Shown here: positions 1 through 64,000 of the stretch, one piece after another
How the letters are laid out: the number at the start of each line of letters is the position of its first letter
How positions within the stretch are numbered: the stretch's first letter is position 1
Source: a virus
Taxonomy: Duplodnaviria > Caudoviricetes
IMG/VR virus record: IMGVR_UViG_3300021373_001027
Coordinates: 1,381-65,380 of that record
Reading direction: 5' to 3' (one strand)
DNA: 64,000 bases
Notes under the pieces: generated by a model
Told to the model about the DNA's origin: nothing
Database searches by the model: none
Seen by the model: the letters and a program-made list of their open reading frames with translations, nothing else
Made by a program: the position numbers and the translations under genes

Positions 1-1769
1 AACTTCTCTACAGTACCGCCTGCACCTTTAAGTATTTCCCTTGAACTAAGCCCACCTTCAGAAGCAGGCGATTGATAACCAGCACCGGAGTTTTTAAGTG
101 CTTGTACCCTTACGTTAACACTAGGGTCAGTAATAGTTGATCCCTCAAACGTAATATCGGGCAACATTCTCCACATAAAGGAAAACTGATCGCCGTCACC
201 AATATCCGTTTGTGCAGAAGTAATGTGAGACGAGATTGCAACGGCTGTAGCATCGGTTTTATCGTCGTAGCCCACTTCATGCTCAACAATCTTTTGACTG
301 TAAGTGGCGGCTAAGACTGCCGACTTGTCTTCCCATGCACTGCGTTCTAAGTTTCCGTGATACCACAGGTTTTCTGCATAGTTAAATATCACGTACTTAT
401 TAGGACGATCACTGTTTGCTGAAGGGTAGAACCACCAGACTTCACCAAACTCATCATTTGTCCCCGCAAATACCTGTTCAAGCTGAGAAATATTTATATC
501 GTTAAACACATAACGTAATAGCGAACAAGGAAGCGCTTTAACTTGACCAGAATACGCATAAAATTCATTAACTCCCATCCAGTAGGTAACACCGTCAGCG
601 TAAATAGCTGCATTTTTTGAAGCTATCGTTAGGTTATCGCCTACGATTTGAGAACCCCAAACAATAGGTGCGCCTAAATACTGTAAAGAATATAAAGAGG
701 TGTCTGTCCAAATTAAAAGTTCTTGCCGTGCTTGCACCGCACTGATGATGCGACTACCTCTAGACAACCGCAAGCTGCCTGCTTGATTAGTAGCACTAGG
801 TTGCCACTGCAAATAACTTTCTTGGTCTGACCAACGGACAAGAAGGGGGTCTTTTGTCGAACTAAAAACATCGTTAGTTCCCATACAGAACACGAATCGG
901 CTAACATCAGATACGAAAACTAAGTTTTGACTAAGTGGAACTTGATTGGCCCCCGGCAAGGTTTCGATTGACACCGCCCTAACGTTTACACCAGAAGACA
1001 AGTCCCAAAGAAACAATGACCCTTCAGAGGGAGACACTATTAAGTCTTCACCAAAGTTAAATAGCGACCATGTTCTAGCTCGCTGAAATAAAGTTTGATC
1101 TTCAGACTCTCCCCATCCTAAACCCCCTGAACCGCCCCAGACACCAGCACCCCATCCAGAAACAGGTTTACTTATGTCAGCTCCCGTTATTATTTGGTAA
1201 GCGGCTACGGTTAAGGCACCGCCCCCTCCTGAAACCGTAGAGTTAGCTAAAAGTGCAGTGCCGTTGCTGTCAGTGGCAGTAAAGGTATAAGTAGAGCCAT
1301 CTATGATTTCTGTTATTTGATACTCTTTGTTTAGTACCGCCGCTGTTATGTTACTGGCTCCCAATTGCACTGCGCCACTAAAAGTAACGAAATCGTTTTC
1401 CGCTGCGGTGTGAACTGCGTCGGTAACCGTTATAACAGAACTGCCGCTAGTGCAGCTAAATGTAGCATCGCCTGCTGCTGTCGTACTTCTAATGGGCGTT
1501 ATATCGTAAAAAGCGCCACCTAAATCGACATAGACTTTAGTGTTAGTGCCGTAGGCTTTAAATGCGACACCGGCTAGCGAGTTCCAAGAAAATATACTTC
1601 GACAAACACCATTATAGGTGGCGGTGCTTACGCTGCTCCATCCTCCTATTTTCTCAGGAAGCCCTTGTCTGAATCGGACTTTATCGCTGTCATACCAACC
1701 GCCTTCTGCGGCATACCGCGTAGTTTCTTTATTGACACCCGCTTTAAATTGTAGCTTCTGTAAAGCCAT
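1..1769 (-). CDS. Virion head-closure/nozzle protein (P22 gp10-like / tail tubular B-like), truncated by window start
   Basis: Not in ORF track (no stop inside window). ATG at 1769 overlaps the endolysin stop (TAATG). Reads MALQKLQFKAGVNKETTRYAAEGGWYDSDKVRFRQGLPEKIGGW...VRWSDQE...EVWWFYPS, open to position 1; typical of this phage structural family. Confidence 0.7.
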   Translation of the reverse strand, partial: MALQKLQFKAGVNKETTRYAAEGGWYDSDKVRFRQGLPEKIGGWSSVSTATYNGVCRSIFSWNSLAGVAFKAYGTNTKVYVDLGGAFYDITPIRSTTAAGDATFSCTSGSSVITVTDAVHTAAENDFVTFSGAVQLGASNITAAVLNKEYQITEIIDGSTYTFTATDSNGTALLANSTVSGGGGALTVAAYQIITGADISKPVSGWGAGVWGGSGGLGWGESEDQTLFQRARTWSLFNFGEDLIVSPSEGSLFLWDLSSGVNVRAVSIETLPGANQVPLSQNLVFVSDVSRFVFCMGTNDVFSSTKDPLLVRWSDQESYLQWQPSATNQAGSLRLSRGSRIISAVQARQELLIWTDTSLYSLQYLGAPIVWGSQIVGDNLTIASKNAAIYADGVTYWMGVNEFYAYSGQVKALPCSLLRYVFNDINISQLEQVFAGTNDEFGEVWWFYPSANSDRPNKYVIFNYAENLWYHGNLERSAWEDKSAVLAATYSQKIVEHEVGYDDKTDATAVAISSHITSAQTDIGDGDQFSFMWRMLPDITFEGSTITDPSVNVRVQALKNSGAGYQSPASEGGLSSREILKGAGGTVEK

Positions 1770-2125
1770 TAGTAGCTCCAAATACGAGGATAAGGTAAGT
1801 CCAAATCGTTATCTAAATGGATAAATCTACTTTTACCTTTTTGGTTAATGCCAATACGAGGAACGTTATGCTGTATTGCTACTTGTAGTAGACGAAATGC
1901 TTTTTGTCCAGAAACAGCTATGTCAACAGCTTTACCAGAGGCATGTGCGCCAACGTTTTCTTTGGCTACCTCAATGGGGTGGTCAGGGCATCTATAACCA
2001 GAACTAACGGGTAAAGCGAAACCGCAATCATGCCTAATGCCGTTGAGTATTCTTTTAAATTCTTCATCGAAAACCAGACCTCCGCAATGCTGGCATTTTA
2101 ACTCGTCGTCGCTAAAGTAATTCAT
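1769..2125 (-). CDS. Endolysin, peptidase M15 family
   Basis: SGYRCxxH, HxxGxAVD and FIHLD zinc-peptidase motifs; adjacent to holin. Confidence 0.85.
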   Translation of the reverse strand: MNYFSDDELKCQHCGGLVFDEEFKRILNGIRHDCGFALPVSSGYRCPDHPIEVAKENVGAHASGKAVDIAVSGQKAFRLLQVAIQHNVPRIGINQKGKSRFIHLDNDLDLPYPRIWSY

Positions 2126-2517
2126 TGCTTCATAATCTTAGCTATTTTCTCTCCACTGCGACCAACAACGTACCCACCAAGGCCGATTTCTAAAAGAAAC
2201 CAAGCTTCTTTGTTTAGTTCGTTTGGTAGCCAGCCCAGAGAATCGCCAACGACGAGGACTAGAAAGGTCAGCATTGTGATGGGTCGCCAGTTTGCCGTCA
2301 ACCAGTGTTTTGACGAAGCTTCAGCATGTACATTTTTGGCCCTACTTTCTAAGATTTCACGCTCATAGGTAAACGCTTGTTGCATCGCTGCGGCCTGTAC
2401 GTCTAGCAAGTTTCCTTTGGCTGTCAGTTTTTCCTCAGTGCTAGTGTGCAGGTTGTCAACTAGATCAGCGGCAGGTTTAAAAATCCCCGCGATTAAGTCC
2501 GTGACACCCAAGCTCAC
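2122..2517 (-). CDS. Holin (3TM/GTA holin-like)
   Basis: HWLTANWRP motif followed by hydrophobic segments and GGYVVGRSGEK end; next to endolysin. Confidence 0.75.
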   Translation of the reverse strand: MSLGVTDLIAGIFKPAADLVDNLHTSTEEKLTAKGNLLDVQAAAMQQAFTYEREILESRAKNVHAEASSKHWLTANWRPITMLTFLVLVVGDSLGWLPNELNKEAWFLLEIGLGGYVVGRSGEKIAKIMKQ

Positions 2518-2768
2518 TTATCGGCCTTTTTATCTAGTTTGTGGTCTATCGAATCTAACTTGTTGAAAATTCTATTAAATTCTTGACGTAGTTCTTCGCG
2601 AGTTGGGTAAACTTCAGCTACCCTAACTTCAAGTTCGTTAATTTTTTCTGAAAGTTTATCGTCTGTATTTTGCAAATCTCTAACGGCTTCCCAGATAGAC
2701 TTTAGAATCCATCCAAAGATGCCTCCACATAAACCCAGTAATAAATTTATAAAACTCTGAGATTCCAA
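2514..2768 (-). CDS. Small membrane-anchored coiled-coil protein of the lysis cassette
   Basis: N-terminal hydrophobic helix plus charged coiled coil; 4-nt overlap with holin. Confidence 0.6.
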   Translation of the reverse strand: MESQSFINLLLGLCGGIFGWILKSIWEAVRDLQNTDDKLSEKINELEVRVAEVYPTREELRQEFNRIFNKLDSIDHKLDKKADK

Positions 2769-2810
2769 AACATCGTCCTCAAAACTAATTAATAGATTTG
2801 CTCATTGTAC

Positions 2811-2987
2811 CTAATCGTCACTATCTAATCCAGACAAGGCGTACGTTTCTCCGCATTCAGCGCATTCTAGTACATGGACTCGCTCACCGTGTTCAGAAGT
2901 TTGCCAAGTAAAGATAGAGCTACCGCACTCACCACATGATCTATCGTAAGTGCTTGATTTGTCTGGAAAATCTATAATATTAACCAT
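2811..2987 (-). CDS. Small zinc-ribbon protein (58 aa, below ORF-track cutoff)
   Basis: MVNIIDFPDKSSTYDRSCGECGSSIFTW...LECAECGETYALSGLDSDD; two CxxC pairs; overlaps upstream gene end. Confidence 0.65.
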   Translation of the reverse strand: MVNIIDFPDKSSTYDRSCGECGSSIFTWQTSEHGERVHVLECAECGETYALSGLDSDD

Positions 2988-4149
2988 ATCTAGCCATCCT
3001 TATGTCACATCGGTATCTTGCTATCTCTCCGAAGTCCTTATGTAACACAATAGCATTCATATCTCTACCCGCTCGGTAGCCTTTACCTGCGTGCCACGCA
3101 TCTTTAGCGGCCAAAGTACGGAAACTCTCTACAGTGCAGCCTCGTAACTCCATCTTACGGGAGTTGTGGATATGACCGCAGTACCAATACCTATGCTCGG
3201 CAGCGCCCCATTCTTCGGGCTTATCTGTAGCCATCAAAGAACCTAAATCGGCGTGCTTTACAGTATCACCGTGAGTTACACCTATTAAGCTTTTACCAAA
3301 CGAAAAGTAGTGAAACTTAGACGTTGTAGGTTGTATGGTGACTCTAGACTCATTACTGAAATAAGCGTCCATAAACGCAGCCAACATCACACTAGAATGG
3401 TCATCGTGATTGCCGATAGCGTTAATTACTTCTACGTTAGCGTGCTTTTTCAGCGCTAACTTAACAACGTCAACCATTAGCATACACCCAAGCTTTAATA
3501 CTTTAGCCCATCGGGTGTCTACGTCTAAAGCGTGACCGCTGCGTGAGGTTGTATTAGACATATTATCGGCGTGGAAAAAGTCGCCTAAGTTAATGATTAA
3601 ACACTTACTAGCAGCAGGGGAAGCTTTGATTAGTTGATTAGCTGCCGAAAGCAAATCCGCTCTGGCAATATTTATATCGAAGTCTTCGCCAGATTCTTCT
3701 TTCCAAGCATACATACCAATGTGAGGGTCACCCATAGGTATAGCTACAACCACATCATCTGTCTGTTGCGTAGGTGCTTTGGTAGGCTTACATAAGCCTT
3801 TGTAATCATCCATCATTTCGTCAATGGCGTTTTTGATCGCTACTAACCGTTCTTCTTCGGCAAGCTTTGACTTAACCCATTGGCCGGTAGCTACGCCATC
3901 TTCGTTGTAATACGTTGACACCCCAGAGACTACAAACCCGTCTGGGACGGGTTTGGTCATATCATTACTGGGCGCGTAGCCTTGTTTTGCTGCCTTTTTA
4001 CGTATTGCTGCAAAAGTTGATCTTATTGTTCTTTCGCCAACGCCAAGCGCTCTTGCTCCCGCAACGATTGAACCGTTTGCCTCTGCTGCCTTCACAACCT
4101 TTAATTGATGTGGCGTGCAGTACGGATAAAGCTCTTTATAGTTAGTCAA
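2980..4149 (-). CDS. Calcineurin-like metallophosphoesterase with N-terminal HTH-like segment
   Basis: GDPH, GDFFH, GNHD, HGD and GHIH motifs in canonical order. Confidence 0.8.
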   Translation of the reverse strand: MTNYKELYPYCTPHQLKVVKAAEANGSIVAGARALGVGERTIRSTFAAIRKKAAKQGYAPSNDMTKPVPDGFVVSGVSTYYNEDGVATGQWVKSKLAEEERLVAIKNAIDEMMDDYKGLCKPTKAPTQQTDDVVVAIPMGDPHIGMYAWKEESGEDFDINIARADLLSAANQLIKASPAASKCLIINLGDFFHADNMSNTTSRSGHALDVDTRWAKVLKLGCMLMVDVVKLALKKHANVEVINAIGNHDDHSSVMLAAFMDAYFSNESRVTIQPTTSKFHYFSFGKSLIGVTHGDTVKHADLGSLMATDKPEEWGAAEHRYWYCGHIHNSRKMELRGCTVESFRTLAAKDAWHAGKGYRAGRDMNAIVLHKDFGEIARYRCDIRMARYG

Positions 4150-4166
4150 ACCTACTCCCTATACTT

Positions 4167-4523
4167 TTATTTTCGTCTTAACGTTTGGCTAGCTCTGTAT
4201 ATGTCAGCACGATACGCTTCATAACAGTGGTCGTGCTGCCAGAAAAAGACTATGTTAATTAAGGTACGCATCAGCGCCCAAGGCCAGCTAACTTTACGGG
4301 TTCTGTACGCCCTGCCGCTAAGGGACTCGTTGGGGTTATCGCTTAGAAACACAACCACATTAATTAGCTGTGACAGCGCATCGCCCACACGAACGATGTA
4401 ATTAAAGAGTGACTGCAAGCTTGAAAAGGTCATCAAGCTGATCCTCCGTAAGCCCAAGTGCTGCCCCCAGCGTAGCGACAAGAGCCGATGGGCGATCAAC
4501 CGTAGTTGCATATTCCCATTCAA
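4167..4523 (-). CDS. Conserved small phage protein (true start probably near 4410-4435)
   Basis: DALSQLINVV...NESLSGRAYR...FFWQHDHC pattern common after tail-fibre genes; 5' part overlaps the neighbouring gene. Confidence 0.55.
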   Translation of the reverse strand: MNGNMQLRLIAHRLLSLRWGQHLGLRRISLMTFSSLQSLFNYIVRVGDALSQLINVVVFLSDNPNESLSGRAYRTRKVSWPWALMRTLINIVFFWQHDHCYEAYRADIYRASQTLRRK

Positions 4524-5010
4524 TTTGTGCTTCTTCTGGCAAAGAGTCTATGTTTGATTGCACTGTTGCCAACAGCCCCTGCTGCTTCAAAGCTAGTCGT
4601 GCTTGGCGCATGGACGTAGAAGTTGTTGCTCTAAAAATGCCAACATCAAAATCTAGCTCTGCTTGTGTTTTAGGACGAATACTCCAGCCATAAGTGATGG
4701 AATCGTCGGTTTCTACTACTGTTTTCTCTAATGTTTCCGTAGTGTCGTCAAACTGAGGTTGAGGTGTCGTAATAATTGTTTTCAAAGAACCAGATAAACC
4801 AGAAATATCTACTGAACCCGGCAGCGAATTTGTAGAGTTCCAATGGTTTTGAGCTTCCACCTGACCAGAACTAACTAGCTGCATAATGTTGTCGTTGGAA
4901 AAATCAGTAGTCCGAAAGTTTTTGTAGTAGTCAAGCTCCCCGTCTTTAGAATACTTGACTTGAATAAACTTTCCTTTAGGTTCTGCTTTAGTAACTTCGT
5001 ATGAAATCAT
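4402..5010 (-). CDS. Tail-fibre-associated protein (assembly chaperone-like)
   Basis: C-terminal SMRQARLAL...IEWEYA...LGLTEDQLDDLF pattern; position after fibre and adhesin. Confidence 0.6.
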   Translation of the reverse strand: MISYEVTKAEPKGKFIQVKYSKDGELDYYKNFRTTDFSNDNIMQLVSSGQVEAQNHWNSTNSLPGSVDISGLSGSLKTIITTPQPQFDDTTETLEKTVVETDDSITYGWSIRPKTQAELDFDVGIFRATTSTSMRQARLALKQQGLLATVQSNIDSLPEEAQIEWEYATTVDRPSALVATLGAALGLTEDQLDDLFKLAVTL

Positions 5011-5023
5011 TTTCTTGCCTCAA

Positions 5024-6094
5024 TTATGGCTTTATGTATTGAGTTTCGTCAGTGTGGTTTGGAACTCCCGAATTGTTATATAACCAGCTTGAAACATTTG
5101 CCATTTCAGTTGTAGATATTTGGCGATCTACGTATAAAAAACCCTGACATAGAGAATGTTGGTTACAGGTTCCAAAGGTTCCCCCTAACGTACTAATTTC
5201 TTCTGAATTAAGATGGTGTAACGCCCAAGCTGTTGGCGTTATAATATTAGCTGAACCCGTAGTAGCGTTTACAACACTTCCTCCGTTATTAGAATAATGA
5301 ACGTCATACAAGCCGTTTAATGTATCGGCTCTCATCATAGTAAGTGTTGAGCGTCCGGTAGTCCTTGTGTTTAGTATGTTGTTTTTGTCTGAATAGTTGC
5401 CGTTGAAAGCTCTACCCCTATTTACGTCTGTTGCGTTAAATTCAAAACTAAACATTCGGTTCCTATCATTTGAGCTAGTAGTGCCGCCAAAGTTAAGGCC
5501 GTCCCACCCTAAAGCAAGTCCATTGTGATCTTCAAATCTATTGGTGGCAGAAGTGTCGTTTGTGTTTCTACAGTAAATTCGGTACTCTAAAATGGTAACA
5601 ACCCTAGTACTGGCGCTAATTCCTGTTGGCGTATAACTCCAACCACCCGAATTACTTGTCAAGTTATACCCAGTAGTACTTTCACTGGGGTGTGTCCAAG
5701 AGCCTTTTCTTTTCCAGCCGGGGATGTGGTGGTAGGTATTGTTTGGTGAGCTTTGTCCAGAAGCGACCAAAGCATCCATATCTGATTGAGTAGACTCCCG
5801 CATATTGTTAAAGGTGTGTAAAGCCTCAGACCCTAAAACAGTATTAGTTCCTGTGTTTAGCGTTTGAAACCCATACAGAAACGAATCACCAGTATCGCTT
5901 GCGCCAATCAAACCAGCAAATTCATTATACGATGCCCCATAATAATCACTTATGCTAACTTGCGTCCCCACAGTAGAGCTAATTAGCGCCCTAACATCAG
6001 TGTCGTTTAGACTAACCTGTGTTCCAGTTGTACCCAATATCTCAACGTGAATATCGTCTAAGCTTAAAGGCACACCGGCATTAGGTAAGGCCAT
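5024..6094 (-). CDS. Putative receptor-binding adhesin (fibre-tip protein)
   Basis: N-terminus MALP..G.PLSLDDIHVE...ISDYYG typical of adhesins following S74 fibres; TAATG coupling to fibre gene. Confidence 0.55.
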   Translation of the reverse strand: MALPNAGVPLSLDDIHVEILGTTGTQVSLNDTDVRALISSTVGTQVSISDYYGASYNEFAGLIGASDTGDSFLYGFQTLNTGTNTVLGSEALHTFNNMRESTQSDMDALVASGQSSPNNTYHHIPGWKRKGSWTHPSESTTGYNLTSNSGGWSYTPTGISASTRVVTILEYRIYCRNTNDTSATNRFEDHNGLALGWDGLNFGGTTSSNDRNRMFSFEFNATDVNRGRAFNGNYSDKNNILNTRTTGRSTLTMMRADTLNGLYDVHYSNNGGSVVNATTGSANIITPTAWALHHLNSEEISTLGGTFGTCNQHSLCQGFLYVDRQISTTEMANVSSWLYNNSGVPNHTDETQYIKP

Positions 6095-8904
6095 TACTTG
6101 CTCTCCTTAAGTGCCTTAACCTCTGCACTCAATTCTTTAACCGCTTCGATCAATACAGCGACCATTTTGGCATAGTCTACCGTCAAATGCGTTTCATCTT
6201 CAGCGCCAAAAGTTTCTGTCTCTCTGACAAGCTCGGGCAATACAGATTTTACCTCTTGCGCTATCAGCCCAATATCTTTTTTGCCACTCAACTTGCTCTG
6301 GTCATTCCAAGTAAAACTTACGCCGCGTAAAGACTGCACTGTTTCTAATGAGCCTTTTAGCGTATTAACTTCGTTTTTAAACTTGGCATCTGAGGTAAAA
6401 GCCGCTGTATATGCAGTGATGTTTCCGTCTACGTCCCAAGACGCCTCATTAGAGCCTGTTCCCGTAAGTCTTGCGCCCTCATCGCCATTTACATAAAGAC
6501 GATGGTAAGCCGTAGCGCCATCTTGATAGCGCACATAAGTGTCGGCACCGCCAGCGTAGATACTAAGTCCTGAACCAAGTCGCTGATCGCTTGCCAATCC
6601 TACGGTGTCAGAAGCTACCGATATACCCGTACCCGCTCCTACGTTAAAGGTTCGGTTAGTTGTTAAATTACCTCCACCTGTAAGGCCGTTACCTGCGGCT
6701 AAGTCTATCGTGTTTAAAGCATGACGCCCATCAATATCTACAGTAGCCCCTGCGTTACCTACACCTGTAAGACTTATAACACCCGTAGTAGTGTTAAAGG
6801 AAGCGCCGTTTATATAGTCAACGCTATTGGTATTAGTGTCAGTTGAACTTATTGTAAAGATATTACCTGAACGGGAAATAGTCGTAGCGCCACCTTCTTG
6901 GAAGGTTACAGTTTCTCCCGCTGATATGTTTGTTGTAGTACCTGAGTTAGCCTTTACATTGAAGTCCGTAGTGTTAGTGTCTGTTTGCACATACCTATTA
7001 TCTAGGTTAACACTAGCCCCTGCGTTACCTACACCTGTAAGCGATAGCAAACCCGTAGTAGTGTTAAAAGAAGCGCCATTTATGTAGTCAATGGCATTCG
7101 GTGCACTTATAAGGTAGCGATCATCTAAGTTAACAACTACGTCACTAAGGCTACTGGTTCCCCCACGAGTAAGTGTTAGATTGCCGTTTGTATCGTCAAA
7201 CGTAGCACTTGTAACGTATTGGTTAGTATCGGTAGAAGCGTAACGACCATCAAGGTTTACTGTTAAGTCAGCTAACGCACCTGTTCGGCCTAAAGTAAGA
7301 ACGCCTGTACCCGTATTAAAAGCTACGGTGTCAGTATAGTCATTAGTGTCACTGTAAGACGAAATTGGTAAATACCTTCCGTCCATGCTAAAAACAATAT
7401 TACTTAAAGAGCTAGTACCTGTTCGGCCTAGTGTTACGTTTCCATCAGTCGAATTAAAGGAAGCGCTGCTTACGTAGTCGTTGGTGTCTGCGCCAACGCT
7501 AGTTAGGTAACGATTGTCTAGGTTAACCGTAGCACCCGCACCACCAGTACCAGTAAGCGTAAGATCACCAGTAGACGTATTAAAACTACCGCCGGTTACA
7601 AAATCATTGTCGTTGGCATCGTTGGCTATTAACAAATACCGCCCGTCAAGGCTTTGCGTCAAGTTGGCAAGTGCGCCAGTACGACCTAACGTTAGGTCAC
7701 CCGTAGTTGAATTGAATGCCACGGAATTAACGTAATCGTTAGTATCAGTGTTGGTGTCAGTGGAGCTTATTGTAAACGTATTACCAACACGGCTAATCGA
7801 CGTAGCTCCTGCTTCTTCAAACTCCAGAACATCGTTAGCATTAATGGTCGTGCCTGTTCCTTCACTTGCAACTTTTGCTTGAAAGTCAGTGGTGTTGACG
7901 TTTTGATCCGCATATATAGTTACTGTGCCATTGGTTTGCGTGACAACGGCACTACCGGAGGTGTTGAAGCGAATTTCATCACCCGCATCAATTTGAAAAC
8001 CAGAATCAAGGTTAGTTGCTAACAGAAAATCAGTAGTATTGGTGTCAGTCTGCGAGTATCTTCCGTCTAGGTTTGTAACTACCGTCCCTGCATCTTGTTG
8101 AGTTAGGGTAAGGTCACCATTAACAAAGCTAGATGAAGTTATTGTGTTGTTATATGCTGCATCCCAATTAGCATTGTTGTAACCGGTTTTAGGCGTTGTA
8201 CCGTTAAAGAAGTCATCAATCTGAGACTCAGTAAAGTACCTGTCATCGTGATTGTGGCTATTGTTTGTTACTTGCAGATTGTCATAAGTACCTGAAACGT
8301 CACCGCCAAAAGCAGTAGCTGTGGTTAAAGCAGAAGCTGCAAGTTGAAAAGAACTAGCTTCTAGGCCGTCAACGGTGTCGGCATCTAGTCCGTTACCAGT
8401 CCCCTCATCAGCCACAGTCAAAGCGCGGTTACCCGCCACTGTTAAGGCAGTCACATCAAGACTTTGGTTTACATCAGATACGTTTGAGGTGTTACCTGTG
8501 CCGTTAAACCTAACGACGGCATTACTTCCGTTACGCAAAGTGTAAACAGCGCCTTGCCCATAAACGCCTTGAAAAAGAATAATGTCTTGAGTAGTAAGGT
8601 TGTTTTTAAAGTGAGCGACTTTTTCTACCGAAGCGGGAGTAAGCTGCACATAAACGACACTACCTAAATCCCCCGCGTCAGTGAACTCTATATAAGCGTT
8701 GCGGCCATCCGAAATAGTGTCGTCTTGAATAGGAAGTTCATTTGGTGAGCCTTGAGAACCTGTATCTGTTAAAGTCTTTACCAGTACACCCGACACGGCT
8801 TGATCAATTAAGTCCATGTTGGTATTAACGGTCTGCCCCCATACGCCTGATTGGGAACCGTCAGCAGGTTTCTGAATACCTAAATTAGTTGTATTGGTAG
8901 TCAT
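6094..8904 (-). CDS. Tail fibre with C-terminal peptidase S74 intramolecular chaperone
   Basis: SDAKFKNEV...GLIAQEV...VDYAKM...LIEAVKEL chaperone; repeated YV.S..FN..TG.LTL...LD.RY units. Confidence 0.85.
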   Translation of the reverse strand: MTTNTTNLGIQKPADGSQSGVWGQTVNTNMDLIDQAVSGVLVKTLTDTGSQGSPNELPIQDDTISDGRNAYIEFTDAGDLGSVVYVQLTPASVEKVAHFKNNLTTQDIILFQGVYGQGAVYTLRNGSNAVVRFNGTGNTSNVSDVNQSLDVTALTVAGNRALTVADEGTGNGLDADTVDGLEASSFQLAASALTTATAFGGDVSGTYDNLQVTNNSHNHDDRYFTESQIDDFFNGTTPKTGYNNANWDAAYNNTITSSSFVNGDLTLTQQDAGTVVTNLDGRYSQTDTNTTDFLLATNLDSGFQIDAGDEIRFNTSGSAVVTQTNGTVTIYADQNVNTTDFQAKVASEGTGTTINANDVLEFEEAGATSISRVGNTFTISSTDTNTDTNDYVNSVAFNSTTGDLTLGRTGALANLTQSLDGRYLLIANDANDNDFVTGGSFNTSTGDLTLTGTGGAGATVNLDNRYLTSVGADTNDYVSSASFNSTDGNVTLGRTGTSSLSNIVFSMDGRYLPISSYSDTNDYTDTVAFNTGTGVLTLGRTGALADLTVNLDGRYASTDTNQYVTSATFDDTNGNLTLTRGGTSSLSDVVVNLDDRYLISAPNAIDYINGASFNTTTGLLSLTGVGNAGASVNLDNRYVQTDTNTTDFNVKANSGTTTNISAGETVTFQEGGATTISRSGNIFTISSTDTNTNSVDYINGASFNTTTGVISLTGVGNAGATVDIDGRHALNTIDLAAGNGLTGGGNLTTNRTFNVGAGTGISVASDTVGLASDQRLGSGLSIYAGGADTYVRYQDGATAYHRLYVNGDEGARLTGTGSNEASWDVDGNITAYTAAFTSDAKFKNEVNTLKGSLETVQSLRGVSFTWNDQSKLSGKKDIGLIAQEVKSVLPELVRETETFGAEDETHLTVDYAKMVAVLIEAVKELSAEVKALKESK

Positions 8905-8915
8905 TTATAACTCCA

Positions 8916-9674
8916 TCAATCCTTATCAACATCACTGTATTGTGCACTTTGGCTTGAAAAAGCTTCAGCCCAGACCCCGCCCTGTGCGTCATTTACTTGG
9001 GAGTAGTTAGCAGAATTTGATTCTAGTATACTATGCCAAGCTCCATTTTGCTCCTGATTTACAACTGAATAGCTACTTGATTGACCCTGTATAACACTCT
9101 GCCACGTAGATGAAGGGGGTAATATTGGAGTAAAACTACCTGTTTGACTTGTGTTTTTTAGCGCCCATTCCGCTGTTTGATTATCAAAAACAGCACTGTA
9201 AACAGAGCCTTGATTAGCTAATTCTTCAGCCCACGCTGCTATCTGCGAGTCATCAACTTCGGTAAAAGACCCTAATTGGTCATCCAACACCGCTGTCCAG
9301 AAGTCCACGCTGCCTATTGAGGGGACAAGGGTGAAACCAGTAGTAGATGTTAATGAATTAGCTGAAAGGTTGTAATTACCAATAATTATGTTTGCTACTA
9401 TACTGTTAATAGTAACATCAACCTCACCAATGATAGAAACATTTTCTAGTGATAAAGTAAGTTGCTGTCCGGTGACAATAGACCGCGATTCTGCGAATGC
9501 ACTTTCATCGCCCAAAGTTAGGGTTAAGGTTTGCCCAACTAGAGTGCTTTTACTATTAGCGGCAACAAGGGTTGAGTTTAAGAATAAAGAGGCATCAACT
9601 CCAGAAAGAAAGGCACGCCCAGTTCCATCTAGACTTGAAAGCGGGTCAAACGAAAATGGCGAAGTGCCTAACAT
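8916..9674 (-). CDS. Virion structural protein (tail-associated)
   Basis: Between two fibre genes; S/T/V-rich beta character with C-terminal W/Y-spaced repeats. Confidence 0.55.
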   Translation of the reverse strand: MLGTSPFSFDPLSSLDGTGRAFLSGVDASLFLNSTLVAANSKSTLVGQTLTLTLGDESAFAESRSIVTGQQLTLSLENVSIIGEVDVTINSIVANIIIGNYNLSANSLTSTTGFTLVPSIGSVDFWTAVLDDQLGSFTEVDDSQIAAWAEELANQGSVYSAVFDNQTAEWALKNTSQTGSFTPILPPSSTWQSVIQGQSSSYSVVNQEQNGAWHSILESNSANYSQVNDAQGGVWAEAFSSQSAQYSDVDKD

Positions 9675-12600
9675 TGTGTAAGCTTACTAACCATATCTTT
9701 AAGTTCTTCAATTTGTTCCTGTTGCTCTTTGATTGCTTCGATGAGTAGAGGTACAATTTTTTCGTATTGTACAGTTAAGTAATCTTCTCCAGATTTTGAC
9801 TCTTGTTTTCCATCTACATTTATTAAATCAAAAGGAGCGGGTGCAGTTGCTTGAGGAATGACAGCTTCTATTTCTTGGGCCAATACACCTATTTCATTAA
9901 CCATTATTGAAGGTTCAAATCCTAGAGATTTAACTTTTTCTTCTTTCCAGTCAAAAGTTACCCCGTTCAAGCTCATTACTTTATCTAAGGCATTAGGTAT
10001 ATTTACAATATTTTCCTTCAATCTTTTATCTGAAGAATATGCTGTGATATTACCAACCGCTAAATAGTCACCGTTGTTTTGCCAAGTATGCTTGATTGAA
10101 GTAGCCGTCCAACCACCCATCTTTAAGTGGTTATCAGTATCCAAACCAAAGTTAACTGCATAGGTTCCGACTCTATGAAAAGACATAACAGCCGGTTTAG
10201 TAGCGTCACCTCTAATAGAAATAGAACCTGCATCATTAGCACTAGTAAAAGTTGCAGTGGTACAAACTCTTCCAGTAAGCGCACCTGTAAGAGTCGCGCT
10301 AACAGTGCTAAGTGCACCTGCACCGGTCATACTCCAACTATTGCCTGAAATAGTGTTGCCTCTGCAACGTATGCTATCTCCGCTAGTATTACCTAGATAA
10401 GTATTAGTTGAGTACAGGTAGGTATTACCAGAACTAGCCTGAACATAAAAATCCGCAGTTGTAGCAATACGCCCCGACGCATCACTAAAGAAAGTGCCTC
10501 CATTGTTTATAAGAAACCTGTCTGCCTGAACCTCAGCAGTAGATGACTTAATCTTCACCGCAGCGCACGAAAAAGCTTGCGTAGTAGAGGTAGCCGTACC
10601 CCAGAGCACAGGGTAGGTCGCCGCATCAGCTCTGCCAAAAGAATGCGTTACCTTAGAGGCTGTCGCTGAGTTACCAGTACACGTTGCTGCTGTTGTGGCA
10701 GATGTTGCTGTTGTGGCAGTGTCAGCAAGAACCGCCGTAGCCGGTTTAACTAAGGATACGTCTGGTTGCCTAACGTATATTGTCCCTGCAAAACCTGACC
10801 AGTTTAAGATGACAAGAGAGTAGTAACCCGTGGCTGGGACTGTCCAACTACGTTCAAAGGTAGTCCAAGCAGAAGGCACAGCACCGTTTTCATACCAACC
10901 TGTATCTGACGTTGTATCTTCTTGTACAAAAGGTGAACCGTTTGTAGAGCTATTAGATACGTGCGTCTTTCCATCGGGTAAAACTGTGCCTGAGTAACCA
11001 TACAGTCTTAAATACAATCCATCAGCGTCAGCAGCGGAGCCCTTTAAAGTAACAGTCCATCTTACGGTAGCTCCCGCCTCTGCATACACAGCGCGATAAG
11101 CCCCTGCAAGAGCGGTATCTCCTTGATTTGACTTGATAGCGAGACACTTTTCTGTGTTATCCCAAGTTATAGCATTTTCAGCTATAGCAGCGCTGGCCGC
11201 ACCGTAGGTTCCTTCCCACCCCATACCTCTTGCTGTTGGCTGTAACCCTGTTGCGCCAATATTATCGGGGGTTAGAGTTCTAGTAGCGACAGTACCATTA
11301 GCATCTGTTACGTGACCTAACGTGTTTGTCGTAATATTAAAATCAAGGTCACTAATAACAGTTGCGCCAGTTAACGCACCTGTATCTATATTAATATCAT
11401 CGCCAGCAGCAACAGGGTGTACGTAGTTGTTTGCGTTAGTCGCGCCTGTATAACCAAGGTTAGCTAAGGTTAAGTTTCTAGTAGCGACAGTACCATTAGC
11501 ATCTGTTACGTGACCTAACGTGTTTGTCGTAATATTAAAATCAAGGTCACTAATAACAGTTGCGCCAGTTAACGCACCTGTATCTATATTAATATCATCG
11601 CCAGCAGCAACAGGGTGTACGTAGTTGTTGTACCCGTCTGGGTTGCTATCTGGATAGTACGCCGTAGAAGTAAAAGCATTAGAACCAAGTTCACGCGTTC
11701 CTACAACATTGGAACCGTTAATCATCAATGCTGTGGCTTCTGAAGCTTGTGCTGAAAGTCCTGAAAGAGTTACAGTACTGCCAAGAAGAATCGGCTTGCT
11801 AGTTGTAGTACTTGTTGAGGGATTTAACGTCAAAGTACTAGCCAATGTTCCAATAATTCCCGCACCTGAGTTGTAGAACTCATTGGCATCCATTGCCCAA
11901 CCGCTAGTGCCAGAGCCAAGGTGGAACGTTCCGTTAGCCCAAGTATTTCCCCCAATGGTGCCACTACCACCAAGAACAACGTTGTCCCACGTATCAATTA
12001 CTTGAGTAAGAGTACCTGCGTCTTGTTGAGTGAGCGTCAATGTATAATTAGAGCTAGTCCAGCCAACAGAGTTTATTTTGTCGTTATAGGCTGCGTTCCA
12101 GTTTGGGGCGTTTGTTCCAATATCTACACCGTCCACAGTGCCCGTTACAGTAATATTTCCAGTTACGTCCAAGCCTGCTTCAGCGTTTAGATTGACCTTG
12201 GCGTTTATCAGCAACGTTGACATATACATGACTTGAGTTAAGGCAACAGGAGTGTCTTGTATTGTACTGTTACTTATCTCAAAGCTGAGAGAGCCTGTAT
12301 TTGAATCCGTAGTAGCTTCTATGCGGCAAGCAGATTGCGTTACGCTTGTATTATCAGGCGTTCCGTTTCGGTGGTTAAACGTTAAGTTGGCATTACCATA
12401 ACCATCGTTAACGGTCATTGCTACGCCACCAGAGTTTTCACCAGACCCAAAATCACCGGTAGTTAAATAATCCCCAGTCCCCGCCGTTTTACTTGTTAGG
12501 TTGTTAAAAGCGTGAGTATGGCTGTCGTTAGCCACTACAATGGCGTTATAAGTACCACTTACGTCACCGCCAAATGCAGTAGATGTAGTTAGATAGCTAC

Positions 12601-13345
12601 CTGTAGGCTGTTTGCCATTAAGAGCGGTTTGCAGTCCATCTACGTTAGCAATTATATGATTATGGCTGTCGTCAGCTACTACAATGGCGTTATAAGTACC
12701 ACTTACGTCACCGCCAAATGCAGTAGATGTGGTTAGATAGTTACCCGTAGGCTGTTTGCCATTAAGAGCGGTTTGCAGTCCATCTACGTTAGCAATTATA
12801 TGATTATGGCTGTCGTCAGCTACTACAATGGCGTTATAAGCACCTGAAACGTCACCGCCAAATGCAGTAGATGTAGTTAGATAGCTACCTGTAGGCTGTT
12901 TGCCATTAAGAGCGGTTTGCAGTCCATCTACGTTAGCAATTATATGATTATGGCTGTCGTCAGCTACTACAATGGCGTTATAAGCACCTGAAACGTCACC
13001 GCCAAATGCAGTAGATGTAGTTAACCCATCTGTAATTAAAGCTTGCGCTTCATCAGCGGGGAGGTCTACAAACACATTTTTTACGCCACTGGCGAAATTA
13101 ACTAAGCTGCCTCCATTACTGGAAGCCTTAACTGTAGTGCGACTTAAGGTTGAGGCGTTGTACGTTCCAACTCCAACTTCCCACGCATTATTAAAGTTAT
13201 CAACAATAACGTAGAAAGTAGTGTCACCATTTGACAAAACTGAACCAAAGGTGACGAAATTTGCTGCCGCACCGGCTAGAGTAACCGCTCCCGTTCCGGT
13301 TGAGGTTGTGGTTTCCTGAACCCGATCCGCTAGAGCAAAAGGCAT
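9668..13345 (-). CDS. Long tail fibre with C-terminal peptidase S74 chaperone
   Basis: N-terminal LADRVQETTTSTGTG anchor; SSDKRLKENI...GVLAQEI...VQYEKIVPLLIEAIKEQ; internal tandem repeats. Confidence 0.85.
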   Translation of the reverse strand: MPFALADRVQETTTSTGTGAVTLAGAAANFVTFGSVLSNGDTTFYVIVDNFNNAWEVGVGTYNASTLSRTTVKASSNGGSLVNFASGVKNVFVDLPADEAQALITDGLTTSTAFGGDVSGAYNAIVVADDSHNHIIANVDGLQTALNGKQPTGSYLTTSTAFGGDVSGAYNAIVVADDSHNHIIANVDGLQTALNGKQPTGNYLTTSTAFGGDVSGTYNAIVVADDSHNHIIANVDGLQTALNGKQPTGSYLTTSTAFGGDVSGTYNAIVVANDSHTHAFNNLTSKTAGTGDYLTTGDFGSGENSGGVAMTVNDGYGNANLTFNHRNGTPDNTSVTQSACRIEATTDSNTGSLSFEISNSTIQDTPVALTQVMYMSTLLINAKVNLNAEAGLDVTGNITVTGTVDGVDIGTNAPNWNAAYNDKINSVGWTSSNYTLTLTQQDAGTLTQVIDTWDNVVLGGSGTIGGNTWANGTFHLGSGTSGWAMDANEFYNSGAGIIGTLASTLTLNPSTSTTTSKPILLGSTVTLSGLSAQASEATALMINGSNVVGTRELGSNAFTSTAYYPDSNPDGYNNYVHPVAAGDDINIDTGALTGATVISDLDFNITTNTLGHVTDANGTVATRNLTLANLGYTGATNANNYVHPVAAGDDINIDTGALTGATVISDLDFNITTNTLGHVTDANGTVATRTLTPDNIGATGLQPTARGMGWEGTYGAASAAIAENAITWDNTEKCLAIKSNQGDTALAGAYRAVYAEAGATVRWTVTLKGSAADADGLYLRLYGYSGTVLPDGKTHVSNSSTNGSPFVQEDTTSDTGWYENGAVPSAWTTFERSWTVPATGYYSLVILNWSGFAGTIYVRQPDVSLVKPATAVLADTATTATSATTAATCTGNSATASKVTHSFGRADAATYPVLWGTATSTTQAFSCAAVKIKSSTAEVQADRFLINNGGTFFSDASGRIATTADFYVQASSGNTYLYSTNTYLGNTSGDSIRCRGNTISGNSWSMTGAGALSTVSATLTGALTGRVCTTATFTSANDAGSISIRGDATKPAVMSFHRVGTYAVNFGLDTDNHLKMGGWTATSIKHTWQNNGDYLAVGNITAYSSDKRLKENIVNIPNALDKVMSLNGVTFDWKEEKVKSLGFEPSIMVNEIGVLAQEIEAVIPQATAPAPFDLINVDGKQESKSGEDYLTVQYEKIVPLLIEAIKEQQEQIEELKDMVSKLTQC
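11278..11629. repeat. Two near-identical copies (198-bp period) inside the long tail fibre
   Basis: NNYVHPVAAGDDINIDTGALTGATVISDLDFNITTNTLGHVTDANGTVATR twice; DNA essentially identical. Confidence 0.9.
12517..13023. repeat. 144-bp tandem repeat, ~3.5 copies, inside the long tail fibre
   Basis: 48-aa unit TTSTAFGGDVSG[AT]YNAIVVADDSHNHIIANVDGLQTALNGKQPTG[SN]YL. Confidence 0.92.
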
Positions 13346-13764
13346 TAAACTATCCTAATAATGGCGCTGGCAGCGTCCCCTGTGGGCAATTGAACTGAAA
13401 AATCGCCTGTGGTTGAAGTTTTATCTTCGCCAAAGTTTAAAACAGCAACGGCACGGTTAGCTTTACTAGAGTTATAAATCAATGCGCCCCTTGCCGTAAG
13501 ACTTACGTTGCTAAAAACAACATCATCGAAGTCAATAAACGCTGTGTTTCCAGTTAACGAAATAACAACATTGGTTATATTGTTACCCCCAGCGGTGTAA
13601 TTTGTGCCTGAAGTCTCGCCGCTAGTTATATAGACAGTAGTGGTAGAACTTAATGATGCACTATCAAGGTAAAGCGCCATTTTAAGCTGGTCTGTGTCAA
13701 GATCGTGAATGCCACCAAACAACTCTTGTTTAAACGACGCACACATGGATTGTACTATTGCCAT
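13345..13764 (-). CDS. Conserved virion structural protein
   Basis: MAIVQSMCASFKQEL...ARGALIYN...VLNFG pattern; TAATG-coupled to fibre gene. Confidence 0.6.
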   Translation of the reverse strand: MAIVQSMCASFKQELFGGIHDLDTDQLKMALYLDSASLSSTTTVYITSGETSGTNYTAGGNNITNVVISLTGNTAFIDFDDVVFSNVSLTARGALIYNSSKANRAVAVLNFGEDKTSTTGDFSVQLPTGDAASAIIRIV

Positions 13765-13776
13765 TACAGCCCCCTA

Positions 13777-14406
13777 TTAGACAATGCTTGCTACGGTTTC
13801 ACCAAAACGATAAGTGTCCTGCCGTAGCTTACCATCACCTAAAGATTTTAGCATCAAAACTGATTGATCACGCATTTGCTGATACATAGCAACTGTATCG
13901 GGGTCAGATTTCATAAACCTAGCAGCTTCCACAAGACAACAATTAAGCAGGGCATTATCAAAGTTATCGCCAATCCAAGATGTACCTGCCGTTACAATGG
14001 AAGCGGGCCTATAGCCGTAATGAAGCTCCACTGAATAGTTAGAATCGGGAGTGGGGCCAACAATAAGAGAATCTTCGTCAAAAATGCCGTAATGCTTAGG
14101 AACTCCCACGCTAGTTGCATTCGGGTAAGCCTCTCTTATAAAGTTAACGTCTTTAAACAACAAAAAATTAGTATCACCCGACCCGTTTATCACTGAGACG
14201 CTATACAAATATAGAAAATCAGTAGGAAGGGACAAATACGAGTTATTTTGCGTTAAATTACCTAACTGATTTTTACGTAAAGCGGGAATCTGTACAGATT
14301 CGTGCAGAAATTGCTCAGACTGTTGTGTAAACAACGCCAACTGAGCAGCGGTATACGTGTTTTCAGTAATATCTTGAATATTATCAATCAGTTCGGAATA
14401 ATTCAT
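13777..14406 (-). CDS. Head-tail adaptor-like virion protein
   Basis: MNYSEL...GVPKHY...GPTPDSNY.VELHY pattern; structural-module position. Confidence 0.55.
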   Translation of the reverse strand: MNYSELIDNIQDITENTYTAAQLALFTQQSEQFLHESVQIPALRKNQLGNLTQNNSYLSLPTDFLYLYSVSVINGSGDTNFLLFKDVNFIREAYPNATSVGVPKHYGIFDEDSLIVGPTPDSNYSVELHYGYRPASIVTAGTSWIGDNFDNALLNCCLVEAARFMKSDPDTVAMYQQMRDQSVLMLKSLGDGKLRQDTYRFGETVASIV

Positions 14407-14415
14407 AAGAATACC

Positions 14416-14553
14416 TTATGCCATTGGCCCACGGCATGTTTTTCCTCGTTTAGCAGCGCCAGCGCCACGCATTACTACGCCACCTGTCTTCATTTTTTTA
14501 CATGAACACTTGCTACTTCCACAATGGGAACACTTTTTAGACGACTTTTTCAT
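14416..14553 (-). CDS. Small basic protein (45 aa, below cutoff)
   Basis: MKKSSKKCSHCGSSKCSCKKMKTGGVVMRGAGAAKRGKTCRGPMA; fills the intergenic gap. Confidence 0.6.
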   Translation of the reverse strand: MKKSSKKCSHCGSSKCSCKKMKTGGVVMRGAGAAKRGKTCRGPMA

Positions 14554-14560
14554 AATATAC

Positions 14561-14878
14561 CTATGTTGTTTGCACTGTTACTGAGTTTAAAAACATTGCC
14601 GTTGCTATTTTATTACTGTTAACAACAATAATATGCGCTCGACTTGCCGCGTAACCTGCATAGTCGGGCCTTGGGTCACGAATAGCTTGCGGATCGTAGA
14701 TTGGTGTTTCCCCCAAATGACGCTGAGGGTGATCTTTCTCCCAGCACTCGCTACAAACCTTGGTATTTGTGTCTTTACCTTTTATAACTAGCTTTCTTAA
14801 GTCTTTTAGCTTGTAACGAAAGCCGCAACGATCACATTCAGCTAACGCTCGCTTAGTCGAAGCGTAAATTTTACCCAC
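14561..14878 (-). CDS. Zinc-finger protein
   Basis: CDRCG and CSECWE pairs. Confidence 0.65.
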   Translation of the reverse strand: MGKIYASTKRALAECDRCGFRYKLKDLRKLVIKGKDTNTKVCSECWEKDHPQRHLGETPIYDPQAIRDPRPDYAGYAASRAHIIVVNSNKIATAMFLNSVTVQTT

Positions 14879-15545
14879 GAGCAGGAACCAACCTAAAGGT
14901 AGCCTTCTCTCTGTCTTGTTCCGCTGCTAGTTGAAACTGTTTTTCGTACTCAGCTTGAAGCATTTGACTGCGTGGAAACAAATCAGGGTCTTTCATACTA
15001 ATGTAATAGGCTAAACCAGAAACAAGTGCCGGGAGAAATCTAAAGTTTGCGTCAGCAGTCTCAACGCCACTGCCAGAATCTTCAATCCTACGTAGATACC
15101 AGTATGCGAAGGTATAAGAATCGTCGTTTGGAATAGGCCATACCACTATTTTAGGGTTATCACGAAGGCGACGAACCCATAATTGAATAGGGCGACCCTC
15201 TACATTCTTATTCGGAATGGAAGCGTAGCTGCTAGCGCTGATTCTATTGATAGTTACGTCACTTTGATTCTGTCCAGAGCCTCGTCGCACAACATGATCC
15301 ATTACGTCAATAACATCAGCAGCGAGATCATATTCTGCTACCCCTGACGTTAGCGCTAATGTGCCAGAATCAATAGTCCACATATTGATTCCACGGTTCT
15401 GCCACTCAATAGTCATCAAATTCATAGAACGACGAGCGGTTTTCAAGTCATATCCGCTACGCATAGCGCGACCCGCACGTTCCCAAGCCTCTTCAGCTAT
15501 CTCCGTGAAGTCTAAGTTAAACGCCGTTGTTCCAGAAGTAGCCAT
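14871..15545 (-). CDS. Head-tail adaptor / tail tubular protein A-like
   Basis: MATSGTTAFNLD...ARRSMNL...EWQNRG...VWPIP...RFLPALVSGLAY pattern. Confidence 0.6.
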   Translation of the reverse strand: MATSGTTAFNLDFTEIAEEAWERAGRAMRSGYDLKTARRSMNLMTIEWQNRGINMWTIDSGTLALTSGVAEYDLAADVIDVMDHVVRRGSGQNQSDVTINRISASSYASIPNKNVEGRPIQLWVRRLRDNPKIVVWPIPNDDSYTFAYWYLRRIEDSGSGVETADANFRFLPALVSGLAYYISMKDPDLFPRSQMLQAEYEKQFQLAAEQDREKATFRLVPARG

Positions 15546-15546
15546 A

Positions 15547-15948
15547 TCAACGTCCCATTAGCTTTCGCATGAGCATTCTTTTGTGTTGAGGACTCATTCC
15601 AGCAACACGACCTCCATTGCTGTAACCGCGTTTTTGAGGCGGCTTAGCTGCGGCTTCACGCATTTGCTTATCCATTAACTGCTGCTTAAGTTGAGCCTTA
15701 AGACTTTGTATTTCTTTGGGAGACATTGTTGCTGAATTGTTATTACGCAACTGTGCCTCGCCAGCAGTTTTAGCCTTTGCATTCTGGGAACGCTGCTGTT
15801 TCATTGCTTGCATTACTTCAGGGGAAGGCTTAGCGGGCCTAGCGCCCACATCGGTTTCCCCTCCGCGTTGATAGCGCTTAACCCCGCCACCGCGAGACAT
15901 ACGGTAACCTTTGCTAGCTGGTTTTTTACCACAACCTGATTTCTTCAT
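15547..15948 (-). CDS. Basic K/Q-rich protein
   Basis: ORF in late operon; three xxGG motifs. Confidence 0.55.
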   Translation of the reverse strand: MKKSGCGKKPASKGYRMSRGGGVKRYQRGGETDVGARPAKPSPEVMQAMKQQRSQNAKAKTAGEAQLRNNNSATMSPKEIQSLKAQLKQQLMDKQMREAAAKPPQKRGYSNGGRVAGMSPQHKRMLMRKLMGR

Positions 15949-16229
15949 GTCTTCTTCCTTTTCCGCTTTAGCGGTTTAACACGTTTAGGCTTACCGGCGG
16001 GTTGCCCAAGCTTGTTCTTCTGGGCAATTCTACTTTTTTTCTCACTAGAAGTCATCTCAGAAGATGTTTTGGGCGTCTTTGACGATACTCTTTTGGAAGG
16101 TCTACAGTAAGGCGTGCTGCGGCCATCGCCTTTTTTACGGCCACATGACTTTCCAGTTTTAACGTCCTTCCAGTCTTCTTTAAACCACCGTTTCAGGGCT
16201 GCTCCCTTTTCGGTCTTTCTCACAGCCAT
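15945..16229 (-). CDS. Highly basic protein (LKRWFKEDW family)
   Basis: Start re-called at MAVRKTEKG (TAATG coupling); LKRWFKEDWKDV...CGR...PYCRP. Confidence 0.65.
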   Translation of the reverse strand: MAVRKTEKGAALKRWFKEDWKDVKTGKSCGRKKGDGRSTPYCRPSKRVSSKTPKTSSEMTSSEKKSRIAQKNKLGQPAGKPKRVKPLKRKRKKT

Positions 16230-16372
16230 TACTTTTTCCCTTTGCCTTTCGCCTTTCGGCACTTTGCAATAGCACCTGACGCATAAGCGGAAGGGAACAC
16301 CTTGTAATTCGCTTTGACCTTTTTATAACAGGCATCTTTAACAGTACCACCTTTTTTGTAATACCTTTTCAT
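16229..16372 (-). CDS. Small basic protein (47 aa, below cutoff)
   Basis: MKRYYKKGGTVKDACYKKVKANYKVFPSAYASGAIAKCRKAKGKGKK; TAATG overlaps at both ends. Confidence 0.7.
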   Translation of the reverse strand: MKRYYKKGGTVKDACYKKVKANYKVFPSAYASGAIAKCRKAKGKGKK

Positions 16373-16665
16373 TAGCATTTCCACCTTTTTCTAGCCTGTC
16401 TCAAACGAGAATTAGGGTCTTTAGCGGCCTTGGGAAACTGTTTCATCTGCCCCGCAGACCTAGCACAGTATGACTTTCGGCGCTTTGCGTCCTTGCTTCC
16501 TGCTTTTACCTTACCAGTAACAGCGGTCTTTAGCTTAGAGCCGGGATTTGCTTTTCGATGGGCAGCTACGCCCTTTTTAGTCATTCCTGCGCCTGCTTTG
16601 GTTTTACGGTAGTTCCCGCCCTTGCCAGTGGTTTTAGCTATAGGTTTGTCTTTCTTACTAGCCAT
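16372..16665 (-). CDS. Highly basic protein (RRKSYCARS...RWKC family)
   Basis: K/R-rich; NPGSKLKTAV and KDPNSRL...RWKC motifs. Confidence 0.7.
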   Translation of the reverse strand: MASKKDKPIAKTTGKGGNYRKTKAGAGMTKKGVAAHRKANPGSKLKTAVTGKVKAGSKDAKRRKSYCARSAGQMKQFPKAAKDPNSRLRQARKRWKC

Positions 16666-16667
16666 GA

Positions 16668-17156
16668 TTAATCCTTAAGAGCTATAAACTGCTCAAGAGT
16701 TAAAGCATTCACTGCCGCCGCTATTGTTTCAGGAGAGCCACTTAAAACATTTTCTGTGGTTGTCACCGTGTTGACCAGAGCCGCTACTTGCGCTGGGAAT
16801 ACTGGAGAGTTATCTGCTACAAAGTAAAACGGAGTAGAGAAATCGTCTGAGAACAACACCCCCGCTACAGCAACAACGCGAGGGTCGTACAGTAACTTCC
16901 AGCCGTTTATTAAGAAGTAGCTATCGCCTGTAAAACCACCGGGAATTACGTCAAGCCCCGTAAAACGCATAGCGGGTAGGTAAGCGCGGTTTTCTTCGCG
17001 CTCAAACCAACGAACCCAAGCGGAGTACAGTTCATCTCTAATATCTAACGTAGTTACATCAGAGTTTACTGTAATTTCCTTAGTACGCCCGTTGAAGTTA
17101 ACTTTATCGCCGTCAAGCCATTCTTCACCGTGCGCTGTCCATACCAATAACGCCAT
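16668..17156 (-). CDS. Hypothetical virion protein
   Basis: 162 aa ORF, co-directional in late operon. Confidence 0.55.
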   Translation of the reverse strand: MALLVWTAHGEEWLDGDKVNFNGRTKEITVNSDVTTLDIRDELYSAWVRWFEREENRAYLPAMRFTGLDVIPGGFTGDSYFLINGWKLLYDPRVVAVAGVLFSDDFSTPFYFVADNSPVFPAQVAALVNTVTTTENVLSGSPETIAAAVNALTLEQFIALKD

Positions 17157-17165
17157 GTGTTATTC

Positions 17166-19148
17166 CTACTGGAGTATTTCTTTCCAGTTAACGACCACCA
17201 TGATTTTTGCACTAGGGTAATAGGCAGTTCTTGTCTTGGCAAAGAAGCTCCAGACGACCCTAGAGCCTTGGAACCCTGTAATGTTGCCACCATTGGCAGC
17301 GCCTAAAGATATAGGGGTGGTCAGTCCAGCGTCGGAGTAAAGCTCTGCGCTGTTGACGCTAATCGGCTTAGCATAAACAACCAGATCATCGTAGCTTGCG
17401 TTGTCAGTTCCTGTGATCGTGTAACCCCCAGCATTGAACGGGAATGTTACCGTCATAGGCTCCCTGACATTGATTCTGGCGGTTGTGGTCATTACTGCGG
17501 GCGATGCCGCAGAGATTGTCGCTATCGTGTTCTCAACCGTGCCGCCGTCATCAGGAAAGTTTTTGACCGCGCCGTACTGAAAGTTATTAAACGTATCAGT
17601 CAGTATGCTATCAAAGCGCCCTTTAAACATATCTTGCAGAATAATTTTGCCGCCTTCAAAACTTGTTCCAGCAGTTGATATTTCTACGTTGGTTGACGCT
17701 ATTGGAGTAAATACATTGCTGTTATCAACAGAGTTAATCTCCATTTTCAGGTCAACGATTGCGTCAGCCGCATCAAATTGTCCTACAGCCGCTCCAGTAT
17801 CATTAAACGCGTAAGCGCTGATAGAGGTTGGAACATATAGCGTGTGGTTAACCTCTCCATTGGCGTGAAGCTCTCTGGGCGACAAGGCAAACAGTCGTTG
17901 CCAGTTATCTGATACGTTTGCTGTAACCGAGGTATGTGGTGAAGCGTAAGTGGCGGGTGAACCGTAAGCTCTCAGGTCTATGTTACTTTCTGTCCATATT
18001 GCTGCTGACCATGTTTCAATATAGAGATTGCTTCCTGATAAAGCCGTAGATTTGTTTGAAAAACAGGCGGGTAACGAGGCTGTCTGACTCATTGCCTGTG
18101 CGTATTCATTGCCTTGGTAGTAGCTGTGGCAGACAACTCGTTGTCCGTCCTCATACACACCAAAACGAACTCGGCCAGCACCATGCCACTGTATGTCAAT
18201 CCACCACAAGTTTACCTTTGACAAGTCAAGAACAACCTGACTGTCTCCAGTGCCGTCTAGCTTGTCACCGTTCCAGTCTGCGCGAGGAACAATCGTGTCT
18301 TTCTGCGGTGCAGATGGAATACTGGATCGAACCACAACAGACAGACCTGTGGCGTCAACGGCGTCTACCCCGCCCGTACCCACCCGAAACATAAACCCGT
18401 TATTGGCGTCAAACAAGCCCCACTGTCGAGTGTTGCCCGTAGTCACAGGGGAGTTAAGTAGTGCGGTTCCCGCCCACAGATGGCTTGAGCCAGCTACGTA
18501 GTGGTGATACTGATTCGATGATGATGAGGCAAATCCGTTTGTGGGATCAACTGTGTTGTCCACGCCAATCTTTACTGAGTGTCGAGTGTTACTGTAGGTG
18601 GCGTATCCTCCAGACAGCTTTACAGGTGAAAAGTTATCTGTAAAAACTGCTTCCTGACCAAACACGTAGTCGCCTAGCTGTGTGCCGCCACTGACGCGCA
18701 ACTTGCCCCATGCATCTAACTGAGGAAGCCCTTCTGCAAAACGCATGTTTGCAGAACCAGTAATATCAACATCAAGGCCGTACTCAGGGTTGTCAAACCC
18801 CATAATGTTGTTAGCTTGGTGGTAAAGGTCTTTTATGTCGGCAGTAGTGGTTGCGACTGTAGCCCCACTTGAGTCTTTGATACTTTGTCCAGCTATGGGG
18901 GAAATTTCGTTATACCTGTCGGCGTTACTGTAGTGAACGCTTATTGCGCCTTGGGAGTTAGACCCTTGAACGCCGTGCACATGGACGCTCATAGTGGGGC
19001 CACCATTTCCCTCTATGGTATACATGCTTCCAATTGACCAAGACGCTGGGCCACCGGTAAACCCCACTTCGGCAGTGTGGGTCATAGCTATTCGATCACC
19101 CCCCGCACGCGGGGGGACTTGAGTAAACTTCCTATCGTTGACTGCCAT
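17166..19148 (-). CDS. Virion structural protein (lectin-like beta domain)
   Basis: 660 aa; DWNGDKLDGTG...IDIQWHGAGRVRFG pattern seen in phage structural proteins. Confidence 0.55.
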   Translation of the reverse strand: MAVNDRKFTQVPPRAGGDRIAMTHTAEVGFTGGPASWSIGSMYTIEGNGGPTMSVHVHGVQGSNSQGAISVHYSNADRYNEISPIAGQSIKDSSGATVATTTADIKDLYHQANNIMGFDNPEYGLDVDITGSANMRFAEGLPQLDAWGKLRVSGGTQLGDYVFGQEAVFTDNFSPVKLSGGYATYSNTRHSVKIGVDNTVDPTNGFASSSSNQYHHYVAGSSHLWAGTALLNSPVTTGNTRQWGLFDANNGFMFRVGTGGVDAVDATGLSVVVRSSIPSAPQKDTIVPRADWNGDKLDGTGDSQVVLDLSKVNLWWIDIQWHGAGRVRFGVYEDGQRVVCHSYYQGNEYAQAMSQTASLPACFSNKSTALSGSNLYIETWSAAIWTESNIDLRAYGSPATYASPHTSVTANVSDNWQRLFALSPRELHANGEVNHTLYVPTSISAYAFNDTGAAVGQFDAADAIVDLKMEINSVDNSNVFTPIASTNVEISTAGTSFEGGKIILQDMFKGRFDSILTDTFNNFQYGAVKNFPDDGGTVENTIATISAASPAVMTTTARINVREPMTVTFPFNAGGYTITGTDNASYDDLVVYAKPISVNSAELYSDAGLTTPISLGAANGGNITGFQGSRVVWSFFAKTRTAYYPSAKIMVVVNWKEILQ

Positions 19149-19160
19149 TATTAGCTCCTA

Positions 19161-20609
19161 TTAGGGCGTGTAAGCACGATCCTGCTCAGCGGTCAACGTT
19201 ACCACGTTTGACTTAGACCTTGTAATAGTGCCTGTAGCTACCACCGGCTTCGCAACGCCTATGTTTCCCGCAATAACCGTTATGTCAATGTCGGCAGAGT
19301 TTTCGTCAGCGTCAACTCGACCACCTTGAACGTTGTTATCAAAGTCGATAGAGAAGGTTAGCGATGCTGCATTAATCGTACCTGTTACGTCAGTGCCTGT
19401 GTTGTCATCTAGGACAATCGCCGTAGCTGTGCCGTAGTCGTCGGCTCCGCTTGTAGAGTCCGTAATGAAGGCTGTGAAGTACCCAGCGCCACCCGACTGC
19501 AAGAACGAGTTAAAGTTAAGCTGCAAAGTTGCCGCGAAGTCAAAGATGCGCTTCGTACCACCTTGATCGAAGAAGTCCACGTTGTTTTGATCTTGAGGTC
19601 GCAGGTTGGTGATAAACACACTTTGCGAACATATCAGCTTATCACCCTCAAAACGCAGTAGTGTATTCTGAATGTCACCTCTCTTTGCGCCGTCAGCGTC
19701 GGTAAGCGTGTCGAGGTTTGCTTGGTTTATGTCCCCAGTCTGACGCAGCAAATACTGAATCTTAGTGTATATTTGCTGAAGCGTTTTGTTGTCACCGTCA
19801 ATGATGATACGGAAATCAAAATCGTCAGCGGCATCGTTAATGTCGATAAGCTGGGACGTTGTGAAGTAACCTACGTCGATATTGGCATAAGTTGCTGATT
19901 GCGCTCCCGTTATTTCCGCATCGGTGTTTACGATGTTTAGGTCTGTTGCGTTAGACAGCAGTACGTTGACCGTATTAGCGCCTGTTCCTAACTGACCAGT
20001 ATCCGCTAGTACGGAATCGTCAAACGTAAAGCCTTGAGAGCGGATATACGCCTTGAAGAAAGTTTGACTGTCAAAAGTAGTTGTTGTGGCATCTACTGTG
20101 GCATCACCTAATATCTGAACTGCTTGGTTAGGCTCATCAGTAAATACAAAATCTGCGGGGTTAGCACCGTCAACAATCTGGTAGTATGCCTGACCTCCAG
20201 CGTTAAACTCACCCAGAGACACGATACCTACATATCGTCGGGCCAGATCACCGGTATCGGAAGTACCTGCAATATCAGGCGTACCCGCTGCTTGGTATTC
20301 GTTCCAACCGCCATCACGTAACGCTTCTCGCGTAGCGTCATCGGCTGGCCCCCAGTCGTTAAACCGCGATCCGTCAAAGCCAAATTCAAACTGACCTGAT
20401 TTGGCGTCGATTGCATACATCGGAAAGGGGAAGCTGTTATACGCTGACGTTTCCCACAGTTTGATGAACTTAGAGTAAAGCGCCTGTAACGTAACGCCGT
20501 CTTTATAGACAAGGTTACCTGCGGCATTAAGCGTAAAAGTACGCGCTGTAGTGTTAATGGTAATCTCGGTGTTTACGACCAGATCATCACCGTCTATAAT
20601 TTTTGCCAT
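19161..20609 (-). CDS. Virion structural protein, acidic beta-rich
   Basis: 482 aa ORF with RBS; GVTLQALYS...FPFPM pattern. Confidence 0.55.
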   Translation of the reverse strand: MAKIIDGDDLVVNTEITINTTARTFTLNAAGNLVYKDGVTLQALYSKFIKLWETSAYNSFPFPMYAIDAKSGQFEFGFDGSRFNDWGPADDATREALRDGGWNEYQAAGTPDIAGTSDTGDLARRYVGIVSLGEFNAGGQAYYQIVDGANPADFVFTDEPNQAVQILGDATVDATTTTFDSQTFFKAYIRSQGFTFDDSVLADTGQLGTGANTVNVLLSNATDLNIVNTDAEITGAQSATYANIDVGYFTTSQLIDINDAADDFDFRIIIDGDNKTLQQIYTKIQYLLRQTGDINQANLDTLTDADGAKRGDIQNTLLRFEGDKLICSQSVFITNLRPQDQNNVDFFDQGGTKRIFDFAATLQLNFNSFLQSGGAGYFTAFITDSTSGADDYGTATAIVLDDNTGTDVTGTINAASLTFSIDFDNNVQGGRVDADENSADIDITVIAGNIGVAKPVVATGTITRSKSNVVTLTAEQDRAYTP

Positions 20610-20624
20610 TGTCTGCTCCCCCCT

Positions 20625-22154
20625 TTAAGGAACGTAGTTTCTGTCTAATTGCTGCGCTACAGGTAACGTAGCGCTGGTGGAGCCAAGTTCAAAACCGTAA
20701 ACAAAGAACGGTACGTAGCCGTCGCGGTATACTTTTATGTCTATAAAAGTTCCAGCAGAAAACGTATACGTATATGTAGAAGTCGTCCCAGTTATATCTT
20801 GATCGTCTTGCAATTTGGTTGTTGTGCCTGCGGTGTATATTACCACATCAGAGTTACTTATTACTCCACTAACCGTTAAGGTAGCTTGCCCAGCAACAAC
20901 ATTAACTGTTGCGCCTGCTGTCCGTATTGACGGTAGTGTTGCACCAGCAGCTACGTTAATGTTTAGGGTGCCAGAACCAACGTTTACAAATATTGTTTCG
21001 TTGCCTGTACTGCTAGTTGACGCTGGGGAACCTGTAGCACCGACAACGTATCCCGATGTTGTACACGACCAATCCATTGAACCCGTACCAAGACTGGTAA
21101 GCTCTACTGCATGGCTAGTTGTAGCGCCTTTTGTAAAGTCACATAAATCAACTTGATCTAGGTTTGAAACAACCACGGCTTCTGTGGATGGGGCATCTGA
21201 AAATCTTGAACCTGTAAAATCTGCGCCGTTGCCAATAATACTTGTGCAGTCGTTGAAAATGCAATTTGACGCAGTTTGTCCTGATTTAAGGGTTATTATC
21301 CCAGCCCGCACAAACGTCGTACCAGCCAACAAAAGAGTCACATCGGCGTTATTCATTGTAAAATCAAAGCGTGTAGTATCTGTATCGCCAGCGCCTTTTA
21401 TAACGCTGTTAGCAATATCTACAGTACAGCCAGAACCTTGCCCGATAATGTCATACAAACTTGCATTTACAGGGGCATCGGCAAAGATAAACACATCGTT
21501 ATCTGCCTTAAAATATGTTGCTGTTGCTCCCGAACCAATAGTTATTTTCCCAAAGCAAAAGTTTACTTCCTGCTCGGATAAAATAATTCCATAAGCTGAA
21601 GCGCTATCCACTGTAGACGTTTCTGTAAACGTAATTGGGTCGCCAACAGTACCTCCGGTAAGTGTATAACCATCACCATAACGCAGATAATCCACAAACG
21701 TGTTAATAACGTTTCTTGGCTGGCCGTTGCGCTGAAATCTAAAGCCAACATCATTAATGTTTCCGGTAGGCTTAGTGCCAGAGTCATTTGCAGAGTTATA
21801 GTCAACAATGGCATTAAACCAACCGCCTTGGTAGGTAGGGACACCCGTTACCGCAGAGCCAGCACCTCTAAAAATATTCCAAAACGCTGTATTGTTGCCG
21901 CCTATCAGCATTTCAAAAAAGTCTAAGTTGCCTAGCGCCGTAAATTGTACCCATCCGCGAATGTGTTGGTTAGCGCCAGCAAAGTTTGCTGAAGTGTACT
22001 CAACGCTAGACGCATCAGAACGCAATGTTGCATAAACGGAGTTTGTCCCTTCCAGCTTAATATCAGGCTCAAGCCCACCCTCACCAACCCATCCCGTTAC
22101 AGAATCGGCACTGCTAATCGTTACAGGTACGTTCGTAAGAGTAGGCGCAGCCAT
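20625..22154 (-). CDS. Virion structural protein, possible beta-helix
   Basis: 509 aa, G/T/S/A-rich; C-terminus QLDRNYVP parallels neighbour's EQDRAYTP. Confidence 0.55.
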   Translation of the reverse strand: MAAPTLTNVPVTISSADSVTGWVGEGGLEPDIKLEGTNSVYATLRSDASSVEYTSANFAGANQHIRGWVQFTALGNLDFFEMLIGGNNTAFWNIFRGAGSAVTGVPTYQGGWFNAIVDYNSANDSGTKPTGNINDVGFRFQRNGQPRNVINTFVDYLRYGDGYTLTGGTVGDPITFTETSTVDSASAYGIILSEQEVNFCFGKITIGSGATATYFKADNDVFIFADAPVNASLYDIIGQGSGCTVDIANSVIKGAGDTDTTRFDFTMNNADVTLLLAGTTFVRAGIITLKSGQTASNCIFNDCTSIIGNGADFTGSRFSDAPSTEAVVVSNLDQVDLCDFTKGATTSHAVELTSLGTGSMDWSCTTSGYVVGATGSPASTSSTGNETIFVNVGSGTLNINVAAGATLPSIRTAGATVNVVAGQATLTVSGVISNSDVVIYTAGTTTKLQDDQDITGTTSTYTYTFSAGTFIDIKVYRDGYVPFFVYGFELGSTSATLPVAQQLDRNYVP

Positions 22155-22390
22155 TAGCTATAACTCAACGATGCACGGTTGTCCCACACGCTATCAAAAT
22201 TACCGTTACCGTCAGCAAAAGAAACTGAAAAAACGTTACCGCTAGTTTCTAGTTTTTTAATTTGCCAAACCGCCAAAGATGTAGGAGAACTAGGAGCCGC
22301 CCTACCTACATAGGTGACTCCTGCCTCTGTCTCGTCCAACAAAACTGTATAAGGAAAAGTTGTTGAGGACGTTATACTTACGCCGCTCAT
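22154..22390 (-). CDS. Small virion protein
   Basis: YVG.A......WQIKK...WDNRASLSY pattern; TAATG coupling. Confidence 0.6.
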   Translation of the reverse strand: MSGVSITSSTTFPYTVLLDETEAGVTYVGRAAPSSPTSLAVWQIKKLETSGNVFSVSFADGNGNFDSVWDNRASLSYS

Positions 22391-22393
22391 AAC

Positions 22394-22912
22394 TTAGCCT
22401 AGTTTGGCTTTAAGCTTAGCTAAGGAGGTTTCTACTGACTTGCGCTTAGTTTCAAGCTGCTTAATTTCACTTTCTAAAGAGTCTTTAATTTTAGAAAGGT
22501 CTTTTTCTAAAGCAACCGTCTTTGCCTTAAAAACGTCGTCCAATGCGTCGATTTTAGCTTGCTTGACACTAACCGCTACTTCCGTCTCAGCCTTTAGTTT
22601 GTCTTTTAACCCCTGCAAAGAAGAATTAACGGACATAAAATCAGCTTCAATAGAGCCGAGTTCTTTAGAAGCTTCAGCTTTTTTAACTAAAATTTCAGCA
22701 AGCTTGGCGTCGGCATTGGCAATAGACTTAAGCTTATCTTCACGCTCTCTAGCGCAAGCGTCTTCAATAAGTTGCAGCTTATCTAAACTTTCGGCAACAA
22801 GCCTTTCATAATCTTTAGCCTTGGAAGCGGCTTCAATCACGGCAGGTATAGCTTCGATAGCAGGGCCAAACGTCTCAGCAAACTTTTTAAGAGCGCTCTC
22901 GTTAATGCTCAT
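22394..22912 (-). CDS. Coiled-coil protein
   Basis: A/E/K/L-rich heptads over 172 aa. Confidence 0.6.
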   Translation of the reverse strand: MSINESALKKFAETFGPAIEAIPAVIEAASKAKDYERLVAESLDKLQLIEDACAREREDKLKSIANADAKLAEILVKKAEASKELGSIEADFMSVNSSLQGLKDKLKAETEVAVSVKQAKIDALDDVFKAKTVALEKDLSKIKDSLESEIKQLETKRKSVETSLAKLKAKLG

Positions 22913-23238
22913 TATACTGGGCCTCCAGACTGAATTACCGTTAAAGTAACGTCACCGGTAGTAACCGCAGATACATCTAGACGAACAGCAGTCACAGGGA
23001 AAGCAATGTTCCCTGTTGCTGACGCCGATCCACCTACACCTGAAATACTAGACCAGTTACCGCTTGCAGCGACATAACCATCGGCATGAATATCGTCAGT
23101 TGTGTATTGAGCGACGTACGTAATCCCTGTTCCGTTTACAAGAACATCGACGGTCACATTAGACGGACTAATGTAGTGGTCTAAAGGGACAGGCTCGCTA
23201 CTGGCAATAGAACTAACTGTTTTACGTATAGGTCGCAT
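22912..23238 (-). CDS. Small virion protein
   Basis: YVAQYTTDD...AFPVTAVRL pattern; late operon. Confidence 0.55.
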   Translation of the reverse strand: MRPIRKTVSSIASSEPVPLDHYISPSNVTVDVLVNGTGITYVAQYTTDDIHADGYVAASGNWSSISGVGGSASATGNIAFPVTAVRLDVSAVTTGDVTLTVIQSGGPV

Positions 23239-23250
23239 TTAGACCCCCTA

Positions 23251-23484
23251 TTAAGACAGTGCAGCGCCAGAACAAACAACCCAAGCTGCGCCAGTCCAAA
23301 CAACAACAGCAGTTTCGTCATTACCTACGCCGTTATCAGTAACAACACGGAGAGAGCCAGTTGCGGCGTTTGTGATTGCGTTTGCCTCAGCCGTGGTGCC
23401 AACAGGCAAATTAACAGCGCCAGTAAGAGCGCCAGTAAAGCCACCTGTGGATACAATTGGGCCAGAAAAAGTAGAAGTTGCCAT
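23251..23484 (-). CDS. Capsid decoration/fibre-like protein
   Basis: MATSTFSGPIVS N-terminus; first gene after MCP; RBS GAGGA. Confidence 0.55.
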   Translation of the reverse strand: MATSTFSGPIVSTGGFTGALTGAVNLPVGTTAEANAITNAATGSLRVVTDNGVGNDETAVVVWTGAAWVVCSGAALS

Positions 23485-23489
23485 TAAAT

Positions 23490-23572
23490 TTTCCTCACAT
23501 GCGAGTTGGGTATAGCAGTCTGCATGTCGTCAGCCGGGACTGTCTGCTATACCGGAATGCCCGGAACTTGCT
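23490..23572 (-). ncRNA. Structured RNA element downstream of capsid gene, probably Mu-gpT-DE-like motif
   Basis: Stem GGTATAGCAG/CTGCTATACC with cross-pairings CCGGG/CCCGG and ACATGC/GCATGT; location matches the described Mu-gpT-DE motif (family assignment from memory, not searched). Confidence 0.55.
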
Positions 23573-23603
23573 AAGAGTACGTTATTTTCTGTTAAACAGC
23601 AAA

Positions 23604-23632
23604 CAAAAAAAGAGGGCCGAAGCCCTCTTTTT
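23604..23632 (-). terminator. Rho-independent terminator after MCP
   Basis: Minus strand AAGAGGGC-TTCG-GCCCTCTT followed by T-run; T-runs on both strands. Confidence 0.85.
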
Positions 23633-23647
23633 CTACAACGCTGAAGC

Positions 23648-24553
23648 TTAAGCTCCGGGCGAACCCCAGACAGCCAAAGGATCAGAAACACCAAACGAGT
23701 AACGCTCACGGGCCTTGTAACGGCTGTTGCCGGTATCAAAGTCGCCGTCCATTGAGGTCTGCATTGGCGTACGGACGAAGTGCTTAAGTCCGTTCGGAAT
23801 GTCAGTCATCAAGAACCATGCGTTCGTATCCGTCAGGTAATGGTTAATTGCATAACCTTCTGGAATAGAACCGTTGCTCTTAAGAGCGTTCAGGTCGTTA
23901 TCCGCTGTTGCAACGCGGCCTTCAGTTTCCAACAAGCGAGTTGCAACGAATTGCAATGCGGGTGGAACGATAAGCTTGCGAGGACGGGCAGCAATTAACA
24001 AGCCGCGCTCATCAGTCCACTGTGAAATCTGAATGACAGCGGCTTCCAAAGAAGTCTCATTCAGGTCAGCAGCGACCGTGGGGCGGTTAGAGTTAGTGCC
24101 ACCGCTAACTAGCGGGTGAGCAGTTGAACATAAGGTAGTGCCGTCACCGTAGTTCACACCAGAGAAAGCATTGTTCAATACTGACGCAGCTTTAACTTGC
24201 TTGGTGTAAGCCATTGCGCGAGCCAGTGCCTTGGTGTAGCGAGCGGAGAGGGAATCATAAAGATTATCTTCCATCGCTTCTTCAGTAATACTGAAGCCCA
24301 TTGCAACTGTTTCGTGCACGTAACGAGCAGTCCATGCTTCTTGAGCATTATCATACTCAATCGCAGAACCTTCGTCTTTAACGGGAGCGGCGGAGAAACC
24401 GGACAACTTGGTTTCTTCTTCAAATGAACGATCTGAAGATTCAGTCTCGAACATCTGCTTATGCTCTTCTTCATACTTAGAATACTCCATACCAAAAAGA
24501 GCGTTTAGCCCCGGCAAGAGTTCCTTTAGTAGTTGTGCGCGTGAAATAGCCAT
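23648..24553 (-). CDS. Major capsid protein (Mu-like gpT type, HK97 fold)
   Basis: MAISRAQLLKELLPGLNALFG...KLIVPP...YKARERYSFGVSDP; followed by strong terminator. Confidence 0.88.
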   Translation of the reverse strand: MAISRAQLLKELLPGLNALFGMEYSKYEEEHKQMFETESSDRSFEEETKLSGFSAAPVKDEGSAIEYDNAQEAWTARYVHETVAMGFSITEEAMEDNLYDSLSARYTKALARAMAYTKQVKAASVLNNAFSGVNYGDGTTLCSTAHPLVSGGTNSNRPTVAADLNETSLEAAVIQISQWTDERGLLIAARPRKLIVPPALQFVATRLLETEGRVATADNDLNALKSNGSIPEGYAINHYLTDTNAWFLMTDIPNGLKHFVRTPMQTSMDGDFDTGNSRYKARERYSFGVSDPLAVWGSPGA

Positions 24554-24565
24554 TAGTCAGTCTCC

Positions 24566-25162
24566 TTAAACGCCAGTTGTGTTGCTGTATTGATGACCAG
24601 CGTTCCACTTAACCAACGCTTCGGTAAAGCCGCCCGAAGAGTCTTTAGTCTCTTCAACCAGACCTACAACCTTGACAGGCAGAGTGGCAGTTGTTGCCGT
24701 TGTTTCAGAAATCGCAACAGCAGACTTGCCTGTTGCCGCATCACCGGAGTTGTCAATCAACTGAGCGTTGCCGCCCAAGTCAGTTTGTGCCATTGCACCA
24801 ATGGTAGTACCAGAGGAAACGATAGCTACTTTAAAGACAACGTTAGGATCGTCTACAACGTAAGCTACAATGTCAGAAGCAACTGTATTTGCAGGGAGGT
24901 ACTGACTGTGAATCGTGTACTTAAGTACAGGATCAGTGTAAGAACACCCTAAGAAAATACCAATTACGTCCATTTGAGCATCGGCTGCTTCACGTACGAC
25001 TGTTCCAGTGGTGCCGTCAACTTTGACAGCATCGCCGTTAAAGATCGAAGTGTTGTAGCCGCTTGCTACTTTAAACTGACGAGTTGCGCCAGCATACGGC
25101 ATACCGTCTAGACGGTTTACCGGTACAAGCCCAGAGGGGGCTTCGATAGCGGGATAAGCCAT
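24566..25162 (-). CDS. Capsid-associated (cement/decoration-like) protein
   Basis: Directly upstream of MCP; IFNGD.V and V.DDP..VF patterns. Confidence 0.55.
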   Translation of the reverse strand: MAYPAIEAPSGLVPVNRLDGMPYAGATRQFKVASGYNTSIFNGDAVKVDGTTGTVVREAADAQMDVIGIFLGCSYTDPVLKYTIHSQYLPANTVASDIVAYVVDDPNVVFKVAIVSSGTTIGAMAQTDLGGNAQLIDNSGDAATGKSAVAISETTATTATLPVKVVGLVEETKDSSGGFTEALVKWNAGHQYSNTTGV

Positions 25163-25174
25163 TTTTGACTCCTA

Positions 25175-25645
25175 TTAATTCCCAGACCCGAAAGTGACCT
25201 TAGATTTTCTCTCGTTAAAGAGAGGCATCCTAGCGTCATTTTCGCGCATTAAGTTGTTGTCAACAGAGTTAATTTGAGCTTGAGTCTGATCGTTATAATA
25301 ATCAGTTCGCTCGGTAACCATCTCTTGTGGAGCCTTGCACAGCATTAAGCCGCCCATTACAACGTTGTCCTTGAAACGCGAGTTCTCAACAACACCGCCT
25401 GTATATAGCTCCATTTCTGGATGATCTGCGCTTTTTACAGGTGTCCATCCTTCACGGATTTTCGCTGAAACGTTGGTAGGATCAGGTTGATTGTTTGTGC
25501 TAACACGTACCCAATGAAAAGCCCAGCCTTCTTGGGGGTCAGGGGTAGGTAATACCTCTGGCTTACGCCAAGCTTGCTTTCGGACTCCAGATTCCCGCGC
25601 TTCTGCTTTACGGGGATTGCGATTTTGTCGTGTTGATTCAACCAT
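25175..25645 (-). CDS. Conserved head-module protein
   Basis: WVRVST...REGW.PV...GGLMLCKAP pattern. Confidence 0.6.
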   Translation of the reverse strand: MVESTRQNRNPRKAEARESGVRKQAWRKPEVLPTPDPQEGWAFHWVRVSTNNQPDPTNVSAKIREGWTPVKSADHPEMELYTGGVVENSRFKDNVVMGGLMLCKAPQEMVTERTDYYNDQTQAQINSVDNNLMRENDARMPLFNERKSKVTFGSGN

Positions 25646-26642
25646 TTTTAGCCTTCCTTATTTCATTAGCAACCTGTTTGGCGTATAAATCTAGGGGGAC
25701 TCCTAGCCGTTTAGCAATCGCTATTTGGCTTTTTTCCAACTTAACTTTTTTTGGTGCGCGGCTACGAGTAGCCGGTGCTACGTTGGTTTGGGTTTTTTTG
25801 GTTTCCGACGACTCCCCAAAGTAATCTGAAAACACTTCCCGCATACGGGAATTTATTTTCCCGTAGTATTCTTCGCTTTTTGGATCGAACCCGCTTTTAA
25901 CAAGTTTTTGATGCAGACCCAAAGCAAAGCTGGTCATTTCGTCATCACTTCCGAACCAAGAATTTTCACTGGCCCAGTTTTCTGCTTTTTCATCCCTAAC
26001 CGGTAAGCTCGCAGGCTCGGGAACTGATGAACTTTGCAAGTTCTCTTTTACACTATTATCTTTATTTTGTAAAGGAGGTTTGATGTTCTCCACTCTAGAA
26101 TGCTTTAATCTAGCATTAGATAGCCGTTCTTCAGCCGCCATCACCTTATCTGTATCACCACTCTCATAAGCAGCAGCATATTCACGCTTAGCTGTCTCTA
26201 TTTCAGTAGTAAGCATTCGCTTAACTTGCTCAATGATTGCAGATCGACTTTTACCTACAGAAGTCTTTAACGTTTCATTCTCTGCTATAAGCTTCTTAGT
26301 GTAATCCTCAAGCGCTGTTCTTTCCCGGAGAGCAGTTTCTTTAGCTCTCCGCTCGTCATGGTAACCTTTACTAAAATGCTTAATCCGATTAGCAACTTTT
26401 TCAGAGTAATTTTCTAACTCTTCATCGGTTACATCTTCGGGTGGAGTTTTAGAAGGCTTACGTCCCCTATCTTCTACAGGGGTATCGTCAACAATTTCAA
26501 TTTCAAATTCGTCCTCAACCGGTGCGCTACGACTAGGCATGTTGATGGTTTCAGCACTGGATGGTTCAAGATCAATTTCAATCTCAGATGGATCATCCTT
26601 AGCTTCATGTGGAAAGTTATACTTAACTTCTTCAAAAGGCAT
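25638..26642 (-). CDS. Scaffolding protein-like
   Basis: Acidic N-terminus, coiled coil, C-terminal IAKRLGVPLDLYAKQV; between portal and MCP. Confidence 0.6.
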   Translation of the reverse strand: MPFEEVKYNFPHEAKDDPSEIEIDLEPSSAETINMPSRSAPVEDEFEIEIVDDTPVEDRGRKPSKTPPEDVTDEELENYSEKVANRIKHFSKGYHDERRAKETALRERTALEDYTKKLIAENETLKTSVGKSRSAIIEQVKRMLTTEIETAKREYAAAYESGDTDKVMAAEERLSNARLKHSRVENIKPPLQNKDNSVKENLQSSSVPEPASLPVRDEKAENWASENSWFGSDDEMTSFALGLHQKLVKSGFDPKSEEYYGKINSRMREVFSDYFGESSETKKTQTNVAPATRSRAPKKVKLEKSQIAIAKRLGVPLDLYAKQVANEIRKAKNG

Positions 26643-26652
26643 TAGCTACTCC

Positions 26653-27039
26653 TTAGACAGTAGTGACGGCAGTGGGGTTTTCAACAACAGCTTCAATGCT
26701 GTCATCATTCATCAGGCGGAACTCCTTACCCTTAACTTTAAATCGGGTTCCAGAGTTTGAGCGAAACATTACGTAATCGCCCTCTTTACACCAAGCCCCG
26801 TTAGGAAATCGGGAAGTATCGCTATAAGCTTCACCGCCCATATCGACAACCAAACCAACCATAGACAAGATAGACTCGTGATGGATGGTTGTATTGGATT
26901 TCAAGATACCGCTGCTAAAAGTTTCTTCGACTTCAGGCATAGCTATCAAAACGTGATACCCCACAGGTTTGGGAATATCAGCCTCCAATACAGCTTCTTT
27001 CGGTTTAGGTGTTAAGTCCAGTTTAATTGCGTCACTCAT
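26653..27039 (-). CDS. Phage co-chaperonin, GroES/Cpn10-like
   Basis: KPVGYHVLI...SGIL...GDYVMF...LMNDDSIEAVV; start re-called at MSDAIK. Confidence 0.75.
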   Translation of the reverse strand: MSDAIKLDLTPKPKEAVLEADIPKPVGYHVLIAMPEVEETFSSGILKSNTTIHHESILSMVGLVVDMGGEAYSDTSRFPNGAWCKEGDYVMFRSNSGTRFKVKGKEFRLMNDDSIEAVVENPTAVTTV

Positions 27040-27229
27040 TATCTGAGTCCTCATAGTTTCGCGAGAGGTCTTCAATTGCCCTTATTGCGTACTCCAGACC
27101 TCGTATAGAGCCGCAGGATTCTTTATATTCTTCGTAACTATCAAGCGTGCCTTTACTCATGGCTTCTTTTATTCTTTCTTGCTGCTGCTGACAATCAGCG
27201 ATTAGTACTTGAAAAACAGATTTAGACAT
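27032..27229 (-). CDS. Small conserved head-module protein
   Basis: YEEYK..CG.IRGL pattern between portal and GroES-like gene. Confidence 0.6.
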   Translation of the reverse strand: MSKSVFQVLIADCQQQQERIKEAMSKGTLDSYEEYKESCGSIRGLEYAIRAIEDLSRNYEDSDNE

Positions 27230-29672
27230 TATTATTTCCTAGTAGTCCCTGTACCTGTTGGAGACGAAGCCTTGCTCGTTCAAATTCTTCCTCGGAAGCC
27301 AAGGAACGTTGCTCCATTTGATACTTAAGTGCCATTTCTTCCTGTTCAAGCTCAAGTCGTTGTTGCTCAGTAATAGACTTGACCTGATCATTTGTTTCTT
27401 TACGCTGCTGTTCCCGCAACTTAAGTGCCTGATTGTCTTGCTGAGTCTTTTCTTTCAACATCTGCTCACGATCCTTACGAGCCGCGTCTTGTTGTTGAAG
27501 TTGAATGAGCGGGTCTTGCTGCTTAGCTTGGTTTTGCTGAGCCTGCATTTCCTGTTTCTTCTGCTCGGTTATCTGCATAGAGGCATCTGCCAACAGACGA
27601 GAAAGCTGAAGTTCGATTTCTTCAGGCATTTCCTCATCAGGCGGCGGTAACTCAACGCCCATCTTAGCTTCAATCTCAGCCCTGTACTTAAACGCTACGT
27701 GTTCAGTAATGTGCGCTTGCAACGACGACATAATTTGCGGCGTCATTGGGTTTTGACCAATAGCTTGCATGATTTGAGGGTTCTGCATCATGCTTGTATG
27801 GGTGGCGATATGGGCATCGTGATCTTGGTAAACAAACGCTTTGATGGGTTTACCTACCATAGCTGCCATATTCTCACTTACAGGGTCTTTGGGTATGTGA
27901 TCCTCTGTAAGCGGTATGATCTTGTCAGCGTTTTTAATGCCAATCACATCAACCATCTGTCGGTGAAGCTGAGGCAGGTCATAGATTTGCGGAGCGGATT
28001 GCGCCATTTGCATAACAGCTTGATATTGAACAACTTTTTGAGCCATTGTCGCGCTGTTTGGATCACTAACAGGGATCACATCTACCGTAAGGTAGTCAGA
28101 CTTACGTGCTTTCTGCTCACCGGTACTCGGTAAAAAGTCATAGTTGTCTTGCGATCTGTCAGCGATCAAGTCCTTGATCAGCCTGAACTCCTGCTTCATG
28201 GCGTAGTGGACGCGAGACTGAACAGCGGTCATCGGCTTAAGCGTTCGCTCAAGCAGCGCCAGCGTTGTGCCAACCGGTGCGTTTGCTGACATATCAGAAA
28301 TATCTATATCTGAAATAGCGCCAAGCCTTCGACCTTCATTGGTAATCTTGTCCAGCAAAGCCAGCAATGTCTGACTAGGCTCTTTGTAGGGGAGAGGCAT
28401 TAAGTTCTCCCTAAGACTTCCAGAGGTAACATCAACGTCTTTCCACTCGCCGGGGGCAATTGGAGTGTCATCGCCGCGCACCCTCAAGTCTCGGGTTTTT
28501 AGACCCCCCGGCAAGTTAGCTAGTGTACCCGCGTCTACTAGCTGTCGGATTAGACTGGTTCCAGCACGAGCATATCCCCCGATTATGTGGATCAGACCTA
28601 ACCCATAAAAACCAAAACCTTGAGAGTAGACGTAATGGACAAAGTGCTGTCTGCGCTTATAAAGCGTGTCACCTTCTTCCCAGTTACGATAGATAGAAAG
28701 AATCTCATTACTGCTAGTGTCTATGGTAACGATGTAGGGCTTAACTTGATTGTCGTCAGCGTCTATATCATCAAACGCTAAATCAACGTGCACCTCAAAC
28801 AGCGTGTGCCGCCCATCCTCATTAATACTAAACCCGTCTGCTTCCGCCTTCTTCTCATCTATATCCGTTGTATAGGGAGCAGCATCGCCTAAATCAATGT
28901 CTCTATAGAACCCAGACTGCATTAGGCGGTCAACTTCGTTTGTCGTCTTACGCATAATGTGAGTTATACGCTCTGCGTTTTTCAGATTAGACGCACCATA
29001 AGGAACGACGATTTCTTCAGCGGGGACATACATAGCGACTTGTCGTGCGATACTATCGTCATAATAGACTTTCTTAAACGCACTGCCGCTAAGACCTAGA
29101 CTGTAGAGCATCCGTTCATGCTCACTTCGGTACTCATCCATGACCTCAGTAAGCTGATAGTTCATATCGGACTTAACACGTTCCGCAGCTTCTCTTGTGT
29201 CCTTATCTTCAATGCCGATAATTTTTGTCTTTACAGGGCCGCTCGCTGGGAACGTCTCTCCCATTGTTTCCGCTTGAAAACGAATAGCGGCCTCACTTAA
29301 GAGACTGGAGTAAACGCCACAGGCTCCATCCCAAGGTTGTCCACGTTCCTCATGTTTAATTCCTAGCAAGTCTAAACCTTCGACAAAAGTATCCGACCAT
29401 TCTTTTCGGCTAGTTATGTCAGATTCAACATCACCAACAATCTCATCACCCAGCGATTGAAGTACGTCTTCTGAAACAAATGACGCTAAATTAGCATCAA
29501 AAGGAATATTATCAGCCATCATAGTGTCAGGCATTAGCGCAATTTCCATGCCACCGTCGTCCAGAAGGATCGCGTCAGGCGTCTCAATCTCAATCTCAAT
29601 ATCTGCGTCCATCGAAGGCATTAAATCCCCCAGACCCATCGGCGCTTCGTACAAGCCTTTTTCAATAGCCAT
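27222..29672 (-). CDS. Portal protein (P22-like, long C-terminal coiled coil)
   Basis: 816 aa right after TerL; GFYGLGLIH...LVDAGTLANLP; Q/E-rich C-terminal barrel. Confidence 0.85.
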   Translation of the reverse strand: MAIEKGLYEAPMGLGDLMPSMDADIEIEIETPDAILLDDGGMEIALMPDTMMADNIPFDANLASFVSEDVLQSLGDEIVGDVESDITSRKEWSDTFVEGLDLLGIKHEERGQPWDGACGVYSSLLSEAAIRFQAETMGETFPASGPVKTKIIGIEDKDTREAAERVKSDMNYQLTEVMDEYRSEHERMLYSLGLSGSAFKKVYYDDSIARQVAMYVPAEEIVVPYGASNLKNAERITHIMRKTTNEVDRLMQSGFYRDIDLGDAAPYTTDIDEKKAEADGFSINEDGRHTLFEVHVDLAFDDIDADDNQVKPYIVTIDTSSNEILSIYRNWEEGDTLYKRRQHFVHYVYSQGFGFYGLGLIHIIGGYARAGTSLIRQLVDAGTLANLPGGLKTRDLRVRGDDTPIAPGEWKDVDVTSGSLRENLMPLPYKEPSQTLLALLDKITNEGRRLGAISDIDISDMSANAPVGTTLALLERTLKPMTAVQSRVHYAMKQEFRLIKDLIADRSQDNYDFLPSTGEQKARKSDYLTVDVIPVSDPNSATMAQKVVQYQAVMQMAQSAPQIYDLPQLHRQMVDVIGIKNADKIIPLTEDHIPKDPVSENMAAMVGKPIKAFVYQDHDAHIATHTSMMQNPQIMQAIGQNPMTPQIMSSLQAHITEHVAFKYRAEIEAKMGVELPPPDEEMPEEIELQLSRLLADASMQITEQKKQEMQAQQNQAKQQDPLIQLQQQDAARKDREQMLKEKTQQDNQALKLREQQRKETNDQVKSITEQQRLELEQEEMALKYQMEQRSLASEEEFERARLRLQQVQGLLGNNNV

Positions 29673-31222
29673 TAGTAATATCCACCCTTACGCCGTTTAA
29701 AATATTGAGTCTCTTCCGCTTCATCAGTGGGGAGGCGTATAAACCCACCTTGTCGGAAACGCATTAGAGCCATTACGGTTGAATCCACTCGGTCATCGTT
29801 TGACCCAAAAGGAAAGGCAGCGACTTCTTCAACTAGCTCATCTGCCCAACGTGTTTCAGGAACCCACACCATACCCGATGATACTATATCGCTAACAGAA
29901 TTTAACCTTGCCAGCTTGTCACCTGTGCCACGGTGGGGCGTATACTCAGAAACAGGCAACCCTGCTCTACGCATTTCTTGATAAATCGCCGTACCTGCGC
30001 TCTTTTTCTCTACGATAAAGGCGTCGGGTTCCCAGTCTTCATAGTTAGCCATACACATCTGTTTAAGCTCTGGGAACTCGTATCGCTCACAAATACTGTT
30101 TAACAGGATGATATGGTACGCATCTTCTTGATCATTAAAGAACACGCCCCACGTAGTTAACGATGTAAAGTCAGCACGGTTATGTTTTTCGGCGGCGGCG
30201 TCCAACGACATGATGACGTATTCGCAAGAGGGCGGGGACTCGGCTCGCCATCGTTTCCACCAATTACGTTTTATCAGTGCGGCTTCTTCGGCAGTGGGAT
30301 TCTGCTGATACTGGGCGTTCCACTGGAACAACGGCATACTTTCACGCGTGCGGTGTAACGCCTTTAGATCAAAGAACTCAGGCCACAGAGGAACTTCCTG
30401 CTCTTTACCCTTGCGCTTTACGTCAAGAATCGCTGGAAACTCAACAACCTCATACTGGTCAATGTCTTGATTCTTTGCCATATCCTTTGTCAGACGGCCC
30501 GTTAGGTCATCCAAGTGCCAACGTGTGTGTACGATAGCGACTCGACCTCCGGGCATAAGACGGGTTCGTGCGCCAAAACGGAACCAATCGTAGGCTTTGT
30601 CAAAAATTTCATAGTTGCCGTTTAGGATTTCTTGCTCGTTGTGCGGGTCATCGACCAGTAGGAGGTCGGCACCCCGTCCCGCCAACGCTGAACCTACACC
30701 TGTTGCGTAGAACTCACCGCCGTGGTCGGTGTTCCAACGCCCCGCTGATTTAGAATCGGACGCAAGCCCCACATCTTTAAATATCTCTCGGTAAGCATCA
30801 CTGGCTATGATGTTTCGCACCTTTCGGCCAAAGTCCACAGCAAGGTCTGCCGTGTGAGAAATCAGCATAACTTTCTTGTTGGGATTGCGACCCAAGAACC
30901 AAGCGGGGTAATAGGTCGAGGTAAGCTGTGACTTTCCGTGACGAGGGGGCATATTGATGCAAACACGATCTTTCGCACCAGACTCGGTTGCCATGAGCAT
31001 ATCGGCAAGCTTTCGGTGATGCTTACCGACAAGATAATCACTTTGCATGTGCTTACAAAACTCAATCAAATCATCCTTACAGCTTTGTACATAGTCCCTT
31101 CTCTGTAACTCATCAACCATTCGGTTGATTTCTTCTATTTCAGCCTCAGTATACTTATCGAGGTTGTTTAACATTATCTGAAGCTCTAGCTTCGTAAATG
31201 GAAGACCCTCACTCACTGTCAA
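29672..31222 (-). CDS. terL: Terminase large subunit
   Basis: Walker A MPPRHGKS, Walker B LLLVDDP, TRWH, RNase H-like nuclease (SLD, NDDRVDS). Confidence 0.92.
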   Translation of the reverse strand: MTVSEGLPFTKLELQIMLNNLDKYTEAEIEEINRMVDELQRRDYVQSCKDDLIEFCKHMQSDYLVGKHHRKLADMLMATESGAKDRVCINMPPRHGKSQLTSTYYPAWFLGRNPNKKVMLISHTADLAVDFGRKVRNIIASDAYREIFKDVGLASDSKSAGRWNTDHGGEFYATGVGSALAGRGADLLLVDDPHNEQEILNGNYEIFDKAYDWFRFGARTRLMPGGRVAIVHTRWHLDDLTGRLTKDMAKNQDIDQYEVVEFPAILDVKRKGKEQEVPLWPEFFDLKALHRTRESMPLFQWNAQYQQNPTAEEAALIKRNWWKRWRAESPPSCEYVIMSLDAAAEKHNRADFTSLTTWGVFFNDQEDAYHIILLNSICERYEFPELKQMCMANYEDWEPDAFIVEKKSAGTAIYQEMRRAGLPVSEYTPHRGTGDKLARLNSVSDIVSSGMVWVPETRWADELVEEVAAFPFGSNDDRVDSTVMALMRFRQGGFIRLPTDEAEETQYFKRRKGGYY

Positions 31223-31772
31223 TTATAACCGCGTCTTCTATGTCATCTAGCGTTTCATCACCCACTAGCTTGGACAGTTTGCTGCGTAGACTTTCTCGCA
31301 ACTCGTCGCTGGTCTGATGCGTCACGGTTATTTCGCGTTTTTCGGAGAACAGGCCCACATCAGAAATCTTACCTAGCAACTCCAATGCGCGTAACCGCAC
31401 CTTGGCGTCGTCGTGTTCGCTCTCCAGTAACAGTTTGTTGGTAATAAGGTTACGAATCTTCACAGAGTCGGTAACAACTAACCGGCCAAACTCGTCTAAT
31501 ATGTTACCTACGAGTAACACTGAGCTTGGCGTCATCGAACTTAGCCGCTGGTCGTTAACTTCTTTTGAAATTTTCGTCGGGTCTTCGGCGTATTCGTTAG
31601 CCAGTGTCACCGCTAGCTCGTGGTCGGCATCGGTTAAGTTGGCAATGTCCAATCCGTACAGCTCTAAGTGCTGCGCCGTTGCACAGGCGGCGTCGATTCG
31701 CTCTCTTAGGTCTAGATACCCAAGGTCATCAGGTATTTCAACGCCCAGTTCAGGGATTACCTCTAACGTCAT
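31209..31772 (-). CDS. Terminase small subunit-like protein
   Basis: Overlaps TerL start; RLRALELLGK motif. Confidence 0.6.
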   Translation of the reverse strand: MTLEVIPELGVEIPDDLGYLDLRERIDAACATAQHLELYGLDIANLTDADHELAVTLANEYAEDPTKISKEVNDQRLSSMTPSSVLLVGNILDEFGRLVVTDSVKIRNLITNKLLLESEHDDAKVRLRALELLGKISDVGLFSEKREITVTHQTSDELRESLRSKLSKLVGDETLDDIEDAVIIDSE

Positions 31773-31941
31773 ACTAAGTTTTTCGCAGGTTGTTCACCGA
31801 TTCCAGTGAGTATATAGCAAAAATTGTAAAGATAGTAAAGTAGTTAGGAGTCCCATAGGGGGGTACTTCCATATAAGAGGGGGTAGGGGCATCCCCCACC
31901 CCTGCGGAGCAGCTTCTTTCGCGAAAATTTTTATACCCTCT

Positions 31942-32018
31942 GCCAAACTGGCATAGGGTGTACGCCAAACTGGCATAGGGTGTATACCACTGGCGTATAC
32001 CACTGGCATAGGGTGCAC
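31942..32018. repeat. Short direct repeats upstream of terS
   Basis: ACTGGCATAGGGTG x3, with GCCAAACTGG x2 and GTATACCACTGGC x2. Confidence 0.8.
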
Positions 32019-32284
32019 ACTCGCTCTCACCCTCGCCCTCGCCCGATTTGAAAAAATACGTAATCATTCGTCTGGAATAGTAATAGTAGATAGTAGATAC
32101 AAAATTATATATACGCGGGGGTCGGTATACCGTGGGTTCCCCCACGCCCCTTAGATCGGGCTGGAGTCCCTATGCTAACAGGGATACAGTAACAGGTTAG
32201 GATAAAGTCGGAGATGTTGTTGAACTTGATTGGGTATTGTGAGGTAATGGCGTCACTGGCACAGCATAGTGCCAGCGCCTACAA

Positions 32285-32305
32285 AGTTATACACACTGTA
32301 TAACT
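32285..32305. promoter_or_regulatory. Dispersed palindrome, copy 1
   Basis: AGTTATAC-ACACT-GTATAACT, upstream of first early gene. Confidence 0.75.
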
Positions 32306-32331
32306 CGGGCTATTAAATAGAGACTATTACT

Positions 32332-32958
32332 ATGGAAAAGAAAGCAGACAAAATCGTCGTTACAGCAGCGGCGAAGCGTACCATCAAAGCAGTCGCAAAC
32401 GCGTTCACCGATGGTGAAATCGCAATGGTTGATGCCGTCAATAAGGCGCAGTCAAGTGCACAGCGTGGCGCTGATAAGCTGTTAGCAGCAGGTATGACAG
32501 TCAATATGATGTTAATAGATAAGAAGGCGCAGCGCGAGACTGAAATAGAGTTTGGCGGTAGCGTGCTAACAGTACTACACATTAGGCACTTGATCGACGT
32601 TGCAATGGTCGACGGGCTTTGTAAGGCGGGCGGTATATTCGGAGACGCGCACCATAAGGCGTTCAACAAGCCCACAAAGGAACGCACCGTTCAGGAAGCT
32701 AAAGATGCCAAAGCTGTACAGCAGCGCTTGGGAGTGCTAAGAGCGCGGCTTAAGCAGGCAATGGGCGCCACCACCACTAAAACGAGCGAGCCGAAGCAGC
32801 CCGTGTCACCGACCGAGAAACTACTTAAGCAGATCGGTGCGGTTATCAAGTCAATGCAGAAACTTGAAACACCGGAGTTTGATGTGACCGAAGCTTGCAA
32901 GTATGCCATCAAGGCAGGGCTGACAATCGACCCAACGTTCACACTCAACGATAAGTAA
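32332..32958 (+). CDS. Early hypothetical protein
   Basis: 208 aa A/K-rich ORF followed by terminator. Confidence 0.7.
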   Translation: MEKKADKIVVTAAAKRTIKAVANAFTDGEIAMVDAVNKAQSSAQRGADKLLAAGMTVNMMLIDKKAQRETEIEFGGSVLTVLHIRHLIDVAMVDGLCKAGGIFGDAHHKAFNKPTKERTVQEAKDAKAVQQRLGVLRARLKQAMGATTTKTSEPKQPVSPTEKLLKQIGAVIKSMQKLETPEFDVTEACKYAIKAGLTIDPTFTLNDK

Positions 32959-32966
32959 CTACCACT

Positions 32967-32991
32967 AGCCACCTTCGGGTGGCTTTTTTTT
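32967..32991 (+). terminator. Rho-independent terminator
   Basis: AGCCACC-TTCG-GGTGGCT followed by T-run. Confidence 0.85.
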
Positions 32992-33092
32992 CGCCCGCGA
33001 TTCGTGCGGGATTGATGCCAGTATATTAGTGTAGCATGTAGTTTTTGATGGCACGCTCACCGCATCGCAGAACTTTGAAGAGAACGGAGTAC

Positions 33093-33115
33093 AAGTTATA
33101 CACCGTGTATAACTT
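33093..33115. promoter_or_regulatory. Dispersed palindrome, copy 2
   Basis: AAGTTATAC-ACCGT-GTATAACTT. Confidence 0.78.
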
Positions 33116-33162
33116 AATAACGACATGATACCAGTAGATCGTGTAGCATCGTGTAGCTGGGA

Positions 33163-33700
33163 GTTGTAGGTTGTTATCGGTGGTTGTAGGTTGTTATCGG
33201 TTTCGCTTGGTTGTTATCGGTATTGTTACCTTTTTGGGACTTCCCGATAACAAAATACCATTTATAGGAACAGCTCACTAGATCACCCTCAGTGATACTC
33301 ATTACACTTCTAAATGATTGCAGATGGTGAGTAGTAGTAGTAGTAGATTATTCTTTTTTTATTTTGTTATCGTTTTTTATTTATTAACTATTATTGGGGG
33401 ATTCGCTAGACCCCGCTGGAATGCTATCACCCCCAAGCTAACTCCCCCTCACAAGGTAATAGACCCGATAACACGATAACATCGTAACAAATCAATGAAA
33501 TCAAGCACTTACCAAAAAAAACGGTAACAATACAATAACAAACGATAACAAAACGATAACAAAGCCAAAAGGTAACAATACAATCGCCCCCGATAACAAA
33601 CCAATCACGCCCAATAACAATACCCCGCTCACCAAATAACAAAAAGGTAACAAACCAATCACGCCCAATAACAATACAATAAACAGCCAATAACTAAATA
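33163..33700. repeat. Iteron-like repeat field, candidate replication origin
   Basis: GGTTGTTATCGG x3 on the left, about 14 TAACA(A)-core units (often CGATAACAA) on the right, AT-rich core ~33345-33395, exact 30-bp duplication 33594-33623/33648-33677. Confidence 0.65.
33499..33511 (+). promoter_or_regulatory. IHF-binding consensus site
   Basis: AATCAAGCACTTA matches WATCAANNNNTTR exactly, inside the iteron field. Confidence 0.5.
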
Positions 33701-33731
33701 AACTAGGGTTGCTTTACTTGGTTGGTTTTAC

Positions 33732-33760
33732 TTGACTCTAACGTGTTTAAAGCGTATAAT
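33732..33760 (+). promoter_or_regulatory. Sigma70-type early promoter
   Basis: TTGACT-17bp-TATAAT. Confidence 0.85.
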
Positions 33761-33766
33761 GGCTAT

Positions 33767-34250
33767 TCAATGGTAGTAATTTGTGTTTGGACGCGTTGCT
33801 ACCTATGCCGCACGACCCGCTTTGGTTGTGCTGTATGTTGACTGTTATAGAGCTAGCGATAGGGAGTGCGAAGTTATACACCACGTATAACTTTGGTCTG
33901 AAAGCCGTTGCAACCATACATCTTGTGGTCATGCGCGATCCTATCCACCGCCGGTCAGTCAGCCTACAGTTCCAACCGCTGCGGAGACGCACCCAACAAT
34001 CCAAACTAGCCAGTGAATACCGCGACGGGTACTGGCGAACCACGCAGCGAAAGCATATACATCTATCAAGTGTATATGTGAGTTGCGCGTGGAGTGGCTA
34101 TTCGATGAACCCTCCCGAATCCTCTGCACCACCGATCCCTCCGAGTCAGTATCCAATGAGCCTCGCGCCATGCAGCAATGCTGGCGAAAAATACCTGTCC
34201 ACGGTTTCTCAATACCGTGTTGATAAAGCCATAGCAGAAACAGGTTAACA
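33767..34250 (+). ncRNA. Candidate large structured RNA or 5' leader (~480 nt)
   Basis: About 10 stems with G-U pairs and GNRA loops directly after the promoter; no credible RBS-led ORF. Confidence 0.55.
33871..33893. promoter_or_regulatory. Dispersed palindrome, copy 3
   Basis: AAGTTATAC-ACCAC-GTATAACTT, inside the structured RNA. Confidence 0.75.
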
Positions 34251-34266
34251 ATAACGGAGACTTACC

Positions 34267-34491
34267 ATGAATCGACTACGCAAATCCTCGTACCACTACA
34301 GTAACTATTCCCTCCGCACTACGGAGTCTATTCCCAGTGCACCGGTTACACCGTTCAACCCCGAGGCCGAAGGTCGGGTAACAACCCAGACCTACACCGG
34401 CTCACTGGTCAAGGGCATCGCAACGATGCACAAGTCTAACCTGATCCCTGTCACTTCGGGCATCGGGACTAATCCTAAAATCACAAGCTAA
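34267..34491 (+). CDS. Conserved phage hypothetical protein
   Basis: YTGSLVKGIATMHKSNLIPV motif, recalled from T4-like phage hypotheticals; RBS GGAGA. Confidence 0.7.
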   Translation: MNRLRKSSYHYSNYSLRTTESIPSAPVTPFNPEAEGRVTTQTYTGSLVKGIATMHKSNLIPVTSGIGTNPKITS

Positions 34492-34511
34492 GTTATACAC
34501 CGTGTATAACT
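34491..34511. promoter_or_regulatory. Dispersed palindrome, copy 4
   Basis: AGTTATAC-ACCGT-GTATAACT overlapping a TAA stop, just before RBS AAGGAG. Confidence 0.78.
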
Positions 34512-34525
34512 ATTAAGGAGAAAAA

Positions 34526-34873
34526 ATGGGAACAAGAAAAAGAAACATAGCCAACGCGATGTTATCAAGGCCATCGCAGATCGCCACTATTGTTAACAAC
34601 CTGCCTTGTCCACCCGATGCGATCATCGCGCAATCCCGAGACAACATGACAGTGCTAAAAGCTGTGATGCTCTGGGAGTTGTACGATGATTGGTCGTACG
34701 AGTTAGCGTTAAATAACTACGAGCGTCGTTCTCGGCATTACGTTAACGCGGCGTCTGTACTTAGTGACTGGTTAAAGAGTGAGTACAACATCAGACCGCT
34801 TGATGTGTTAATGCCCAACCCTGCACCAATAAACAACCCATTCAAAAAAATCTTTGGAGAAAACCATGACTGA
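34526..34873 (+). CDS. Hypothetical protein
   Basis: Strong RBS TAAGGAG; 115 aa. Confidence 0.65.
   Translation: MGTRKRNIANAMLSRPSQIATIVNNLPCPPDAIIAQSRDNMTVLKAVMLWELYDDWSYELALNNYERRSRHYVNAASVLSDWLKSEYNIRPLDVLMPNPAPINNPFKKIFGENHD
34849..34869 (+). repeat. 21-bp exact repeat spanning RBS and ATG (second copy 36001-36021)
   Basis: AATCTTTGGAGAAAACCATGA precedes both the DUF3150-like and AAA genes. Confidence 0.9.
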
Positions 34874-35768
34874 ACTAAACTTTAACACCCCCGATATTCA
34901 AACGGACGTATCCCTTGCCACTAGCGCGTGCCTTGTAAGCTGGAACGTATCGGCGTGGTCGGGCCGTAAGAAAGACACCAAGGCAGCGGGTAGCCTATCA
35001 ATGGCAACCGGCGCAACCACCAAATCTGTGTCTGTACATAAAAAGCTGATCAGCCTACCTGAGTTTGAAGCCATCAGTAAGCACGTTGGCTGGGTACGCA
35101 ATAACTTTCACTACACTAAGACCTTACCTTGGTCTGATACAGGCTTGCGGTTACTCGCCACCGAGGAGTTGTTCGACTACAAGCCACAAATGGAGGAACA
35201 CGCGCAGGAGTTCGATAGGCTTGTTCGTGAGTTCTTTTCAGTATACCTAGACGCGATCAACCGAGGTCGTAACGAGTTAGGTACGCTGTTTGACGAGACG
35301 CAGTACCCTACGCTGGACGAGCTTGCTAGTAAGTTCTCATGGCGTACGACGTTTATCCCTGTACCTACGAGTAATGACTTCCGCATTGATGTATCCCAAG
35401 TGCAGAAAGATAGCTTGGCGAGTGAGTACGAGGACTTCTATCAAGCTGAGATGAAGCGTGCAATGGATACCGTGTGGGTAGACTTGCATACGTCACTGGT
35501 AGAGCTAAGCCAGAAGCTTGACTTTGAAGCGGCTGGTAAGAAAAACAAGTTGTTTGCATCACGGCTGGATACCATACGCCAGCTAACCCGATTGCTGGGG
35601 TCATGTAACTTTACCAACGATCCCAAAATGTCTGCTATGCAGCGCAAACTGGCATCAGCGTTTGACGGCTTGACGGTGGAGCAGCTTCGCCACAGTGATT
35701 CATTGCGTGTCGAGACTAAAGCTGAGCTTGACGATGCTATCCGACAGCTTCCTAGTTTGGACTTCTAA
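34866..35768 (+). CDS. DUF3150-like protein
   Basis: SAWSGRKKD...TLPW...YP...KF pattern; upstream of AAA+VWA pair; start re-called at ATG after GGAGA. Confidence 0.55.
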   Translation: MTELNFNTPDIQTDVSLATSACLVSWNVSAWSGRKKDTKAAGSLSMATGATTKSVSVHKKLISLPEFEAISKHVGWVRNNFHYTKTLPWSDTGLRLLATEELFDYKPQMEEHAQEFDRLVREFFSVYLDAINRGRNELGTLFDETQYPTLDELASKFSWRTTFIPVPTSNDFRIDVSQVQKDSLASEYEDFYQAEMKRAMDTVWVDLHTSLVELSQKLDFEAAGKKNKLFASRLDTIRQLTRLLGSCNFTNDPKMSAMQRKLASAFDGLTVEQLRHSDSLRVETKAELDDAIRQLPSLDF

Positions 35769-35788
35769 AGTTATACATCGGTATAACT
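35769..35788. promoter_or_regulatory. Dispersed palindrome, copy 5
   Basis: AGTTATAC-ATCG-GTATAACT immediately after a stop codon. Confidence 0.75.
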
Positions 35789-35795
35789 ATCTAAT

Positions 35796-36002
35796 ATGAA
35801 GTATTACGTTGAAGCATATTACGAGGATGGTGGTCAAATCCTCGGTAATCTGGACGGGCAAGCGGTGCTTAGGTGCCGCAACCCCCGTCGAACCAAGCAC
35901 TACCGTCATTTACAAGACGTTATTGCTCAAGGCAAGCACCCCAAAGTTTCGTACTACCGTATCGTAGACGAACATAACCGACTGTTTGAAACCATCATAT
36001 AA
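35796..36002 (+). CDS. Hypothetical protein
   Basis: 68 aa ORF filling the gap between palindrome and 21-bp repeat. Confidence 0.55.
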   Translation: MKYYVEAYYEDGGQILGNLDGQAVLRCRNPRRTKHYRHLQDVIAQGKHPKVSYYRIVDEHNRLFETII

Positions 36003-36017
36003 TCTTTGGAGAAAACC

Positions 36018-37106
36018 ATGAATGCATTAAAAACTTACGCTGTAAATTTTGAAGAAGCGGTGTCTGCTATCGTGAACCTTGGCGATGAGGTGACATACGT
36101 GTTTGAGGGTGATATGGGTATTGGCAAATCAGCCATGCTCAAAATGGTGGCCGAGGCACTGCCTAACCACGTACCCTGCTACTTCGATTGCAACACCAAA
36201 GACGTAGCCGATGCCTTTGTACCTGACATTTCTTCAGCGCAGACTGAGAATGTGGTACGTATGGTGCCTAACGCAGAGTTCGGTATTCAACACGGTAAAC
36301 CTGTTATCCTGATGATAGACGAGGTGGGTAAAGCCGAAGGTGCTTTGCTTAAAGCGTTGTTCGCAACGTTCCACGAGCGTAGCATTGGCATGACCCCGTT
36401 ACCCAAAGGCTCTATCGTCTTTGCAACAACCAATCTGGGAGCCGAGAATTTGGGTGACCTGATCCCTCCGCATGGCTTAGACCGTGTAACTAAAGTACGA
36501 CTCCGAAAGCCGACCCCTACTGAATGGATGGAGTGGGGCTTTAACAATGACATTCACCCTACCGTTCTGGCGTGGGTAAAAGACAATCCTCAGTTATTTA
36601 ATTCCTTCGACGATGTATCTTCCCCTGAAGATAATCACTACATCTACCACCCCAACGTTGTACGTGACGGGTTTGTAACTCCGCGTGGTCTGGAACGTGC
36701 ATCCAAGATCATTCACAAGATGGACTTGATTGGTGAGACTATGACACGTAGCTCTCTGATCGGTACGCTAGGTTCTCATGGTGCTGGTGATCTTATGGCG
36801 TTTGTGACATTGTTCAATCAAATCCCCTCGCATGATGCAATACTGTCTAGTCCAACTACGGCTATCGTACCTACTGATGCAGCGGCGGCTTGTATGGTGG
36901 TGGCGCGTGCACTTGTTAAGCTTGAAGCTAAGGACGTTTCTAAGTGGATGGAATACCTAGTACGTTTGGACAAAGGTGCACAAGTATTGTTTGGTCTACA
37001 AGCTAAGGCCAAAACCTACAAGCGTCAGAAAGCCGTTGTCAGTAACGGTGCGTTCAACAAGTGGGCGTTGGACAATAGTTATATCTTCAGTGCTGACAAG
37101 CAATAG
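36018..37106 (+). CDS. AAA+ ATPase (MoxR/dynein-related type)
   Basis: Walker A GDMGIGKS, Walker B ILMIDE, FATTN, TPRGLE. Confidence 0.85.
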   Translation: MNALKTYAVNFEEAVSAIVNLGDEVTYVFEGDMGIGKSAMLKMVAEALPNHVPCYFDCNTKDVADAFVPDISSAQTENVVRMVPNAEFGIQHGKPVILMIDEVGKAEGALLKALFATFHERSIGMTPLPKGSIVFATTNLGAENLGDLIPPHGLDRVTKVRLRKPTPTEWMEWGFNNDIHPTVLAWVKDNPQLFNSFDDVSSPEDNHYIYHPNVVRDGFVTPRGLERASKIIHKMDLIGETMTRSSLIGTLGSHGAGDLMAFVTLFNQIPSHDAILSSPTTAIVPTDAAAACMVVARALVKLEAKDVSKWMEYLVRLDKGAQVLFGLQAKAKTYKRQKAVVSNGAFNKWALDNSYIFSADKQ

Positions 37107-37124
37107 TTATACAACGGTATAACT
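37105..37124. promoter_or_regulatory. Dispersed palindrome, copy 6
   Basis: AGTTATAC-AACG-GTATAACT overlapping the TAG stop. Confidence 0.75.
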
Positions 37125-37129
37125 TTATG

Positions 37130-37158
37130 GGGTGACAGTTTTTGTCACCCTTTTTTTT
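37130..37158 (+). terminator. Rho-independent terminator between AAA and VWA genes
   Basis: GGGTGACA-GTTTT-TGTCACCC followed by T8. Confidence 0.75.
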
Positions 37159-37175
37159 ATCAATGGAGAGTTAAC

Positions 37176-38465
37176 ATGAATATGTTGAATATTGGTATTA
37201 AGTTCACACTAGAACAGCGTCTAGATAAAGCGTTGGGTGATCTTATGGACGGCCCTCACGGACAGGCACGCTATCGTGCAATGGCTGGCATCTTTATGCT
37301 GGGTGACTGTTCAATCAGTGAAGAAGCCGGTGTAACAGCTTACACCAATGGCATTGACGAGGTGTATGGTCGTGCGTTCTTTGAAAACCTGAGTGACGCG
37401 CAGCTTCGCTATGTACGGGTGCACGAGAACAAGCACAAAATGTACAAGCACCCTTCGTTGTTCAAGTGGTTGTGGGATATAGATGCGGCAGCGGCAGGTG
37501 AAGCTACTGATCATTATATTAACTTACAGATAAACGACGAGAACCCCGATGGGTTTTGTAAGATGCCCACCGATGAGAACGGCGACCCAATGGGTTTTGC
37601 TAATCCTAAGTACAAAGGCAAAGACCCCGTTGCTATCTTCTGGGATATTGTCAATGCTAAGAAAGCTAACAATGACAATGGTGAAAGTGAGAGTGGTGAC
37701 GGTAAGAGTACTGAAGGTAATGGTGATGATAGCGGTGCGCCTAGTCCCGACGATGGTAATTTTGATGATCATGGTCACTTCGACGATGCGTTATCACCTG
37801 ATCAAGAAAAGCAAGTAGAGCGTGCTGTAGAGGACGCCATACGTCAAGGTCTACTGGCATCAAGCAAAAGCGGGAACGGCGACACGCTGGGTTTAGCTGA
37901 ACTAGTCGAACCCAAGGTTGATTGGAAAGTGGCACTTCGAGACTTCATACAAGCTAACTGTAAGGGTCGCAGGTTAACAACATATCGCAGACCCAACCGC
38001 AGGTTTATGGGGGCTAAGATATACCTACCAAGTTTATATGATCAACGTGTTGACGATCTTATCATTGCACCGGATTGCTCTGGTTCGATGCTGTCACCAA
38101 GGCAGTGGCAAACCATGCTCACCGAGTTACACGCGGCCATTAAAATGGTAACACCTAAACGTGTTCACATATTGTATTGGGACTCTAAAGTACGTAGGCA
38201 TGAAACGTACACTGAAGAAAAAGCCGATGATATTCTTAAGAGTGTTAAACCTGTAGGCGGCGGCGGTACTAATCCTGAGTGTATACCTCAGTACATACTT
38301 GATAATAAAATCAAGGGCCAGTGTGCCGTGGTGTTGACTGACGGTTACTTTTTCTACGGTCAAGGTGATTGGACTATGCCTGTACTCTGGGGTGTTATTG
38401 ACAATAAATCCTTTAAAGCTGCTAAGGGTAAAGCCTTGCACATTCAGTCGAGTAGCATACGATGA
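37176..38465 (+). CDS. Metallopeptidase-VWA protein (DUF2201-like)
   Basis: TAYTNG, HENKH (HExxH), MIDAS DCSGSM, GGGGT, LTDG. Confidence 0.85.
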   Translation: MNMLNIGIKFTLEQRLDKALGDLMDGPHGQARYRAMAGIFMLGDCSISEEAGVTAYTNGIDEVYGRAFFENLSDAQLRYVRVHENKHKMYKHPSLFKWLWDIDAAAAGEATDHYINLQINDENPDGFCKMPTDENGDPMGFANPKYKGKDPVAIFWDIVNAKKANNDNGESESGDGKSTEGNGDDSGAPSPDDGNFDDHGHFDDALSPDQEKQVERAVEDAIRQGLLASSKSGNGDTLGLAELVEPKVDWKVALRDFIQANCKGRRLTTYRRPNRRFMGAKIYLPSLYDQRVDDLIIAPDCSGSMLSPRQWQTMLTELHAAIKMVTPKRVHILYWDSKVRRHETYTEEKADDILKSVKPVGGGGTNPECIPQYILDNKIKGQCAVVLTDGYFFYGQGDWTMPVLWGVIDNKSFKAAKGKALHIQSSSIR

Positions 38466-38689
38466 AACAACCTATTGTTAAAAAACTACCTACCCACAAA
38501 AAAGTAAAGTACATGATTGATAACCCCGAGCTTGCAGGAGTATTATTAGATCATTGGGCAGGTAGCAGCACCAAGCACTTTACTGTTAAGGACGCTAAGA
38601 GGTTCGGCAAAGACGTACGTTCGTCTCCGCTTACTATGGGGGAATGGATGGACATTGAGTGGGAGGGTATGGCTGATGACAAAAGCTGA
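38462..38689 (+). CDS. Hypothetical protein
   Basis: ATGA overlap with upstream gene. Confidence 0.55.
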   Translation: MKQPIVKKLPTHKKVKYMIDNPELAGVLLDHWAGSSTKHFTVKDAKRFGKDVRSSPLTMGEWMDIEWEGMADDKS

Positions 38690-38899
38690 AATGCAAATGT
38701 TTCACGACGTTAATGATAAATGCCAAGCGTTAATTCGTGAAAACAAAGCCCTAAAGCTAACTATAAAGAAGTTACTTTCACAACTAGTTAAGATTAAAGG
38801 AGCTAGCAATGAAGATGCCTAGAGATTGTATCTACGCGTTATCGTTTTTGTTTGCGTTGATTTCTATTTACTCAATTGTTGCTGAGATACAGTAGCTAA

Positions 38900-38919
38900 A
38901 GTTATACAGGAGGTATAAC
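38900..38919. promoter_or_regulatory. Dispersed palindrome, copy 7 (AGGAG in the loop)
   Basis: AGTTATAC-AGGAG-GTATAAC, ATG at 38922. Confidence 0.75.
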
Positions 38920-38921
38920 AA

Positions 38922-39122
38922 ATGGATAACATTTCCACCGGAAAGCTTGCCCACCCTGCGAATTTGGGTAGGCAAAAGTCTGTTGACGACACTATATCAA
39001 TGGACAGACTAGAGAAGTTTGTTAACAGGACGTTTCATTGGAAGTCTTTACCGGCTTCTGATCAAATGAAAATGGCTAAAGAGTTACTACGAAGGAGGCG
39101 AGAAAGTGGAGGGGTCTACTGA
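38922..39122 (+). CDS. Hypothetical protein
   Basis: RBS AGGAGG; 66 aa. Confidence 0.6.
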   Translation: MDNISTGKLAHPANLGRQKSVDDTISMDRLEKFVNRTFHWKSLPASDQMKMAKELLRRRRESGGVY

Positions 39123-39191
39123 GGTTATTCTTTTCTATGGGATGATTGTTTGCATCATCGCTTTTAGTTTTCTTTCAACGAGGCGCAAATA

Positions 39192-39434
39192 ATGAAGGAA
39201 GGACACGATGTAGTTGACAAGCCCAATCATTATATGGTGGCGGGCATTGAGGTTAGGGACATACAAAAGGAGTTATGTGCACCATTCATAGGTCAAGAGG
39301 CTAGTGATCTAAGCAATGCAATCAAGTACCTACTGCGATCCCCAAAAAAAGGCAAGCTTGCAGAGGACTTGAAGAAGTGTCGCAGACATATTACTTGGCT
39401 GATTGATTCAATAGAGGGGACTTCATGCAAATAA
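39192..39434 (+). CDS. DUF3310 / T7 gp1.7-like protein
   Basis: DVVDKPNHY...NAIKYLLR..KKG...EDLKK motif. Confidence 0.75.
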   Translation: MKEGHDVVDKPNHYMVAGIEVRDIQKELCAPFIGQEASDLSNAIKYLLRSPKKGKLAEDLKKCRRHITWLIDSIEGTSCK

Positions 39435-39649
39435 AAATGCCGTTGCTTATTGAGGTAGTCCACGATACTGACATTTTGGAATCCGTAGCCTATCTAAAAG
39501 TATGGGAGGAAGATGGAGACATTCTTAATAGCTTTATGGCATGGAAAGTAGAGAACGTATCCATGCCTTTAGACTGTATGCCAACCGCCCTGTCTGAGTT
39601 TTTTGCTGACGTTGCTGCTGATGAATACTTAGGAGAATATCCAGAATGA
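39425..39649 (+). CDS. Hypothetical protein
   Basis: Overlaps both neighbours; RBS GAGGG. Confidence 0.55.
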   Translation: MQIKMPLLIEVVHDTDILESVAYLKVWEEDGDILNSFMAWKVENVSMPLDCMPTALSEFFADVAADEYLGEYPE

Positions 39650-39885
39650 AAACTAAAATTCATGTCAATCAACATATTATTCGTAGGAATAATAAACTCA
39701 AGGGTGAAGCCGTAGATATTTTTCACGAACCACCTATCACGGTTAAGCAAGGTAAGTTAAATACCTACTGTAAGGAGGTTGAAGTAACAGGGCCGTGTGT
39801 TGTTAAGTACTCACCTGATAAGCCGCTATCCTGCGGTGCTAAGGTGTGGATAGAAACGGATTCATCAGTCATTTTTATTAAATAG
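39646..39885 (+). CDS. Conserved phage hypothetical protein
   Basis: IHVNQH.IR.N...YSPDKPLSCGAKVWIET motif. Confidence 0.7.
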   Translation: MKTKIHVNQHIIRRNNKLKGEAVDIFHEPPITVKQGKLNTYCKEVEVTGPCVVKYSPDKPLSCGAKVWIETDSSVIFIK

Positions 39886-39893
39886 GGAGGGTT

Positions 39894-40073
39894 ATGGCTC
39901 AAGATGAACTGGAGTTTGAAATACTGCTGGCTGTTGAAGCAGCAGAAGTAACAAGCGAGAACTTAAAAAAGAATATCGCCGTGTTAAATGATTTACAAGT
40001 TGTACCTGTCGATCAACTTACCATAGAGCAACGTTCTCGTGTTGTAGAAATAATTAAATATCACTTTAGCTAA
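39894..40073 (+). CDS. Hypothetical protein (59 aa, below cutoff)
   Basis: RBS GGGAGG; MAQDELEFEILL... Confidence 0.5.
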   Translation: MAQDELEFEILLAVEAAEVTSENLKKNIAVLNDLQVVPVDQLTIEQRSRVVEIIKYHFS

Positions 40074-40090
40074 TTAATAGGAAACTAATC

Positions 40091-41170
40091 ATGTCAGCAT
40101 TTGAAACTATGAATATAGAAAGACTGGTATCAAGCTTGGCGTTACCTTGTGAACATCAAGACGAAAATACCAAACACGAATCTTTACAATCCGGTTGGGT
40201 AATTGACTGCTTTCCGGTAACTAAGGAACTTTATGGTTACTGCACACAGCTACGTAAAGCTATGCCCAGTTTACGTTTTGGTGTTGATCGTGACGTATTG
40301 GAGATAGCACAGACGCAAAAGACACACACTTCGTTTTCAAAATGCTATGTCTACAGAGCCGATGATCTTTATGTAATGGGTGCAATTGGTTTTGGTATGT
40401 TAGGCAATGCCGCTGAGGATAAATACTTAACCAAGTCTCAGCATATAGAAAACAATATGTTTTGTGAGTGGTCGCGTGCACACAAATGTAAAGCCACAAA
40501 GAACATAAGGCCAGCGGTCGCCAATGCGCTTACTTACTTTAGACGGCCTTCTGATAGGCATGTTTTGGACGCAACTTATCGTGCCTATACCGGAAGGGTT
40601 AATGCATTTTTAGAACAAGAGCGGAATGTTTTGGCGTCAAAAATGAGTGAGCTGTATAAAGAACTTACCGGCCTGATGTTTGGCAAGGCATGGGAAAAAG
40701 AAAATGATTCCCAGTATATGTTTCAATCTGTACTAGGTTCGTATCGAACCAAGCCTCATCTATGTAGACCTGTTAGTAGTGAAATGTTTGGTGATGTGCC
40801 TTTGGTAAAAGCAATCAACGATTTAGCTAATAGCTATTTCAAACTCGCGGATACAAAGACTGATGTTTCTTTGGTGCACCCCGTTAAAGATGTAAATAAT
40901 GTATTAGTGGGATACAACATCACTAAGCTTGTCGAACAACAGACGCGTAACACTTTATCGGAACTTGAACCTGATATTTATCAAAAGAACTTAGTGGTAA
41001 GTGAGTGCGTTGATCAAGAAATAGCTTCAAAGGTTGCAACGTTGTCTATGCTTGAGGAAAAAGAGTACAGCGCAGGGCTTGGGCTGAAGCTTGCCGGTGA
41101 CATTTACTACGTAGAAACTAATGTCGAAGCTCTGCCCGACGACTACTATGATAGGCAGGGTGAAAGCTAA
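40091..41170 (+). CDS. Hypothetical protein
   Basis: 359 aa ORF, TAATG-coupled to VRR-NUC. Confidence 0.7.
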   Translation: MSAFETMNIERLVSSLALPCEHQDENTKHESLQSGWVIDCFPVTKELYGYCTQLRKAMPSLRFGVDRDVLEIAQTQKTHTSFSKCYVYRADDLYVMGAIGFGMLGNAAEDKYLTKSQHIENNMFCEWSRAHKCKATKNIRPAVANALTYFRRPSDRHVLDATYRAYTGRVNAFLEQERNVLASKMSELYKELTGLMFGKAWEKENDSQYMFQSVLGSYRTKPHLCRPVSSEMFGDVPLVKAINDLANSYFKLADTKTDVSLVHPVKDVNNVLVGYNITKLVEQQTRNTLSELEPDIYQKNLVVSECVDQEIASKVATLSMLEEKEYSAGLGLKLAGDIYYVETNVEALPDDYYDRQGES

Positions 41171-41499
41171 TGGCTATGACTCCAGAAGCAAAAGTTAAGC
41201 GCAAGGTAACTGACATTCTTAAGAAGTTAGAATGCTATTACTTTTACCCTGCCACCGGAGGCTATGGTAAGAGCGGTGTGCCTGACATTGTGGCTTGCTT
41301 TAGAGGCGTGTTTGTGGGCATTGAATGTAAGGCAGGCAAGAATAAACCCACACTGCTACAAGAGAGAAACTTGGATCAAATTAGAAGCGCTGGGGGACTG
41401 GCGCTTGTTGTTAATGAAAACAACCTACATCAATTGACTGAGTTTATTATCGAACAAAAGTTGGGGATAGCCAATGCGGCAGATAACGTTAGACACTGA
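41170..41499 (+). CDS. VRR-NUC domain nuclease
   Basis: TPEAKVK...GVPD...GIECK...PT.LQ. Confidence 0.85.
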   Translation: MAMTPEAKVKRKVTDILKKLECYYFYPATGGYGKSGVPDIVACFRGVFVGIECKAGKNKPTLLQERNLDQIRSAGGLALVVNENNLHQLTEFIIEQKLGIANAADNVRH

Positions 41500-43393
41500 G
41501 TGTTATGTAAACTACTTTCTTATGGTGTTCACCAATGAAAGCGGCAAGTCTAAATCGTTTGAGATATACGGAGATGATCATTCAAAGTTTGACAAGGGTG
41601 AGATTGCCAAGATTCTATTAAACCCTGACTACGAGATAGTTACATTTAACGGCAACGGTTACGATATGCCGATTGTTAACCTTGCATTGACGGGGACACT
41701 TTCCAACCGCGATCTTAAAAAGGTTAGTGACGACATAATTGTAAACAATCAACGAGCTTGGCAGGTTTACAAGAAGTACGGCATTGAACCTTTGCCGGTT
41801 AACCACATTGACCTACAAGAAGTAGCGATAGGTATGGTTAGCCTGAAGATATACGGAGGTAGGATGCACAGCCAAAAACTACAAGACCTGCCGCTTGAAC
41901 CTGATACCGTTATTCAGCCTCATCATTTACCGGATATGCGTAAGTACTGCAAGAACGATACGCTGTTGACCCTTGATCTGTATAACACGTTAAAGAAACA
42001 GATAGAGTTACGACGTAAGATGAGCGCTGAGTATGGTACAGACCTACGCTCAAAATCAGACGCCCAGATAGCAGAGGCCGTACTGAAAGCTGAGTATAAA
42101 CGCATACACGGTGACTTCCCTGAACGCGTGTCCTTGGACTACAAATCATTTTACTATGTACCCCCGTCCTACATTAAGTTTATGTCAAAAGAACTTAACG
42201 AAGTATTAAAAACAATTTGCACGGCGGAAATGACAATATCGGACACAGGGCATGTATCCATGCCGAAAGAAATTGCCAAGCTTAAGATAAGCATAGGTAA
42301 AAGTACGTACAAGATAGGTATAGGTGGCTTACATAGTCAAGAATCTGAAGTTGCTCATCACACTTGTGACGATTACGTTTTGTTAGATAGAGACGTAGCT
42401 TCTTACTACCCCAGTCTCATGTTAAATTTAAAGCTATTCCCCAGTGCTTTTGGGAGTACCTTCCTAGATGTTTTTCAGAAGATTCTAAAGGACAGGCTTG
42501 CAGCCAAGGCAAGTGGAGATAAGACCGTAGCCGACTCTTTAAAGATTGTTCTCAATGGTACGTTTGGTAAAACTTCAAACGTTTATTCCAGCCTATATAG
42601 TCCTGACTTAATGATAGCCACTACTCTGACAGGGCAGTTGTCGCTGCTTATGTTAATAGAAGCTGTTGAGCATATAGGCTGCGAAGTTGTTTCAGCCAAT
42701 ACAGATGGTGTGGTTATTAAAGCACCCCGTAGTTTAAAAACTACATTGGACAAACTAGTAGCCCATTGGGAAAAGCGCACCAATCTTGAGACAGAAGAAA
42801 CGCTATATAACTCTCTGTACTCCAGAGATGTTAATAACTACATAGCCATAAAACCTGACGGTGTAAAGACTAAGGGCGTGTATGCCCCTGACGGCTTGAA
42901 CAAAAACCCTCAAGCACCCATCTGTGTCGAAGCGGCTACTCAATACCTTTTAAATAAAATACCTTATGAAGAAACTATAACTTCATCCGGGGACATAACA
43001 CGTTTTGTAACCGTGAGAAGGGTTACAGGAGGCGCAGTAAAAGACGGCATCAGTCTGGGTAAGGCTATTCGCTGGTACTACAGCGCCGACAACAAGAACC
43101 CCATAACGTACTTAAAGAATGGCAATATCGTTCCGCGCTCCGAAGGGGCAAAGCCTTGTCTTGATCTACCTAATGAGTTTCCAGCAGACATTGATTACCA
43201 ATGGTATATTGCCGAAACCAAAGATATACTGGTATCAATCGGCGCGTTACCTAGACCGGTATACGAGAAGATACCGCGCAAAAACAGCAAGGCATGGAAA
43301 GAGTTAATGCAAGCTGGTGAAATCCAATTAGACGTTAAGGGCAAATCGCAATGGGTACACCCCGAGCAGCACCTTGGAGCTTCAGCAAAATAA
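41474..43393 (+). CDS. DNA polymerase, family B type with 3'-5' exonuclease
   Basis: Exo DTE / FNG..YD / YC.ND; pol motifs DVASYYPS, KIVLNGTFGK, NTDG. Confidence 0.85.
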   Translation: MRQITLDTECYVNYFLMVFTNESGKSKSFEIYGDDHSKFDKGEIAKILLNPDYEIVTFNGNGYDMPIVNLALTGTLSNRDLKKVSDDIIVNNQRAWQVYKKYGIEPLPVNHIDLQEVAIGMVSLKIYGGRMHSQKLQDLPLEPDTVIQPHHLPDMRKYCKNDTLLTLDLYNTLKKQIELRRKMSAEYGTDLRSKSDAQIAEAVLKAEYKRIHGDFPERVSLDYKSFYYVPPSYIKFMSKELNEVLKTICTAEMTISDTGHVSMPKEIAKLKISIGKSTYKIGIGGLHSQESEVAHHTCDDYVLLDRDVASYYPSLMLNLKLFPSAFGSTFLDVFQKILKDRLAAKASGDKTVADSLKIVLNGTFGKTSNVYSSLYSPDLMIATTLTGQLSLLMLIEAVEHIGCEVVSANTDGVVIKAPRSLKTTLDKLVAHWEKRTNLETEETLYNSLYSRDVNNYIAIKPDGVKTKGVYAPDGLNKNPQAPICVEAATQYLLNKIPYEETITSSGDITRFVTVRRVTGGAVKDGISLGKAIRWYYSADNKNPITYLKNGNIVPRSEGAKPCLDLPNEFPADIDYQWYIAETKDILVSIGALPRPVYEKIPRKNSKAWKELMQAGEIQLDVKGKSQWVHPEQHLGASAK

Positions 43394-44034
43394 AGTCCTT
43401 TGAGCAATGCCCTCGACAGTTTCATCAAGTCAAGGTTGTAAAGGCTTACCCACAAGAAGAAAATGATGCCATGTTGTACGGCACAGCCTACCATGAAGCG
43501 GCTGAGTTTTACGTTAGGGACAATACGCCGCTCCCCCCGCAGTTTCAATTCTCTCAAAAACTTCTAGATTCATTGAACGCAAAGACAGGTAAAAAGCTCT
43601 GCGAATACGAGCTAGGTCTGACCGCTGATCTTGAACCTTGCACATTTAAAGCCGACGATGTTTGGTTCCGAGGTATTGTTGACTTACTGATATTAGATGA
43701 AGAAAACGAGTTAGCATGGGTCATTGATTACAAGACTGGGCGCAACACAAAATATGCGGATACGGGCCAGCTAGAGCTTATGGCACTCGCAACCTTTAAA
43801 CACTTCCCTCAAATAAAAAAGGTACGAGCAGGATTGCTTTTTGTTGTAGCTGATAAGCTAATCAAAACAAGTTATGATAAAGAAGATAGCTCTAAGTTGT
43901 GGCAAAAATGGTTGTCTGACTACAGTAGAATGGAAAAATCGTTTGACAATGACGTTTGGAACGCCCATCCTAGTGGTCTATGTCGTAGGCATTGTCCAGT
44001 AAAGGAATGCCCACACAACGGGGCTTATAGCTAA
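43351..44034 (+). CDS. PD-(D/E)XK exonuclease (Cas4/RecB-like)
   Basis: CPRQ, GT.YH, VDL, DYKTG, QL, C-terminal CRRHCPVKEC. Confidence 0.85.
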   Translation: MGTPRAAPWSFSKIKSFEQCPRQFHQVKVVKAYPQEENDAMLYGTAYHEAAEFYVRDNTPLPPQFQFSQKLLDSLNAKTGKKLCEYELGLTADLEPCTFKADDVWFRGIVDLLILDEENELAWVIDYKTGRNTKYADTGQLELMALATFKHFPQIKKVRAGLLFVVADKLIKTSYDKEDSSKLWQKWLSDYSRMEKSFDNDVWNAHPSGLCRRHCPVKECPHNGAYS

Positions 44035-44291
44035 TGGCTAGAGATTACAAAAAAGAGTACAAGACGCAAAAGAAACGGGGCGAAACTCCTGATCGAATGG
44101 AACGTCAACGTGCACGCAGGGCCATTGATAAACGCGATACAGGGACAGTTACCAAGAAGTCCCCCAAGCGTAAAGGTAAAGATGTAAGCCACAACAAAAT
44201 GCTAAGCAAAGGCGGCAGCAACAAAGACGGTTACCGCTTAGAAAGCCCTTCAAAGAATAGGGCTAGGAACGGCCAAAAGAAAAAGAAGTAA
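44034..44291 (+). CDS. Small basic HNH-like protein
   Basis: GKDVSH...SKGGSN...NRARN pattern. Confidence 0.55.
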   Translation: MARDYKKEYKTQKKRGETPDRMERQRARRAIDKRDTGTVTKKSPKRKGKDVSHNKMLSKGGSNKDGYRLESPSKNRARNGQKKKK

Positions 44292-44311
44292 AGTTATACG
44301 GTTGTATAACT
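44292..44311. promoter_or_regulatory. Dispersed palindrome, copy 8
   Basis: AGTTATAC-GGTT-GTATAACT right after a stop codon, upstream of helicase. Confidence 0.75.
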
Positions 44312-44353
44312 TTGGTATTTGGGTGACGCAGACGCGTTTCGCCCCGCTCTGTT

Positions 44354-45904
44354 ATGCAAGGAGACTGCATGGAGATTATAAAAAATAAAGCACTTAAGCT
44401 TAAAGTTAAGCATCCAAACCGAATCACTGAAGTTATACCAAAAAGCAAACAGGTGTCCACGCACGAAGTTCTGGTTAATTGGGGCTTACCGGAAACCAAG
44501 ATACTGCGGAATTTAAACATAAACGCCCCCTCCCCAATCGAACGTCAGTACGCTTGGACAGGCAAGTACACACCGTTCGATCATCAAATTACAACCTCAG
44601 CATTCTTTACCATGCACCGCAAATGCTTCTGCTTCAACGAAATGGGTACAGGTAAAACGGCTAGTGTGATATGGGCTTCAGATTTCCTGCTTAATAAAAA
44701 AGAAATTAACAGAGTACTCATTGTATGCCCGCTGTCCATCATGGACTCTGCGTGGCGTGCCGATCTGTTTACTTTTGCGATGCACCGGAAGGTGGACATT
44801 GCTCACGGTACACCGACTAAACGCCGAGCAATCATTAAAGGTGATGCAGAGTACGTCATTATAAATTACGAAGGTATTGAAATTGTCCGTGACGAAATTA
44901 TCAACGGCGGGTTTGACCTTGTTGTAATTGATGAAGCAAACGCATACAAGAACGCTAAGTCTAAACGGTGGAAGATACTAAACAGTTTACTGAATAAAGA
45001 TACACGACTATGGCTAATGACAGGTACACCCGCAGCGCAGTCCCCGCTTGATGCCTATGGTTTAGCAAAGCTAGTCAATGCTTCGGCAGTACCTCAGTTT
45101 TTCGGATCGTGGCGTGATCAAGTAATGAACAAAATCACTCAGTTCAAGTACGTGCCGAAAGCCGATGCCACGGATACAGTGTTTAGGGTATTGCAACCAG
45201 CAATACGGTTCACCAAAGCCGAATGCCTTGATCTGCCAGAAGTTACGATGGTCAAACGTAAGGTAGACCTGACGCCGCAGCAAGCTAAGTATTATAAAGA
45301 CATTAAAAATAAGATGGTCATAGCCGCTGATGGTGAAGAAGTTACCGCCGCTAACGCCGCTATTGTGATGAACAAACTACTGCAAATTAGCTCCGGTGCT
45401 GTCTACAGTGACAACGGTGAGTCCCTGATGTTTGATATAAAGAACAGGTACAAAGTTCTCAAGGAGGTCATAGACGAGTCAAGTCAAAAAGTTTTAGTCT
45501 TTGCTCCCTTCAAGCATGTAATTAGCTCCCTAACTGATAAGCTACGCGCAGATGGCTTGTCGTGTGAGATTATTTCCGGTGACGTTAGCGCGTCCAAACG
45601 CACTGAGATATTTAAAACGTTTCAACAAAACCCCGACCCTCAAGTGCTGATAATTCAACCACAAGCAGCCGCACACGGTGTTACGTTAACCGCAGCCAAC
45701 ACAGTTGTTTGGTGGGGGCCAACGTCCTCCCTAGATATTTTCTATCAAGCCAACGCTAGGATTCACAGAGCAGGGCAAAACCACAAGTGTACAGTGGTGC
45801 AGCTAAGTGGATCAGCGATTGAAGATCATGTTTACTCTTTGTTGGATCAAAGAATTGATGTTCACTCAAAAGTTGTCGATCTTTATAAACAATTACTTGA
45901 CTAA
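44354..45904 (+). CDS. SNF2-family helicase
   Basis: EMGTGKT, DEAN, MTGTP, HGVTLT, QANARIHRAGQ; start probably at MEIIK. Confidence 0.88.
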   Translation: MQGDCMEIIKNKALKLKVKHPNRITEVIPKSKQVSTHEVLVNWGLPETKILRNLNINAPSPIERQYAWTGKYTPFDHQITTSAFFTMHRKCFCFNEMGTGKTASVIWASDFLLNKKEINRVLIVCPLSIMDSAWRADLFTFAMHRKVDIAHGTPTKRRAIIKGDAEYVIINYEGIEIVRDEIINGGFDLVVIDEANAYKNAKSKRWKILNSLLNKDTRLWLMTGTPAAQSPLDAYGLAKLVNASAVPQFFGSWRDQVMNKITQFKYVPKADATDTVFRVLQPAIRFTKAECLDLPEVTMVKRKVDLTPQQAKYYKDIKNKMVIAADGEEVTAANAAIVMNKLLQISSGAVYSDNGESLMFDIKNRYKVLKEVIDESSQKVLVFAPFKHVISSLTDKLRADGLSCEIISGDVSASKRTEIFKTFQQNPDPQVLIIQPQAAAHGVTLTAANTVVWWGPTSSLDIFYQANARIHRAGQNHKCTVVQLSGSAIEDHVYSLLDQRIDVHSKVVDLYKQLLD

Positions 45905-45925
45905 CTCACAGCCCTCACCTATATT
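45897..45925 (+). promoter_or_regulatory. Sigma70-type promoter
   Basis: TTGACT-17bp-TATATT. Confidence 0.6.
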
Positions 45926-45968
45926 AACCAACCCCGAGCATTTTTCGGTGCGATGAAAGGAGAGTAAA

Positions 45969-46361
45969 GTGGACGTTTCTGTAGAGAAGTTAACCGGTAT
46001 TTACCTAAAAATAAAATCCAAACGAGACGTACTGTCTCGTGATTTCAAGCAAGAAGATGAACGTTTGAAAGTTCAACAAGACGCGATCAAGCAACGCCTT
46101 CTTGATTACTGCAAAGCGAACGAGATTGAGTCTGTTCGTACCGAAGCTGGTACGTTTTATCGTTCTATCAAAACTAAGTTCTGGACAAGTGATTGGGAGT
46201 CTATGCACAAGTTTATTCTTGAGCATGAAGTTCCTGAGTTTTTAACGAAGTCTTTGAACCAAGCTAATGTTAAGCAATTCATGGACGAAAACCCTACCCT
46301 TGTACCCGCAGGACTCAACGTTGATTCTGAGTATGTGGTATCCGTAAGAAAAGCAAAATAG
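45969..46361 (+). CDS. Conserved replication-module protein
   Basis: RBS AAGGAG; SVRTEAGT...DW...FI...PAGLN pattern. Confidence 0.65.
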   Translation: MDVSVEKLTGIYLKIKSKRDVLSRDFKQEDERLKVQQDAIKQRLLDYCKANEIESVRTEAGTFYRSIKTKFWTSDWESMHKFILEHEVPEFLTKSLNQANVKQFMDENPTLVPAGLNVDSEYVVSVRKAK

Positions 46362-46371
46362 GAGGTTATAA

Positions 46372-46647
46372 GTGACCGACAAAAAGCAAACATCAACCAG
46401 TCCTTTTGAAACCACAGAAGGCGTGGCTGAGTATTTTAACGTGTCCGTATGGACAGTTAGAGACTGGGTTAAACGTGGCATCATACCTGCCTCGGCTTAT
46501 ATAAAGGTAGCTAAAACTACTCGCTTTAAGCTGGATCAAGTTGAAGCTGCCTTGGTATCAGTAATGTCTGTAGATGAACCTGAACCCGAACAAGCTGTTG
46601 AGCAAGAAGAATCTGTTGAACACGAAAACACCATTTACCTTGACTGA
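46372..46647 (+). CDS. Helix-turn-helix DNA-binding protein (excisionase/MerR-like)
   Basis: VAEYFNVSVWTVRDWVKRG...RF. Confidence 0.75.
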   Translation: MTDKKQTSTSPFETTEGVAEYFNVSVWTVRDWVKRGIIPASAYIKVAKTTRFKLDQVEAALVSVMSVDEPEPEQAVEQEESVEHENTIYLD

Positions 46648-46658
46648 GAGAAGTTATT

Positions 46659-47552
46659 ATGAGTACAAACATGACAACGTGGAAAGACGGCCTTGGTGCA
46701 AACCTAAAGGATTTTGAGGACGCCAGCACTAACCTTTCGGATGCAAGTGGCGGTAGTAAGTCACGACGCATTAGTGTAAACGGTAGCCGCTTTAGAAAGA
46801 TGGTGGGTGGTGAGCAAGTTGAGGTTAGTAACTCATCCTCAATGAACATCATCATCGTAAACGCCGCGCCAGTATCCCGTACCTTCTACGCAGGAAACTA
46901 TGATCCAGAAAACCCCGCCCCTCCCGCTTGTTGGTCGCAGGACGCAAACGCAGGTATCCCTGCTAAAGATGTTACCGATGAAGGCAGACAGTCCTCACGT
47001 TGCGGCGATTGCCCTCAGAACGTCAAGGGGTCGGGCCAAGGTCAGTCTCGCGCTTGTCGCTTTAATCAACGATTGGCCGTTGCCATCGAAGGTGATTTAG
47101 ATAACATCTATCAGCTTCAGCTTGCGGCGACTAGCATCTTTGGACAGGCTGTTAATGGCAATATGCCGATGGGTGCGTACGCTAAGTACTTAAAGGAACA
47201 CAGTGCGCCAGCTTCAGCCATTGTTACGCAAATGTATTTTGATGAAAGCGCTTCTGTACCTAAGCTGTTTTTCAAACCGGTACGCCCCTTGGACGAAGAT
47301 GAGCTTAATACAATAAGAGGCAAGCTTAAGTCTGAAGATACTATGCGTGCCATTGAGCTTACTGTCGCTCAGACTGATGGGGTAGATACGAAACCTAAGC
47401 TTGAAGCACCCGCAAAAGAAGCTCCGAAGAAAGTTGCCCCTAAAGAGGAAGTTATTGAAGAACCCAAGAAGGCAACCAAGCCTAGTGCTGCTGTTAACAA
47501 AGAAAGTTTGGATTCAGCACTGGACGAAGTGATTGATGAATGGGACGATTGA
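46659..47552 (+). CDS. ssDNA-binding/annealing protein-like
   Basis: Cys cluster, K/E/P linker and acidic EWDD tail; upstream of primase. Confidence 0.55.
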   Translation: MSTNMTTWKDGLGANLKDFEDASTNLSDASGGSKSRRISVNGSRFRKMVGGEQVEVSNSSSMNIIIVNAAPVSRTFYAGNYDPENPAPPACWSQDANAGIPAKDVTDEGRQSSRCGDCPQNVKGSGQGQSRACRFNQRLAVAIEGDLDNIYQLQLAATSIFGQAVNGNMPMGAYAKYLKEHSAPASAIVTQMYFDESASVPKLFFKPVRPLDEDELNTIRGKLKSEDTMRAIELTVAQTDGVDTKPKLEAPAKEAPKKVAPKEEVIEEPKKATKPSAAVNKESLDSALDEVIDEWDD

Positions 47553-47601
47553 CCTGACCCCCGCCCCTGCTATGTGAGCGGGGGCATATTTGGAGACACA
47601 C

Positions 47602-50439
47602 ATGATCGCTTTAGATTTCTTTAAGGCGGTGCTGGGGGACTCTGGTTGGTATTGCGCGTTTAGTAAAGACCCAATAGTGCAAAAGTTCTATACAACAATA
47701 GAAGAACTTGACCACGTAACTAAACAGTTTAGCCAGAACAACAAAGATTCCTACTTCGCACTAGCTACATTTAAAAACGGGGACTCAAGGGAAAGCATCA
47801 ATGCCCTACAGATTAAGTCTTTCTTTGTAGACATTGACGCAGACCACGGAGCCATACGCTACGATAATAAACAGGAGGCCGTTTCAGAGTTAAGAGGTTT
47901 CTGTAAAGCTTTTGCTTTACCCAAGCCTGTCATTGTAGATTCGGGTGGAGGGATTCACGCTTATTGGATTCTTGATGAGCCTGTCTCAATGGACGAGTGG
48001 AAGCCGGTAGCTCTCAGCTTTCGGCAAGCTTGTATTGATCACGGTCTACGCATTGATCCTAAAGTCACAGGTGACGGCGGCAGGGTGTTAAGGACACCCA
48101 ATACGTATAACACTAGGTCAGATACGTATAGCAAGTTTTTAAGTGACACTGTTAACTACATACCCTTTTCCCTGTTTGCTGATAAGTTCGATACAGCGCC
48201 CGCGCCGGTACTGGTATCAAACAACATTGACCAAGCAGACAGCGCTTTGCTTAACTTACTGCAAAGTAACGTACAGGGTAGCTTCACCAAAATAGAAGAA
48301 AAGAACGAAGCCGGTGAAGGTTGTGCACAGCTAGACTACATACTCAAGCACCAAGACGAAGTTAGCGAACCGCTTTGGCGTGCAGGGTTGTCTATTGTAA
48401 AGTTTTGTGACGAGTACGATGAGGTAATGCATCGTATGTCAGAAAATCACCCTGAGTATGATGCGGGTGAAACTGAGTACAAGTTATCAAGAATCAAAGG
48501 CCCGTACAGGTGTAGCTCTTTTGAAGAAGAACGCCCTGAAGGTTGCGAAGGTTGTCCCCATAAAGGGCAGATAAACACCCCTTGGTCGCTGGGCATGAAG
48601 ATAGCTGAAGCCGAGGGCGAGGAAGTTGTCTCTGATTTGTTTGACGACCAAATAAGCTATGTGATTCCTGAGTACCCTAAACCCTACTTTAGAGGATTGA
48701 ACGGTGGCATATATATCCGTTCACAAACTCTAGCCGACGACGAGCCTGAAGAACGTTTGGTTTACCATAATGACTTATATGTAACCCGAAGAATACGTGA
48801 CCCAGAACTAGGCGAGTCTATTATTGTTACCTTAATTTTACCCCAAGATGGTAAAAAAGAGTTTGTATTACCGTTGACCGCTGCAACGTCACGCGAAGAA
48901 TTTAGAAAAGCTATGTCCCATCACGGCGTAGTTATGATGAAAATGGAAAACCTTATGGCCTATATACAGAAGTGGGTGGAGGAACTGCAATTGAAAAGCA
49001 AAGCTGATGAATCTAGGCGACAGTTTGGTTGGACTAAGAATTTAGAAGGTTTTGTAGTCGGGGCCGAAGAAATTACCAAAGACGAGATACTGATAAACCA
49101 CCCTTCGCCACCCACAGCTAGATTCTTTCCAGCGTTTGAACCTAAAGGCTCTTACGAGGACTGGCAAGTGATGATCGAAACTTACAATCGCCCTGATCTT
49201 GATGTGCACCAATTCTGTTTAGCCTTCTGTCTAGGATCGCCTCTGTTTGAGTTTATACCGAAGATTCAAGGCGGCGGTGTCCATTTGTTCAGTGGTGATA
49301 GCGGGTTTGGCAAAACGTCTGTCATGGACGCAGGGAACTCTATTTGGGGTGGCCCTAGCTTGCGAATTAAGGGCAAGGATACAGGCAACTTTACAATGAA
49401 CAGAGCAGAGATATGGAAAAACCTACCTTTGCTGATAGATGAAGTAGGAGATGTACCACCTCACGAACTAAGCGCACTCGCTATGGTTATGACGGACGGT
49501 GAGCAGAAAGGTCGAATGTCTAGCGGGGCCAATCAAGAGCGCATTAGGGGTGAGCCTTGGTCGCTAGGTGTAATGACCAACGGTAACAATAGCTTTATTG
49601 AACGTGTTTCTACCTTTAAGAACGTACCGCGTGCTGAAGCGCAGAGGATTCTAGAGTGGGAATGCGACGGTGTTAACTTCAATAAAAATGCTGAAGGGGG
49701 AGAAGAATCGGACAGGTTCAACGACCTTCTTGAGAAGAACTACGGGTGGGCTGGCCCGATATTCATTAGATATATATTAAGTAACAAGGAAGAAGTACAG
49801 AAACTTGTTACCAAGACGAGTCAAGTGCTTAACAAAAAGCTAAGGTTGGCAGTGCAAAATAGGGTTTGGAAAGCCAACCTAACCGTTGCAATTGCTGCGA
49901 ATATCATAGCTAACCGCCTTGGCATCTGGACATTCGATACCAATTTAATGCTGGCTACGAGTGCCAAAATCGTTAAGTATAATCGTGAAAAAGTGGTGAC
50001 AATTACCCGCAATGCAACAGAAACGTTGAACGAGTATGTGGCAGAGAATATACGTAATATATATATCATTAACAGCAAGAAGGATTTACGTAAGCAAGGC
50101 ATTCACAACAACGCATTGGACAGCTTGGTAAAGACCGTTGACCCTTACAAAGTGGTAGGTCGGCTAGAGCCTGATACTGAAATGCTGTACTTAGCCGTTA
50201 GTCCTCTACGCAAATGGTGCTTGGATCAAAGAGTGAATTACTCTGAGTTAGATCGTGACCTGTGCCGAAACCATAACGCCTATAGAAAGAACAAGCGCCT
50301 ATTGGCGGGACACAATCTTGACACCGGCCCAGTAAAAGCTCTATGGGTTAACGTTAAGGATATTCTAGACTTGGAAGATGAAGATGCACTACGTGAACTG
50401 GAAAAAATAGCAAGCCTAACAGAAGATGAAAACGATTAA
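47602..50439 (+). CDS. Primase-helicase (RepB/AEP-like primase, Cys cluster, DUF927-like ATPase)
   Basis: VDID, SGGGIHAYW, RVLR.P, CxxCPH, Walker A GDSGFGKT, LLIDE; start re-called at ATG after GGAGA. Confidence 0.8.
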   Translation: MIALDFFKAVLGDSGWYCAFSKDPIVQKFYTTIEELDHVTKQFSQNNKDSYFALATFKNGDSRESINALQIKSFFVDIDADHGAIRYDNKQEAVSELRGFCKAFALPKPVIVDSGGGIHAYWILDEPVSMDEWKPVALSFRQACIDHGLRIDPKVTGDGGRVLRTPNTYNTRSDTYSKFLSDTVNYIPFSLFADKFDTAPAPVLVSNNIDQADSALLNLLQSNVQGSFTKIEEKNEAGEGCAQLDYILKHQDEVSEPLWRAGLSIVKFCDEYDEVMHRMSENHPEYDAGETEYKLSRIKGPYRCSSFEEERPEGCEGCPHKGQINTPWSLGMKIAEAEGEEVVSDLFDDQISYVIPEYPKPYFRGLNGGIYIRSQTLADDEPEERLVYHNDLYVTRRIRDPELGESIIVTLILPQDGKKEFVLPLTAATSREEFRKAMSHHGVVMMKMENLMAYIQKWVEELQLKSKADESRRQFGWTKNLEGFVVGAEEITKDEILINHPSPPTARFFPAFEPKGSYEDWQVMIETYNRPDLDVHQFCLAFCLGSPLFEFIPKIQGGGVHLFSGDSGFGKTSVMDAGNSIWGGPSLRIKGKDTGNFTMNRAEIWKNLPLLIDEVGDVPPHELSALAMVMTDGEQKGRMSSGANQERIRGEPWSLGVMTNGNNSFIERVSTFKNVPRAEAQRILEWECDGVNFNKNAEGGEESDRFNDLLEKNYGWAGPIFIRYILSNKEEVQKLVTKTSQVLNKKLRLAVQNRVWKANLTVAIAANIIANRLGIWTFDTNLMLATSAKIVKYNREKVVTITRNATETLNEYVAENIRNIYIINSKKDLRKQGIHNNALDSLVKTVDPYKVVGRLEPDTEMLYLAVSPLRKWCLDQRVNYSELDRDLCRNHNAYRKNKRLLAGHNLDTGPVKALWVNVKDILDLEDEDALRELEKIASLTEDEND

Positions 50440-50629
50440 CCCTGATGGGGTTTTAGTAAACGTTTACTGGGAAGCCGCTGTTCGCGGCAGCTCTTTTTTT
50501 ATACCCTGCATAAACGTAAGCAAGGCTAAACTGCAAGTTAAAAGAGTAGCTAAAGACAAAGAGTTAAGTATAAAGAGCAAGACTGTAATTGAGCATGGTA
50601 TTATTGGGTTGCGTGTTTGGATTCAATAA
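50426..50629 (+). CDS. Small conserved protein at end of replication module
   Basis: GSSFFIPC...GLRVW pattern. Confidence 0.65.
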   Translation: MKTINPDGVLVNVYWEAAVRGSSFFIPCINVSKAKLQVKRVAKDKELSIKSKTVIEHGIIGLRVWIQ

Positions 50630-50638
50630 GGATATAAT
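50609..50638 (+). promoter_or_regulatory. Sigma70-type promoter with no downstream CDS
   Basis: TTGCGT-18bp-TATAAT. Confidence 0.55.
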
Positions 50639-50643
50639 CGGAT

Positions 50644-50715
50644 ACCGCTTTTGTCATGGGGAGCGGTTATTCATGGTAGTCTCCTTACTTTGCCCCCTAC
50701 TTAGGGGGCTTTTTT
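50644..50715 (+). ncRNA. Candidate trans-acting small RNA antisense to early-gene translation starts
   Basis: Promoter, 5' hairpin, core TATTCATGGTAGTCTCCTTA, terminator; core complementary to 34252-34272, 36008-36023, 34856-34869, 37165-37182. Confidence 0.6.
50692..50715 (+). terminator. Rho-independent terminator at the convergence of the two arms
   Basis: GCCCCCTA-CT-TAGGGGGC followed by T6. Confidence 0.8.
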
Positions 50716-53700
50716 ATAGCTCCAAGGCTGACTTAGCAAGTTCCGCTTCAGTTTTGTCCCTGTATCGTATACCCATAACTCTATCTTCAACGGCCTTCAT
50801 TCTAGCTCTAAATGATCGGTCAAAGGTTCCGTTTTCGCCAAGCTTAATTGCAAACTTAGAGTTTGCTGGTAACGACTTGTTAAACTCTACAGCTTCCTTA
50901 AGCTCATCGGCGTAACCTGCACCGTCACCAACGCGGTACGCAAGCCAAGCTCTCTTTAAGATCAATGATCTTCGTTCTGCTCGGTTACCTTCTATGTACT
51001 TCTGGTTAGATATAAACCTCTGAGACTCTGTGACTTCTGTAGGTGCAAAGCCAATAACTTGCCCGAACAACGATAGCACTCCGAAATCATCGGTGATCAT
51101 ATCCCCGCTAGTGGTTTTAGCTCCATCCGATCTGTACCTGTTAGCTTTAAGCGCGTTGCTAATTGCAGGGGGCAATATAGCTTCCCACATTCTTCCCCAA
51201 TCACCTCTCTGATAAGAACTGTAGCCTCTTGGAATACGCGATACGGTTCCCCATACAGGGCCAAGCGCTAAGGTAGCGTACAGTTCGGCGGGTGTTTGAT
51301 CGTAGTTACGGTTGCTGCGGTAGAGCATATCCGTAAGTGCAATCCTGTCGGCAACGTTTACACCCAAAAGACTATTCACAACACCAGACGATGCACCAAT
51401 GCCAATTCGCTTACGTAGCATGTTATCAAAATCGTCTTCTTCACCATCACTTAAAAACAAATTGTAAAGAGCAGCAAAAATACCCATCAGCGGGATGCCT
51501 CTTACTCCCGCAAACGCAGCCGATGCGAGGTAGACGTTAAATATCTGATCCCTCGCTGCCTTCCTAATCTCAGGGGTTTCTCCCGCTAGCATATCCTTTG
51601 CCATCTTAAACTGTAGATACATCATGCGTGAGCCATAGCTCTTATACATAAAGGCCATTGACATTAGCGGTTTTTGCCCAAAGCGCGTGTTAGACAAGGT
51701 GGACATTGCACCGTTCACCATCTGACTATCACTAATGGCATCTAGCGCGGCCTTCTCGTAATCTATCTTATCTCCCGCCTTCCTTTGATCCTCCAACCTA
51801 AACCTATAGCTGGCTAGAATCGTAGCTTCCCTTCGCACTCGTTCACTGCTTGACATGAGTGAACCCATTAAGTTGTTCAAAACAGACATGAATCTGTTTT
51901 CACCTGTCATTTCGCCGCTGTCTGATCTAAGTGCAAGTTGGTGAACTTGGCCGTATTGTCGCATGGCCTCAACAAGCGGTCTTAGTTCTCGCGAGTTTTT
52001 ATCGTTACCGCTTAAGTCCATATTAACCAGCGAATACCACGCCCCTATCTTACGCGTATCTCTTTCTCCAAGACCTTTTTCTTTAATCTCTTTGTCGCTA
52101 AGCCCTTTAGTGGTGTAGCTTTCCACCGAGGTCTTAAACGGCGTACTCATAACGTCTTTTACAGCTTTTAAAACGGCCTTATTGGTTTCCACAATGCCTC
52201 TGTCAAACTTAGAATTAAGATGCGGGGCAATAACCATCGGTAACGCAAAGGTATCAATAAGCGCTGAAGATACGTTCAAGCCCAGAGTCCAACCATACGC
52301 CGCTGTCTTAGCATAGTTAGCCATGTCCGTTACGGTTCCCGTAATAGGGTTACGTGCTAGTGCTATTCTCTTTTTCAGTTCTTCGCCTATGATTAGCTTT
52401 CTTTCGTTTTCTGCACTGTTGTTATCCGATGCAATAATCTTCATTTCAGCATCAAGCTCAGCTTCAGTTCTAGAAAGCTCATCCCTCATCTTCATGCTGT
52501 TTATCTTTCTTGCAAGATCAGTCAACGAAGACTCATAGACCTTAACAACATCATTGTTGTATCCAGCTTTACCTGTACGTTTCTTTAACGCATTCAATAC
52601 AGTTCTTTGCGGAGCGGCTTCGATAGCTGTTCGTATAAGTTCTTCTTTGATTGCCTCAGTTTCAGGTGTATCGCCTAACCTGTTAATAAGCTGTAAACTT
52701 TTACCCACAAAGCTGTAAGGTATTCTATCGCCAGTCAGGTAGTCCGTTAGCTTTGTGGGTGTTCTGATAAGGTCAACCTGTGCTGGTTCTAGCAGGTTTT
52801 CTTTAAGAAACTCTACACGCGCATCCCGTTCGGTTGAGCTAGTGAACATCTCAAACGCATCTCTCGTCTTGCCGTCTGCGTCAGTAAAAGTGAAAGACAG
52901 AAGATAATCACCTCTACGCTGCAAAGGGAAGTATCCTTCAAGCGCGTTGTTCTTAAAGTGTTCGTACAATTCGCTGTATATCTTACTACCCGTCTCAGGG
53001 TCAATCGCCCCCAATGCCACCTCTAACTGCTTAAGCAGGTCTTGATACATGCGGTCATAGTTAGACCTAACCTTATTGTATTCAAGCTGCCCTCCGTTGT
53101 CCTTCAAGCGATTCCATACAGGTTCTAGCTTTTCGTATGCCGCTTTCTGTTCACCTCTGTACTCATTCTTAGCTTTTCTAAAGTCAATCTGAGCCAAAGT
53201 GCCGTCCAGTAAAACCTGCTTTAAATCGCTTAAAGCTTCAGTGTTTTGCTTTCCCCACACTTGCAAGTCTTTTGCAGCAGTTTCCGCAATTGCTTGCTGA
53301 TCGCCATACAACCGACCTTCGTACTCACTGATTGTCGTAAGTATGCGATCAGCCGACTTAAAGCTATCCTTAGCTGTATCAACGACTAAAGATAACTGTA
53401 AAGAACCTAGCATGGGGCCGAGGCTTGCATTGCTAAGCCTTCTAAGTGCACTCATCCCAACGGCTTTTGTTGTTGAGCCTCCATCGAACAACCCAAGCAC
53501 TTTATTGTTGTCAGTGAGCAAGTTATAAACTTTACCAGTAGCAGCGGTGGCGCTGGGAGCAAGCAACTGTTCCATTGTATCGTTAAGGTCACGACGCGTT
53601 GCTACGTTTCCAAACAAACGTTTTATTGCGTCTGTCAAGCGTTGAAACATACTTTGTCGTTGCTTATCACTAGGTAGCATGAAGCTGAGTTCCCTGCGAA

Positions 53701-56700
53701 AATCAGGGTTGCCAAAGTACTCCGCGACAAATTCATGTATACTTGATGTTGCGTAACTAGCAGGAAGTTTAGACTTAGCTTGCTCGTATAGCTTTGCTAT
53801 TTTTCTAGCAGCAGGGTTTGATTTGTTGTTAATTTGTTTATGAGTTAAAGCGTGAGCAATTTCGTGTAATACAGAATGGTTGGTTACCGACTCACCTTCA
53901 AGTATGTATACCGTATTATTGCTAATCCGATACTGACCTTTAACTAAAACACCCTCTACGTCACCCAAGTCTTTAACAAACTCAACTTTTAGGTCACCTA
54001 CTAATTCAGAAAACAACTTAGCAATACGTGAAAGTGACCCAGTTTCCCGGCGAGATATTATGTTTAAGGCTTCTTGCACATCACCACTTCTGAGTGCAGC
54101 GGCAGCGGCACTGTCCATAGGTGCTGCTACGTCTAGCAAACCTTCTTCAGCAAGCATATTAAAATCAGACTCAGATAAACCGAATGCGGCTAGGTCGCTC
54201 TCGGCATCGCTCAATGCGCCGGTTTCTTCAGCGGTAGAGTCTACGGCATCGTCAATTATTTGCTGCTGTTTCTTGGCGGCTTGGCGTTCCCTTCGACTTT
54301 CTTGAGCTTCCTCAGACTCGCTCTTGCGTTGTCTTTCTTCAGCTTGGCGCTGTTCCATTGCTTTTCTGGCAGCGACCCGATCATCAAAAGCTTGGCGTTG
54401 TTCAGCTTGACCTTTGTTGGCTTCTATTAATACATCAACTTCTTTTTGCGCTTTACTTAAAGCTTTCTTTTGAGCAGCAGTGCCTTTGTTTTCTATGAAC
54501 TTAACAGCAAGTTTAGCGCGTTGCCTGCTCGTCCCCTCTAGTTCTTTACGAACACGGGGGCTACCTTCTTCTGAGATTCTGTTAGCTGTTTCGTTGCTAG
54601 TGTACCCAAGCTCAGACGCGTCAAAAGCCAGCCGTCTAGCAGCGTCGTCAGGTTTGAACTTACCAAAGTAAGTCTTAATGACATTTACATCTTTGACGGA
54701 GCCTTTCTTGCTTGTTTGTACTTGCTTAACGTCCTTGATTTTTTTGTCGGCTACAACAGCAGCGACCTTATCTTCAGGATCGACGGGTTTTTTAACTTCG
54801 ACTTTAGGCTTGGGCGCTAGTGTATCAGGCTTAGTTCTTTTTCTGCTTCTAGTATCTGGTACGTTACCCCCAGTACTTGCCACGCTAGGCTGTCTAACGT
54901 CTCCAGCGACGGGGGTAGGTCGTTTTGCAGTAGGTAAAGGTCGCCTTGGCTGCTTGCTTCTGACGCCTCCGCTAGTACTTTTAGCGCTAGTTCCATCTGT
55001 TCCTGTGTCAAATTTAACAGCGGGTTCGACATTAGCGGGTTCCGTTACTTTTTTTTTACTCGCAGGGGTTTTTGCAGCAAGTGCTTTCGCTGCATCTACA
55101 GCCGCTTTTTTGTTGGGTATCGCCCTGCCTCTTTTATCGACGCCAAACAATCCAACATTAGAACCAAAGCCACTTTTATCATCAAAGAACTTTGTCATTA
55201 AGAACTTAGTTCTGTTGTTACCGTTCTTGTTCGCAAAGGTTTGAAGTTCTCTTTTTACCAAAGCCTTGTCTTGTGGGTTGTTTAAATCTTTACCCTTAAC
55301 TCTGGCCCGCACTGGTGCGTTCTTGGGAATGTCAAATGAATTTAACAACTGGTCGTTTACTACAACCGGTTTTGCTAGGGGTGTAGCTTCGGCCTTAGCT
55401 TGAGGTACAACGGGAGGTTTAGCTTTTGCTCCACGAAACTTATCTTGAACTCTACCCAACGGCTGACCCTTAGCACCCAACATGCGACCTTGCACTGGGG
55501 CTGGGGTTTGATCGGTGGTAACGTCAAGTTCACCTTGAATTGTTTGCGTAGGCAGCTTTGTCTGTGGCTCTGCTTTCGGCGTAGCTTTAGCTTCTTGAAG
55601 GTCGCGAGGAAATAAATCCCGTTGACCGTCTGAGTCTGCAAGAATCTCTCGCAATGCGCGATCAATTTGCTCATCGGTCATGTTCTCTATAAGAAGGTCA
55701 TCGTCTGCATTAATATCTAAGCCGCTGAGAGTAGGCTTTGCTTCTTCTTCGCTACGGGCTTTTTGTATTCGCTCATTAACGTTGGCGTTAATAGCTCGGT
55801 CACGTTCTGAAGGCTGCGGAAGGGCAAGCTGTCCTGTAGGCTCCCTTACATTTTCTATCTCGGCAAGAGCGGCGTCTAAGATAGAATCATCAACGGGACG
55901 CTGAGGCATGTTCATTTGAGATGGCTTGCGGCTTCTAGGTTCTTCTAACGATAAAGAATCTAGTCTGTCTAGTAGACTATCAAGATCGTCAACCTCAACG
56001 GGACGCTGAGGCATGTCCATTTGAGTAGGTCTAGCTCGCCTTGCGTCTATAGAGGGCACACCCATATCCGTAGGGTCAAAAGCCGATGGCTGTAAAGGCG
56101 CATCGGTAGAAATATCGGACGCTTCTAACAACTCCGATTCTATATCAGGGGCATCTTCAGACGATGCGGCACTTCCTCGCCGTGGAACTAATGCACCTAC
56201 GATAGCACCGACAGCCGCGCCAATACCGCCCGACTCTAAAACGTTATCCATCAGCGATTCTAATTCAGGATTGTAAATCTTGCGCTCGGTTACGTTTTGC
56301 AGGTACTCGTAAACAGCTTCTTGTGCGCCTTCGTAGGAACCGCTCTTGGCAGCGTCAACTACCTTACCCTTAATGCCGTTAGGTAATGCCTGTGCAAGCT
56401 TAAATATTCTTTGGATAGGAAGGGCTTGTGTGGCACCGATTGCAGTACCGGACAGTGCAGCTTGGCTTCGTTGTTCCTCTGTAGCACCAGCGGCTCTAGC
56501 TCTCTCAGATGCATCTCCTGCACCAGCAGCCGAACCTAATCCTGCCCCCGCCACCACACCCGCTACAGGGCCACCCACAAGACCGGCAGCTAGATAGGGG
56601 CCGATTGAACCTAGACCTTCAACGACTTTAGTTAAAGTGTCATCTTCAAGTCCCGGCTCTCGCTCTGGCCTTAGAGTTTCTGCTGAACTCTTAATAAAAT

Positions 56701-56968
56701 CTCTGGTCTTACTTTCATATTCTTCGGGCAACAATGTCGCTAAACCCAAAGCACCAAGTTCACCAGTGTTCACTGCCCCGCGACCTAACGCGGGAAAAAA
56801 GTCACCAAAGCGCTCACCGATAGTAACTTCTTCAGCGTCTCTGGCTTTGATTCTATCCGTTATTTCTTTTTGACGAACTAATGAAGCAAGCTGTCTGCGG
56901 CCAATGCCTTCTGGCCCTTCAATTTCAACAACTTGTCCATTTTGCTTAGTGACTTCATAAATCGGCAT
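50714..56968 (-). CDS. Large internal virion/ejection polyvalent protein (zincin-like HExxH, PLxRFG-like)
   Basis: 2084 aa, last late gene; G/A-rich hydrophobic segments near N-terminus, HEIAH...HEFVAE, YFPLQRRGDY. Confidence 0.7.
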   Translation of the reverse strand: MPIYEVTKQNGQVVEIEGPEGIGRRQLASLVRQKEITDRIKARDAEEVTIGERFGDFFPALGRGAVNTGELGALGLATLLPEEYESKTRDFIKSSAETLRPEREPGLEDDTLTKVVEGLGSIGPYLAAGLVGGPVAGVVAGAGLGSAAGAGDASERARAAGATEEQRSQAALSGTAIGATQALPIQRIFKLAQALPNGIKGKVVDAAKSGSYEGAQEAVYEYLQNVTERKIYNPELESLMDNVLESGGIGAAVGAIVGALVPRRGSAASSEDAPDIESELLEASDISTDAPLQPSAFDPTDMGVPSIDARRARPTQMDMPQRPVEVDDLDSLLDRLDSLSLEEPRSRKPSQMNMPQRPVDDSILDAALAEIENVREPTGQLALPQPSERDRAINANVNERIQKARSEEEAKPTLSGLDINADDDLLIENMTDEQIDRALREILADSDGQRDLFPRDLQEAKATPKAEPQTKLPTQTIQGELDVTTDQTPAPVQGRMLGAKGQPLGRVQDKFRGAKAKPPVVPQAKAEATPLAKPVVVNDQLLNSFDIPKNAPVRARVKGKDLNNPQDKALVKRELQTFANKNGNNRTKFLMTKFFDDKSGFGSNVGLFGVDKRGRAIPNKKAAVDAAKALAAKTPASKKKVTEPANVEPAVKFDTGTDGTSAKSTSGGVRSKQPRRPLPTAKRPTPVAGDVRQPSVASTGGNVPDTRSRKRTKPDTLAPKPKVEVKKPVDPEDKVAAVVADKKIKDVKQVQTSKKGSVKDVNVIKTYFGKFKPDDAARRLAFDASELGYTSNETANRISEEGSPRVRKELEGTSRQRAKLAVKFIENKGTAAQKKALSKAQKEVDVLIEANKGQAEQRQAFDDRVAARKAMEQRQAEERQRKSESEEAQESRRERQAAKKQQQIIDDAVDSTAEETGALSDAESDLAAFGLSESDFNMLAEEGLLDVAAPMDSAAAAALRSGDVQEALNIISRRETGSLSRIAKLFSELVGDLKVEFVKDLGDVEGVLVKGQYRISNNTVYILEGESVTNHSVLHEIAHALTHKQINNKSNPAARKIAKLYEQAKSKLPASYATSSIHEFVAEYFGNPDFRRELSFMLPSDKQRQSMFQRLTDAIKRLFGNVATRRDLNDTMEQLLAPSATAATGKVYNLLTDNNKVLGLFDGGSTTKAVGMSALRRLSNASLGPMLGSLQLSLVVDTAKDSFKSADRILTTISEYEGRLYGDQQAIAETAAKDLQVWGKQNTEALSDLKQVLLDGTLAQIDFRKAKNEYRGEQKAAYEKLEPVWNRLKDNGGQLEYNKVRSNYDRMYQDLLKQLEVALGAIDPETGSKIYSELYEHFKNNALEGYFPLQRRGDYLLSFTFTDADGKTRDAFEMFTSSTERDARVEFLKENLLEPAQVDLIRTPTKLTDYLTGDRIPYSFVGKSLQLINRLGDTPETEAIKEELIRTAIEAAPQRTVLNALKKRTGKAGYNNDVVKVYESSLTDLARKINSMKMRDELSRTEAELDAEMKIIASDNNSAENERKLIIGEELKKRIALARNPITGTVTDMANYAKTAAYGWTLGLNVSSALIDTFALPMVIAPHLNSKFDRGIVETNKAVLKAVKDVMSTPFKTSVESYTTKGLSDKEIKEKGLGERDTRKIGAWYSLVNMDLSGNDKNSRELRPLVEAMRQYGQVHQLALRSDSGEMTGENRFMSVLNNLMGSLMSSSERVRREATILASYRFRLEDQRKAGDKIDYEKAALDAISDSQMVNGAMSTLSNTRFGQKPLMSMAFMYKSYGSRMMYLQFKMAKDMLAGETPEIRKAARDQIFNVYLASAAFAGVRGIPLMGIFAALYNLFLSDGEEDDFDNMLRKRIGIGASSGVVNSLLGVNVADRIALTDMLYRSNRNYDQTPAELYATLALGPVWGTVSRIPRGYSSYQRGDWGRMWEAILPPAISNALKANRYRSDGAKTTSGDMITDDFGVLSLFGQVIGFAPTEVTESQRFISNQKYIEGNRAERRSLILKRAWLAYRVGDGAGYADELKEAVEFNKSLPANSKFAIKLGENGTFDRSFRARMKAVEDRVMGIRYRDKTEAELAKSALEL

Positions 56969-56986
56969 TGTGTTATTTACCTAAGC

Positions 56987-58660
56987 TTATTTGACAGTTA
57001 CGTTTGCTATACCTTGACCGCTTTGTGCGTCTTGCTTGGCATACATCTGTTCCCAGTAAGGCAGTTTTTCTAACTGACTTCGTATTAGTTCTTCTTGTAG
57101 CTCTAGAGGTTGGTCAGCAAAATCACCTTGAAGCATTAAAGTATTTCGCGCCGCATCTTGAGCTTTTTGGAACGCCTCTGTCTGACTAAGTCGGTTTTCC
57201 TGTGCGTCTAGTGCGATTCTTGCCATTTCTACATCTAATTTGTTTTCTGCCTCTGCGCGTCTTTGTATCTGCGCTGTTTCTTCTAGGTCTAACTTTCGAT
57301 CTTCTCTAGCAACAGCACTGTCGTACTTGTCTTTGTCTTGAAGTGCTGCGCTTCCCGCTGTCATAATTCTTCCGAAGTTGCGGTTGTTACTATTAACAGC
57401 ACCCCTTGCGAAAGTCTTGAAATCGTCAGAGCGCAACCCTTCTAAGAATTTGGCGATTCCCGTTTTAGGTGCAGAGGTTGCTATACCTTCTTTCTCTGCG
57501 GTCTTGGGGTCGAGCGTGGTGTCTTGACCGCTAATTGCATCTAAGCTGTCAAATGGCGTACCTCTAGCAACATCACGACCCAGATCAGTACCCATAAGAT
57601 CAAGAAGTTCTTGGTCTACCGACGACGCTTCAACGGCAGGGCCGGTAGTGGTGTCAGCACTCTCTTGGCTAACCTGTTTGGTTTCACCTTCTTCAGAACT
57701 AGTTTCTCTTTCGACACGGTTCATATCCATCATGCGAGCGCCAACGTCTTCAAGATCAATGTCACCTAAGAAGTCAACGGCGGCACCCCCTGCACTTGCT
57801 ATATCTGTAAACACATTGTCAGAACCTTCAGGCCCACCGGCAGTTATGTATTGCAGTGCCTTAAGTATTTCGTCTTGTGTTGATGACTTTTCCTCTTTTT
57901 TCAGCCCCTCAAGCCCAGATTCGTATTCTTCATCAGGTACGCCTTCACGAGCGGCTTGCATCAGTGCTTCTTCTAGTTCCAGATAAGGTAAATCTTTTAG
58001 GTCTGCAATTCTTTCTAAAAGAGCATCGCCGTCTTGCTCATCACGCAACGTTGGGTCGAAGTAGTATTCATCATCTTGCGAAAGCGGATCGCCAGAATTA
58101 CTTATGATTTCCGACAAAGCATCTTCAATTTTGTAAGGCGTTATTTCTTCTTCGTCAACGTCACCGCCTACTTGAAAGTTAACGATACCACCCGATGCCA
58201 TACCCATAGGACGCGTAGGTAACCCTGCAACACCGCCCATCGAATTAGGACGTTGACCTTGAGCGCCAGCAATACCAGTGGGAGGCATACCGCCCATAGG
58301 AGGCCGAGCGCCAGCAATACCAGCGGGAGGCATACCACCCATAGGAGGCCGAGCGCCCATAGCGGGATTAGGCATACCGCCCGTAGGAGGCCGAGGGACT
58401 GACAGGCCCATTTGCTGAGCAACTTCTTGTTGAGTACGCTGCTGTATTTCTTTTTCACGTTGACCTTTTATGGTGTCAGTAGGAATATTTCCTGCGGCAG
58501 CGGCTTGCATTTGCTTAGCAACTGCGTTTTTATCAGATTGAAGTTTTTGCAGAGTGAGTAAATCAAGCAAGTCCTTACTATAACTGTAACGCTGAGCAAG
58601 CTTAGCAGGGTTTCCAGAAAAAGCCCTAACTCTGTCGTTAATCTGCTGGTCAATGCTCAT
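56987..58660 (-). CDS. Internal virion/ejection protein
   Basis: 557 aa; P/M/G-rich repeat, MASGGIV and FQVGGDV motifs. Confidence 0.55.
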   Translation of the reverse strand: MSIDQQINDRVRAFSGNPAKLAQRYSYSKDLLDLLTLQKLQSDKNAVAKQMQAAAAGNIPTDTIKGQREKEIQQRTQQEVAQQMGLSVPRPPTGGMPNPAMGARPPMGGMPPAGIAGARPPMGGMPPTGIAGAQGQRPNSMGGVAGLPTRPMGMASGGIVNFQVGGDVDEEEITPYKIEDALSEIISNSGDPLSQDDEYYFDPTLRDEQDGDALLERIADLKDLPYLELEEALMQAAREGVPDEEYESGLEGLKKEEKSSTQDEILKALQYITAGGPEGSDNVFTDIASAGGAAVDFLGDIDLEDVGARMMDMNRVERETSSEEGETKQVSQESADTTTGPAVEASSVDQELLDLMGTDLGRDVARGTPFDSLDAISGQDTTLDPKTAEKEGIATSAPKTGIAKFLEGLRSDDFKTFARGAVNSNNRNFGRIMTAGSAALQDKDKYDSAVAREDRKLDLEETAQIQRRAEAENKLDVEMARIALDAQENRLSQTEAFQKAQDAARNTLMLQGDFADQPLELQEELIRSQLEKLPYWEQMYAKQDAQSGQGIANVTVK

Positions 58661-58663
58661 GGA

Positions 58664-60025
58664 TTACCCCTCTCCGTCACCCTGTGGAAACAATATGTCT
58701 AGTATGTCCCCGATACCGGTAACACCGCCTAGAATTTCTTGTAATAAGTTAATGTCACCGTACTCATTTTGCCTAGCCGTGATAGGCAACCCTTGCAGTA
58801 AAGACTGCTGAAACAGCAATTGCTCATAAGGAAAGTCTCGTTCTTGCTGGAACTGAGCGTAATCGGCAGAAATCGCCTCTTGCTCCATGTTCCTTTCCAT
58901 GTCGCCCAGTAAGGCTTGCTGATTAATCAAGTCGCTTTGAGCGGCTAGGTTGCGAAGTCCTGCTGAACCTGCTTTGTCGTAAGCTCCTAACTGAGAAGTT
59001 AAAGCATCTAGCCCAAAAGCAGCTTCGTATTGTCTATCTTTCTGGCCCATTTGATCTGCGGTCACACCGTACTTAGCCATCAGGTCACGATCTTTCAGGC
59101 CCATTTCATCAGCGGCCAAGCCGTACTTAGCGGCTAAATCACGATCTTTCATGCCCATTTCGTCAGCGGCTAACCCGTACTTAGCAGCCAAATCACGATC
59201 TTTCATGCCCATTTCGTCAGCCGCTAAGCCAAACTTAGCTAACTGTGCTGCCGACTCAAGACCTTGTTGCCCTTGTACTTGTCTAGACCTGTCTTGTGCA
59301 ATCTGTGCCTGTAAGTCACGGCCTTGGTCTGCACCAAACGCGGCCAAACCTTTGTCGTACGCAGTGCTGTAGCCTTGCGTCAGCATTTGATTTTGCTTGT
59401 CCATCAGGTTTCGGTTTAGTTCGGAGTCCATAATAGCTTGGCGTGACCCACCAAAAGCACCTGCCTGTGTCAACCTACTGGCATCACCTAACCTAGACAC
59501 TTCAGCTTGACGCCTAGACTCATCCAACATTGGATTGAGTGCGCTCTGTACATAAGGGTTCATGTATTGTTGAGCAAAGTCTTGGTTAAACGCATCGGTG
59601 GAAATGTCACCGGCTTGATACGCGCTAGCAGGGGCTTGGTACTGATTCGCATAGCCGCCGTCTTGCGCTTGGTATTGACTATCGTACGGACTTGTAGCTG
59701 GCTGATACTGACTGCCGTAGGTTCCCTGCCCTTGAAACTGATTAGCGTAGTTCTGAGCATCGTAATCCATCGCGCCCATTTGATTCGCAACGTTAGTCAT
59801 CGAATCTGCGCCATACATCGTGGCGTCTGGAACGGCTAAACCTGCGATACCCGAAAAGGCATCTTGCAGGTTTTGATTCATTTCAGGGGTGAGTTGACCG
59901 CCATAAGACTGATAGGGTGTTTCTGATAAACCCCATCCTTTCCCAAGCATATCAGCAATGTACGGGCCAATCCATTCAGCTAATGTGGATTGTGTGCCAA
60001 CGAGAGGGGCATCGCCTTCTGCCAT
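58664..60025 (-). CDS. Internal virion/DNA-transfer protein
   Basis: YMNPY...AGAFGGSRQ...FPYEQL motifs; Q/A/G-rich. Confidence 0.6.
   Translation of the reverse strand: MAEGDAPLVGTQSTLAEWIGPYIADMLGKGWGLSETPYQSYGGQLTPEMNQNLQDAFSGIAGLAVPDATMYGADSMTNVANQMGAMDYDAQNYANQFQGQGTYGSQYQPATSPYDSQYQAQDGGYANQYQAPASAYQAGDISTDAFNQDFAQQYMNPYVQSALNPMLDESRRQAEVSRLGDASRLTQAGAFGGSRQAIMDSELNRNLMDKQNQMLTQGYSTAYDKGLAAFGADQGRDLQAQIAQDRSRQVQGQQGLESAAQLAKFGLAADEMGMKDRDLAAKYGLAADEMGMKDRDLAAKYGLAADEMGLKDRDLMAKYGVTADQMGQKDRQYEAAFGLDALTSQLGAYDKAGSAGLRNLAAQSDLINQQALLGDMERNMEQEAISADYAQFQQERDFPYEQLLFQQSLLQGLPITARQNEYGDINLLQEILGGVTGIGDILDILFPQGDGEG
59040..59240. repeat. 54-bp tandem repeat, ~4 copies
   Basis: CCGTACTTAGC at 59067, 59121, 59175; unit AKYGLAADEMGMKDRDLA. 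Confidence 0.85.
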
Positions 60026-60037
60026 AATTAGTTACCT

Positions 60038-60886
60038 TTAGTTTGGTAAAAACTTGTTTGGTTTAATTTCAGAACCTTGGCTTTTCTGACCTGTACGCGC
60101 CTGTCTAATACGATCCATCATATCATAAAGTTCTTTAGCACCAGCGTTAGAATTGCCGTTACCTAAGTGACTTACTACGTCAGCAGGAACTACAAACTCA
60201 CCATCGCTGAGAGCAGCTTCTTGACTGCCGCCAATGTTAGCGGGTATTTGATCAGCCATTCCGTCTGTAACCCCGCCAAGATAGTAGCCTTGCGCGGGCT
60301 GCATTGAGGCTAAACCGCCTTGAGCAAAACCGTCAGTTCTGGGAATCTGCCCTAAGTCTTCCGTTATGCCATATTCCGCTAACTTCTCTAATAACCTACT
60401 CATAAAGTCATTATTATACTGATTTTGGCTTTGTTGAACTTCTGAGCTAGTTGGCGTGTATCCGTAATTTAGCGGAGTGGAAAAAGGATTGTCTTGCAGT
60501 GGAGTGCCGCTAACAATATCCTGCGCTTGTTGGTTTACAAAAGCATCGGCTTCTTCATAAGTAGGTATTTGTAAGCCTACAGGAACGTCATCTTGATCCT
60601 TCTGCACGCCTTTCGGTAAAGAATACACCGTATCGCTAAAGTAGCGCCGCCCTAAGTCACCTACGCCTCTGGTCATTGCTTCAGTTTGATAGTCGTAAGG
60701 AGCTTGTTCGCGGTTAGCTTTGAATTTTTCAATCTTACCTTGATAGCCTACAGGCTGAGTGTTGGAACCTGTCAGCCCTAGTAAGGGTAATAAGGCACCA
60801 AGCCCAGCGCCAATAGCGTCTTTGTTATCGCCAAATAGATCAAAAGCTTTGTCAATAACGTCATCAATTTTGTCATACCAAGCCAT
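60038..60886 (-). CDS. Internal virion protein
   Basis: DGMADQIPA...LSDGEFVVPADVVSHLGNG motif. Confidence 0.65.
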   Translation of the reverse strand: MAWYDKIDDVIDKAFDLFGDNKDAIGAGLGALLPLLGLTGSNTQPVGYQGKIEKFKANREQAPYDYQTEAMTRGVGDLGRRYFSDTVYSLPKGVQKDQDDVPVGLQIPTYEEADAFVNQQAQDIVSGTPLQDNPFSTPLNYGYTPTSSEVQQSQNQYNNDFMSRLLEKLAEYGITEDLGQIPRTDGFAQGGLASMQPAQGYYLGGVTDGMADQIPANIGGSQEAALSDGEFVVPADVVSHLGNGNSNAGAKELYDMMDRIRQARTGQKSQGSEIKPNKFLPN

Positions 60887-60889
60887 AAG

Positions 60890-63800
60890 TTACAGTCCTA
60901 GTGAGTTAAGAAAATCATCAACATCTGATTCCGTATCATAGTCGTATGTTGTGTCTGCACCGTTCCCGTAAAGCAAATCGTCTATGTACGAGTCTAGTTC
61001 GGCTTCTTGTTGGCTTGCACCCACAGTTTGACCTGTTTGCGCTTGACCTCCTGCAACACCCAATTCTCTCATTAACTCGTCAAGAGGGCCACTATATTCG
61101 TAACTTTCTATAGCAGGTGCAGTTGGTGGCACAGTGCTGGTATTAGTTCTTGCCGCCGCCGAAATCTGAGTGGCAGGGTCACTACCCTCACCTTGTTCAC
61201 CGTCACCGTCACCGTCACCGTCACCGTTACCGTTACCGTCGCCAACACAACGTTCTAGGGTGAAATCAAAGGTAAATCCCGCTTTACAGTCGCCGCAGCC
61301 CCCTTCGTCTAATTGGATAGCATTGGGGTCATTACATTCTCCAACGCAATTGCCCGTAGCTTCACCGCCGAAGCCTAAACCTGTTCTAATAAACCCTTCT
61401 TCACAGGGGCCACAATAGCCATCAGCCGTAACGGTTGCATTGGGGTCATCACAGGTTCCACCAGTTCCTTGTTCTTGACAGATACCATTAGCGTCTTTTT
61501 CGTATCCAGCGTTACATTCACCACACGCGCCTTGTTGACCGTAGGTTGAGCTATTAGGATCGCCGCACTCTCCAACACCTTGACAATTGCCATCGGCGTC
61601 TTTTACATAGCCAGCGTTACAGTCACCGCATTCACCTTCTTGCCCATAGGTTGAGCTATTAGGGTCACCGCAAGTACCATCGCCAGTGCCGTTATCACCA
61701 TCGCCCTCTTTACAGCCGCCGTTAGGGTCTTGTTCTTTGTTAGGGTCATTACAAGCGCCTACACATTTACCCGTAGTCTGGTTCTTTACAAAACCTTCTT
61801 TACAGGGGCCGCAGCTTCCGTCTAGGTTGGTGGTAGCGTTTTCATCGTCGCAAGTTTCACCTTGTCCGTCGTCAGTCCCATCACCATCTCCATCGTCGGC
61901 TTCGGCTTCGACACATATACCCGTATCAGGGTCTTTAACATAGCCCGTTACACACTCACCGCAAGCTCCGAAAGCACCTTCCAGTGCGTTAGGGTCTGTA
62001 CATTTCTCGACGCACTTGCCAGTGGCATCTGTTGTAAACCCCGCTTTACAGGGGCCGCAAGAACCGGCTTCGCCGTAAGTAGTGCTATTAATATCGTCGC
62101 AGGTTGCACCGTCACTAGTGTCTCCGTCTGCAACGCAATCGCCGTCTTCGTTTTCAGTAAAGCCAGCCTTACACCCTAGACAGCCGCCATTTGGGTCTTC
62201 ATCTCTATTTAATGCTTCACAGTCAGCACTTTCAACAGGCTCGTCAGGCTCGTCAGGCCCATCGTCGTTATCGGCTTCGCACAGGCCGGTTACTAAGCTT
62301 TTTGTATAACCTTCTTTACAGGGGCCGCATCGCTTAGTTACAGAGTCTACTGTAGCGTTAGGGTCACCACACAAAGAGGTATTGTCACCTACAGCTTCAC
62401 ATTGACCACTATTAGGGTCACGTTCATAGTCAGCGTTACAGGGGCCACATTCACCCTCTTGACCGTAAGTGCTGCTGTTCTGATCGGTACAAGTAGGTTC
62501 AACTTCGTCAATAGGGTCTACTGTTGTCGATCCCCCTATTTCAGTGCAAATTCCGTTTACTTTTTCAAAGCCCTCATTACAGGGGCCGCACTCACCGGCT
62601 TCCCCGTAGGTAGAGCTATCGGGATCAGTGCATTTTGCAACACAGTTCCCTTCTGAGTCTTCAATAAGATCGCCAGCACATTCTCCGCACCCGCCGGTAG
62701 GGTCTTGTAACCTACTGGGGTCTTCACATTTATCAATACAGTTTCCGTTACCGTCATCCATTTGACCGGCTGGACAACCTTCAGGTGGCGGGTCTATACA
62801 GTTACCGTTACCATCGTCAATTTTACCGGCTGGACAACCTACAGGTGACGGCGGTTCAAAAGCCACACAAGTTGTATTCCAAGTACCATCAGGGTTTTGC
62901 GATGTTGGAACCTTAACTTGACCTGCTGGACACCCCTCGTCTGTTACTTCTTCTGTTACTTCTTCTGTTGTTTCGTTAGGTATACACTTAAGGGGCGCAG
63001 CGCCGCCAAAAGTCATAGCATCGGGGTCGGGCTGCAATGTACCTTGAACGCCGTTTGTGGTGCAGGGATCGCCTACTTTTGGGTCATCTGGGTCTGGGTC
63101 TGGGTCTGGGTCTGGGTCTGGGTCTGGGTCTTCGTCGCAAATATCAAAATACTGACCTGTAGGTTTATATTTTATAATGCAGTCGGTTATTCCTTCGTAA
63201 CAATCGCTATTGTTTATATCACCCCCGTCAGGACAGGGTTCACCAGTTGGGCCTCCTAGATTTGATTCACAAACTTGATATTCTTTCCCGTCGTTTTCTC
63301 CCCCATCTTTACATCGGGCAGTGAAGCATCCATCAGCGTCAGGCTGCGTGACCATTTCATAGTCGCCACATAGCTGATTAATTTGCTCGTTTGGTTCTAA
63401 TACAGTAGTACTATCGCCGTTTCCTTCAGGGCAAACGTCATAATCAACACCTGTAGGTTTATAGCGAATAGTGCACTCGTCTATTTTTTCGTAACAATCG
63501 CTATTGTATATATCACCGCCGTCAGGACAGGGTTCATCAGTTATTACTACAACGGGTTCTTCAATGACTTCAGTGACTTCAGTGACTGGCTCTTCAATGA
63601 CTTCTATGTTTTCGCACATATCCCATACAAGGCCAGTGGGTATATAGCGAATATGGCAATCGTTACCTTCTACGGCTTCCCAACAATCGGGGTCGTTAAC
63701 GTTGTTACTGCACTCTCCGTCAGATAAGGGATCGACTTCTGTAACAGGATCAACTATTACTGGCGCTTGTTGACCTGCGAGAATGGCATATTCTTCAGCT

Positions 63801-64000
63801 AAGTCATCAAACCTATCCCAGTCTCCAGCCGCTTCAGCTTCCAGAAGCTCGTCAAGAATCTGCTCTAACGTTCGATCACTTTCGCTACTTTCGCTACTTT
63901 CGCTACTTTCGCTACTTTCGCTACTTTCGCTACTTTCGCTACTTTCGCTACTTTCGCTACTTTCGCTACTTTCGCTACTTTCGCTACTTTCGCTACTTTC
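60890..64000 (-). CDS. Large acidic Cys-rich repeat protein (>1036 aa, 5' end outside window)
   Basis: Frame stays open upstream of ATG 63619 to the window edge: (ESS)n...DCHIRYIPTGLVWDMCE; ~12 four-Cys repeats. Confidence 0.8.
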   Translation of the reverse strand, partial: ESSESSESSESSESSESSESSESSESSESSESSESSESSESDRTLEQILDELLEAEAAGDWDRFDDLAEEYAILAGQQAPVIVDPVTEVDPLSDGECSNNVNDPDCWEAVEGNDCHIRYIPTGLVWDMCENIEVIEEPVTEVTEVIEEPVVVITDEPCPDGGDIYNSDCYEKIDECTIRYKPTGVDYDVCPEGNGDSTTVLEPNEQINQLCGDYEMVTQPDADGCFTARCKDGGENDGKEYQVCESNLGGPTGEPCPDGGDINNSDCYEGITDCIIKYKPTGQYFDICDEDPDPDPDPDPDPDPDDPKVGDPCTTNGVQGTLQPDPDAMTFGGAAPLKCIPNETTEEVTEEVTDEGCPAGQVKVPTSQNPDGTWNTTCVAFEPPSPVGCPAGKIDDGNGNCIDPPPEGCPAGQMDDGNGNCIDKCEDPSRLQDPTGGCGECAGDLIEDSEGNCVAKCTDPDSSTYGEAGECGPCNEGFEKVNGICTEIGGSTTVDPIDEVEPTCTDQNSSTYGQEGECGPCNADYERDPNSGQCEAVGDNTSLCGDPNATVDSVTKRCGPCKEGYTKSLVTGLCEADNDDGPDEPDEPVESADCEALNRDEDPNGGCLGCKAGFTENEDGDCVADGDTSDGATCDDINSTTYGEAGSCGPCKAGFTTDATGKCVEKCTDPNALEGAFGACGECVTGYVKDPDTGICVEAEADDGDGDGTDDGQGETCDDENATTNLDGSCGPCKEGFVKNQTTGKCVGACNDPNKEQDPNGGCKEGDGDNGTGDGTCGDPNSSTYGQEGECGDCNAGYVKDADGNCQGVGECGDPNSSTYGQQGACGECNAGYEKDANGICQEQGTGGTCDDPNATVTADGYCGPCEEGFIRTGLGFGGEATGNCVGECNDPNAIQLDEGGCGDCKAGFTFDFTLERCVGDGNGNGDGDGDGDGEQGEGSDPATQISAAARTNTSTVPPTAPAIESYEYSGPLDELMRELGVAGGQAQTGQTVGASQQEAELDSYIDDLLYGNGADTTYDYDTESDVDDFLNSLGL
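63087..63130. repeat. 6-bp tandem repeat encoding (DP)n linker
   Basis: TCTGGG x ~7. Confidence 0.9.
63878..64000. repeat. 9-bp perfect tandem repeat encoding (ESS)n
   Basis: ACTTTCGCT x >=13, running off the window. Confidence 0.95.

What the first reader, a model, noticed from the sequence alone, without database searches (positions are those of the whole stretch)
33163..33700. Two-sided iteron field with AT-rich core and IHF site: likely replication origin
Seen: reverse-oriented TTGTTATCGG units on the left and about 14 forward TAACA(A)-core units on the right of a GTA-repeat plus T-rich tract, an exact 30-bp duplication, and a perfect IHF consensus (33499-33511). Inference: binding array for the primase-helicase or another initiator; IHF suggests a proteobacterial host. 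A packaging or terminus role is an alternative.
Basis: partly seen in the sequence, partly recalled or inferred. Interest (0 to 1): 0.5.

Follow-up and report, generated by a model that had tools for sequence, protein, structure and literature searches.

The report
Probable replication origin of marine phage
A 540-base stretch of repeated short DNA words arranged back-to-back around the most A+T-rich spot of this phage genome is most likely where the phage starts copying its DNA, a familiar kind of origin not described before for this group of marine phages.

Summary
19 of the window's 104 RTAACA words, and 10 of its 11 CGATAACA words, lie in 33100-33720. There are 4 on the minus strand to the left and 13 on the plus strand to the right of the genome's most AT-rich 60-mer (33336-33395, 85% AT). 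The exact 30-bp duplication and a perfect IHF consensus are also present.

The layout recurs in every relative I could reach. The close relatives L001 and L005 carry the same iteron. Three distant relatives, G001, G002 and G004, carry a different iteron (GAACAWTR) with the same outward polarity. Each of these three has a perfect IHF consensus inside its array. In G002, G004 and the window a near-consensus sigma-70 promoter follows the right arm.

The phage's 949-aa primase-helicase matches the SaPIbov1 Rep helicase in sequence. Its C-terminal domain models as a winged helix closest to the origin-binding domain of that Rep (Z 9.6). Five distant family members carry mixed-orientation iteron arrays just downstream of the gene, as SaPIs do.

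Best reading: a SaPI/P4-style origin for a self-loading primase-helicase, placed 14 kb from its gene. Confidence is about 0.65. A packaging site or a promoter-control array is not excluded, because no termini or replication data exist. This is a new member of a known kind, of moderate interest.

The parts
33093..33115 (.). Left flanking palindrome AAGTTATAC-N5-GTATAACTT. It is one of 5 such palindromes in the window and is probably the operator of a separate early regulator, not an iteron.
   Evidence: 5 matches against 0.34 expected; the arms are invariant and the centre varies in the relatives.
33138..33157 (+). Direct repeat ATCGTGTAGC x2. Together with GATRCCAGTA words at 33014 and 33128 it forms left-flank repeats that also occur in the relatives.
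   Evidence: (D12). GAYRCCAGT-type repeats lie left of the arrays in G002 and G001.
33163..33232 (-). Left iteron arm. Three 20-bp units GTTGTAGGTTGTTATCGGNN (cores 33171-79, 33191-99, 33211-19) plus a GGTAACAAT variant at 33223-31. All read away from the centre.
   Evidence: 100% conserved in L001 and L005.
33245..33253 (+). A single inward-facing CGATAACAA on the left side.
   Evidence: Conserved in L001 and L005.
33331..33395 (.). (GTA)5 followed by a T-rich tract, with one minus-strand iteron at 33364-72. Candidate DNA unwinding element.
   Evidence: the 60-mer at 33336 is the most AT-rich in the genome (85% against 76.7% for the next). AT-rich tracts also lie between the arms in G002 (83%) and G004 (83%).
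33396..33425 (.). Conserved G+C-rich block GGGGGATTCGCTAGACCCCGCTGGAATGC next to the AT tract.
   Evidence: nearly invariant in the three-way alignment.
33466..33674 (+). Right iteron arm of 13 sites (CGATAACAA, CAATAACAA and GGTAACAA variants), all reading away from the centre. The innermost three sit at 8-bp spacing. Includes the exact 30-bp duplication at 33594-33623 and 33648-33677.
   Evidence: Iteron cores are 156 of 169 positions identical to L001, against 285 of 369 for non-core positions (Fisher p = 1.1e-5).
33499..33511 (+). IHF consensus AATCAAGCACTTA between the inner triplet and the rest of the right arm.
   Evidence: The only perfect consensus held for G001 (6 kb) and G002 (2.4 kb), and the two overlapping opposite-strand ones for G004 (1.5 kb), lie inside the arrays. 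L001 and L005 have one mismatch.
33732..33760 (+). Near-consensus sigma-70 promoter (TTGACT-17-TATAAT) firing away from the array into the early genes.
   Evidence: 11 of 12 positions. An equivalent TTGACA-17-TATAAT lies about 38 bp after the last iteron in G002, and a similar one in G004.
47590..50439 (+). The 949-aa primase plus DUF927 (SF3) helicase plus C-terminal winged helix (residues about 807-928 = 50008-50373). Candidate initiator that binds the iterons.
   Evidence: DUF927, primase PHROGs. (PDB 8tch_A, E 9.8e-5). (model pLDDT 84.9; Z 9.6 to the SaPIbov1 Rep C-terminal domain).

Best explanation
The array is the phage's origin of replication. It is of the type used by self-loading primase-helicases such as SaPI Rep/PriRep and P4 alpha.

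Shown here: two arms of a 9-bp iteron (CGATAACAA and close variants) point outward from the genome's most AT-rich tract. A perfect IHF consensus lies in the right arm. A near-consensus sigma-70 promoter starts about 40-60 bp beyond the right arm and fires away from it. The whole layout recurs in related phages with a lineage-specific iteron word. The phage also encodes a primase-SF3 helicase whose modelled C-terminal winged helix is closest to the origin-binding domain of SaPIbov1 Rep.

Inferred: the winged helices of primase-helicase hexamers bind the iterons, one hexamer per arm, with the tightly spaced inner triplets engaged first. IHF bends the right arm. Negative supercoiling behind RNA polymerase leaving the early promoter helps to open the T-rich tract at 33347-33395. 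The two helicase rings load there and the fused primase starts synthesis in both directions. The surplus right-arm sites may titrate the initiator or damp the early promoter.
For: 1. Enrichment and polarity of the iterons.

2. The centre of the array is the most AT-rich 60-mer of the genome.

3. Exact CGATAACAA occurs 9 times in the window. Eight copies lie in the array and one elsewhere (60822). It is therefore a one-locus cis site, unlike the palindromic operator, which occurs at 5 early intergenic places.

4. Recurrence: all 4 lineages whose DNA reached this place have the layout. These are the window with L001 and L005 (same iteron), G001 (10 of 13 GAACAWTR matches in 265 bp, 5 minus then 5 plus), G002 (9 of 13 in 346 bp, 4 minus then 5 plus) and G004 (9 of 15 in 350 bp, 4 minus then 5 plus). 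Against L001, iteron cores are more conserved than spacers (92.3% against 77.2%, p = 1.1e-5).

5. Initiator: DUF927 and primase domains. The helicase core matches SaPIbov1 Rep 8tch_A at E 9.8e-5. The C-terminal model (pLDDT 84.9, alignment of 100 sequences) aligns best to residues 453-556 of 8tch_A (Z 9.6, rmsd 2.8 A, 93 residues). SCCmec Cch follows at Z 8.7, while generic winged helices score 5.2 or less.

6. In SaPIs the origin is two oppositely oriented iteron sets around an AT-rich region, bound by the Rep C-terminal winged helix (passages read in PMC9371898, and bioRxiv 10.64898/2026.10.17.759575).

7. Family link: a scan for two-sided 7-mer arrays covered 159 loci around family members plus the window (1.79 Mb). 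It hit the window and 5 loci. In 4 of those 5 (L144, L123, L137, L159) the array starts about 10-300 bp after the stop codon of the primase-helicase or helicase reading frame. A 6,989-bp Salmonella plasmid has about 10 GGTAACA words, in mixed orientation, starting 27 bp after the stop of its DUF927 gene.

8. IHF assists opening at the iteron origins of pSC101 and R6K, and transcription pointing away from an origin adds negative supercoiling to it (passages in PMC5043065).
Against: There is no direct evidence of initiation here. The array lies 14 kb from the primase-helicase gene, whereas SaPI origins lie immediately downstream of rep.

Cumulative GC skew has its minimum at 34-35 kb. This coincides with the switch from minus-strand to plus-strand genes, so it is not independent evidence.

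The arms are unequal (4-6 sites against 13). Helical phasing is loose. G001 lacks a marked AT-rich centre between its arms.

The right arm abuts the early promoter in the window, G002 and G004, which also fits a transcriptional role. The G004 contig ends inside its left arm. The G002 contig ends about 230 bp to the left of its array, but those two ends overlap by about 149 nt and so look like a circular assembly cut at a repeat.

Binding of the winged helix to the iterons is inferred from fold and family context only. The C-terminal profile did not detect the C-termini of the distant members that carry adjacent arrays.
Confidence: 0.65

Rival explanations
1. The array controls the early promoter. 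It would be a bank of sites for a phage or host DNA-binding protein that silences or activates the sigma-70 promoter at 33732-33760, with IHF as an architectural factor, as in the phage Mu operator region.
For: The right arm ends about 40-60 bp upstream of a near-consensus promoter in the window, G002 and G004. The array sits at the boundary between late and early genes. The IHF consensus recurs across lineages.
Against: The iteron word is confined to one locus: 8 of the 9 exact copies in the window lie in the array. A separate palindrome already marks the early intergenic regions at 5 places. Outward-facing arms around the genome's most AT-rich tract are not needed for promoter control. Related primase-helicase genes carry such arrays directly downstream of the gene, not upstream of promoters. 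The two functions do not exclude each other.
Confidence: 0.17
2. The array is the packaging recognition site (pac or cos). The small terminase subunit would bind the repeated words on both sides of a central cleavage region with help from IHF, as recalled for P1 pac and lambda cosB.
For: Two-sided short repeats with an IHF site also describe P1 pac (recalled, not read here). The array lies within 1.4 kb of the terminase operon. The G004 contig ends in its left arm.
Against: A gene (32332-32958) and its terminator (32967-32990) separate the array from the TerS-like gene. A second conserved non-coding region with its own repeats lies directly upstream of that TerS-like gene at 31773-32331 and is the more usual place for pac. 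The genome assembly and the two close relatives' contigs break at three different places. Logan contigs of three runs run straight through the array. The link to primase-helicase genes in elements where no terminase is nearby does not fit. P1-type GATC hexamers are absent from the iterons.
Confidence: 0.1
3. The array is a partition or centromere-like site, or a decoy that titrates a host protein.
For: Clustered short repeats with an IHF site also occur in plasmid centromeres such as P1 parS (recalled).
Against: None of the 20 neighbouring proteins scanned, all between 27222 and 56968, matched a ParA, ParB or integrase family. The 'putative integrase' labels are on primase homologues. There are no DnaA boxes. 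The AT-rich centre has no role in this model.
Confidence: 0.04

Closest known systems
SaPI origins of replication (SaPIbov1, SaPI1, SaPI5) with Rep/PriRep self-loading helicases
   Same: Short iterons in two oppositely oriented sets around an AT-rich region. The initiator is an SF3/DUF927-type helicase, fused to a primase in SaPI5, with a C-terminal winged helix. The window's protein matches SaPIbov1 Rep in sequence (E 9.8e-5) and its C-terminal model matches the Rep C-terminal domain (Z 9.6). The inner iterons are closely spaced at 8-9 bp.
   Different: SaPI origins have 6-12 iterons of 5-6 nt and lie immediately downstream of rep (PMC9371898, passage). Here there are 19 sites of about 9 nt, with unequal arms, 14 kb upstream of the gene. 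They sit in a 65-kb marine phage rather than a satellite, and come with a recurring IHF consensus and an abutting early promoter.
Phage P4 ori and crr with the alpha primase-helicase (recalled, not read here)
   Same: A multifunctional primase-helicase with a C-terminal DNA-binding domain recognises short repeated octamers in both orientations. The origin is not adjacent to the gene.
   Different: P4 needs a second cis site (crr). No second cluster of the iteron exists here: the one exact copy outside the array is isolated. The iteron word is different.
Iteron origins of theta plasmids (pSC101, R6K gamma, RK2) and of phage lambda
   Same: Initiator-binding repeats beside an AT-rich unwinding element. 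IHF is an accessory factor in pSC101 and R6K. Nearby transcription helps opening (PMC5043065, passages).
   Different: Those use 17-22 bp direct repeats in one orientation, Rep or O initiators that recruit the host DnaB, and usually DnaA boxes. Here the arms are inverted, there are no DnaA boxes, and no Rep/O-type initiator was found among the 20 proteins scanned.
P1 pac site and lambda cosB (recalled)
   Same: Short repeats on two sides of a central region, with an IHF site.
   Different: Those lie in or next to the small terminase gene and direct cleavage. Here the array is separated from the terminase operon by a gene and a terminator, and it tracks the primase-helicase family.

Membership tests
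SaPI-type origin for a self-loading Rep/PriRep helicase | Short iterons in two sets of opposite orientation on either side of an AT-rich region | tested here: met
   4 minus-strand sites on the left and 13 plus-strand sites on the right of the genome's most AT-rich 60-mer. The same polarity is seen in G001, G002 and G004.
SaPI-type origin for a self-loading Rep/PriRep helicase | The element encodes an SF3-type helicase initiator with a C-terminal winged-helix domain | tested here: met
   DUF927 at 1.4e-21. 8tch_A at E 9.8e-5 over residues 484-824. The C-terminal model scores Z 9.6, rmsd 2.8 A, 93 residues against 8tch_A residues 453-556. This rests on a predicted structure, not a solved one.
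SaPI-type origin for a self-loading Rep/PriRep helicase | The origin lies immediately downstream of the rep reading frame | tested here: not met
   The array at 33163-33700 is about 14 kb upstream of the gene at 47590-50439. No array lies within 10 kb of the gene in the 79 IMG/VR loci. The feature is met in the distant members L144, L123, L137, L159 and L177.
SaPI-type origin for a self-loading Rep/PriRep helicase | 6-12 iterons of 5-6 nt | tested here: not met
   19 sites with a 9-nt consensus and a 6-nt RTAACA core.
SaPI-type origin for a self-loading Rep/PriRep helicase | The Rep C-terminal domain binds the iterons specifically and melts the origin without ATP | not testable with these tools
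   Needs EMSA, footprinting and KMnO4 probing. No protein-DNA predictor was available.
Theta-plasmid or lambda iteron origin | Tandem direct repeats of 17-22 bp in one orientation | tested here: not met
   The arms are inverted and the core is 9 bp. Only parts of the right arm show a 21-22 bp period.
Theta-plasmid or lambda iteron origin | DnaA boxes in or beside the origin | tested here: not met
   No TTATCCACA in the window. TTWTNCACA occurs once in the window and not within 32900-34300.
Theta-plasmid or lambda iteron origin | A Rep (WH1-WH2) or lambda O-type initiator gene | tested here: inconclusive
   None of the 20 proteins scanned against Pfam and PHROGs matched one. Several small early proteins have no family at all.
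Theta-plasmid or lambda iteron origin | An AT-rich unwinding element and an IHF site | tested here: met
Terminase recognition site (P1 pac or lambda cosB type) | Lies within or directly beside the small terminase gene | tested here: not met
   It is separated from the TerS-like gene (31209-31772) by 31773-32331, the gene at 32332-32958 and a terminator.
Terminase recognition site (P1 pac or lambda cosB type) | Virion DNA ends or a pac cleavage series map at the site | not testable with these tools
   Only Logan contigs held the phage. The one raw-read run laid 5 reads, all at a low-complexity spot.

The most novel reading that the evidence does not exclude
The array is a combined origin and early-transcription switch shared by a whole family of marine phages. 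The SaPI-type self-loading primase-helicase would load at outward-facing iterons whose opening is driven by the abutting early promoter and IHF. As the initiator accumulates on the 13 right-arm sites it would shut that promoter, tying the start of replication to the end of early transcription. The GTAAC-type core also appears next to distant family members (Salmonella plasmid L177 GGTAACA, Clostridium contig L144 GTAACCA), which would then point to a conserved winged-helix recognition code.
Probability: 0.2. Interest if true: 0.55.

Novelty: new member of a known kind. Interest (0 to 1): 0.38.

Why it matters
Origins are mapped for very few phages outside the model systems. Marine phages of this group, which have almost no isolate relatives in GenBank, have none. 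If correct, this gives a concrete and testable origin-initiator pair. It would extend the self-loading primase-helicase mechanism studied in staphylococcal satellites to large marine phages. It also shows the origin can sit far from its initiator gene, coupled to IHF and an early promoter. In practice it gives a landmark for annotating these genomes and a candidate minimal replicon.

Tried and rejected
Searches that found nothing useful:
- blastn of 32900-34300 against GenBank phages: no match.
- tblastn of the 208-aa neighbour: no match.
- Rfam over 32000-35500: no hit. No tRNA genes.
- P0007 in IMG/VR: nothing.

The 208-aa protein beside the array has only 3 relatives in the big protein collection. 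Its AF2 model has pLDDT 68.7, and Foldseek found no match at E <= 0.001 in PDB or BFVD. Its role stays open.

Sequencing runs: no RNA holder was listed. The laid runs X1-X3 were contigs, and raw run X21 gave 5 spurious reads, so nothing was learned about termini or coverage.

The iteron-pair pattern search in IMG/VR returned one unrelated tandem repeat, L004, which I rejected as chance.

The CTD alignment A4 was too diverse for a locus scan, so I replaced it with the 10-sequence full-length alignment A5.

Around the 79 IMG/VR primase loci no two-sided array lies within 10 kb of the gene. The arrays of this phage group lie further upstream.

G003 and G005 had no MoxR match, so their arrays could not be looked for.

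The CTD profile did not detect the C-termini of L144, L137, L159 or L123. BLASTP against the L177 protein aligned the helicase core only. The shared GTAAC core may therefore be coincidence.

Plasmid pTAO100 (L176) also carries repM, so it is uninformative.

Phage Rollin (primase-helicase 24.6% identical) has a loosely similar non-coding region, but the record has a run of N and sparse annotation. I did not use it as evidence.

GC skew is confounded by gene orientation. There are no DnaA boxes, and helical phasing is weak.

Foldseek alone gave no match at E <= 0.001 for the CTD model. The Z-scores come from the VIA second look at Foldseek's own list.

Full report
SETTING. The window is bases 1381-65380 of a single 65,380-bp phage contig. 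Near-identical sequence occurs in seawater, marine and oyster metagenomes from at least 15 studies.

Late and structural genes occupy the minus strand up to 31772. They include the portal (27222-29672), the large terminase (29672-31222) and a 187-aa TerS-like protein (31209-31772). Early and replication genes run on the plus strand from 34267 to about 50900. They include a MoxR-like ATPase, a VWA protein, a DNA polymerase, a PD-(D/E)XK nuclease, an SNF2 helicase and a 949-aa primase/DUF927 helicase.

Between the two blocks, from left to right, lie:
- a non-coding stretch at 31773-32331;
- a 208-aa orphan gene at 32332-32958 with a clear terminator at 32967-32990;
- a 1.3-kb non-coding stretch at 32959-34266 that holds the finding.

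GenBank phages have no DNA match. The only protein relatives there are distant: the primase-helicase is at best 24.6% identical, and the polymerase and large terminase 44-48%.

THE OBSERVATION.
- 19 of the window's 104 RTAACA words and 10 of its 11 CGATAACA words fall in 33100-33720. The expectation for 620 bp is 0.83.
- Four sites on the minus strand form the left arm. Thirteen on the plus strand form the right arm. CGATAACAA therefore reads outward from the centre on both sides. One site (33245) faces inward, and one (33364) sits inside the AT tract.
- The centre holds (GTA)5 and a T-rich tract. The 60-mer starting at 33336 is the most AT-rich in the whole genome (85% against 76.7% for the next).
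- The 30-bp duplication is exact, and the IHF consensus is exact.
- The IHF consensus occurs 7 times in the window, so this one match means little by itself. Helical phasing is loose. There are no DnaA boxes.
- The reading frames that cross the array (53, 87 and 57 aa) are made of the repeats themselves. I do not regard them as genes.

COMPARISON WITH RELATIVES. Two close relatives were found through the neighbouring proteins. These are an IMG/VR contig of 64,692 bp (L001, L002, L009) and a metagenome contig of 65,046 bp (L005).

Their intergenic region aligns with the window at 90% mean column identity. It keeps both arms, the AT tract, a G+C-rich block and the promoter. Within 33163-33700, iteron cores are identical to L001 at 156 of 169 positions. 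Other positions are identical at 285 of 369 (Fisher p = 1.1e-5). One right-arm iteron is replaced in the relatives by a copy of the early-region palindrome.

Distant relatives were reached through an alignment of primase-helicases. 597 of 618 candidate stretches in IMG/VR were confirmed, and 79 loci were kept. Five long records were searched for the MoxR gene that lies 2.3 kb right of the array. Three had it: G001, G002 and G004. G003 and G005 are 57-65% complete and did not.

All three carry a two-armed array upstream of their early genes, with a different word, GAACAWTR:
- G001: 10 of 13 genome-wide matches lie within 265 bp, 5 minus then 5 plus.
- G002: 9 of 13 within 346 bp, 4 minus then 5 plus.
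- G004: 9 of 15 within 350 bp, 4 minus then 5 plus, where the contig ends.

Polarity is outward, as in the window. An AT-rich tract (83% AT) lies between the arms in G002 and G004, less clearly in G001. The only perfect IHF consensus in the DNA held for G001 (6 kb) and G002 (2.4 kb), and the two overlapping opposite-strand ones in G004 (1.5 kb), lie inside the arrays. In L001 and L005 the corresponding words have one mismatch. A TTGACA-17-TATAAT promoter follows the right arm by about 38 bp in G002 and similarly in G004.

The element is therefore a composite that recurs across a family of phages. Its repeat word changes between lineages (TTGTTATCG, ATTGTTCG, AATGTTC) while its geometry stays the same.

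THE CANDIDATE BINDER. The 949-aa protein has primase PHROG matches in its N-terminal part and DUF927 at residues 373-644. Against all PDB sequences its best match is 8tch_A, at E 9.8e-5, with residues 484-824 aligned to 159-484 of the chain. The structure search lists 8tch_A as the SaPIbov1 initiation protein with helicase activity.

The last 170 residues have 103 homologues at E <= 0.001 in the representative library. Most of them sit at the C-terminus of proteins of about 930-995 aa. A model built on 100 of these sequences has mean pLDDT 84.9 and a beta-beta-alpha-alpha-beta-beta core.

Foldseek gave no significant match. The VIA re-alignment of Foldseek's list gave these results:
- SaPIbov1 Rep residues 453-556: Z 9.6, rmsd 2.8 A, 93 residues.
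- SCCmec Cch residues 443-550: Z 8.7.
- An oriT-binding winged helix of pCW3: Z 8.5.
- Generic winged helices (HSF, ETS): Z 5.2 or less.

Passages read in PMC9371898 and in bioRxiv 10.64898/2026.10.17.759575 describe SaPI origins. They say the origin has 6-12 penta- or hexanucleotide iterons immediately downstream of rep. About half lie on each side of an AT-rich region, pointing in opposite directions. They are bound by the winged helix of the Rep C-terminal domain, presumably with one hexamer per side. The geometry in the window is the same.

A LINK BETWEEN THE PROTEIN FAMILY AND SUCH ARRAYS. I scanned 159 loci around family members (79 from IMG/VR, 80 from bacterial genome contigs) plus the window, 1.79 Mb in all. 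The scan looked for an exact 7-mer with at least 3 copies in one orientation followed by at least 3 in the other within 700 bp, tolerating one stray copy per side. It hit the window and 5 loci.

One hit, L109, is a G+C-rich word that I take for chance. In the other four the array begins about 10-300 bp after the stop codon of the primase-helicase or helicase reading frame. These are L144 (GTAACCA, centre 88% AT), L123 (TGGAACA), L137 (GAACCTC) and L159 (CGACATA). phmmer confirms the primase and/or helicase domains of those frames.

A 6,989-bp Salmonella plasmid has an 895-aa DUF927 protein as its only large gene. About 10 GGTAACA words, in mixed orientation, start 27 bp after that gene's stop.

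The family is thus repeatedly accompanied by mixed-orientation iteron arrays in the SaPI position. In this marine phage group the array has moved to the boundary between late and early genes. The GTAAC core shared by the window, L144 and L177 is suggestive. However, the C-terminal domains are not alignable, so I treat it as a lead only.

MECHANISM. My best account is a self-loading origin. Winged helices of the primase-helicase bind the outward-facing iterons on both arms. The inner triplets at 8-9 bp spacing would take consecutive subunits of one ring, as in the PriRep5 structure described. IHF bends the right arm. The T-rich tract at 33347-33395 opens, two rings load, and the fused primase starts synthesis.

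The early promoter fires away from the array. It would add negative supercoils behind the polymerase, which is known to help origins open. IHF is a co-factor at the pSC101 and R6K origins (passages in PMC5043065). All of these steps are inferred. What is shown is the geometry, its recurrence across lineages, the single-locus distribution of the word, and the nature of the protein.

RIVALS.

Promoter control. This fits the position next to the early promoter. It does not explain the AT-rich centre, the outward arms, the single locus, or the arrays downstream of primase-helicase genes elsewhere. It could coexist with origin function.

Packaging site. This fits the two-sided repeats with IHF and the nearness of the terminase genes. 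Against it:
- The array is cut off from the TerS-like gene by a gene and a terminator.
- A separate conserved non-coding region with its own repeats lies directly upstream of that gene.
- Contigs from three metagenomes cross the array without a break but all break at 31955-31971.
- The genome assembly and the two close relatives' contigs are cut at three different places, as circular or permuted genomes are.
- G002's ends overlap by about 149 nt, so it is a circular assembly cut at a repeat.
- G004 does end inside its left arm, which I cannot explain beyond assembly at repeats.

No read-end data could be obtained.

GC skew. The skew has its minimum at 34-35 kb. It follows gene orientation throughout, so it decides nothing.

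VERDICT. This is a new member of a known kind of origin, with some unusual features: its distance from the initiator gene, 19 sites, the IHF site and the coupled promoter. Confidence in the origin reading is about 0.65.

Noticed in passing
window 33765-34266 (+): A roughly 500-nt conserved non-coding leader lies downstream of the strong early promoter. Indels that are not multiples of three (for example 1 and 8 nt) against L001 and L005 break the 155-aa open frame at 33781-34248. RNAalifold predicts 136 pairs (-138.5 kcal/mol), 6 of them with changes on both sides. There is no Rfam match. It is absent from G002 and G004, whose first early gene follows the promoter closely.
   Followed up: partly
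window 32286-32304, 33095-33113, 33873-33891, 34492-34510, 38901-38919: The palindrome GTTATAC-N5-GTATAAC occurs 5 times, all on the plus strand in early intergenic DNA (0.34 expected). Three copies sit 3-28 nt before start codons. The arms are invariant and the centre varies in the relatives. Other lineages appear to have their own palindrome (G002 GTTATAAC-N4-GTTATAAC, G001 TTAGTC-N6-GACTAA; read by eye). It is probably the operator of an early regulator, or an RNA hairpin.
   Followed up: partly
window 31773-32331: A non-coding region lies between the TerS-like gene and the 208-aa gene. It has G-runs and 20-bp direct repeats (CCAAACTGGCATAGGGTGTA x2 plus TACCACTGGC units). The repeats are replaced by other sequence in L005. 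Logan contigs of three runs all break at 31955-31971. It is a candidate late promoter or pac region and a variable patch.
   Followed up: partly
genome bases 1-120 (outside the window, upstream of window base 1): The contig starts inside a 9-bp tandem repeat (about 14 copies; 27 copies of the word genome-wide). The deposited start is therefore probably an assembly cut in a repeat, not a genome end.
   Followed up: no
window 33011-33043 and 33126-33157; L092 144-330; L091 about 4000-4230: Two to three repeats containing RYGCCAGT lie between the upstream terminator and the left iteron arm, in the window and in G001 and G002. Their function is unknown. The G002 circular assembly is cut at one of them.
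   Followed up: no
L091 about 3690-3990 (G001): An HNH-endonuclease-like reading frame sits next to the left iteron arm in G001 only, judged by eye from the sequence. It may be a homing insertion beside the array.
   Followed up: no
window 32332-32958 (+): The 208-aa Lys/Ala-rich orphan protein next to the array has its own palindrome upstream and a terminator downstream. It has only 3 relatives in the large protein collection, and a homologue sits at the same place in G002. There is no fold match. It is 70% identical in L001, while the iterons are unchanged.
   Followed up: partly
L007 1-1455 (Pseudomonas phage Rollin, OR577172.1): A distant phage with a related primase-helicase has a non-coding region holding four AAAAGGTAGYAASTTRCTACCTTTT palindromes, TATGCAA words in both orientations and an (ATA)n AT-rich tract. 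It may be an analogous control and origin region.
   Followed up: partly
window 50714-56968 (-): A 2084-aa protein has a DarB-like antirestriction PHROG match in its C-terminal part (8.1e-36).
   Followed up: no

Follow-up and report, generated by a model that had tools for sequence, protein, structure and literature searches.

The window analysed here is a stretch of 64,000 nucleotides comprising bases 1381-65380 of a 65,380-bp IMG/VR record with direct terminal repeats. Its gene content is that of a tailed phage, with terminase, portal, capsid and tail fibre genes on the minus strand of the left side and an early/replication block on the plus strand at 32.3-50.4 kb. This block encodes a DUF3150 protein, a MoxR-type ATPase, a vWA/DUF2201 protein, a family-B-like DNA polymerase, an SNF2 helicase and a DUF927 primase-helicase. 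The closest isolates by DNA polymerase are siphoviruses of Proteobacteria (46-48% identity), and these polymerase relatives hint at a host among marine Proteobacteria. The phage is uncultured, marine and virulent-looking, and a look-up of sequencing runs returned 20 rows with the whole or part of the stretch or its variants from 13 studies (seawater, marine, oyster, mollusc and coral-reef metagenomes), with no RNA run among those listed. No phage RNA polymerase is recognised among the genes of the window, so host-type promoters should matter for its transcription.

The element TTGACT-17-TATAAT on the plus strand at 33732-33760 (TTGACT 33732-33737, TATAAT 33755-33760) matches the sigma70 promoter at 11 of 12 positions. 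The original prediction had placed a densely structured RNA behind the best sigma70 promoter, and this is indeed the single 11/12 match on either strand of the 64-kb window, all others reaching 10/12 or less. The promoter is identical in the sole other carrier of the RNA that was found (IMGVR_UViG_3300046167_000553, represented by loci L003, L004 and L005 and referred to below as the relative), where it lies at 2471-2499 of L004. Judged from promoter spacing, transcription would start at about 33766-33767. Upstream, orf208 ends in a strong terminator at 32967-32984. Downstream lie the structured non-coding RNA (33767-34245, plus strand), supported by its folding z score and by conservation against the relative, and five plus-strand genes at 34267-37106, identified from their reading frames and families as orf74, orf115, the DUF3150 protein gene, orf68 and the MoxR-type ATPase gene. 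The small neighbours orf208, orf74, orf115 and orf68 and an extra reading frame of the relative match no Pfam family below E 0.07 and no PDB entry below E 0.19. The sole PHROG match of orf74 is PHROG 27048, of unknown function, and a 22-residue stretch of it is also found in Acidovorax phage ACP17.

A strong intrinsic terminator follows on the plus strand at 37129-37151, between the ATPase gene and the vWA gene, and is conserved in the relative (L004, 6125-6147). The vWA gene is preceded by only weak 9/12 promoter-like matches, both in the window and in L004. The terminator scan found nothing terminator-like where the RNA ends and no strong site between 33838 and 37129; the sole terminator-like site within the RNA is a weak one at the hairpin 33810-33831. 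Small RNA cassettes of the DicF and PeSL types run from a promoter to an intrinsic terminator of their own, and the RNA described here has no such 3' terminator. Given the open 3' end and a conserved terminator at 37129-37151 that is followed by no strong promoter for the vWA gene, the RNA is best placed as the 5' leader of a five-gene unit, and transcription that continues past this unit needs read-through of the terminator. Counter to a role of the leader in cis, the terminator at 37129-37151 could be partly read through without any special device.

All helices named in the original prediction are present in the plus strand at the positions given there. The 5' end carries two adjacent hairpins, P1 at 33772-33803 (9 + 3 bp, about 6 nt from the inferred 5' end and invariant in both phages) and P2 at 33810-33831 within 33805-33837 (8 bp), in which the relative has a C-G to U-G change at 33813/33828 and a 1-nt insertion in the loop. 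A long-range helix then joins 33832-33844 to 33956-33968 and closes a multi-branch domain. Its core pairs GTTGACTG (33837-33844) with CAGTCAGC (33956-33963), and it carries four compensatory double changes in the relative. Enclosed by this helix are GATAGG/CCTATC, a palindrome at 33873-33891 and ACCATA/TGTGGT at 33913-33929, so that the domain holds the palindrome hairpin and two small hairpins. The inner helix has its 5' arm, GCT.GC GATAGGG, at 33852-33864 and pairs with 33939-33955, with one-sided changes that keep the pairs at 33854, 33857 and 33859. The palindromic hairpin (33871-33893) is one copy of an intergenic repeat, and its stem is longer in the relative by an A and a T inserted on opposite sides. 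The hairpin ACCATA/TGTGGT shows two A-U to G-U changes.

Beyond the long-range helix, a small hairpin TGCG-GAGA-CGCA (33980-33991) has changed one G-C pair to G-U and has lost its GNRA loop in the relative. It is followed by a conserved C/A-rich single-stranded linker at 33992-34008, which is unpaired in the consensus with a mean unpaired probability of 0.66 in the window and 0.61 in L003; C exceeds G in this region. The hairpin GCCAG...CTGGC (GCCAGT/ACTGGC) at 34009-34036, with an inner ACC/GGT helix, appears in the folds and in the consensus. A long irregular hairpin at 34040-34092 (6 + 4 + 8 bp) contains a U-A to C-G change at 34056/34076 and a C-G to U-G change at 34040/34092, and an 8-nt deletion of the relative falls in its loop. 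The 3' domain (34094-34232) is closed by GTGGCT/AGCCAT (34094-34099/34227-34232), with a G-U to G-C change at 34094/34232, and holds three hairpins and a variable C-rich loop at 34115-34131 that is deleted in the relative. Its hairpins include CGCCA-GCA-GCAA-TGC-TGGCG at about 34165-34186, in which A-U is replaced by G-C at 34174/34179 and the loop changes from GCAA to GTAA and is still GNRA, and TGTC CACGGT ... ACCGTG..GATA at 34196-34225, which is invariant in both phages. The sequences ACCTGT (34192-34197) and ACAGGT (34240-34245) flank the CACGGT/ACCGTG pairing, and the RNA ends in a short A-rich tail that runs to 34245.

The stretch 33767-34250 folds to -162.9 kcal/mol, compared with -138.3 +/- 5.6 kcal/mol for 100 dinucleotide shuffles (z -4.36), and none of the 100 shuffles folds as well. 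The reverse complement has a z of +0.11, which agrees with the original assignment of the structure to the plus-strand RNA. Four sub-domains give z scores of -5.25, -3.57, -3.70 and -1.56 on the plus strand and of -0.7 to -0.8 on the minus strand; the best-folding domain is P1-P2 (z -5.25). This strand-specific signal fits the many G-U pairs, which number 14 in the window and 21 in the relative among 128 consensus pairs. When 1060 windows of 480 nt from this genome were compared after regression of energy on composition, no window that overlaps the RNA reached a rank above about 15th (z about -2.4), and several coding windows folded harder. Folding energy by itself is therefore supportive, not decisive.

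An open reading frame of 155 amino acids spans 33781-34248, and had it been a gene, codon-level conservation of its frame would have counted against an RNA. A MAFFT alignment with the relative contains six indels across the RNA (+1, +1, +1, -1, -8 and -17), none of them a multiple of three, which break the frame and cut it to 82 amino acids. The frame also matches no PHROG family. From this comparison of two sequences we conclude that the 155-aa frame is not a gene and that the region is non-coding. A second coding candidate, a cysteine-rich frame of 23 codons at the 5' end, was rejected because a +1 insertion alters its C-terminus in the relative.

The DUF3150 and ATPase proteins of the relative are 94% and 97% identical to those of the window. 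In the RNA, 51 of 452 aligned positions are changed (11.3%); among four-fold degenerate sites in the DUF3150 and ATPase genes the count is 87 of 295 (29.5%), so that divergence is 2.6-fold lower in the RNA (Fisher p = 7e-10). A decaying spacer or pseudogene should diverge near 29.5%, and the comparison thus indicates that the stretch is under selection at the nucleotide level. At 88.7% identity the RNA is also better conserved than the three flanking reading frames orf74 (74.8%), orf115 (69.5%) and orf208 (72.1%); the upstream repeat region has 80.8%, the DUF3150 gene 87.7% and the ATPase gene 90.7%. Similarity to the relative stops exactly at ...GAAACAGG (34245), after which the relative has an extra frame of 79 amino acids, and the RNA is thus followed by a different gene in each phage.

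The differences that do occur respect the fold. RNAalifold on the two sequences predicts 135 pairs, of which 5 are changed on both sides, 13 on one side and none is broken. In a refined consensus, obtained after a common 9-mer had been used to realign the variable 3' arm of this helix-rich region's long-range helix, 112 of the 128 pairs are unchanged, 10 have one-sided changes, 6 have double changes and none is broken. The long-range helix accounts for four of the double changes, and the other two are in the stem 34053-34079 and in the GNRA-capped hairpin 34172-34181. Of the 256 paired positions 22 carry a substitution, as do 32 of the 196 unpaired ones, and the indel columns are all unpaired, including the 8-nt and 17-nt deletions and the matched A/T insertion that lengthens the palindrome stem. 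The consensus energy of the MAFFT alignment, set against 150 column shuffles, has a z of -6.6 on the plus strand and -3.1 on the minus strand. At least 5 compensatory pairs on the plus strand were reached by 4 of the 150 shuffles; the minus strand has 2 such pairs, a number reached by 79 of 150. The sum of one- and two-sided changes was reached by 14 of 150 shuffles and is not unusual. Covariation support is thin, as there are only two sequences and these are about 89% alike.

When the minimum free energy fold of the window alone is applied to the relative, 12 of its 143 pairs are broken, nearly all in one long-range extension. This extension (33813-33835 with 33965-33989) was discarded because the relative breaks its pairing, and the consensus drops it. 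Taken together, these comparisons support the core helices, and the global fold is provisional.

It could be argued that the stretch has no function of its own and is a decayed gene or spacer whose resemblance to the relative reflects recent ancestry and chance, or else that the 155-aa frame is a real gene after all. The small sample of two sequences, a genome-wide fold rank that is not extreme and modest covariation statistics all leave some room for this. The deficit of divergence relative to four-fold sites, the higher conservation than in the three flanking frames, the integrity of every changed pair and the confinement of indels to loops argue against a decayed sequence, and the frame-shifting indels together with the missing family argue against a gene. 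We consider an element without function, or a coding one, quite improbable and hold that 33767-34245 is a real, conserved, structured RNA element, with a probability of roughly 85%.

The RNA was compared with known families and with a wide range of phage sequence. None of the 4227 models of Rfam 15, which include riboswitches, ribozymes, RNase P, 6S, tmRNA, ROOL, GOLLD and group I and II introns, matches anywhere in the window at gathering scores, and none matches within 33650-34350 even at E<=10. ARAGORN finds no tRNA or tmRNA gene in the window. The first reading of the locus had called the element an unrecognised phage non-coding RNA that resembles neither tRNA, tmRNA nor RNase P, and these searches, together with the broken frame, the plus-strand structure, the conservation above neutral sites and the maintained pairs, bear this description out. 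A blastn search of 33400-34600 against 50,697 phage records gave no match, and an nhmmer search with the RNA against 164 loci returned only the window's own record and the L003 contig of the relative.

Two covariance models, R1 for the 3' 212 nt and R2 for the 5' 203 nt, gave no credible match across 160 DUF3150 loci (protein identity about 35-41%); the best score was 11.7 bits (E 0.85), in addition to matches to the palindrome only. DUF3150 relatives themselves are plentiful in marine viral and metagenome contigs, where 577 and 555 stretches were confirmed, and among the best 80 of each set all except L003 are 35-41% identical. Exact seeds in IMG/VR led to one locus for a 21-mer and to 9, 15 and 8 loci for 16-mers, of which only the L003 contig passes the models, and a 20-mer seed found nothing in genome contigs. 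An intermediate relative is represented by a 66%-identical DUF3150 protein (P0002) on 65 contigs, seen in Logan only. Over the parts that they cover, short contigs from 4 of the 24 listed runs (X19, X17, X15 and X11) contain one listed change in the RNA, 33918 A>G in X15, which is the same A-U to G-U change as in the relative. No published description of the element was found in the literature on structured phage RNAs, as represented mostly by titles and the openings of abstracts, which is not proof that the element is unpublished. On this sequence evidence the RNA is a lineage-restricted structured leader without a known family, with two carrier genomes found.

The DNA directly upstream offers a different explanation, in which the promoter and its transcript would serve as origin activator or primer for the iteron-rich region 33157-33700, or in which the RNA region would consist of operator or cruciform sites. 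The DNA just ahead of the promoter has an AT-rich core and GATAACAA-type repeats in inverted arrays; of the 11 exact copies in the window, 9 fall within 33171-33599. The palindrome inside the RNA is itself a repeated element. The structure signal, however, is confined to one strand and depends on G-U pairs, which does not fit sites in double-stranded DNA; transcription is directed away from the iterons, and the RNA region has a G+C content of about 0.5 and is not AT-rich. A role at the level of DNA or replication is therefore highly improbable.

How the RNA acts can be approached from its position. Transcription of the RNA, its start and end and all of its action are inferred. In the reading that we favour, host sigma70 RNA polymerase would start at the strongest promoter of the phage and make the RNA as the opening ~480 nt of an early operon transcript with the order leader, orf74, orf115, DUF3150, orf68, MoxR ATPase, terminator and vWA gene. 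The two phages have different genes immediately after the RNA, which makes a translational switch specific to one gene unlikely; the element goes with the promoter, and a cis-acting leader at the level of the operon is therefore favoured. The unpaired probabilities predicted for the ribosome site, which bear on its occlusion by the leader, are mixed. The 5'-proximal hairpin pair and the compact multi-domain fold may shield the long untranslated 5' end from RNases and Rho. The polymerase that transcribes them may be altered as well, and so run through the intergenic hairpins and the conserved terminator at 37129-37151. That the leader acts in cis on the whole operon, and not on one gene, is proposed tentatively, at a little less than even odds.

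The early leader of phage T7, which holds an RNase III site, is alike in that a strong promoter for the host polymerase is followed by about 430-480 nt without a gene and in that hairpins punctuate the early polycistronic RNA. In the annotation of NC_001604, promoter A1 lies at 498 and gene 0.3 at 925. The T7 leader differs in that it holds further promoters, whereas no strong one is seen here and the fold is one integrated multi-domain structure, and R2 has no match in T7 1-1500. The boxA consensus of rrn/lambda-type (nut) antitermination leaders, with up to 3 mismatches, has no plus-strand match in 33767-34245 and its sole match there is on the minus strand; over the window, the 91 matches found against 83 expected correspond to chance.

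The main rival to a leader acting in cis is a stand-alone, stable non-coding RNA of ~480 nt that would be released from the operon transcript, with the long irregular hairpin 34040-34092 or the 3' boundary of the RNA as conceivable cleavage sites, and would act in trans. As the most abundant first product of infection it could bind or decoy a host protein or defence factor, or pair with phage or host RNAs, and would resemble the leader-derived c4 RNA of P1 and CI RNA of P4. A multi-domain fold with conserved single-stranded linkers exceeds what a protective leader needs, and the RNA behaves as a module, its conserved block having an abrupt end at ...GAAACAGG and a different gene following in each phage. 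In the relative, moreover, 16 nt of the RNA recur immediately ahead of the ribosome site of the orf115 homologue and could be a pairing target, but this repeated motif is absent at the corresponding place in the window. Complementarity between the RNA and the rest of the window is limited to chance-level 10-13-mers and the palindrome copies, and two internal motifs of the RNA show no excess of repeats. The 3' end has no terminator or recognisable processing signal, ARAGORN detects no tRNA-like part on which RNase P could act, and no known small RNA family in Rfam matches. A processed, trans-acting RNA is on balance somewhat unlikely.

The c4 RNA of P1 and the CI RNA of P4 are likewise non-coding and are encoded where an operon begins, in front of the genes that they govern, and to that extent they are like the RNA described here. 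They are about 70-80 nt long, are released by RNase P from tRNA-like folds and have clear complementary targets downstream; neither such a fold (ARAGORN) nor such targets (complementarity within the window) were found for this RNA. ROOL, GOLLD and other large Rfam families share with this RNA a length of several hundred nucleotides, a multi-domain fold, carriage by phages and the lack of an assigned function. The present RNA differs from them in that it has no match in Rfam 15, does not lie near tRNAs and is a leader instead of a separate gene. Counter to the cis reading, nothing ties the large 3' two-thirds of the RNA to control of polymerase or RNase.

A more specific version of polymerase control is provided by the put RNAs of phage HK022. 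In the description of PMC9378689 they have about 70 nt and two stem-loops, with putL immediately behind PL. In a put-type RNA, P1 and P2 would bind the polymerase that makes them and render it resistant to terminators without a protein factor, as in HK022, where put relieves pausing and termination in cis through the beta' zinc-binding domain. The original prediction had offered a put-like antitermination leader as one possibility, and the layout is indeed similar: P1-P2 (33772-33837) amounts to 66 nt, forms two adjacent stem-loops that start at about +6 from a sigma70 early promoter, and is the best-folding domain. The put RNAs (putL and putR) too lie directly behind a host-type early promoter. 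A terminator likewise lies further along the same operon, and it is conserved here. The likeness is one of layout only and extends to ~66 of the ~480 nt. The phage RNA is about seven times longer than put and is present in a single copy, with no second copy behind the other early promoter at 38517, and a search of the complete HK022 genome (1-40751) with R2 gives nothing at E<=10. Rfam is without a put model, given that a scan of HK022 27600-30100 yields no match. Some 410 nt of conserved structure would remain unexplained, and P1-P2, with one substitution only between the two phages, has had its pairing barely tested by divergence. A put-type RNA is improbable.

Few large, intricately folded RNAs of bacteria or phages lack a family, and those that do have often proved to be ribozymes or machines that work without protein. 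The RNA at 33767-34245 is a candidate for a new large phage RNA, as judged from its sequence, and its reach is limited to the two genomes that carry it. Its position is telling, behind the best host-type promoter of the window and ahead of early genes. A bolder proposal, and an unlikely one, would place it in a new class of large phage RNAs (~480 nt), made before any other product of infection and acting purely as RNA, either as a processive antiterminator that rides on the polymerase and is far more elaborate than put, or as a decoy for host factors. In the decoy version it would capture RNase, Rho or a defence protein and so secure early gene expression. Should the RNA govern elongation or transcript survival across the whole early operon, HK022 put would be joined by a second case, unrelated to it, in which RNA alone controls the host polymerase. 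If true, this would support the view that early leaders of phages may be RNA genes themselves.

Eight copies of a hairpin repeat, AGTTATAC-N3-5-GTATAACT, are present in the window, each about 19-23 nt long. All eight (at 32286, 33095, 33873, 34492, 35770, 37106, 38901 and 44292) lie within the early/replication block of the + strand, and seven of the eight are intergenic, typically directly 3' of a stop codon or shortly 5' of a ribosome site. In the single relative found with the structured leader RNA of the early operon (IMGVR_UViG_3300046167_000553), locus L004 carries seven copies within 11 kb, with the same arms as in the window and different loops. The varying length of the spacer favours a hairpin in RNA or DNA, which may serve as punctuation, a processing site or a stabiliser, over an operator for a dimeric protein.

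A strong intrinsic terminator (37129-37151) is situated between the MoxR-type ATPase gene and the vWA/DUF2201 gene, and the latter starts 25 nt past it. Promoter-like matches upstream of this start reach only 9/12, none of them strong. The terminator is kept in the relative (L004 6125-6147), where its upper stem and loop are altered.

Another locus of the relative, L003, has an additional ORF of 79 amino acids (3121-3360), for which a Pfam family was not found. This ORF is inserted precisely where the RNA has its 3' boundary, and its Shine-Dalgarno sequence consists of the final RNA bases (ACAGG) followed by AG. At about 3613-3690, the same locus has two copies of the beginning of its orf115 homologue. 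Between the duplicate starts, shortly 5' of the ribosome site, lies a 16-nt piece identical to about 34146-34161 of the RNA in the window; a copy of this piece is absent from the corresponding place in the window.

Beside the early promoter, repeats of the GATAACAA / GGTAACAA type form two arrays in inverted orientation (33157-33235 and 33460-33700), one on each side of an AT-rich core (about 33350-33382). Exact GATAACAA occurs 11 times in the window, with nine copies inside 33171-33599, and 2.6 are expected for the whole window. The arrays and core may represent an origin, or else a field to which a regulator binds. A DUF927 primase-helicase gene is located at 47590-50439. A 2084-aa protein without a Pfam family (50714-56968, - strand) has, in its C-terminal part, a match (E 8e-36) to a PHROG with the annotation DarB-like antirestriction. 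Among composition-corrected 480-nt folds of the window, the most stable (z -3.99) is at 24001-24480 on the - strand, in the region of the major capsid gene and on its sense strand.

Loci L006-L164, gathered by relatedness to the DUF3150 protein of the early operon, encode DUF3150 proteins 35-41% identical to it and are among the best matches listed of 577 and 555 confirmed stretches. Such relatives are very frequent among contigs of about 58-70 kb of marine viral and metagenome origin, and this abundance points to a large, little-studied group of marine phages.

Follow-up and report, generated by a model that had tools for sequence, protein, structure and literature searches.

The window analysed here, 64 kb of a 65,380-bp viral sequence with direct terminal repeats, contains two sets of genes that run towards each other across a gap of 84 nt, and the question raised by this locus is whether the gap is simply the place where two transcription units end or a functional unit of its own. 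The plus-strand arm, from approximately 33.8 to 50.6 kb, carries replication genes (ATPase, DUF2201 VWA/metallopeptidase protein, DNA polymerase, exonuclease, SNF2 helicase and DUF927 primase); structural genes occupy the minus strand to its left. A giant gene encoding 2084 amino acids (50714-56968, stop codon at 50714-50716) converges on the plus-strand arm from the right. Residues 1698-2072 of its product match a DarB-like antirestriction PHROG (E 8e-36), and the protein has no match in Pfam. The original prediction held that the gap specifies a small RNA which pairs in trans with the ribosome-binding sites and start codons of several early genes and silences them as a timing switch. This interpretation is partly supported by the data presented below, which suggest that the gap most likely encodes a regulatory RNA of about 75 bases, kept in dozens of distant relatives of this uncultured marine phage.

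The last gene of the plus-strand arm (50426..50629, +) encodes 67 amino acids and precedes the RNA in nearly all relatives; its product has no match in Pfam or among PHROGs. Differences from the copy of this gene in L002, a relative with 95% primase identity, are mostly synonymous, on which evidence the ORF is a real gene. It follows that the -35 sequence described below, which falls in the 3' end of the gene, sits in coding sequence, with the -10 just beyond the stop codon. A terminator-like hairpin with a T-run is found inside the 67-aa coding sequence (50474-50500). The hairpin (50474-50491) had suggested that the ORF might be spurious, an idea ruled out by the synonymous character of the L002 differences and by the interruption of the T-run in that relative.

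On the plus strand, the interval 50609-50715 contains a -35/-10 pair, a 5' hairpin, an exposed CU-rich core and an intrinsic terminator. The -35-like hexamer, TTGCGT (50609..50614, +), lies within the last codons of the 67-aa gene and reads TTGCGC in L002 and TTGCGG in L102. It is separated by an 18-nt spacer, also present in these two relatives, from the -10 box TATAAT (50633..50638, +), located 4 nt past the stop codon. A promoter scan of the window did not call this pair, because the -35 agrees with the consensus in just 3 of its 6 bases. This weak hexamer could also be conserved simply as a consequence of the conserved C-terminus of the small protein. As to the type of promoter, the phage appears to use sigma-70-type sequences, to judge from a near-consensus TTGACT-17-TATAAT (11/12; 33732-33760) that heads the plus-strand replication arm. 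The predicted RNA (77 nt) has an MFE fold of -29.9 kcal/mol (z = -3.1), with 2 of 200 shuffled sequences being as stable. Its 5' hairpin in this fold, H1 (50640..50672, +), exposes a GUCAUG loop. The seed (50665..50691, +), which joins an anti-start CAT to an anti-SD CUCC, includes the core TATTCATGGTAGTCTCCTTA singled out in the original prediction (50668-50687), and its UCUCC pentamer has an unpaired probability of 0.86. The terminator, GCCCCCTACTTAGGGGGC followed by T6 (50692..50715, +), consists of a 7-bp GC stem and a loop of 4; it is called on the plus strand only, and there is overlap between its T-run and the stop codon of the 2084-aa gene that converges on it. Promoter hexamers and spacing, core and plus-only terminator are all found at the positions originally reported. 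The hairpin quoted there as ACCGCTT/GAGCGGT is likewise present within 50640-50672, but its MFE stem is longer than the quoted one. Contigs from four DNA runs were compared with the window over 49900-51400. Two of them (X7 and X10) do not reach the gap; the others (X6 and X9) show no listed difference between 50507 and 50794, against 12 over 49900-51127 in X6, numbers too small to speak of constraint. A search of public sequencing runs listed none of RNA that contains the phage, a result with no bearing on its expression.

Within the window's own clade, the two relatives with 95% primase identity, L002 and L101, show 4 differences in about 105 nt (50585-50690) and an identical seed (over 50665-50686 in L002). 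L102, a 79% relative, keeps TATAAT and the 18-nt spacing; its hairpin sequence is entirely replaced, and a hairpin still forms. Further afield, a blastn search of 50000-51500 against cultured phage genomes returned no match, and the best primase match in cultured phages has 24.6% identity (tblastn). IMG/VR contains hundreds of relatives with approximately 40% primase identity. Most of these share a conserved order, comprising the primase, a small gene, a gap of 75-95 nt and a convergent giant gene. Read 5' to 3' on the plus strand, the gap displays a TAnnnT box starting from the stop codon of the small gene, a hairpin of variable sequence, a CU-rich stretch (often GTCGTTCTCCT) and a terminator made of a GC-rich hairpin and a T-run that adjoins the stop codon of the giant gene.

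A covariance model, R1, was built from a three-sequence alignment (A5) only, two MAFFT alignments of diverse elements (A2 and A3) having been dropped for misaligning the hairpins. R1 yielded 27 sites, and the model made from these, R2, yielded 46 sites when run on both strands of 62 sources (675,966 bases). All of the R2 sites are on the plus strand and 45 are in the syntenic gap. The window is one of them: positions 50640-50714 score 28.2 bits, with an E-value of 0.011 in the 62 sources and of 0.0012 in a two-source search. The window version is divergent, as this score shows, and the R2 alignment register differs from its MFE hairpin, so that its membership of the family rests mainly on synteny and layout. 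It follows the small gene that comes after the primase, adjoins the stop codon of the convergent giant gene and has a single-stranded CU-rich stretch between hairpin and terminator. L002, L101 and L102 match R2 with E-values of 0.13-0.43 only. Searching 19 further loci added six plus-strand matches downstream of the primase, with E-values of at most 0.011 in the MAG-binned contigs L104, L111 and L106 and of 0.41-0.82 in L102, L101 and L105.

The junction is visible in 53 loci. R2 matches 40 of them at E≤1; the layout can be recognized by eye in 11 more (L002, L016, L026, L039, L049, L050, L051, L058, L065, L066 and L076), and two (L004 and L033) have gaps of 19-20 nt without the element. The layout also occurs in MAG-binned contigs labelled Rhodobacteraceae, Sulfitobacter, Parvibaculum, Bacillota, Methylopumilus, Nanopelagicales and Polaromonas. 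Relatives L104-L121 come from bins named Rhodobacteraceae, Sulfitobacter, Parvibaculum, Methylopumilus, Nanopelagicales, Polaromonas and others; since the binning of phage contigs is unreliable, these names may be host hints or binning artefacts. L075 offers a variation on the theme: a 132-aa gene (L075:8066-8464) is inserted between the small gene and the element, which stays at the terminator and keeps a box of its own (TATATT or TACATT).

Structure and strand were examined in the alignment of the 46 R2 sites, where pairing is seen in 92.9% of the cells (67.3% in shuffles; 45-57% when the partners are slid) and both sides have changed in 15 of 16 pairs; the alignment of the 27 R1 sites gives 95.5% and 16 of 16, both sets of pairing counts being inflated by the fitting of the rows to the model structure. 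For the individual helices of the family, the figures are 92.3% paired with both-side changes in 6 of 6 pairs (H1) and 93.2% with 9 of 10 pairs (terminator). G:U and U:G cells number 58, as compared to 10 for A:C and C:A (46 rows), and both the T-run and the -10-like box are confined to the plus strand. The box, T[GA][AG]TAnnnT counted from the small gene's stop codon, is found in 38 of 46 rows; it is kept with TAA, TAG or TGA as the stop and after the gene insertion in L075 (see above). A TAA or TAG stop brings the hexamer nearer to the consensus (TATACT; TATAAT in the window), while the TG of a TGA stop presumably falls at the extended -10 position. Predicted RNA lengths across the 46 members range from 56 to 105 nt, and the last CU-rich pentamer has an unpaired probability above 0.5 in 39 of them (median 0.98, versus 0.50 for the RNA body). 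What distant relatives keep in the syntenic gap is thus the plus-strand small-RNA unit that had been proposed from the window, with box, hairpin, exposed CU-rich seed, terminator and covarying helices. Taken together, these features make it highly probable that the element is a conserved, structured RNA read from the plus strand.

Pairing of the core (50665-50691) was evaluated against 71 translation initiation regions (TIRs) of the window. The best duplex, -27.5 kcal/mol, involves the TIR of the 74-aa gene at 34267. Mean duplex energy is -15.4 for the replication arm, as against -13.2 and -12.0 for the other arms (Mann-Whitney p=0.015). When compared with 300 cores shuffled everywhere but in CAT and CTCC, the core stood out in its best duplex (P=0.027), in having at least six TIRs at -20 or below (P=0.047) and in its mean (P=0.007). 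Among 71 pseudo-seeds derived from real TIRs, 5 have an equally good best match and none equals either the mean of the core or its 17 TIRs at -17 or below. It would appear from these comparisons that the core pairs with window TIRs moderately beyond chance. Since no pseudo-seed from a real TIR pairs as broadly (0/71), the reverse complement of the core is, by this measure, nearer to an idealised TIR of the phage than any real TIR. Such a likeness is compatible both with an anti-TIR RNA and with a minus-strand sequence that resembles a TIR, and the two cannot be fully separated from sequence alone. The decisive support for the element comes from the relatives and not from the window alone.

Ranking of 79 TIRs by accessibility-corrected energy placed 34267, 36018 (ATPase), 41170 and 34866 in the top four positions. 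The predicted targets in the window are thus the 74-aa gene (34267-34491; TIR 34252..34275, +; -27.5 kcal/mol, or -14.8 after correction; rank 1 of 79), the ATPase gene (36018-37106; TIR 36003..36026, +; -21.5; rank 2; PHROG 1297, ATPase), the 300-aa gene (34866-35768; TIR 34851..34872, +; -20.2; rank 4), whose TIR is identical in G001 from -30 to +8, and the SNF2 helicase gene (44369-45904; TIR 44355..44372, +), which has a 9-nt exact complement. All the gene-start matches quoted in the original prediction (34267, 34866, 36018, 37176 and 47602) exist. The targets that it named at 34267, 36018 and 34866 rank first, second and fourth, but the VWA gene at 37176 falls outside the top eight. The replication arm pairs better than the other arms (see above), yet a late gene, that for the major head protein (23648), scores like some of the named targets, as does the SNF2 helicase gene (44369). 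The 300-aa and ATPase genes have an identical 20-nt initiation region leading into the start codon (34846-34872 and 35998-36024), and these shared regions are unchanged in a 95% relative in which the surrounding DNA is 83-87% identical.

The seed of L102, GTTCATAGGTAAGTCTCCAAAGGG, could be compared with the TIRs of the window only, its own targets being out of reach on a 3.7-kb contig. Its reverse complement holds GGAGACTTACC, an 11-nt string identical to the 34267 TIR of the window, as well as TTTGGAGA, the motif of the 34866, 36018 and 47602 TIRs. In G001, a 95% relative, the insertion of an extra small ORF (G001 12540-12770, pieces L087) has changed what lies upstream of the ortholog of the 74-aa gene, which nevertheless keeps an 11-nt match to the RNA across its start codon.

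If the RNA addresses gene starts of its own genome, seed and TIRs should change together across relatives. The RNA body of each locus (after the box, before the terminator) was compared with the plus-strand TIRs lying within 5 kb upstream in the same locus, and with those of the 45 other loci. The mean longest exact complement is 5.96 for cognate and 5.51 for non-cognate combinations, and matches of at least 9 nt are found for 10.4% and 3.1% of TIRs, respectively (permutation P<1/5000). A control with reversed sequences of the same composition gave P=0.70 and 0.20, and the sense strand P=0.017 and 0.31. Among the 46 RNAs, the cognate one comes first in 9 loci and within the top three in 19 (median rank, 10); it falls below third place in 27 of the 46 loci. 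The complementarity between seed and TIRs is thus genome-specific, and their co-variation is partial.

It is the sequences flanking GGAG that carry the matches, and they vary from genome to genome. The G002 seed GTTCTCCAGA corresponds to a TIR motif, TCTGGAGAAC, that is present exactly in 4 TIRs and with 9 of 10 bases in 2 more. Other seeds and their TIR motifs are GTTCTCCATT and AATGGAGAAC in L079, ATTCTCCAAA and TTTGGAGAAT in L077, AGTTCTCCTTTG and CAAAGGAGAACT in L010, and ACATTCTCCTGTT and AACAGGAGAATGT in L064 and L067, where the seed is in the hairpin loop. G003 has no TIR with a match of at least 8 nt. In a test of five complete genomes, which are not all independent since the window and G001 are close relatives, matches of at least 9 nt occur in 16 of 148 same-strand TIRs versus 3 of 225 opposite-strand ones (Fisher p=6e-5); among GGAG-bearing TIRs of the same genomes the counts are 16 of 74 versus 2 of 55 (p=0.003). 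The long matches are thus found mostly on the replication arm. Two orthologous genes are recurrent best partners in relatives: the 130-aa gene (45969-46361 in the window), whose TIR is the most frequent match to the cognate RNA, with 13/42 cognate as against 161/1848 non-cognate combinations, and the SNF2 helicase gene, whose TIR has a match of at least 9 nt to the cognate RNA in 8 of 38 relatives (non-cognate pairs, 59 of 1672). For the TIR of the small gene itself, the count is 0 of 36. The product of the 130-aa gene bears the PHROG label "minor head protein" (phrog_13900, E 2e-17) despite its location in the replication arm.

We regard the element as belonging to a new and widespread family of phage small RNAs with what looks like an anti-ribosome-binding-site seed. 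A plus-strand RNA of about 75 nt would arise at the 3' end of the replication operon, either from its own sigma-70-type promoter, or as the operon's 3' UTR, or both, and would consist of a protective 5' hairpin, the single-stranded CU-rich seed and the intrinsic terminator of that operon. The window's seed combines an anti-SD with an anti-start-codon stretch. The seed would pair with the SD and start-codon regions of several mRNAs of the phage's own replication module (those of the 74-aa gene, the ATPase, the 300-aa gene and the SNF2 helicase in the window) and block binding of the 30S subunit, so that translation of the module would fall as the RNA accumulates. Transcription of the unit is inferred, as is repression rather than another outcome of pairing, and we lean, by a small measure, towards seed pairing with replication-module TIRs that lowers their translation as the way in which the RNA works. 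A function in temporal shut-off is plausible, since the unit ends the operon that it would repress and would accumulate with it. It is also conceivable, more tentatively, that the system constitutes a private translational address, with replication mRNAs sharing an extended TIR motif that goes beyond the generic SD and is lineage-specific, and a single small RNA carrying the anti-motif, the two drifting together; this would make it an RNA counterpart of RegA-type shut-off that spares host and late messages.

Other readings of the gap have to be weighed against these data. The region could be no more than the 3' untranslated end of the replication operon, its hairpin and terminator serving stability or termination, its CU stretch some other purpose such as protein binding or a ribosome-free 3' end, and its TIR complementarity being an anti-SD side effect. 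The terminator is indeed common to the operon, which needs one anyway; the promoter is predicted only, with a weak -35; and neither the 27 loci that lack a top-three cognate preference nor G003, devoid of extended matches, speak for a dedicated regulator. However, a generic anti-SD sequence would not have CUCC flanks that vary by genome and match the genome-specific GGAG flanks, with a composition control that is null, nor does an untranslated end account for a -10-like box that persists whichever of the three stop codons is used and even where a gene has been inserted. A 3' UTR would, moreover, be capable of the same pairing. On balance this explanation seems rather unlikely. We give somewhat less credit still to the notion that the RNA is real but directed chiefly at host mRNAs, or that it mimics the 16S anti-SD and damps host translation globally, matches to phage TIRs being secondary. 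Many relatives have a second CCUCC-type motif in the hairpin loop, CCUCC being described as the anti-SD core (PMC6288834), and there is a precedent in phage small RNAs such as lambda PreS, reported to act on host genes (bioRxiv 10.1101/2024.10.31.621285). Host targeting does not predict, however, co-variation with the TIR flanks of the phage itself, or the bias towards one arm, as seen in comparisons made among phage TIRs only.

The possibility that the minus strand is the functional one, as a relic or decoy ribosome-binding site downstream of the giant gene or as a translated mini-ORF (MNNRSP in the window), finds some favor in the strong SD and ATG present on that strand in the window, L002 and L102, opening frames of 6, 6 and 16 codons. 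R2 also weakly matches the reverse complement of an ordinary hairpin and RBS at 34488-34567, so an arrangement of this kind easily mimics the model. Yet the peptides from these three frames differ in length and sequence, and a conserved minus-strand ORF, the finding that was to count against the original prediction, was looked for in the 46 elements and did not emerge: 27 lack an SD and start, 6 have ATG, and the ORFs range inconsistently from 6 to 82 codons and specify unrelated peptides. The G:U evidence (58 vs 10) favors the plus strand, to which the -10 box and the T-run are restricted, and a minus-strand function is accordingly judged very unlikely. A CsrA-type GGA decoy on the minus strand was set aside on the same strand evidence. 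Least probable, in our estimation, is a cis-antisense or insulator function in convergent transcription, in which the plus-strand RNA would pair with late read-through from the giant gene. Lacking a T-run on the minus strand, the hairpin may let transcripts of the giant gene read through, and the element is always at the point of convergence; but such a function gives no account of a conserved CU-rich seed with genome-specific flanks next to a hairpin whose sequence drifts.

Interpreted as a small RNA that pairs with TIRs, the element can be placed beside known regulators. The c4 antisense RNA of phages P1 and P7 is described as acting in trans on the phage's own mRNA by pairing around the RBS through loop-exposed sequences (PMC12197685); it controls a single antirepressor operon in temperate phages and is processed from the same transcript. 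The likeness, on that description, lies in a phage-encoded small RNA with proposed trans pairing near the RBS of the phage's own mRNAs; unlike c4, the present element apparently addresses many replication genes in an apparently lytic lineage. There is no sequence likeness to c4, and no C4 match in an Rfam scan at E≤10. Under the private-address reading, the variation of the code among related phages could also serve to tell co-infecting relatives apart, a function that c4 has in P1 and P7. LhrC is described as using CU-rich motifs, in a loop and in a single-stranded stretch, to pair with the SD of several targets (PMC4132741), and a C- or CU-rich seed, several mRNAs and SD masking are features that the element would share with LhrC, RsaE and similar RNAs. 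The latter are bacterial and chromosomal, whereas here the seed flanks track lineage-specific TIR flanks; homology to them was compared through Rfam only, in which no family reaches threshold.

Small RNAs of the 3'-UTR type represented by DapZ are bacterial; their promoter lies inside the 3' end of the upstream gene, whose intrinsic terminator they share. The candidate promoter of the present element similarly overlaps the 3' end of the preceding gene, and the terminator is shared. RegA is a protein through which a phage turns off the translation of several of its early mRNAs by acting on their initiation regions. T4 RegA, classed as a translational repressor in a review (PMC3014915), is proposed as an analogue of the element in logic only, the two being unrelated.

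A full-text search of a limited literature collection, which is not proof of absence, retrieved no description of this RNA family. The RNA was recognized through comparative genomics, in a lineage of uncultured aquatic phages without a close cultured relative, and a covariance model recovers it in dozens of genomes. To our knowledge, lytic phages have yielded few regulatory RNAs, nearly all of them from cultured model phages. Should the pairing be functional, the element would make it possible to test how a single RNA co-evolves with many initiation regions and to read replication (presumed early) and late programmes solely from the sequence of uncultured phages; it would also supply compact, orthogonal repressor/TIR pairs and a new family for RNA databases.

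Rfam 15 has no family at gathering threshold anywhere in the window, and only sub-threshold matches between 50300 and 51000. The best of these, to positions 50643-50717 and 50678-50716, involve anti-hemB (RF02837) and the Betaproteobacteria toxic small RNA (RF02278), which resemble the element in being small RNAs that end in a terminator; with 21.8 bits against a required 49.5 and 22.5 against 50, the element is not a member of either family. The match to DapZ, a family found in bacteria and not in phages, is elsewhere (50435-50501) and scores 20.1 against 56 bits. Across 13 relatives, the sole Rfam match at threshold lies away from the element, in L075: an int-alpA RNA (RF02996; L075:4907-4978), scoring 41.8 bits against a gathering threshold of 35.8, is located just upstream of the primase gene.
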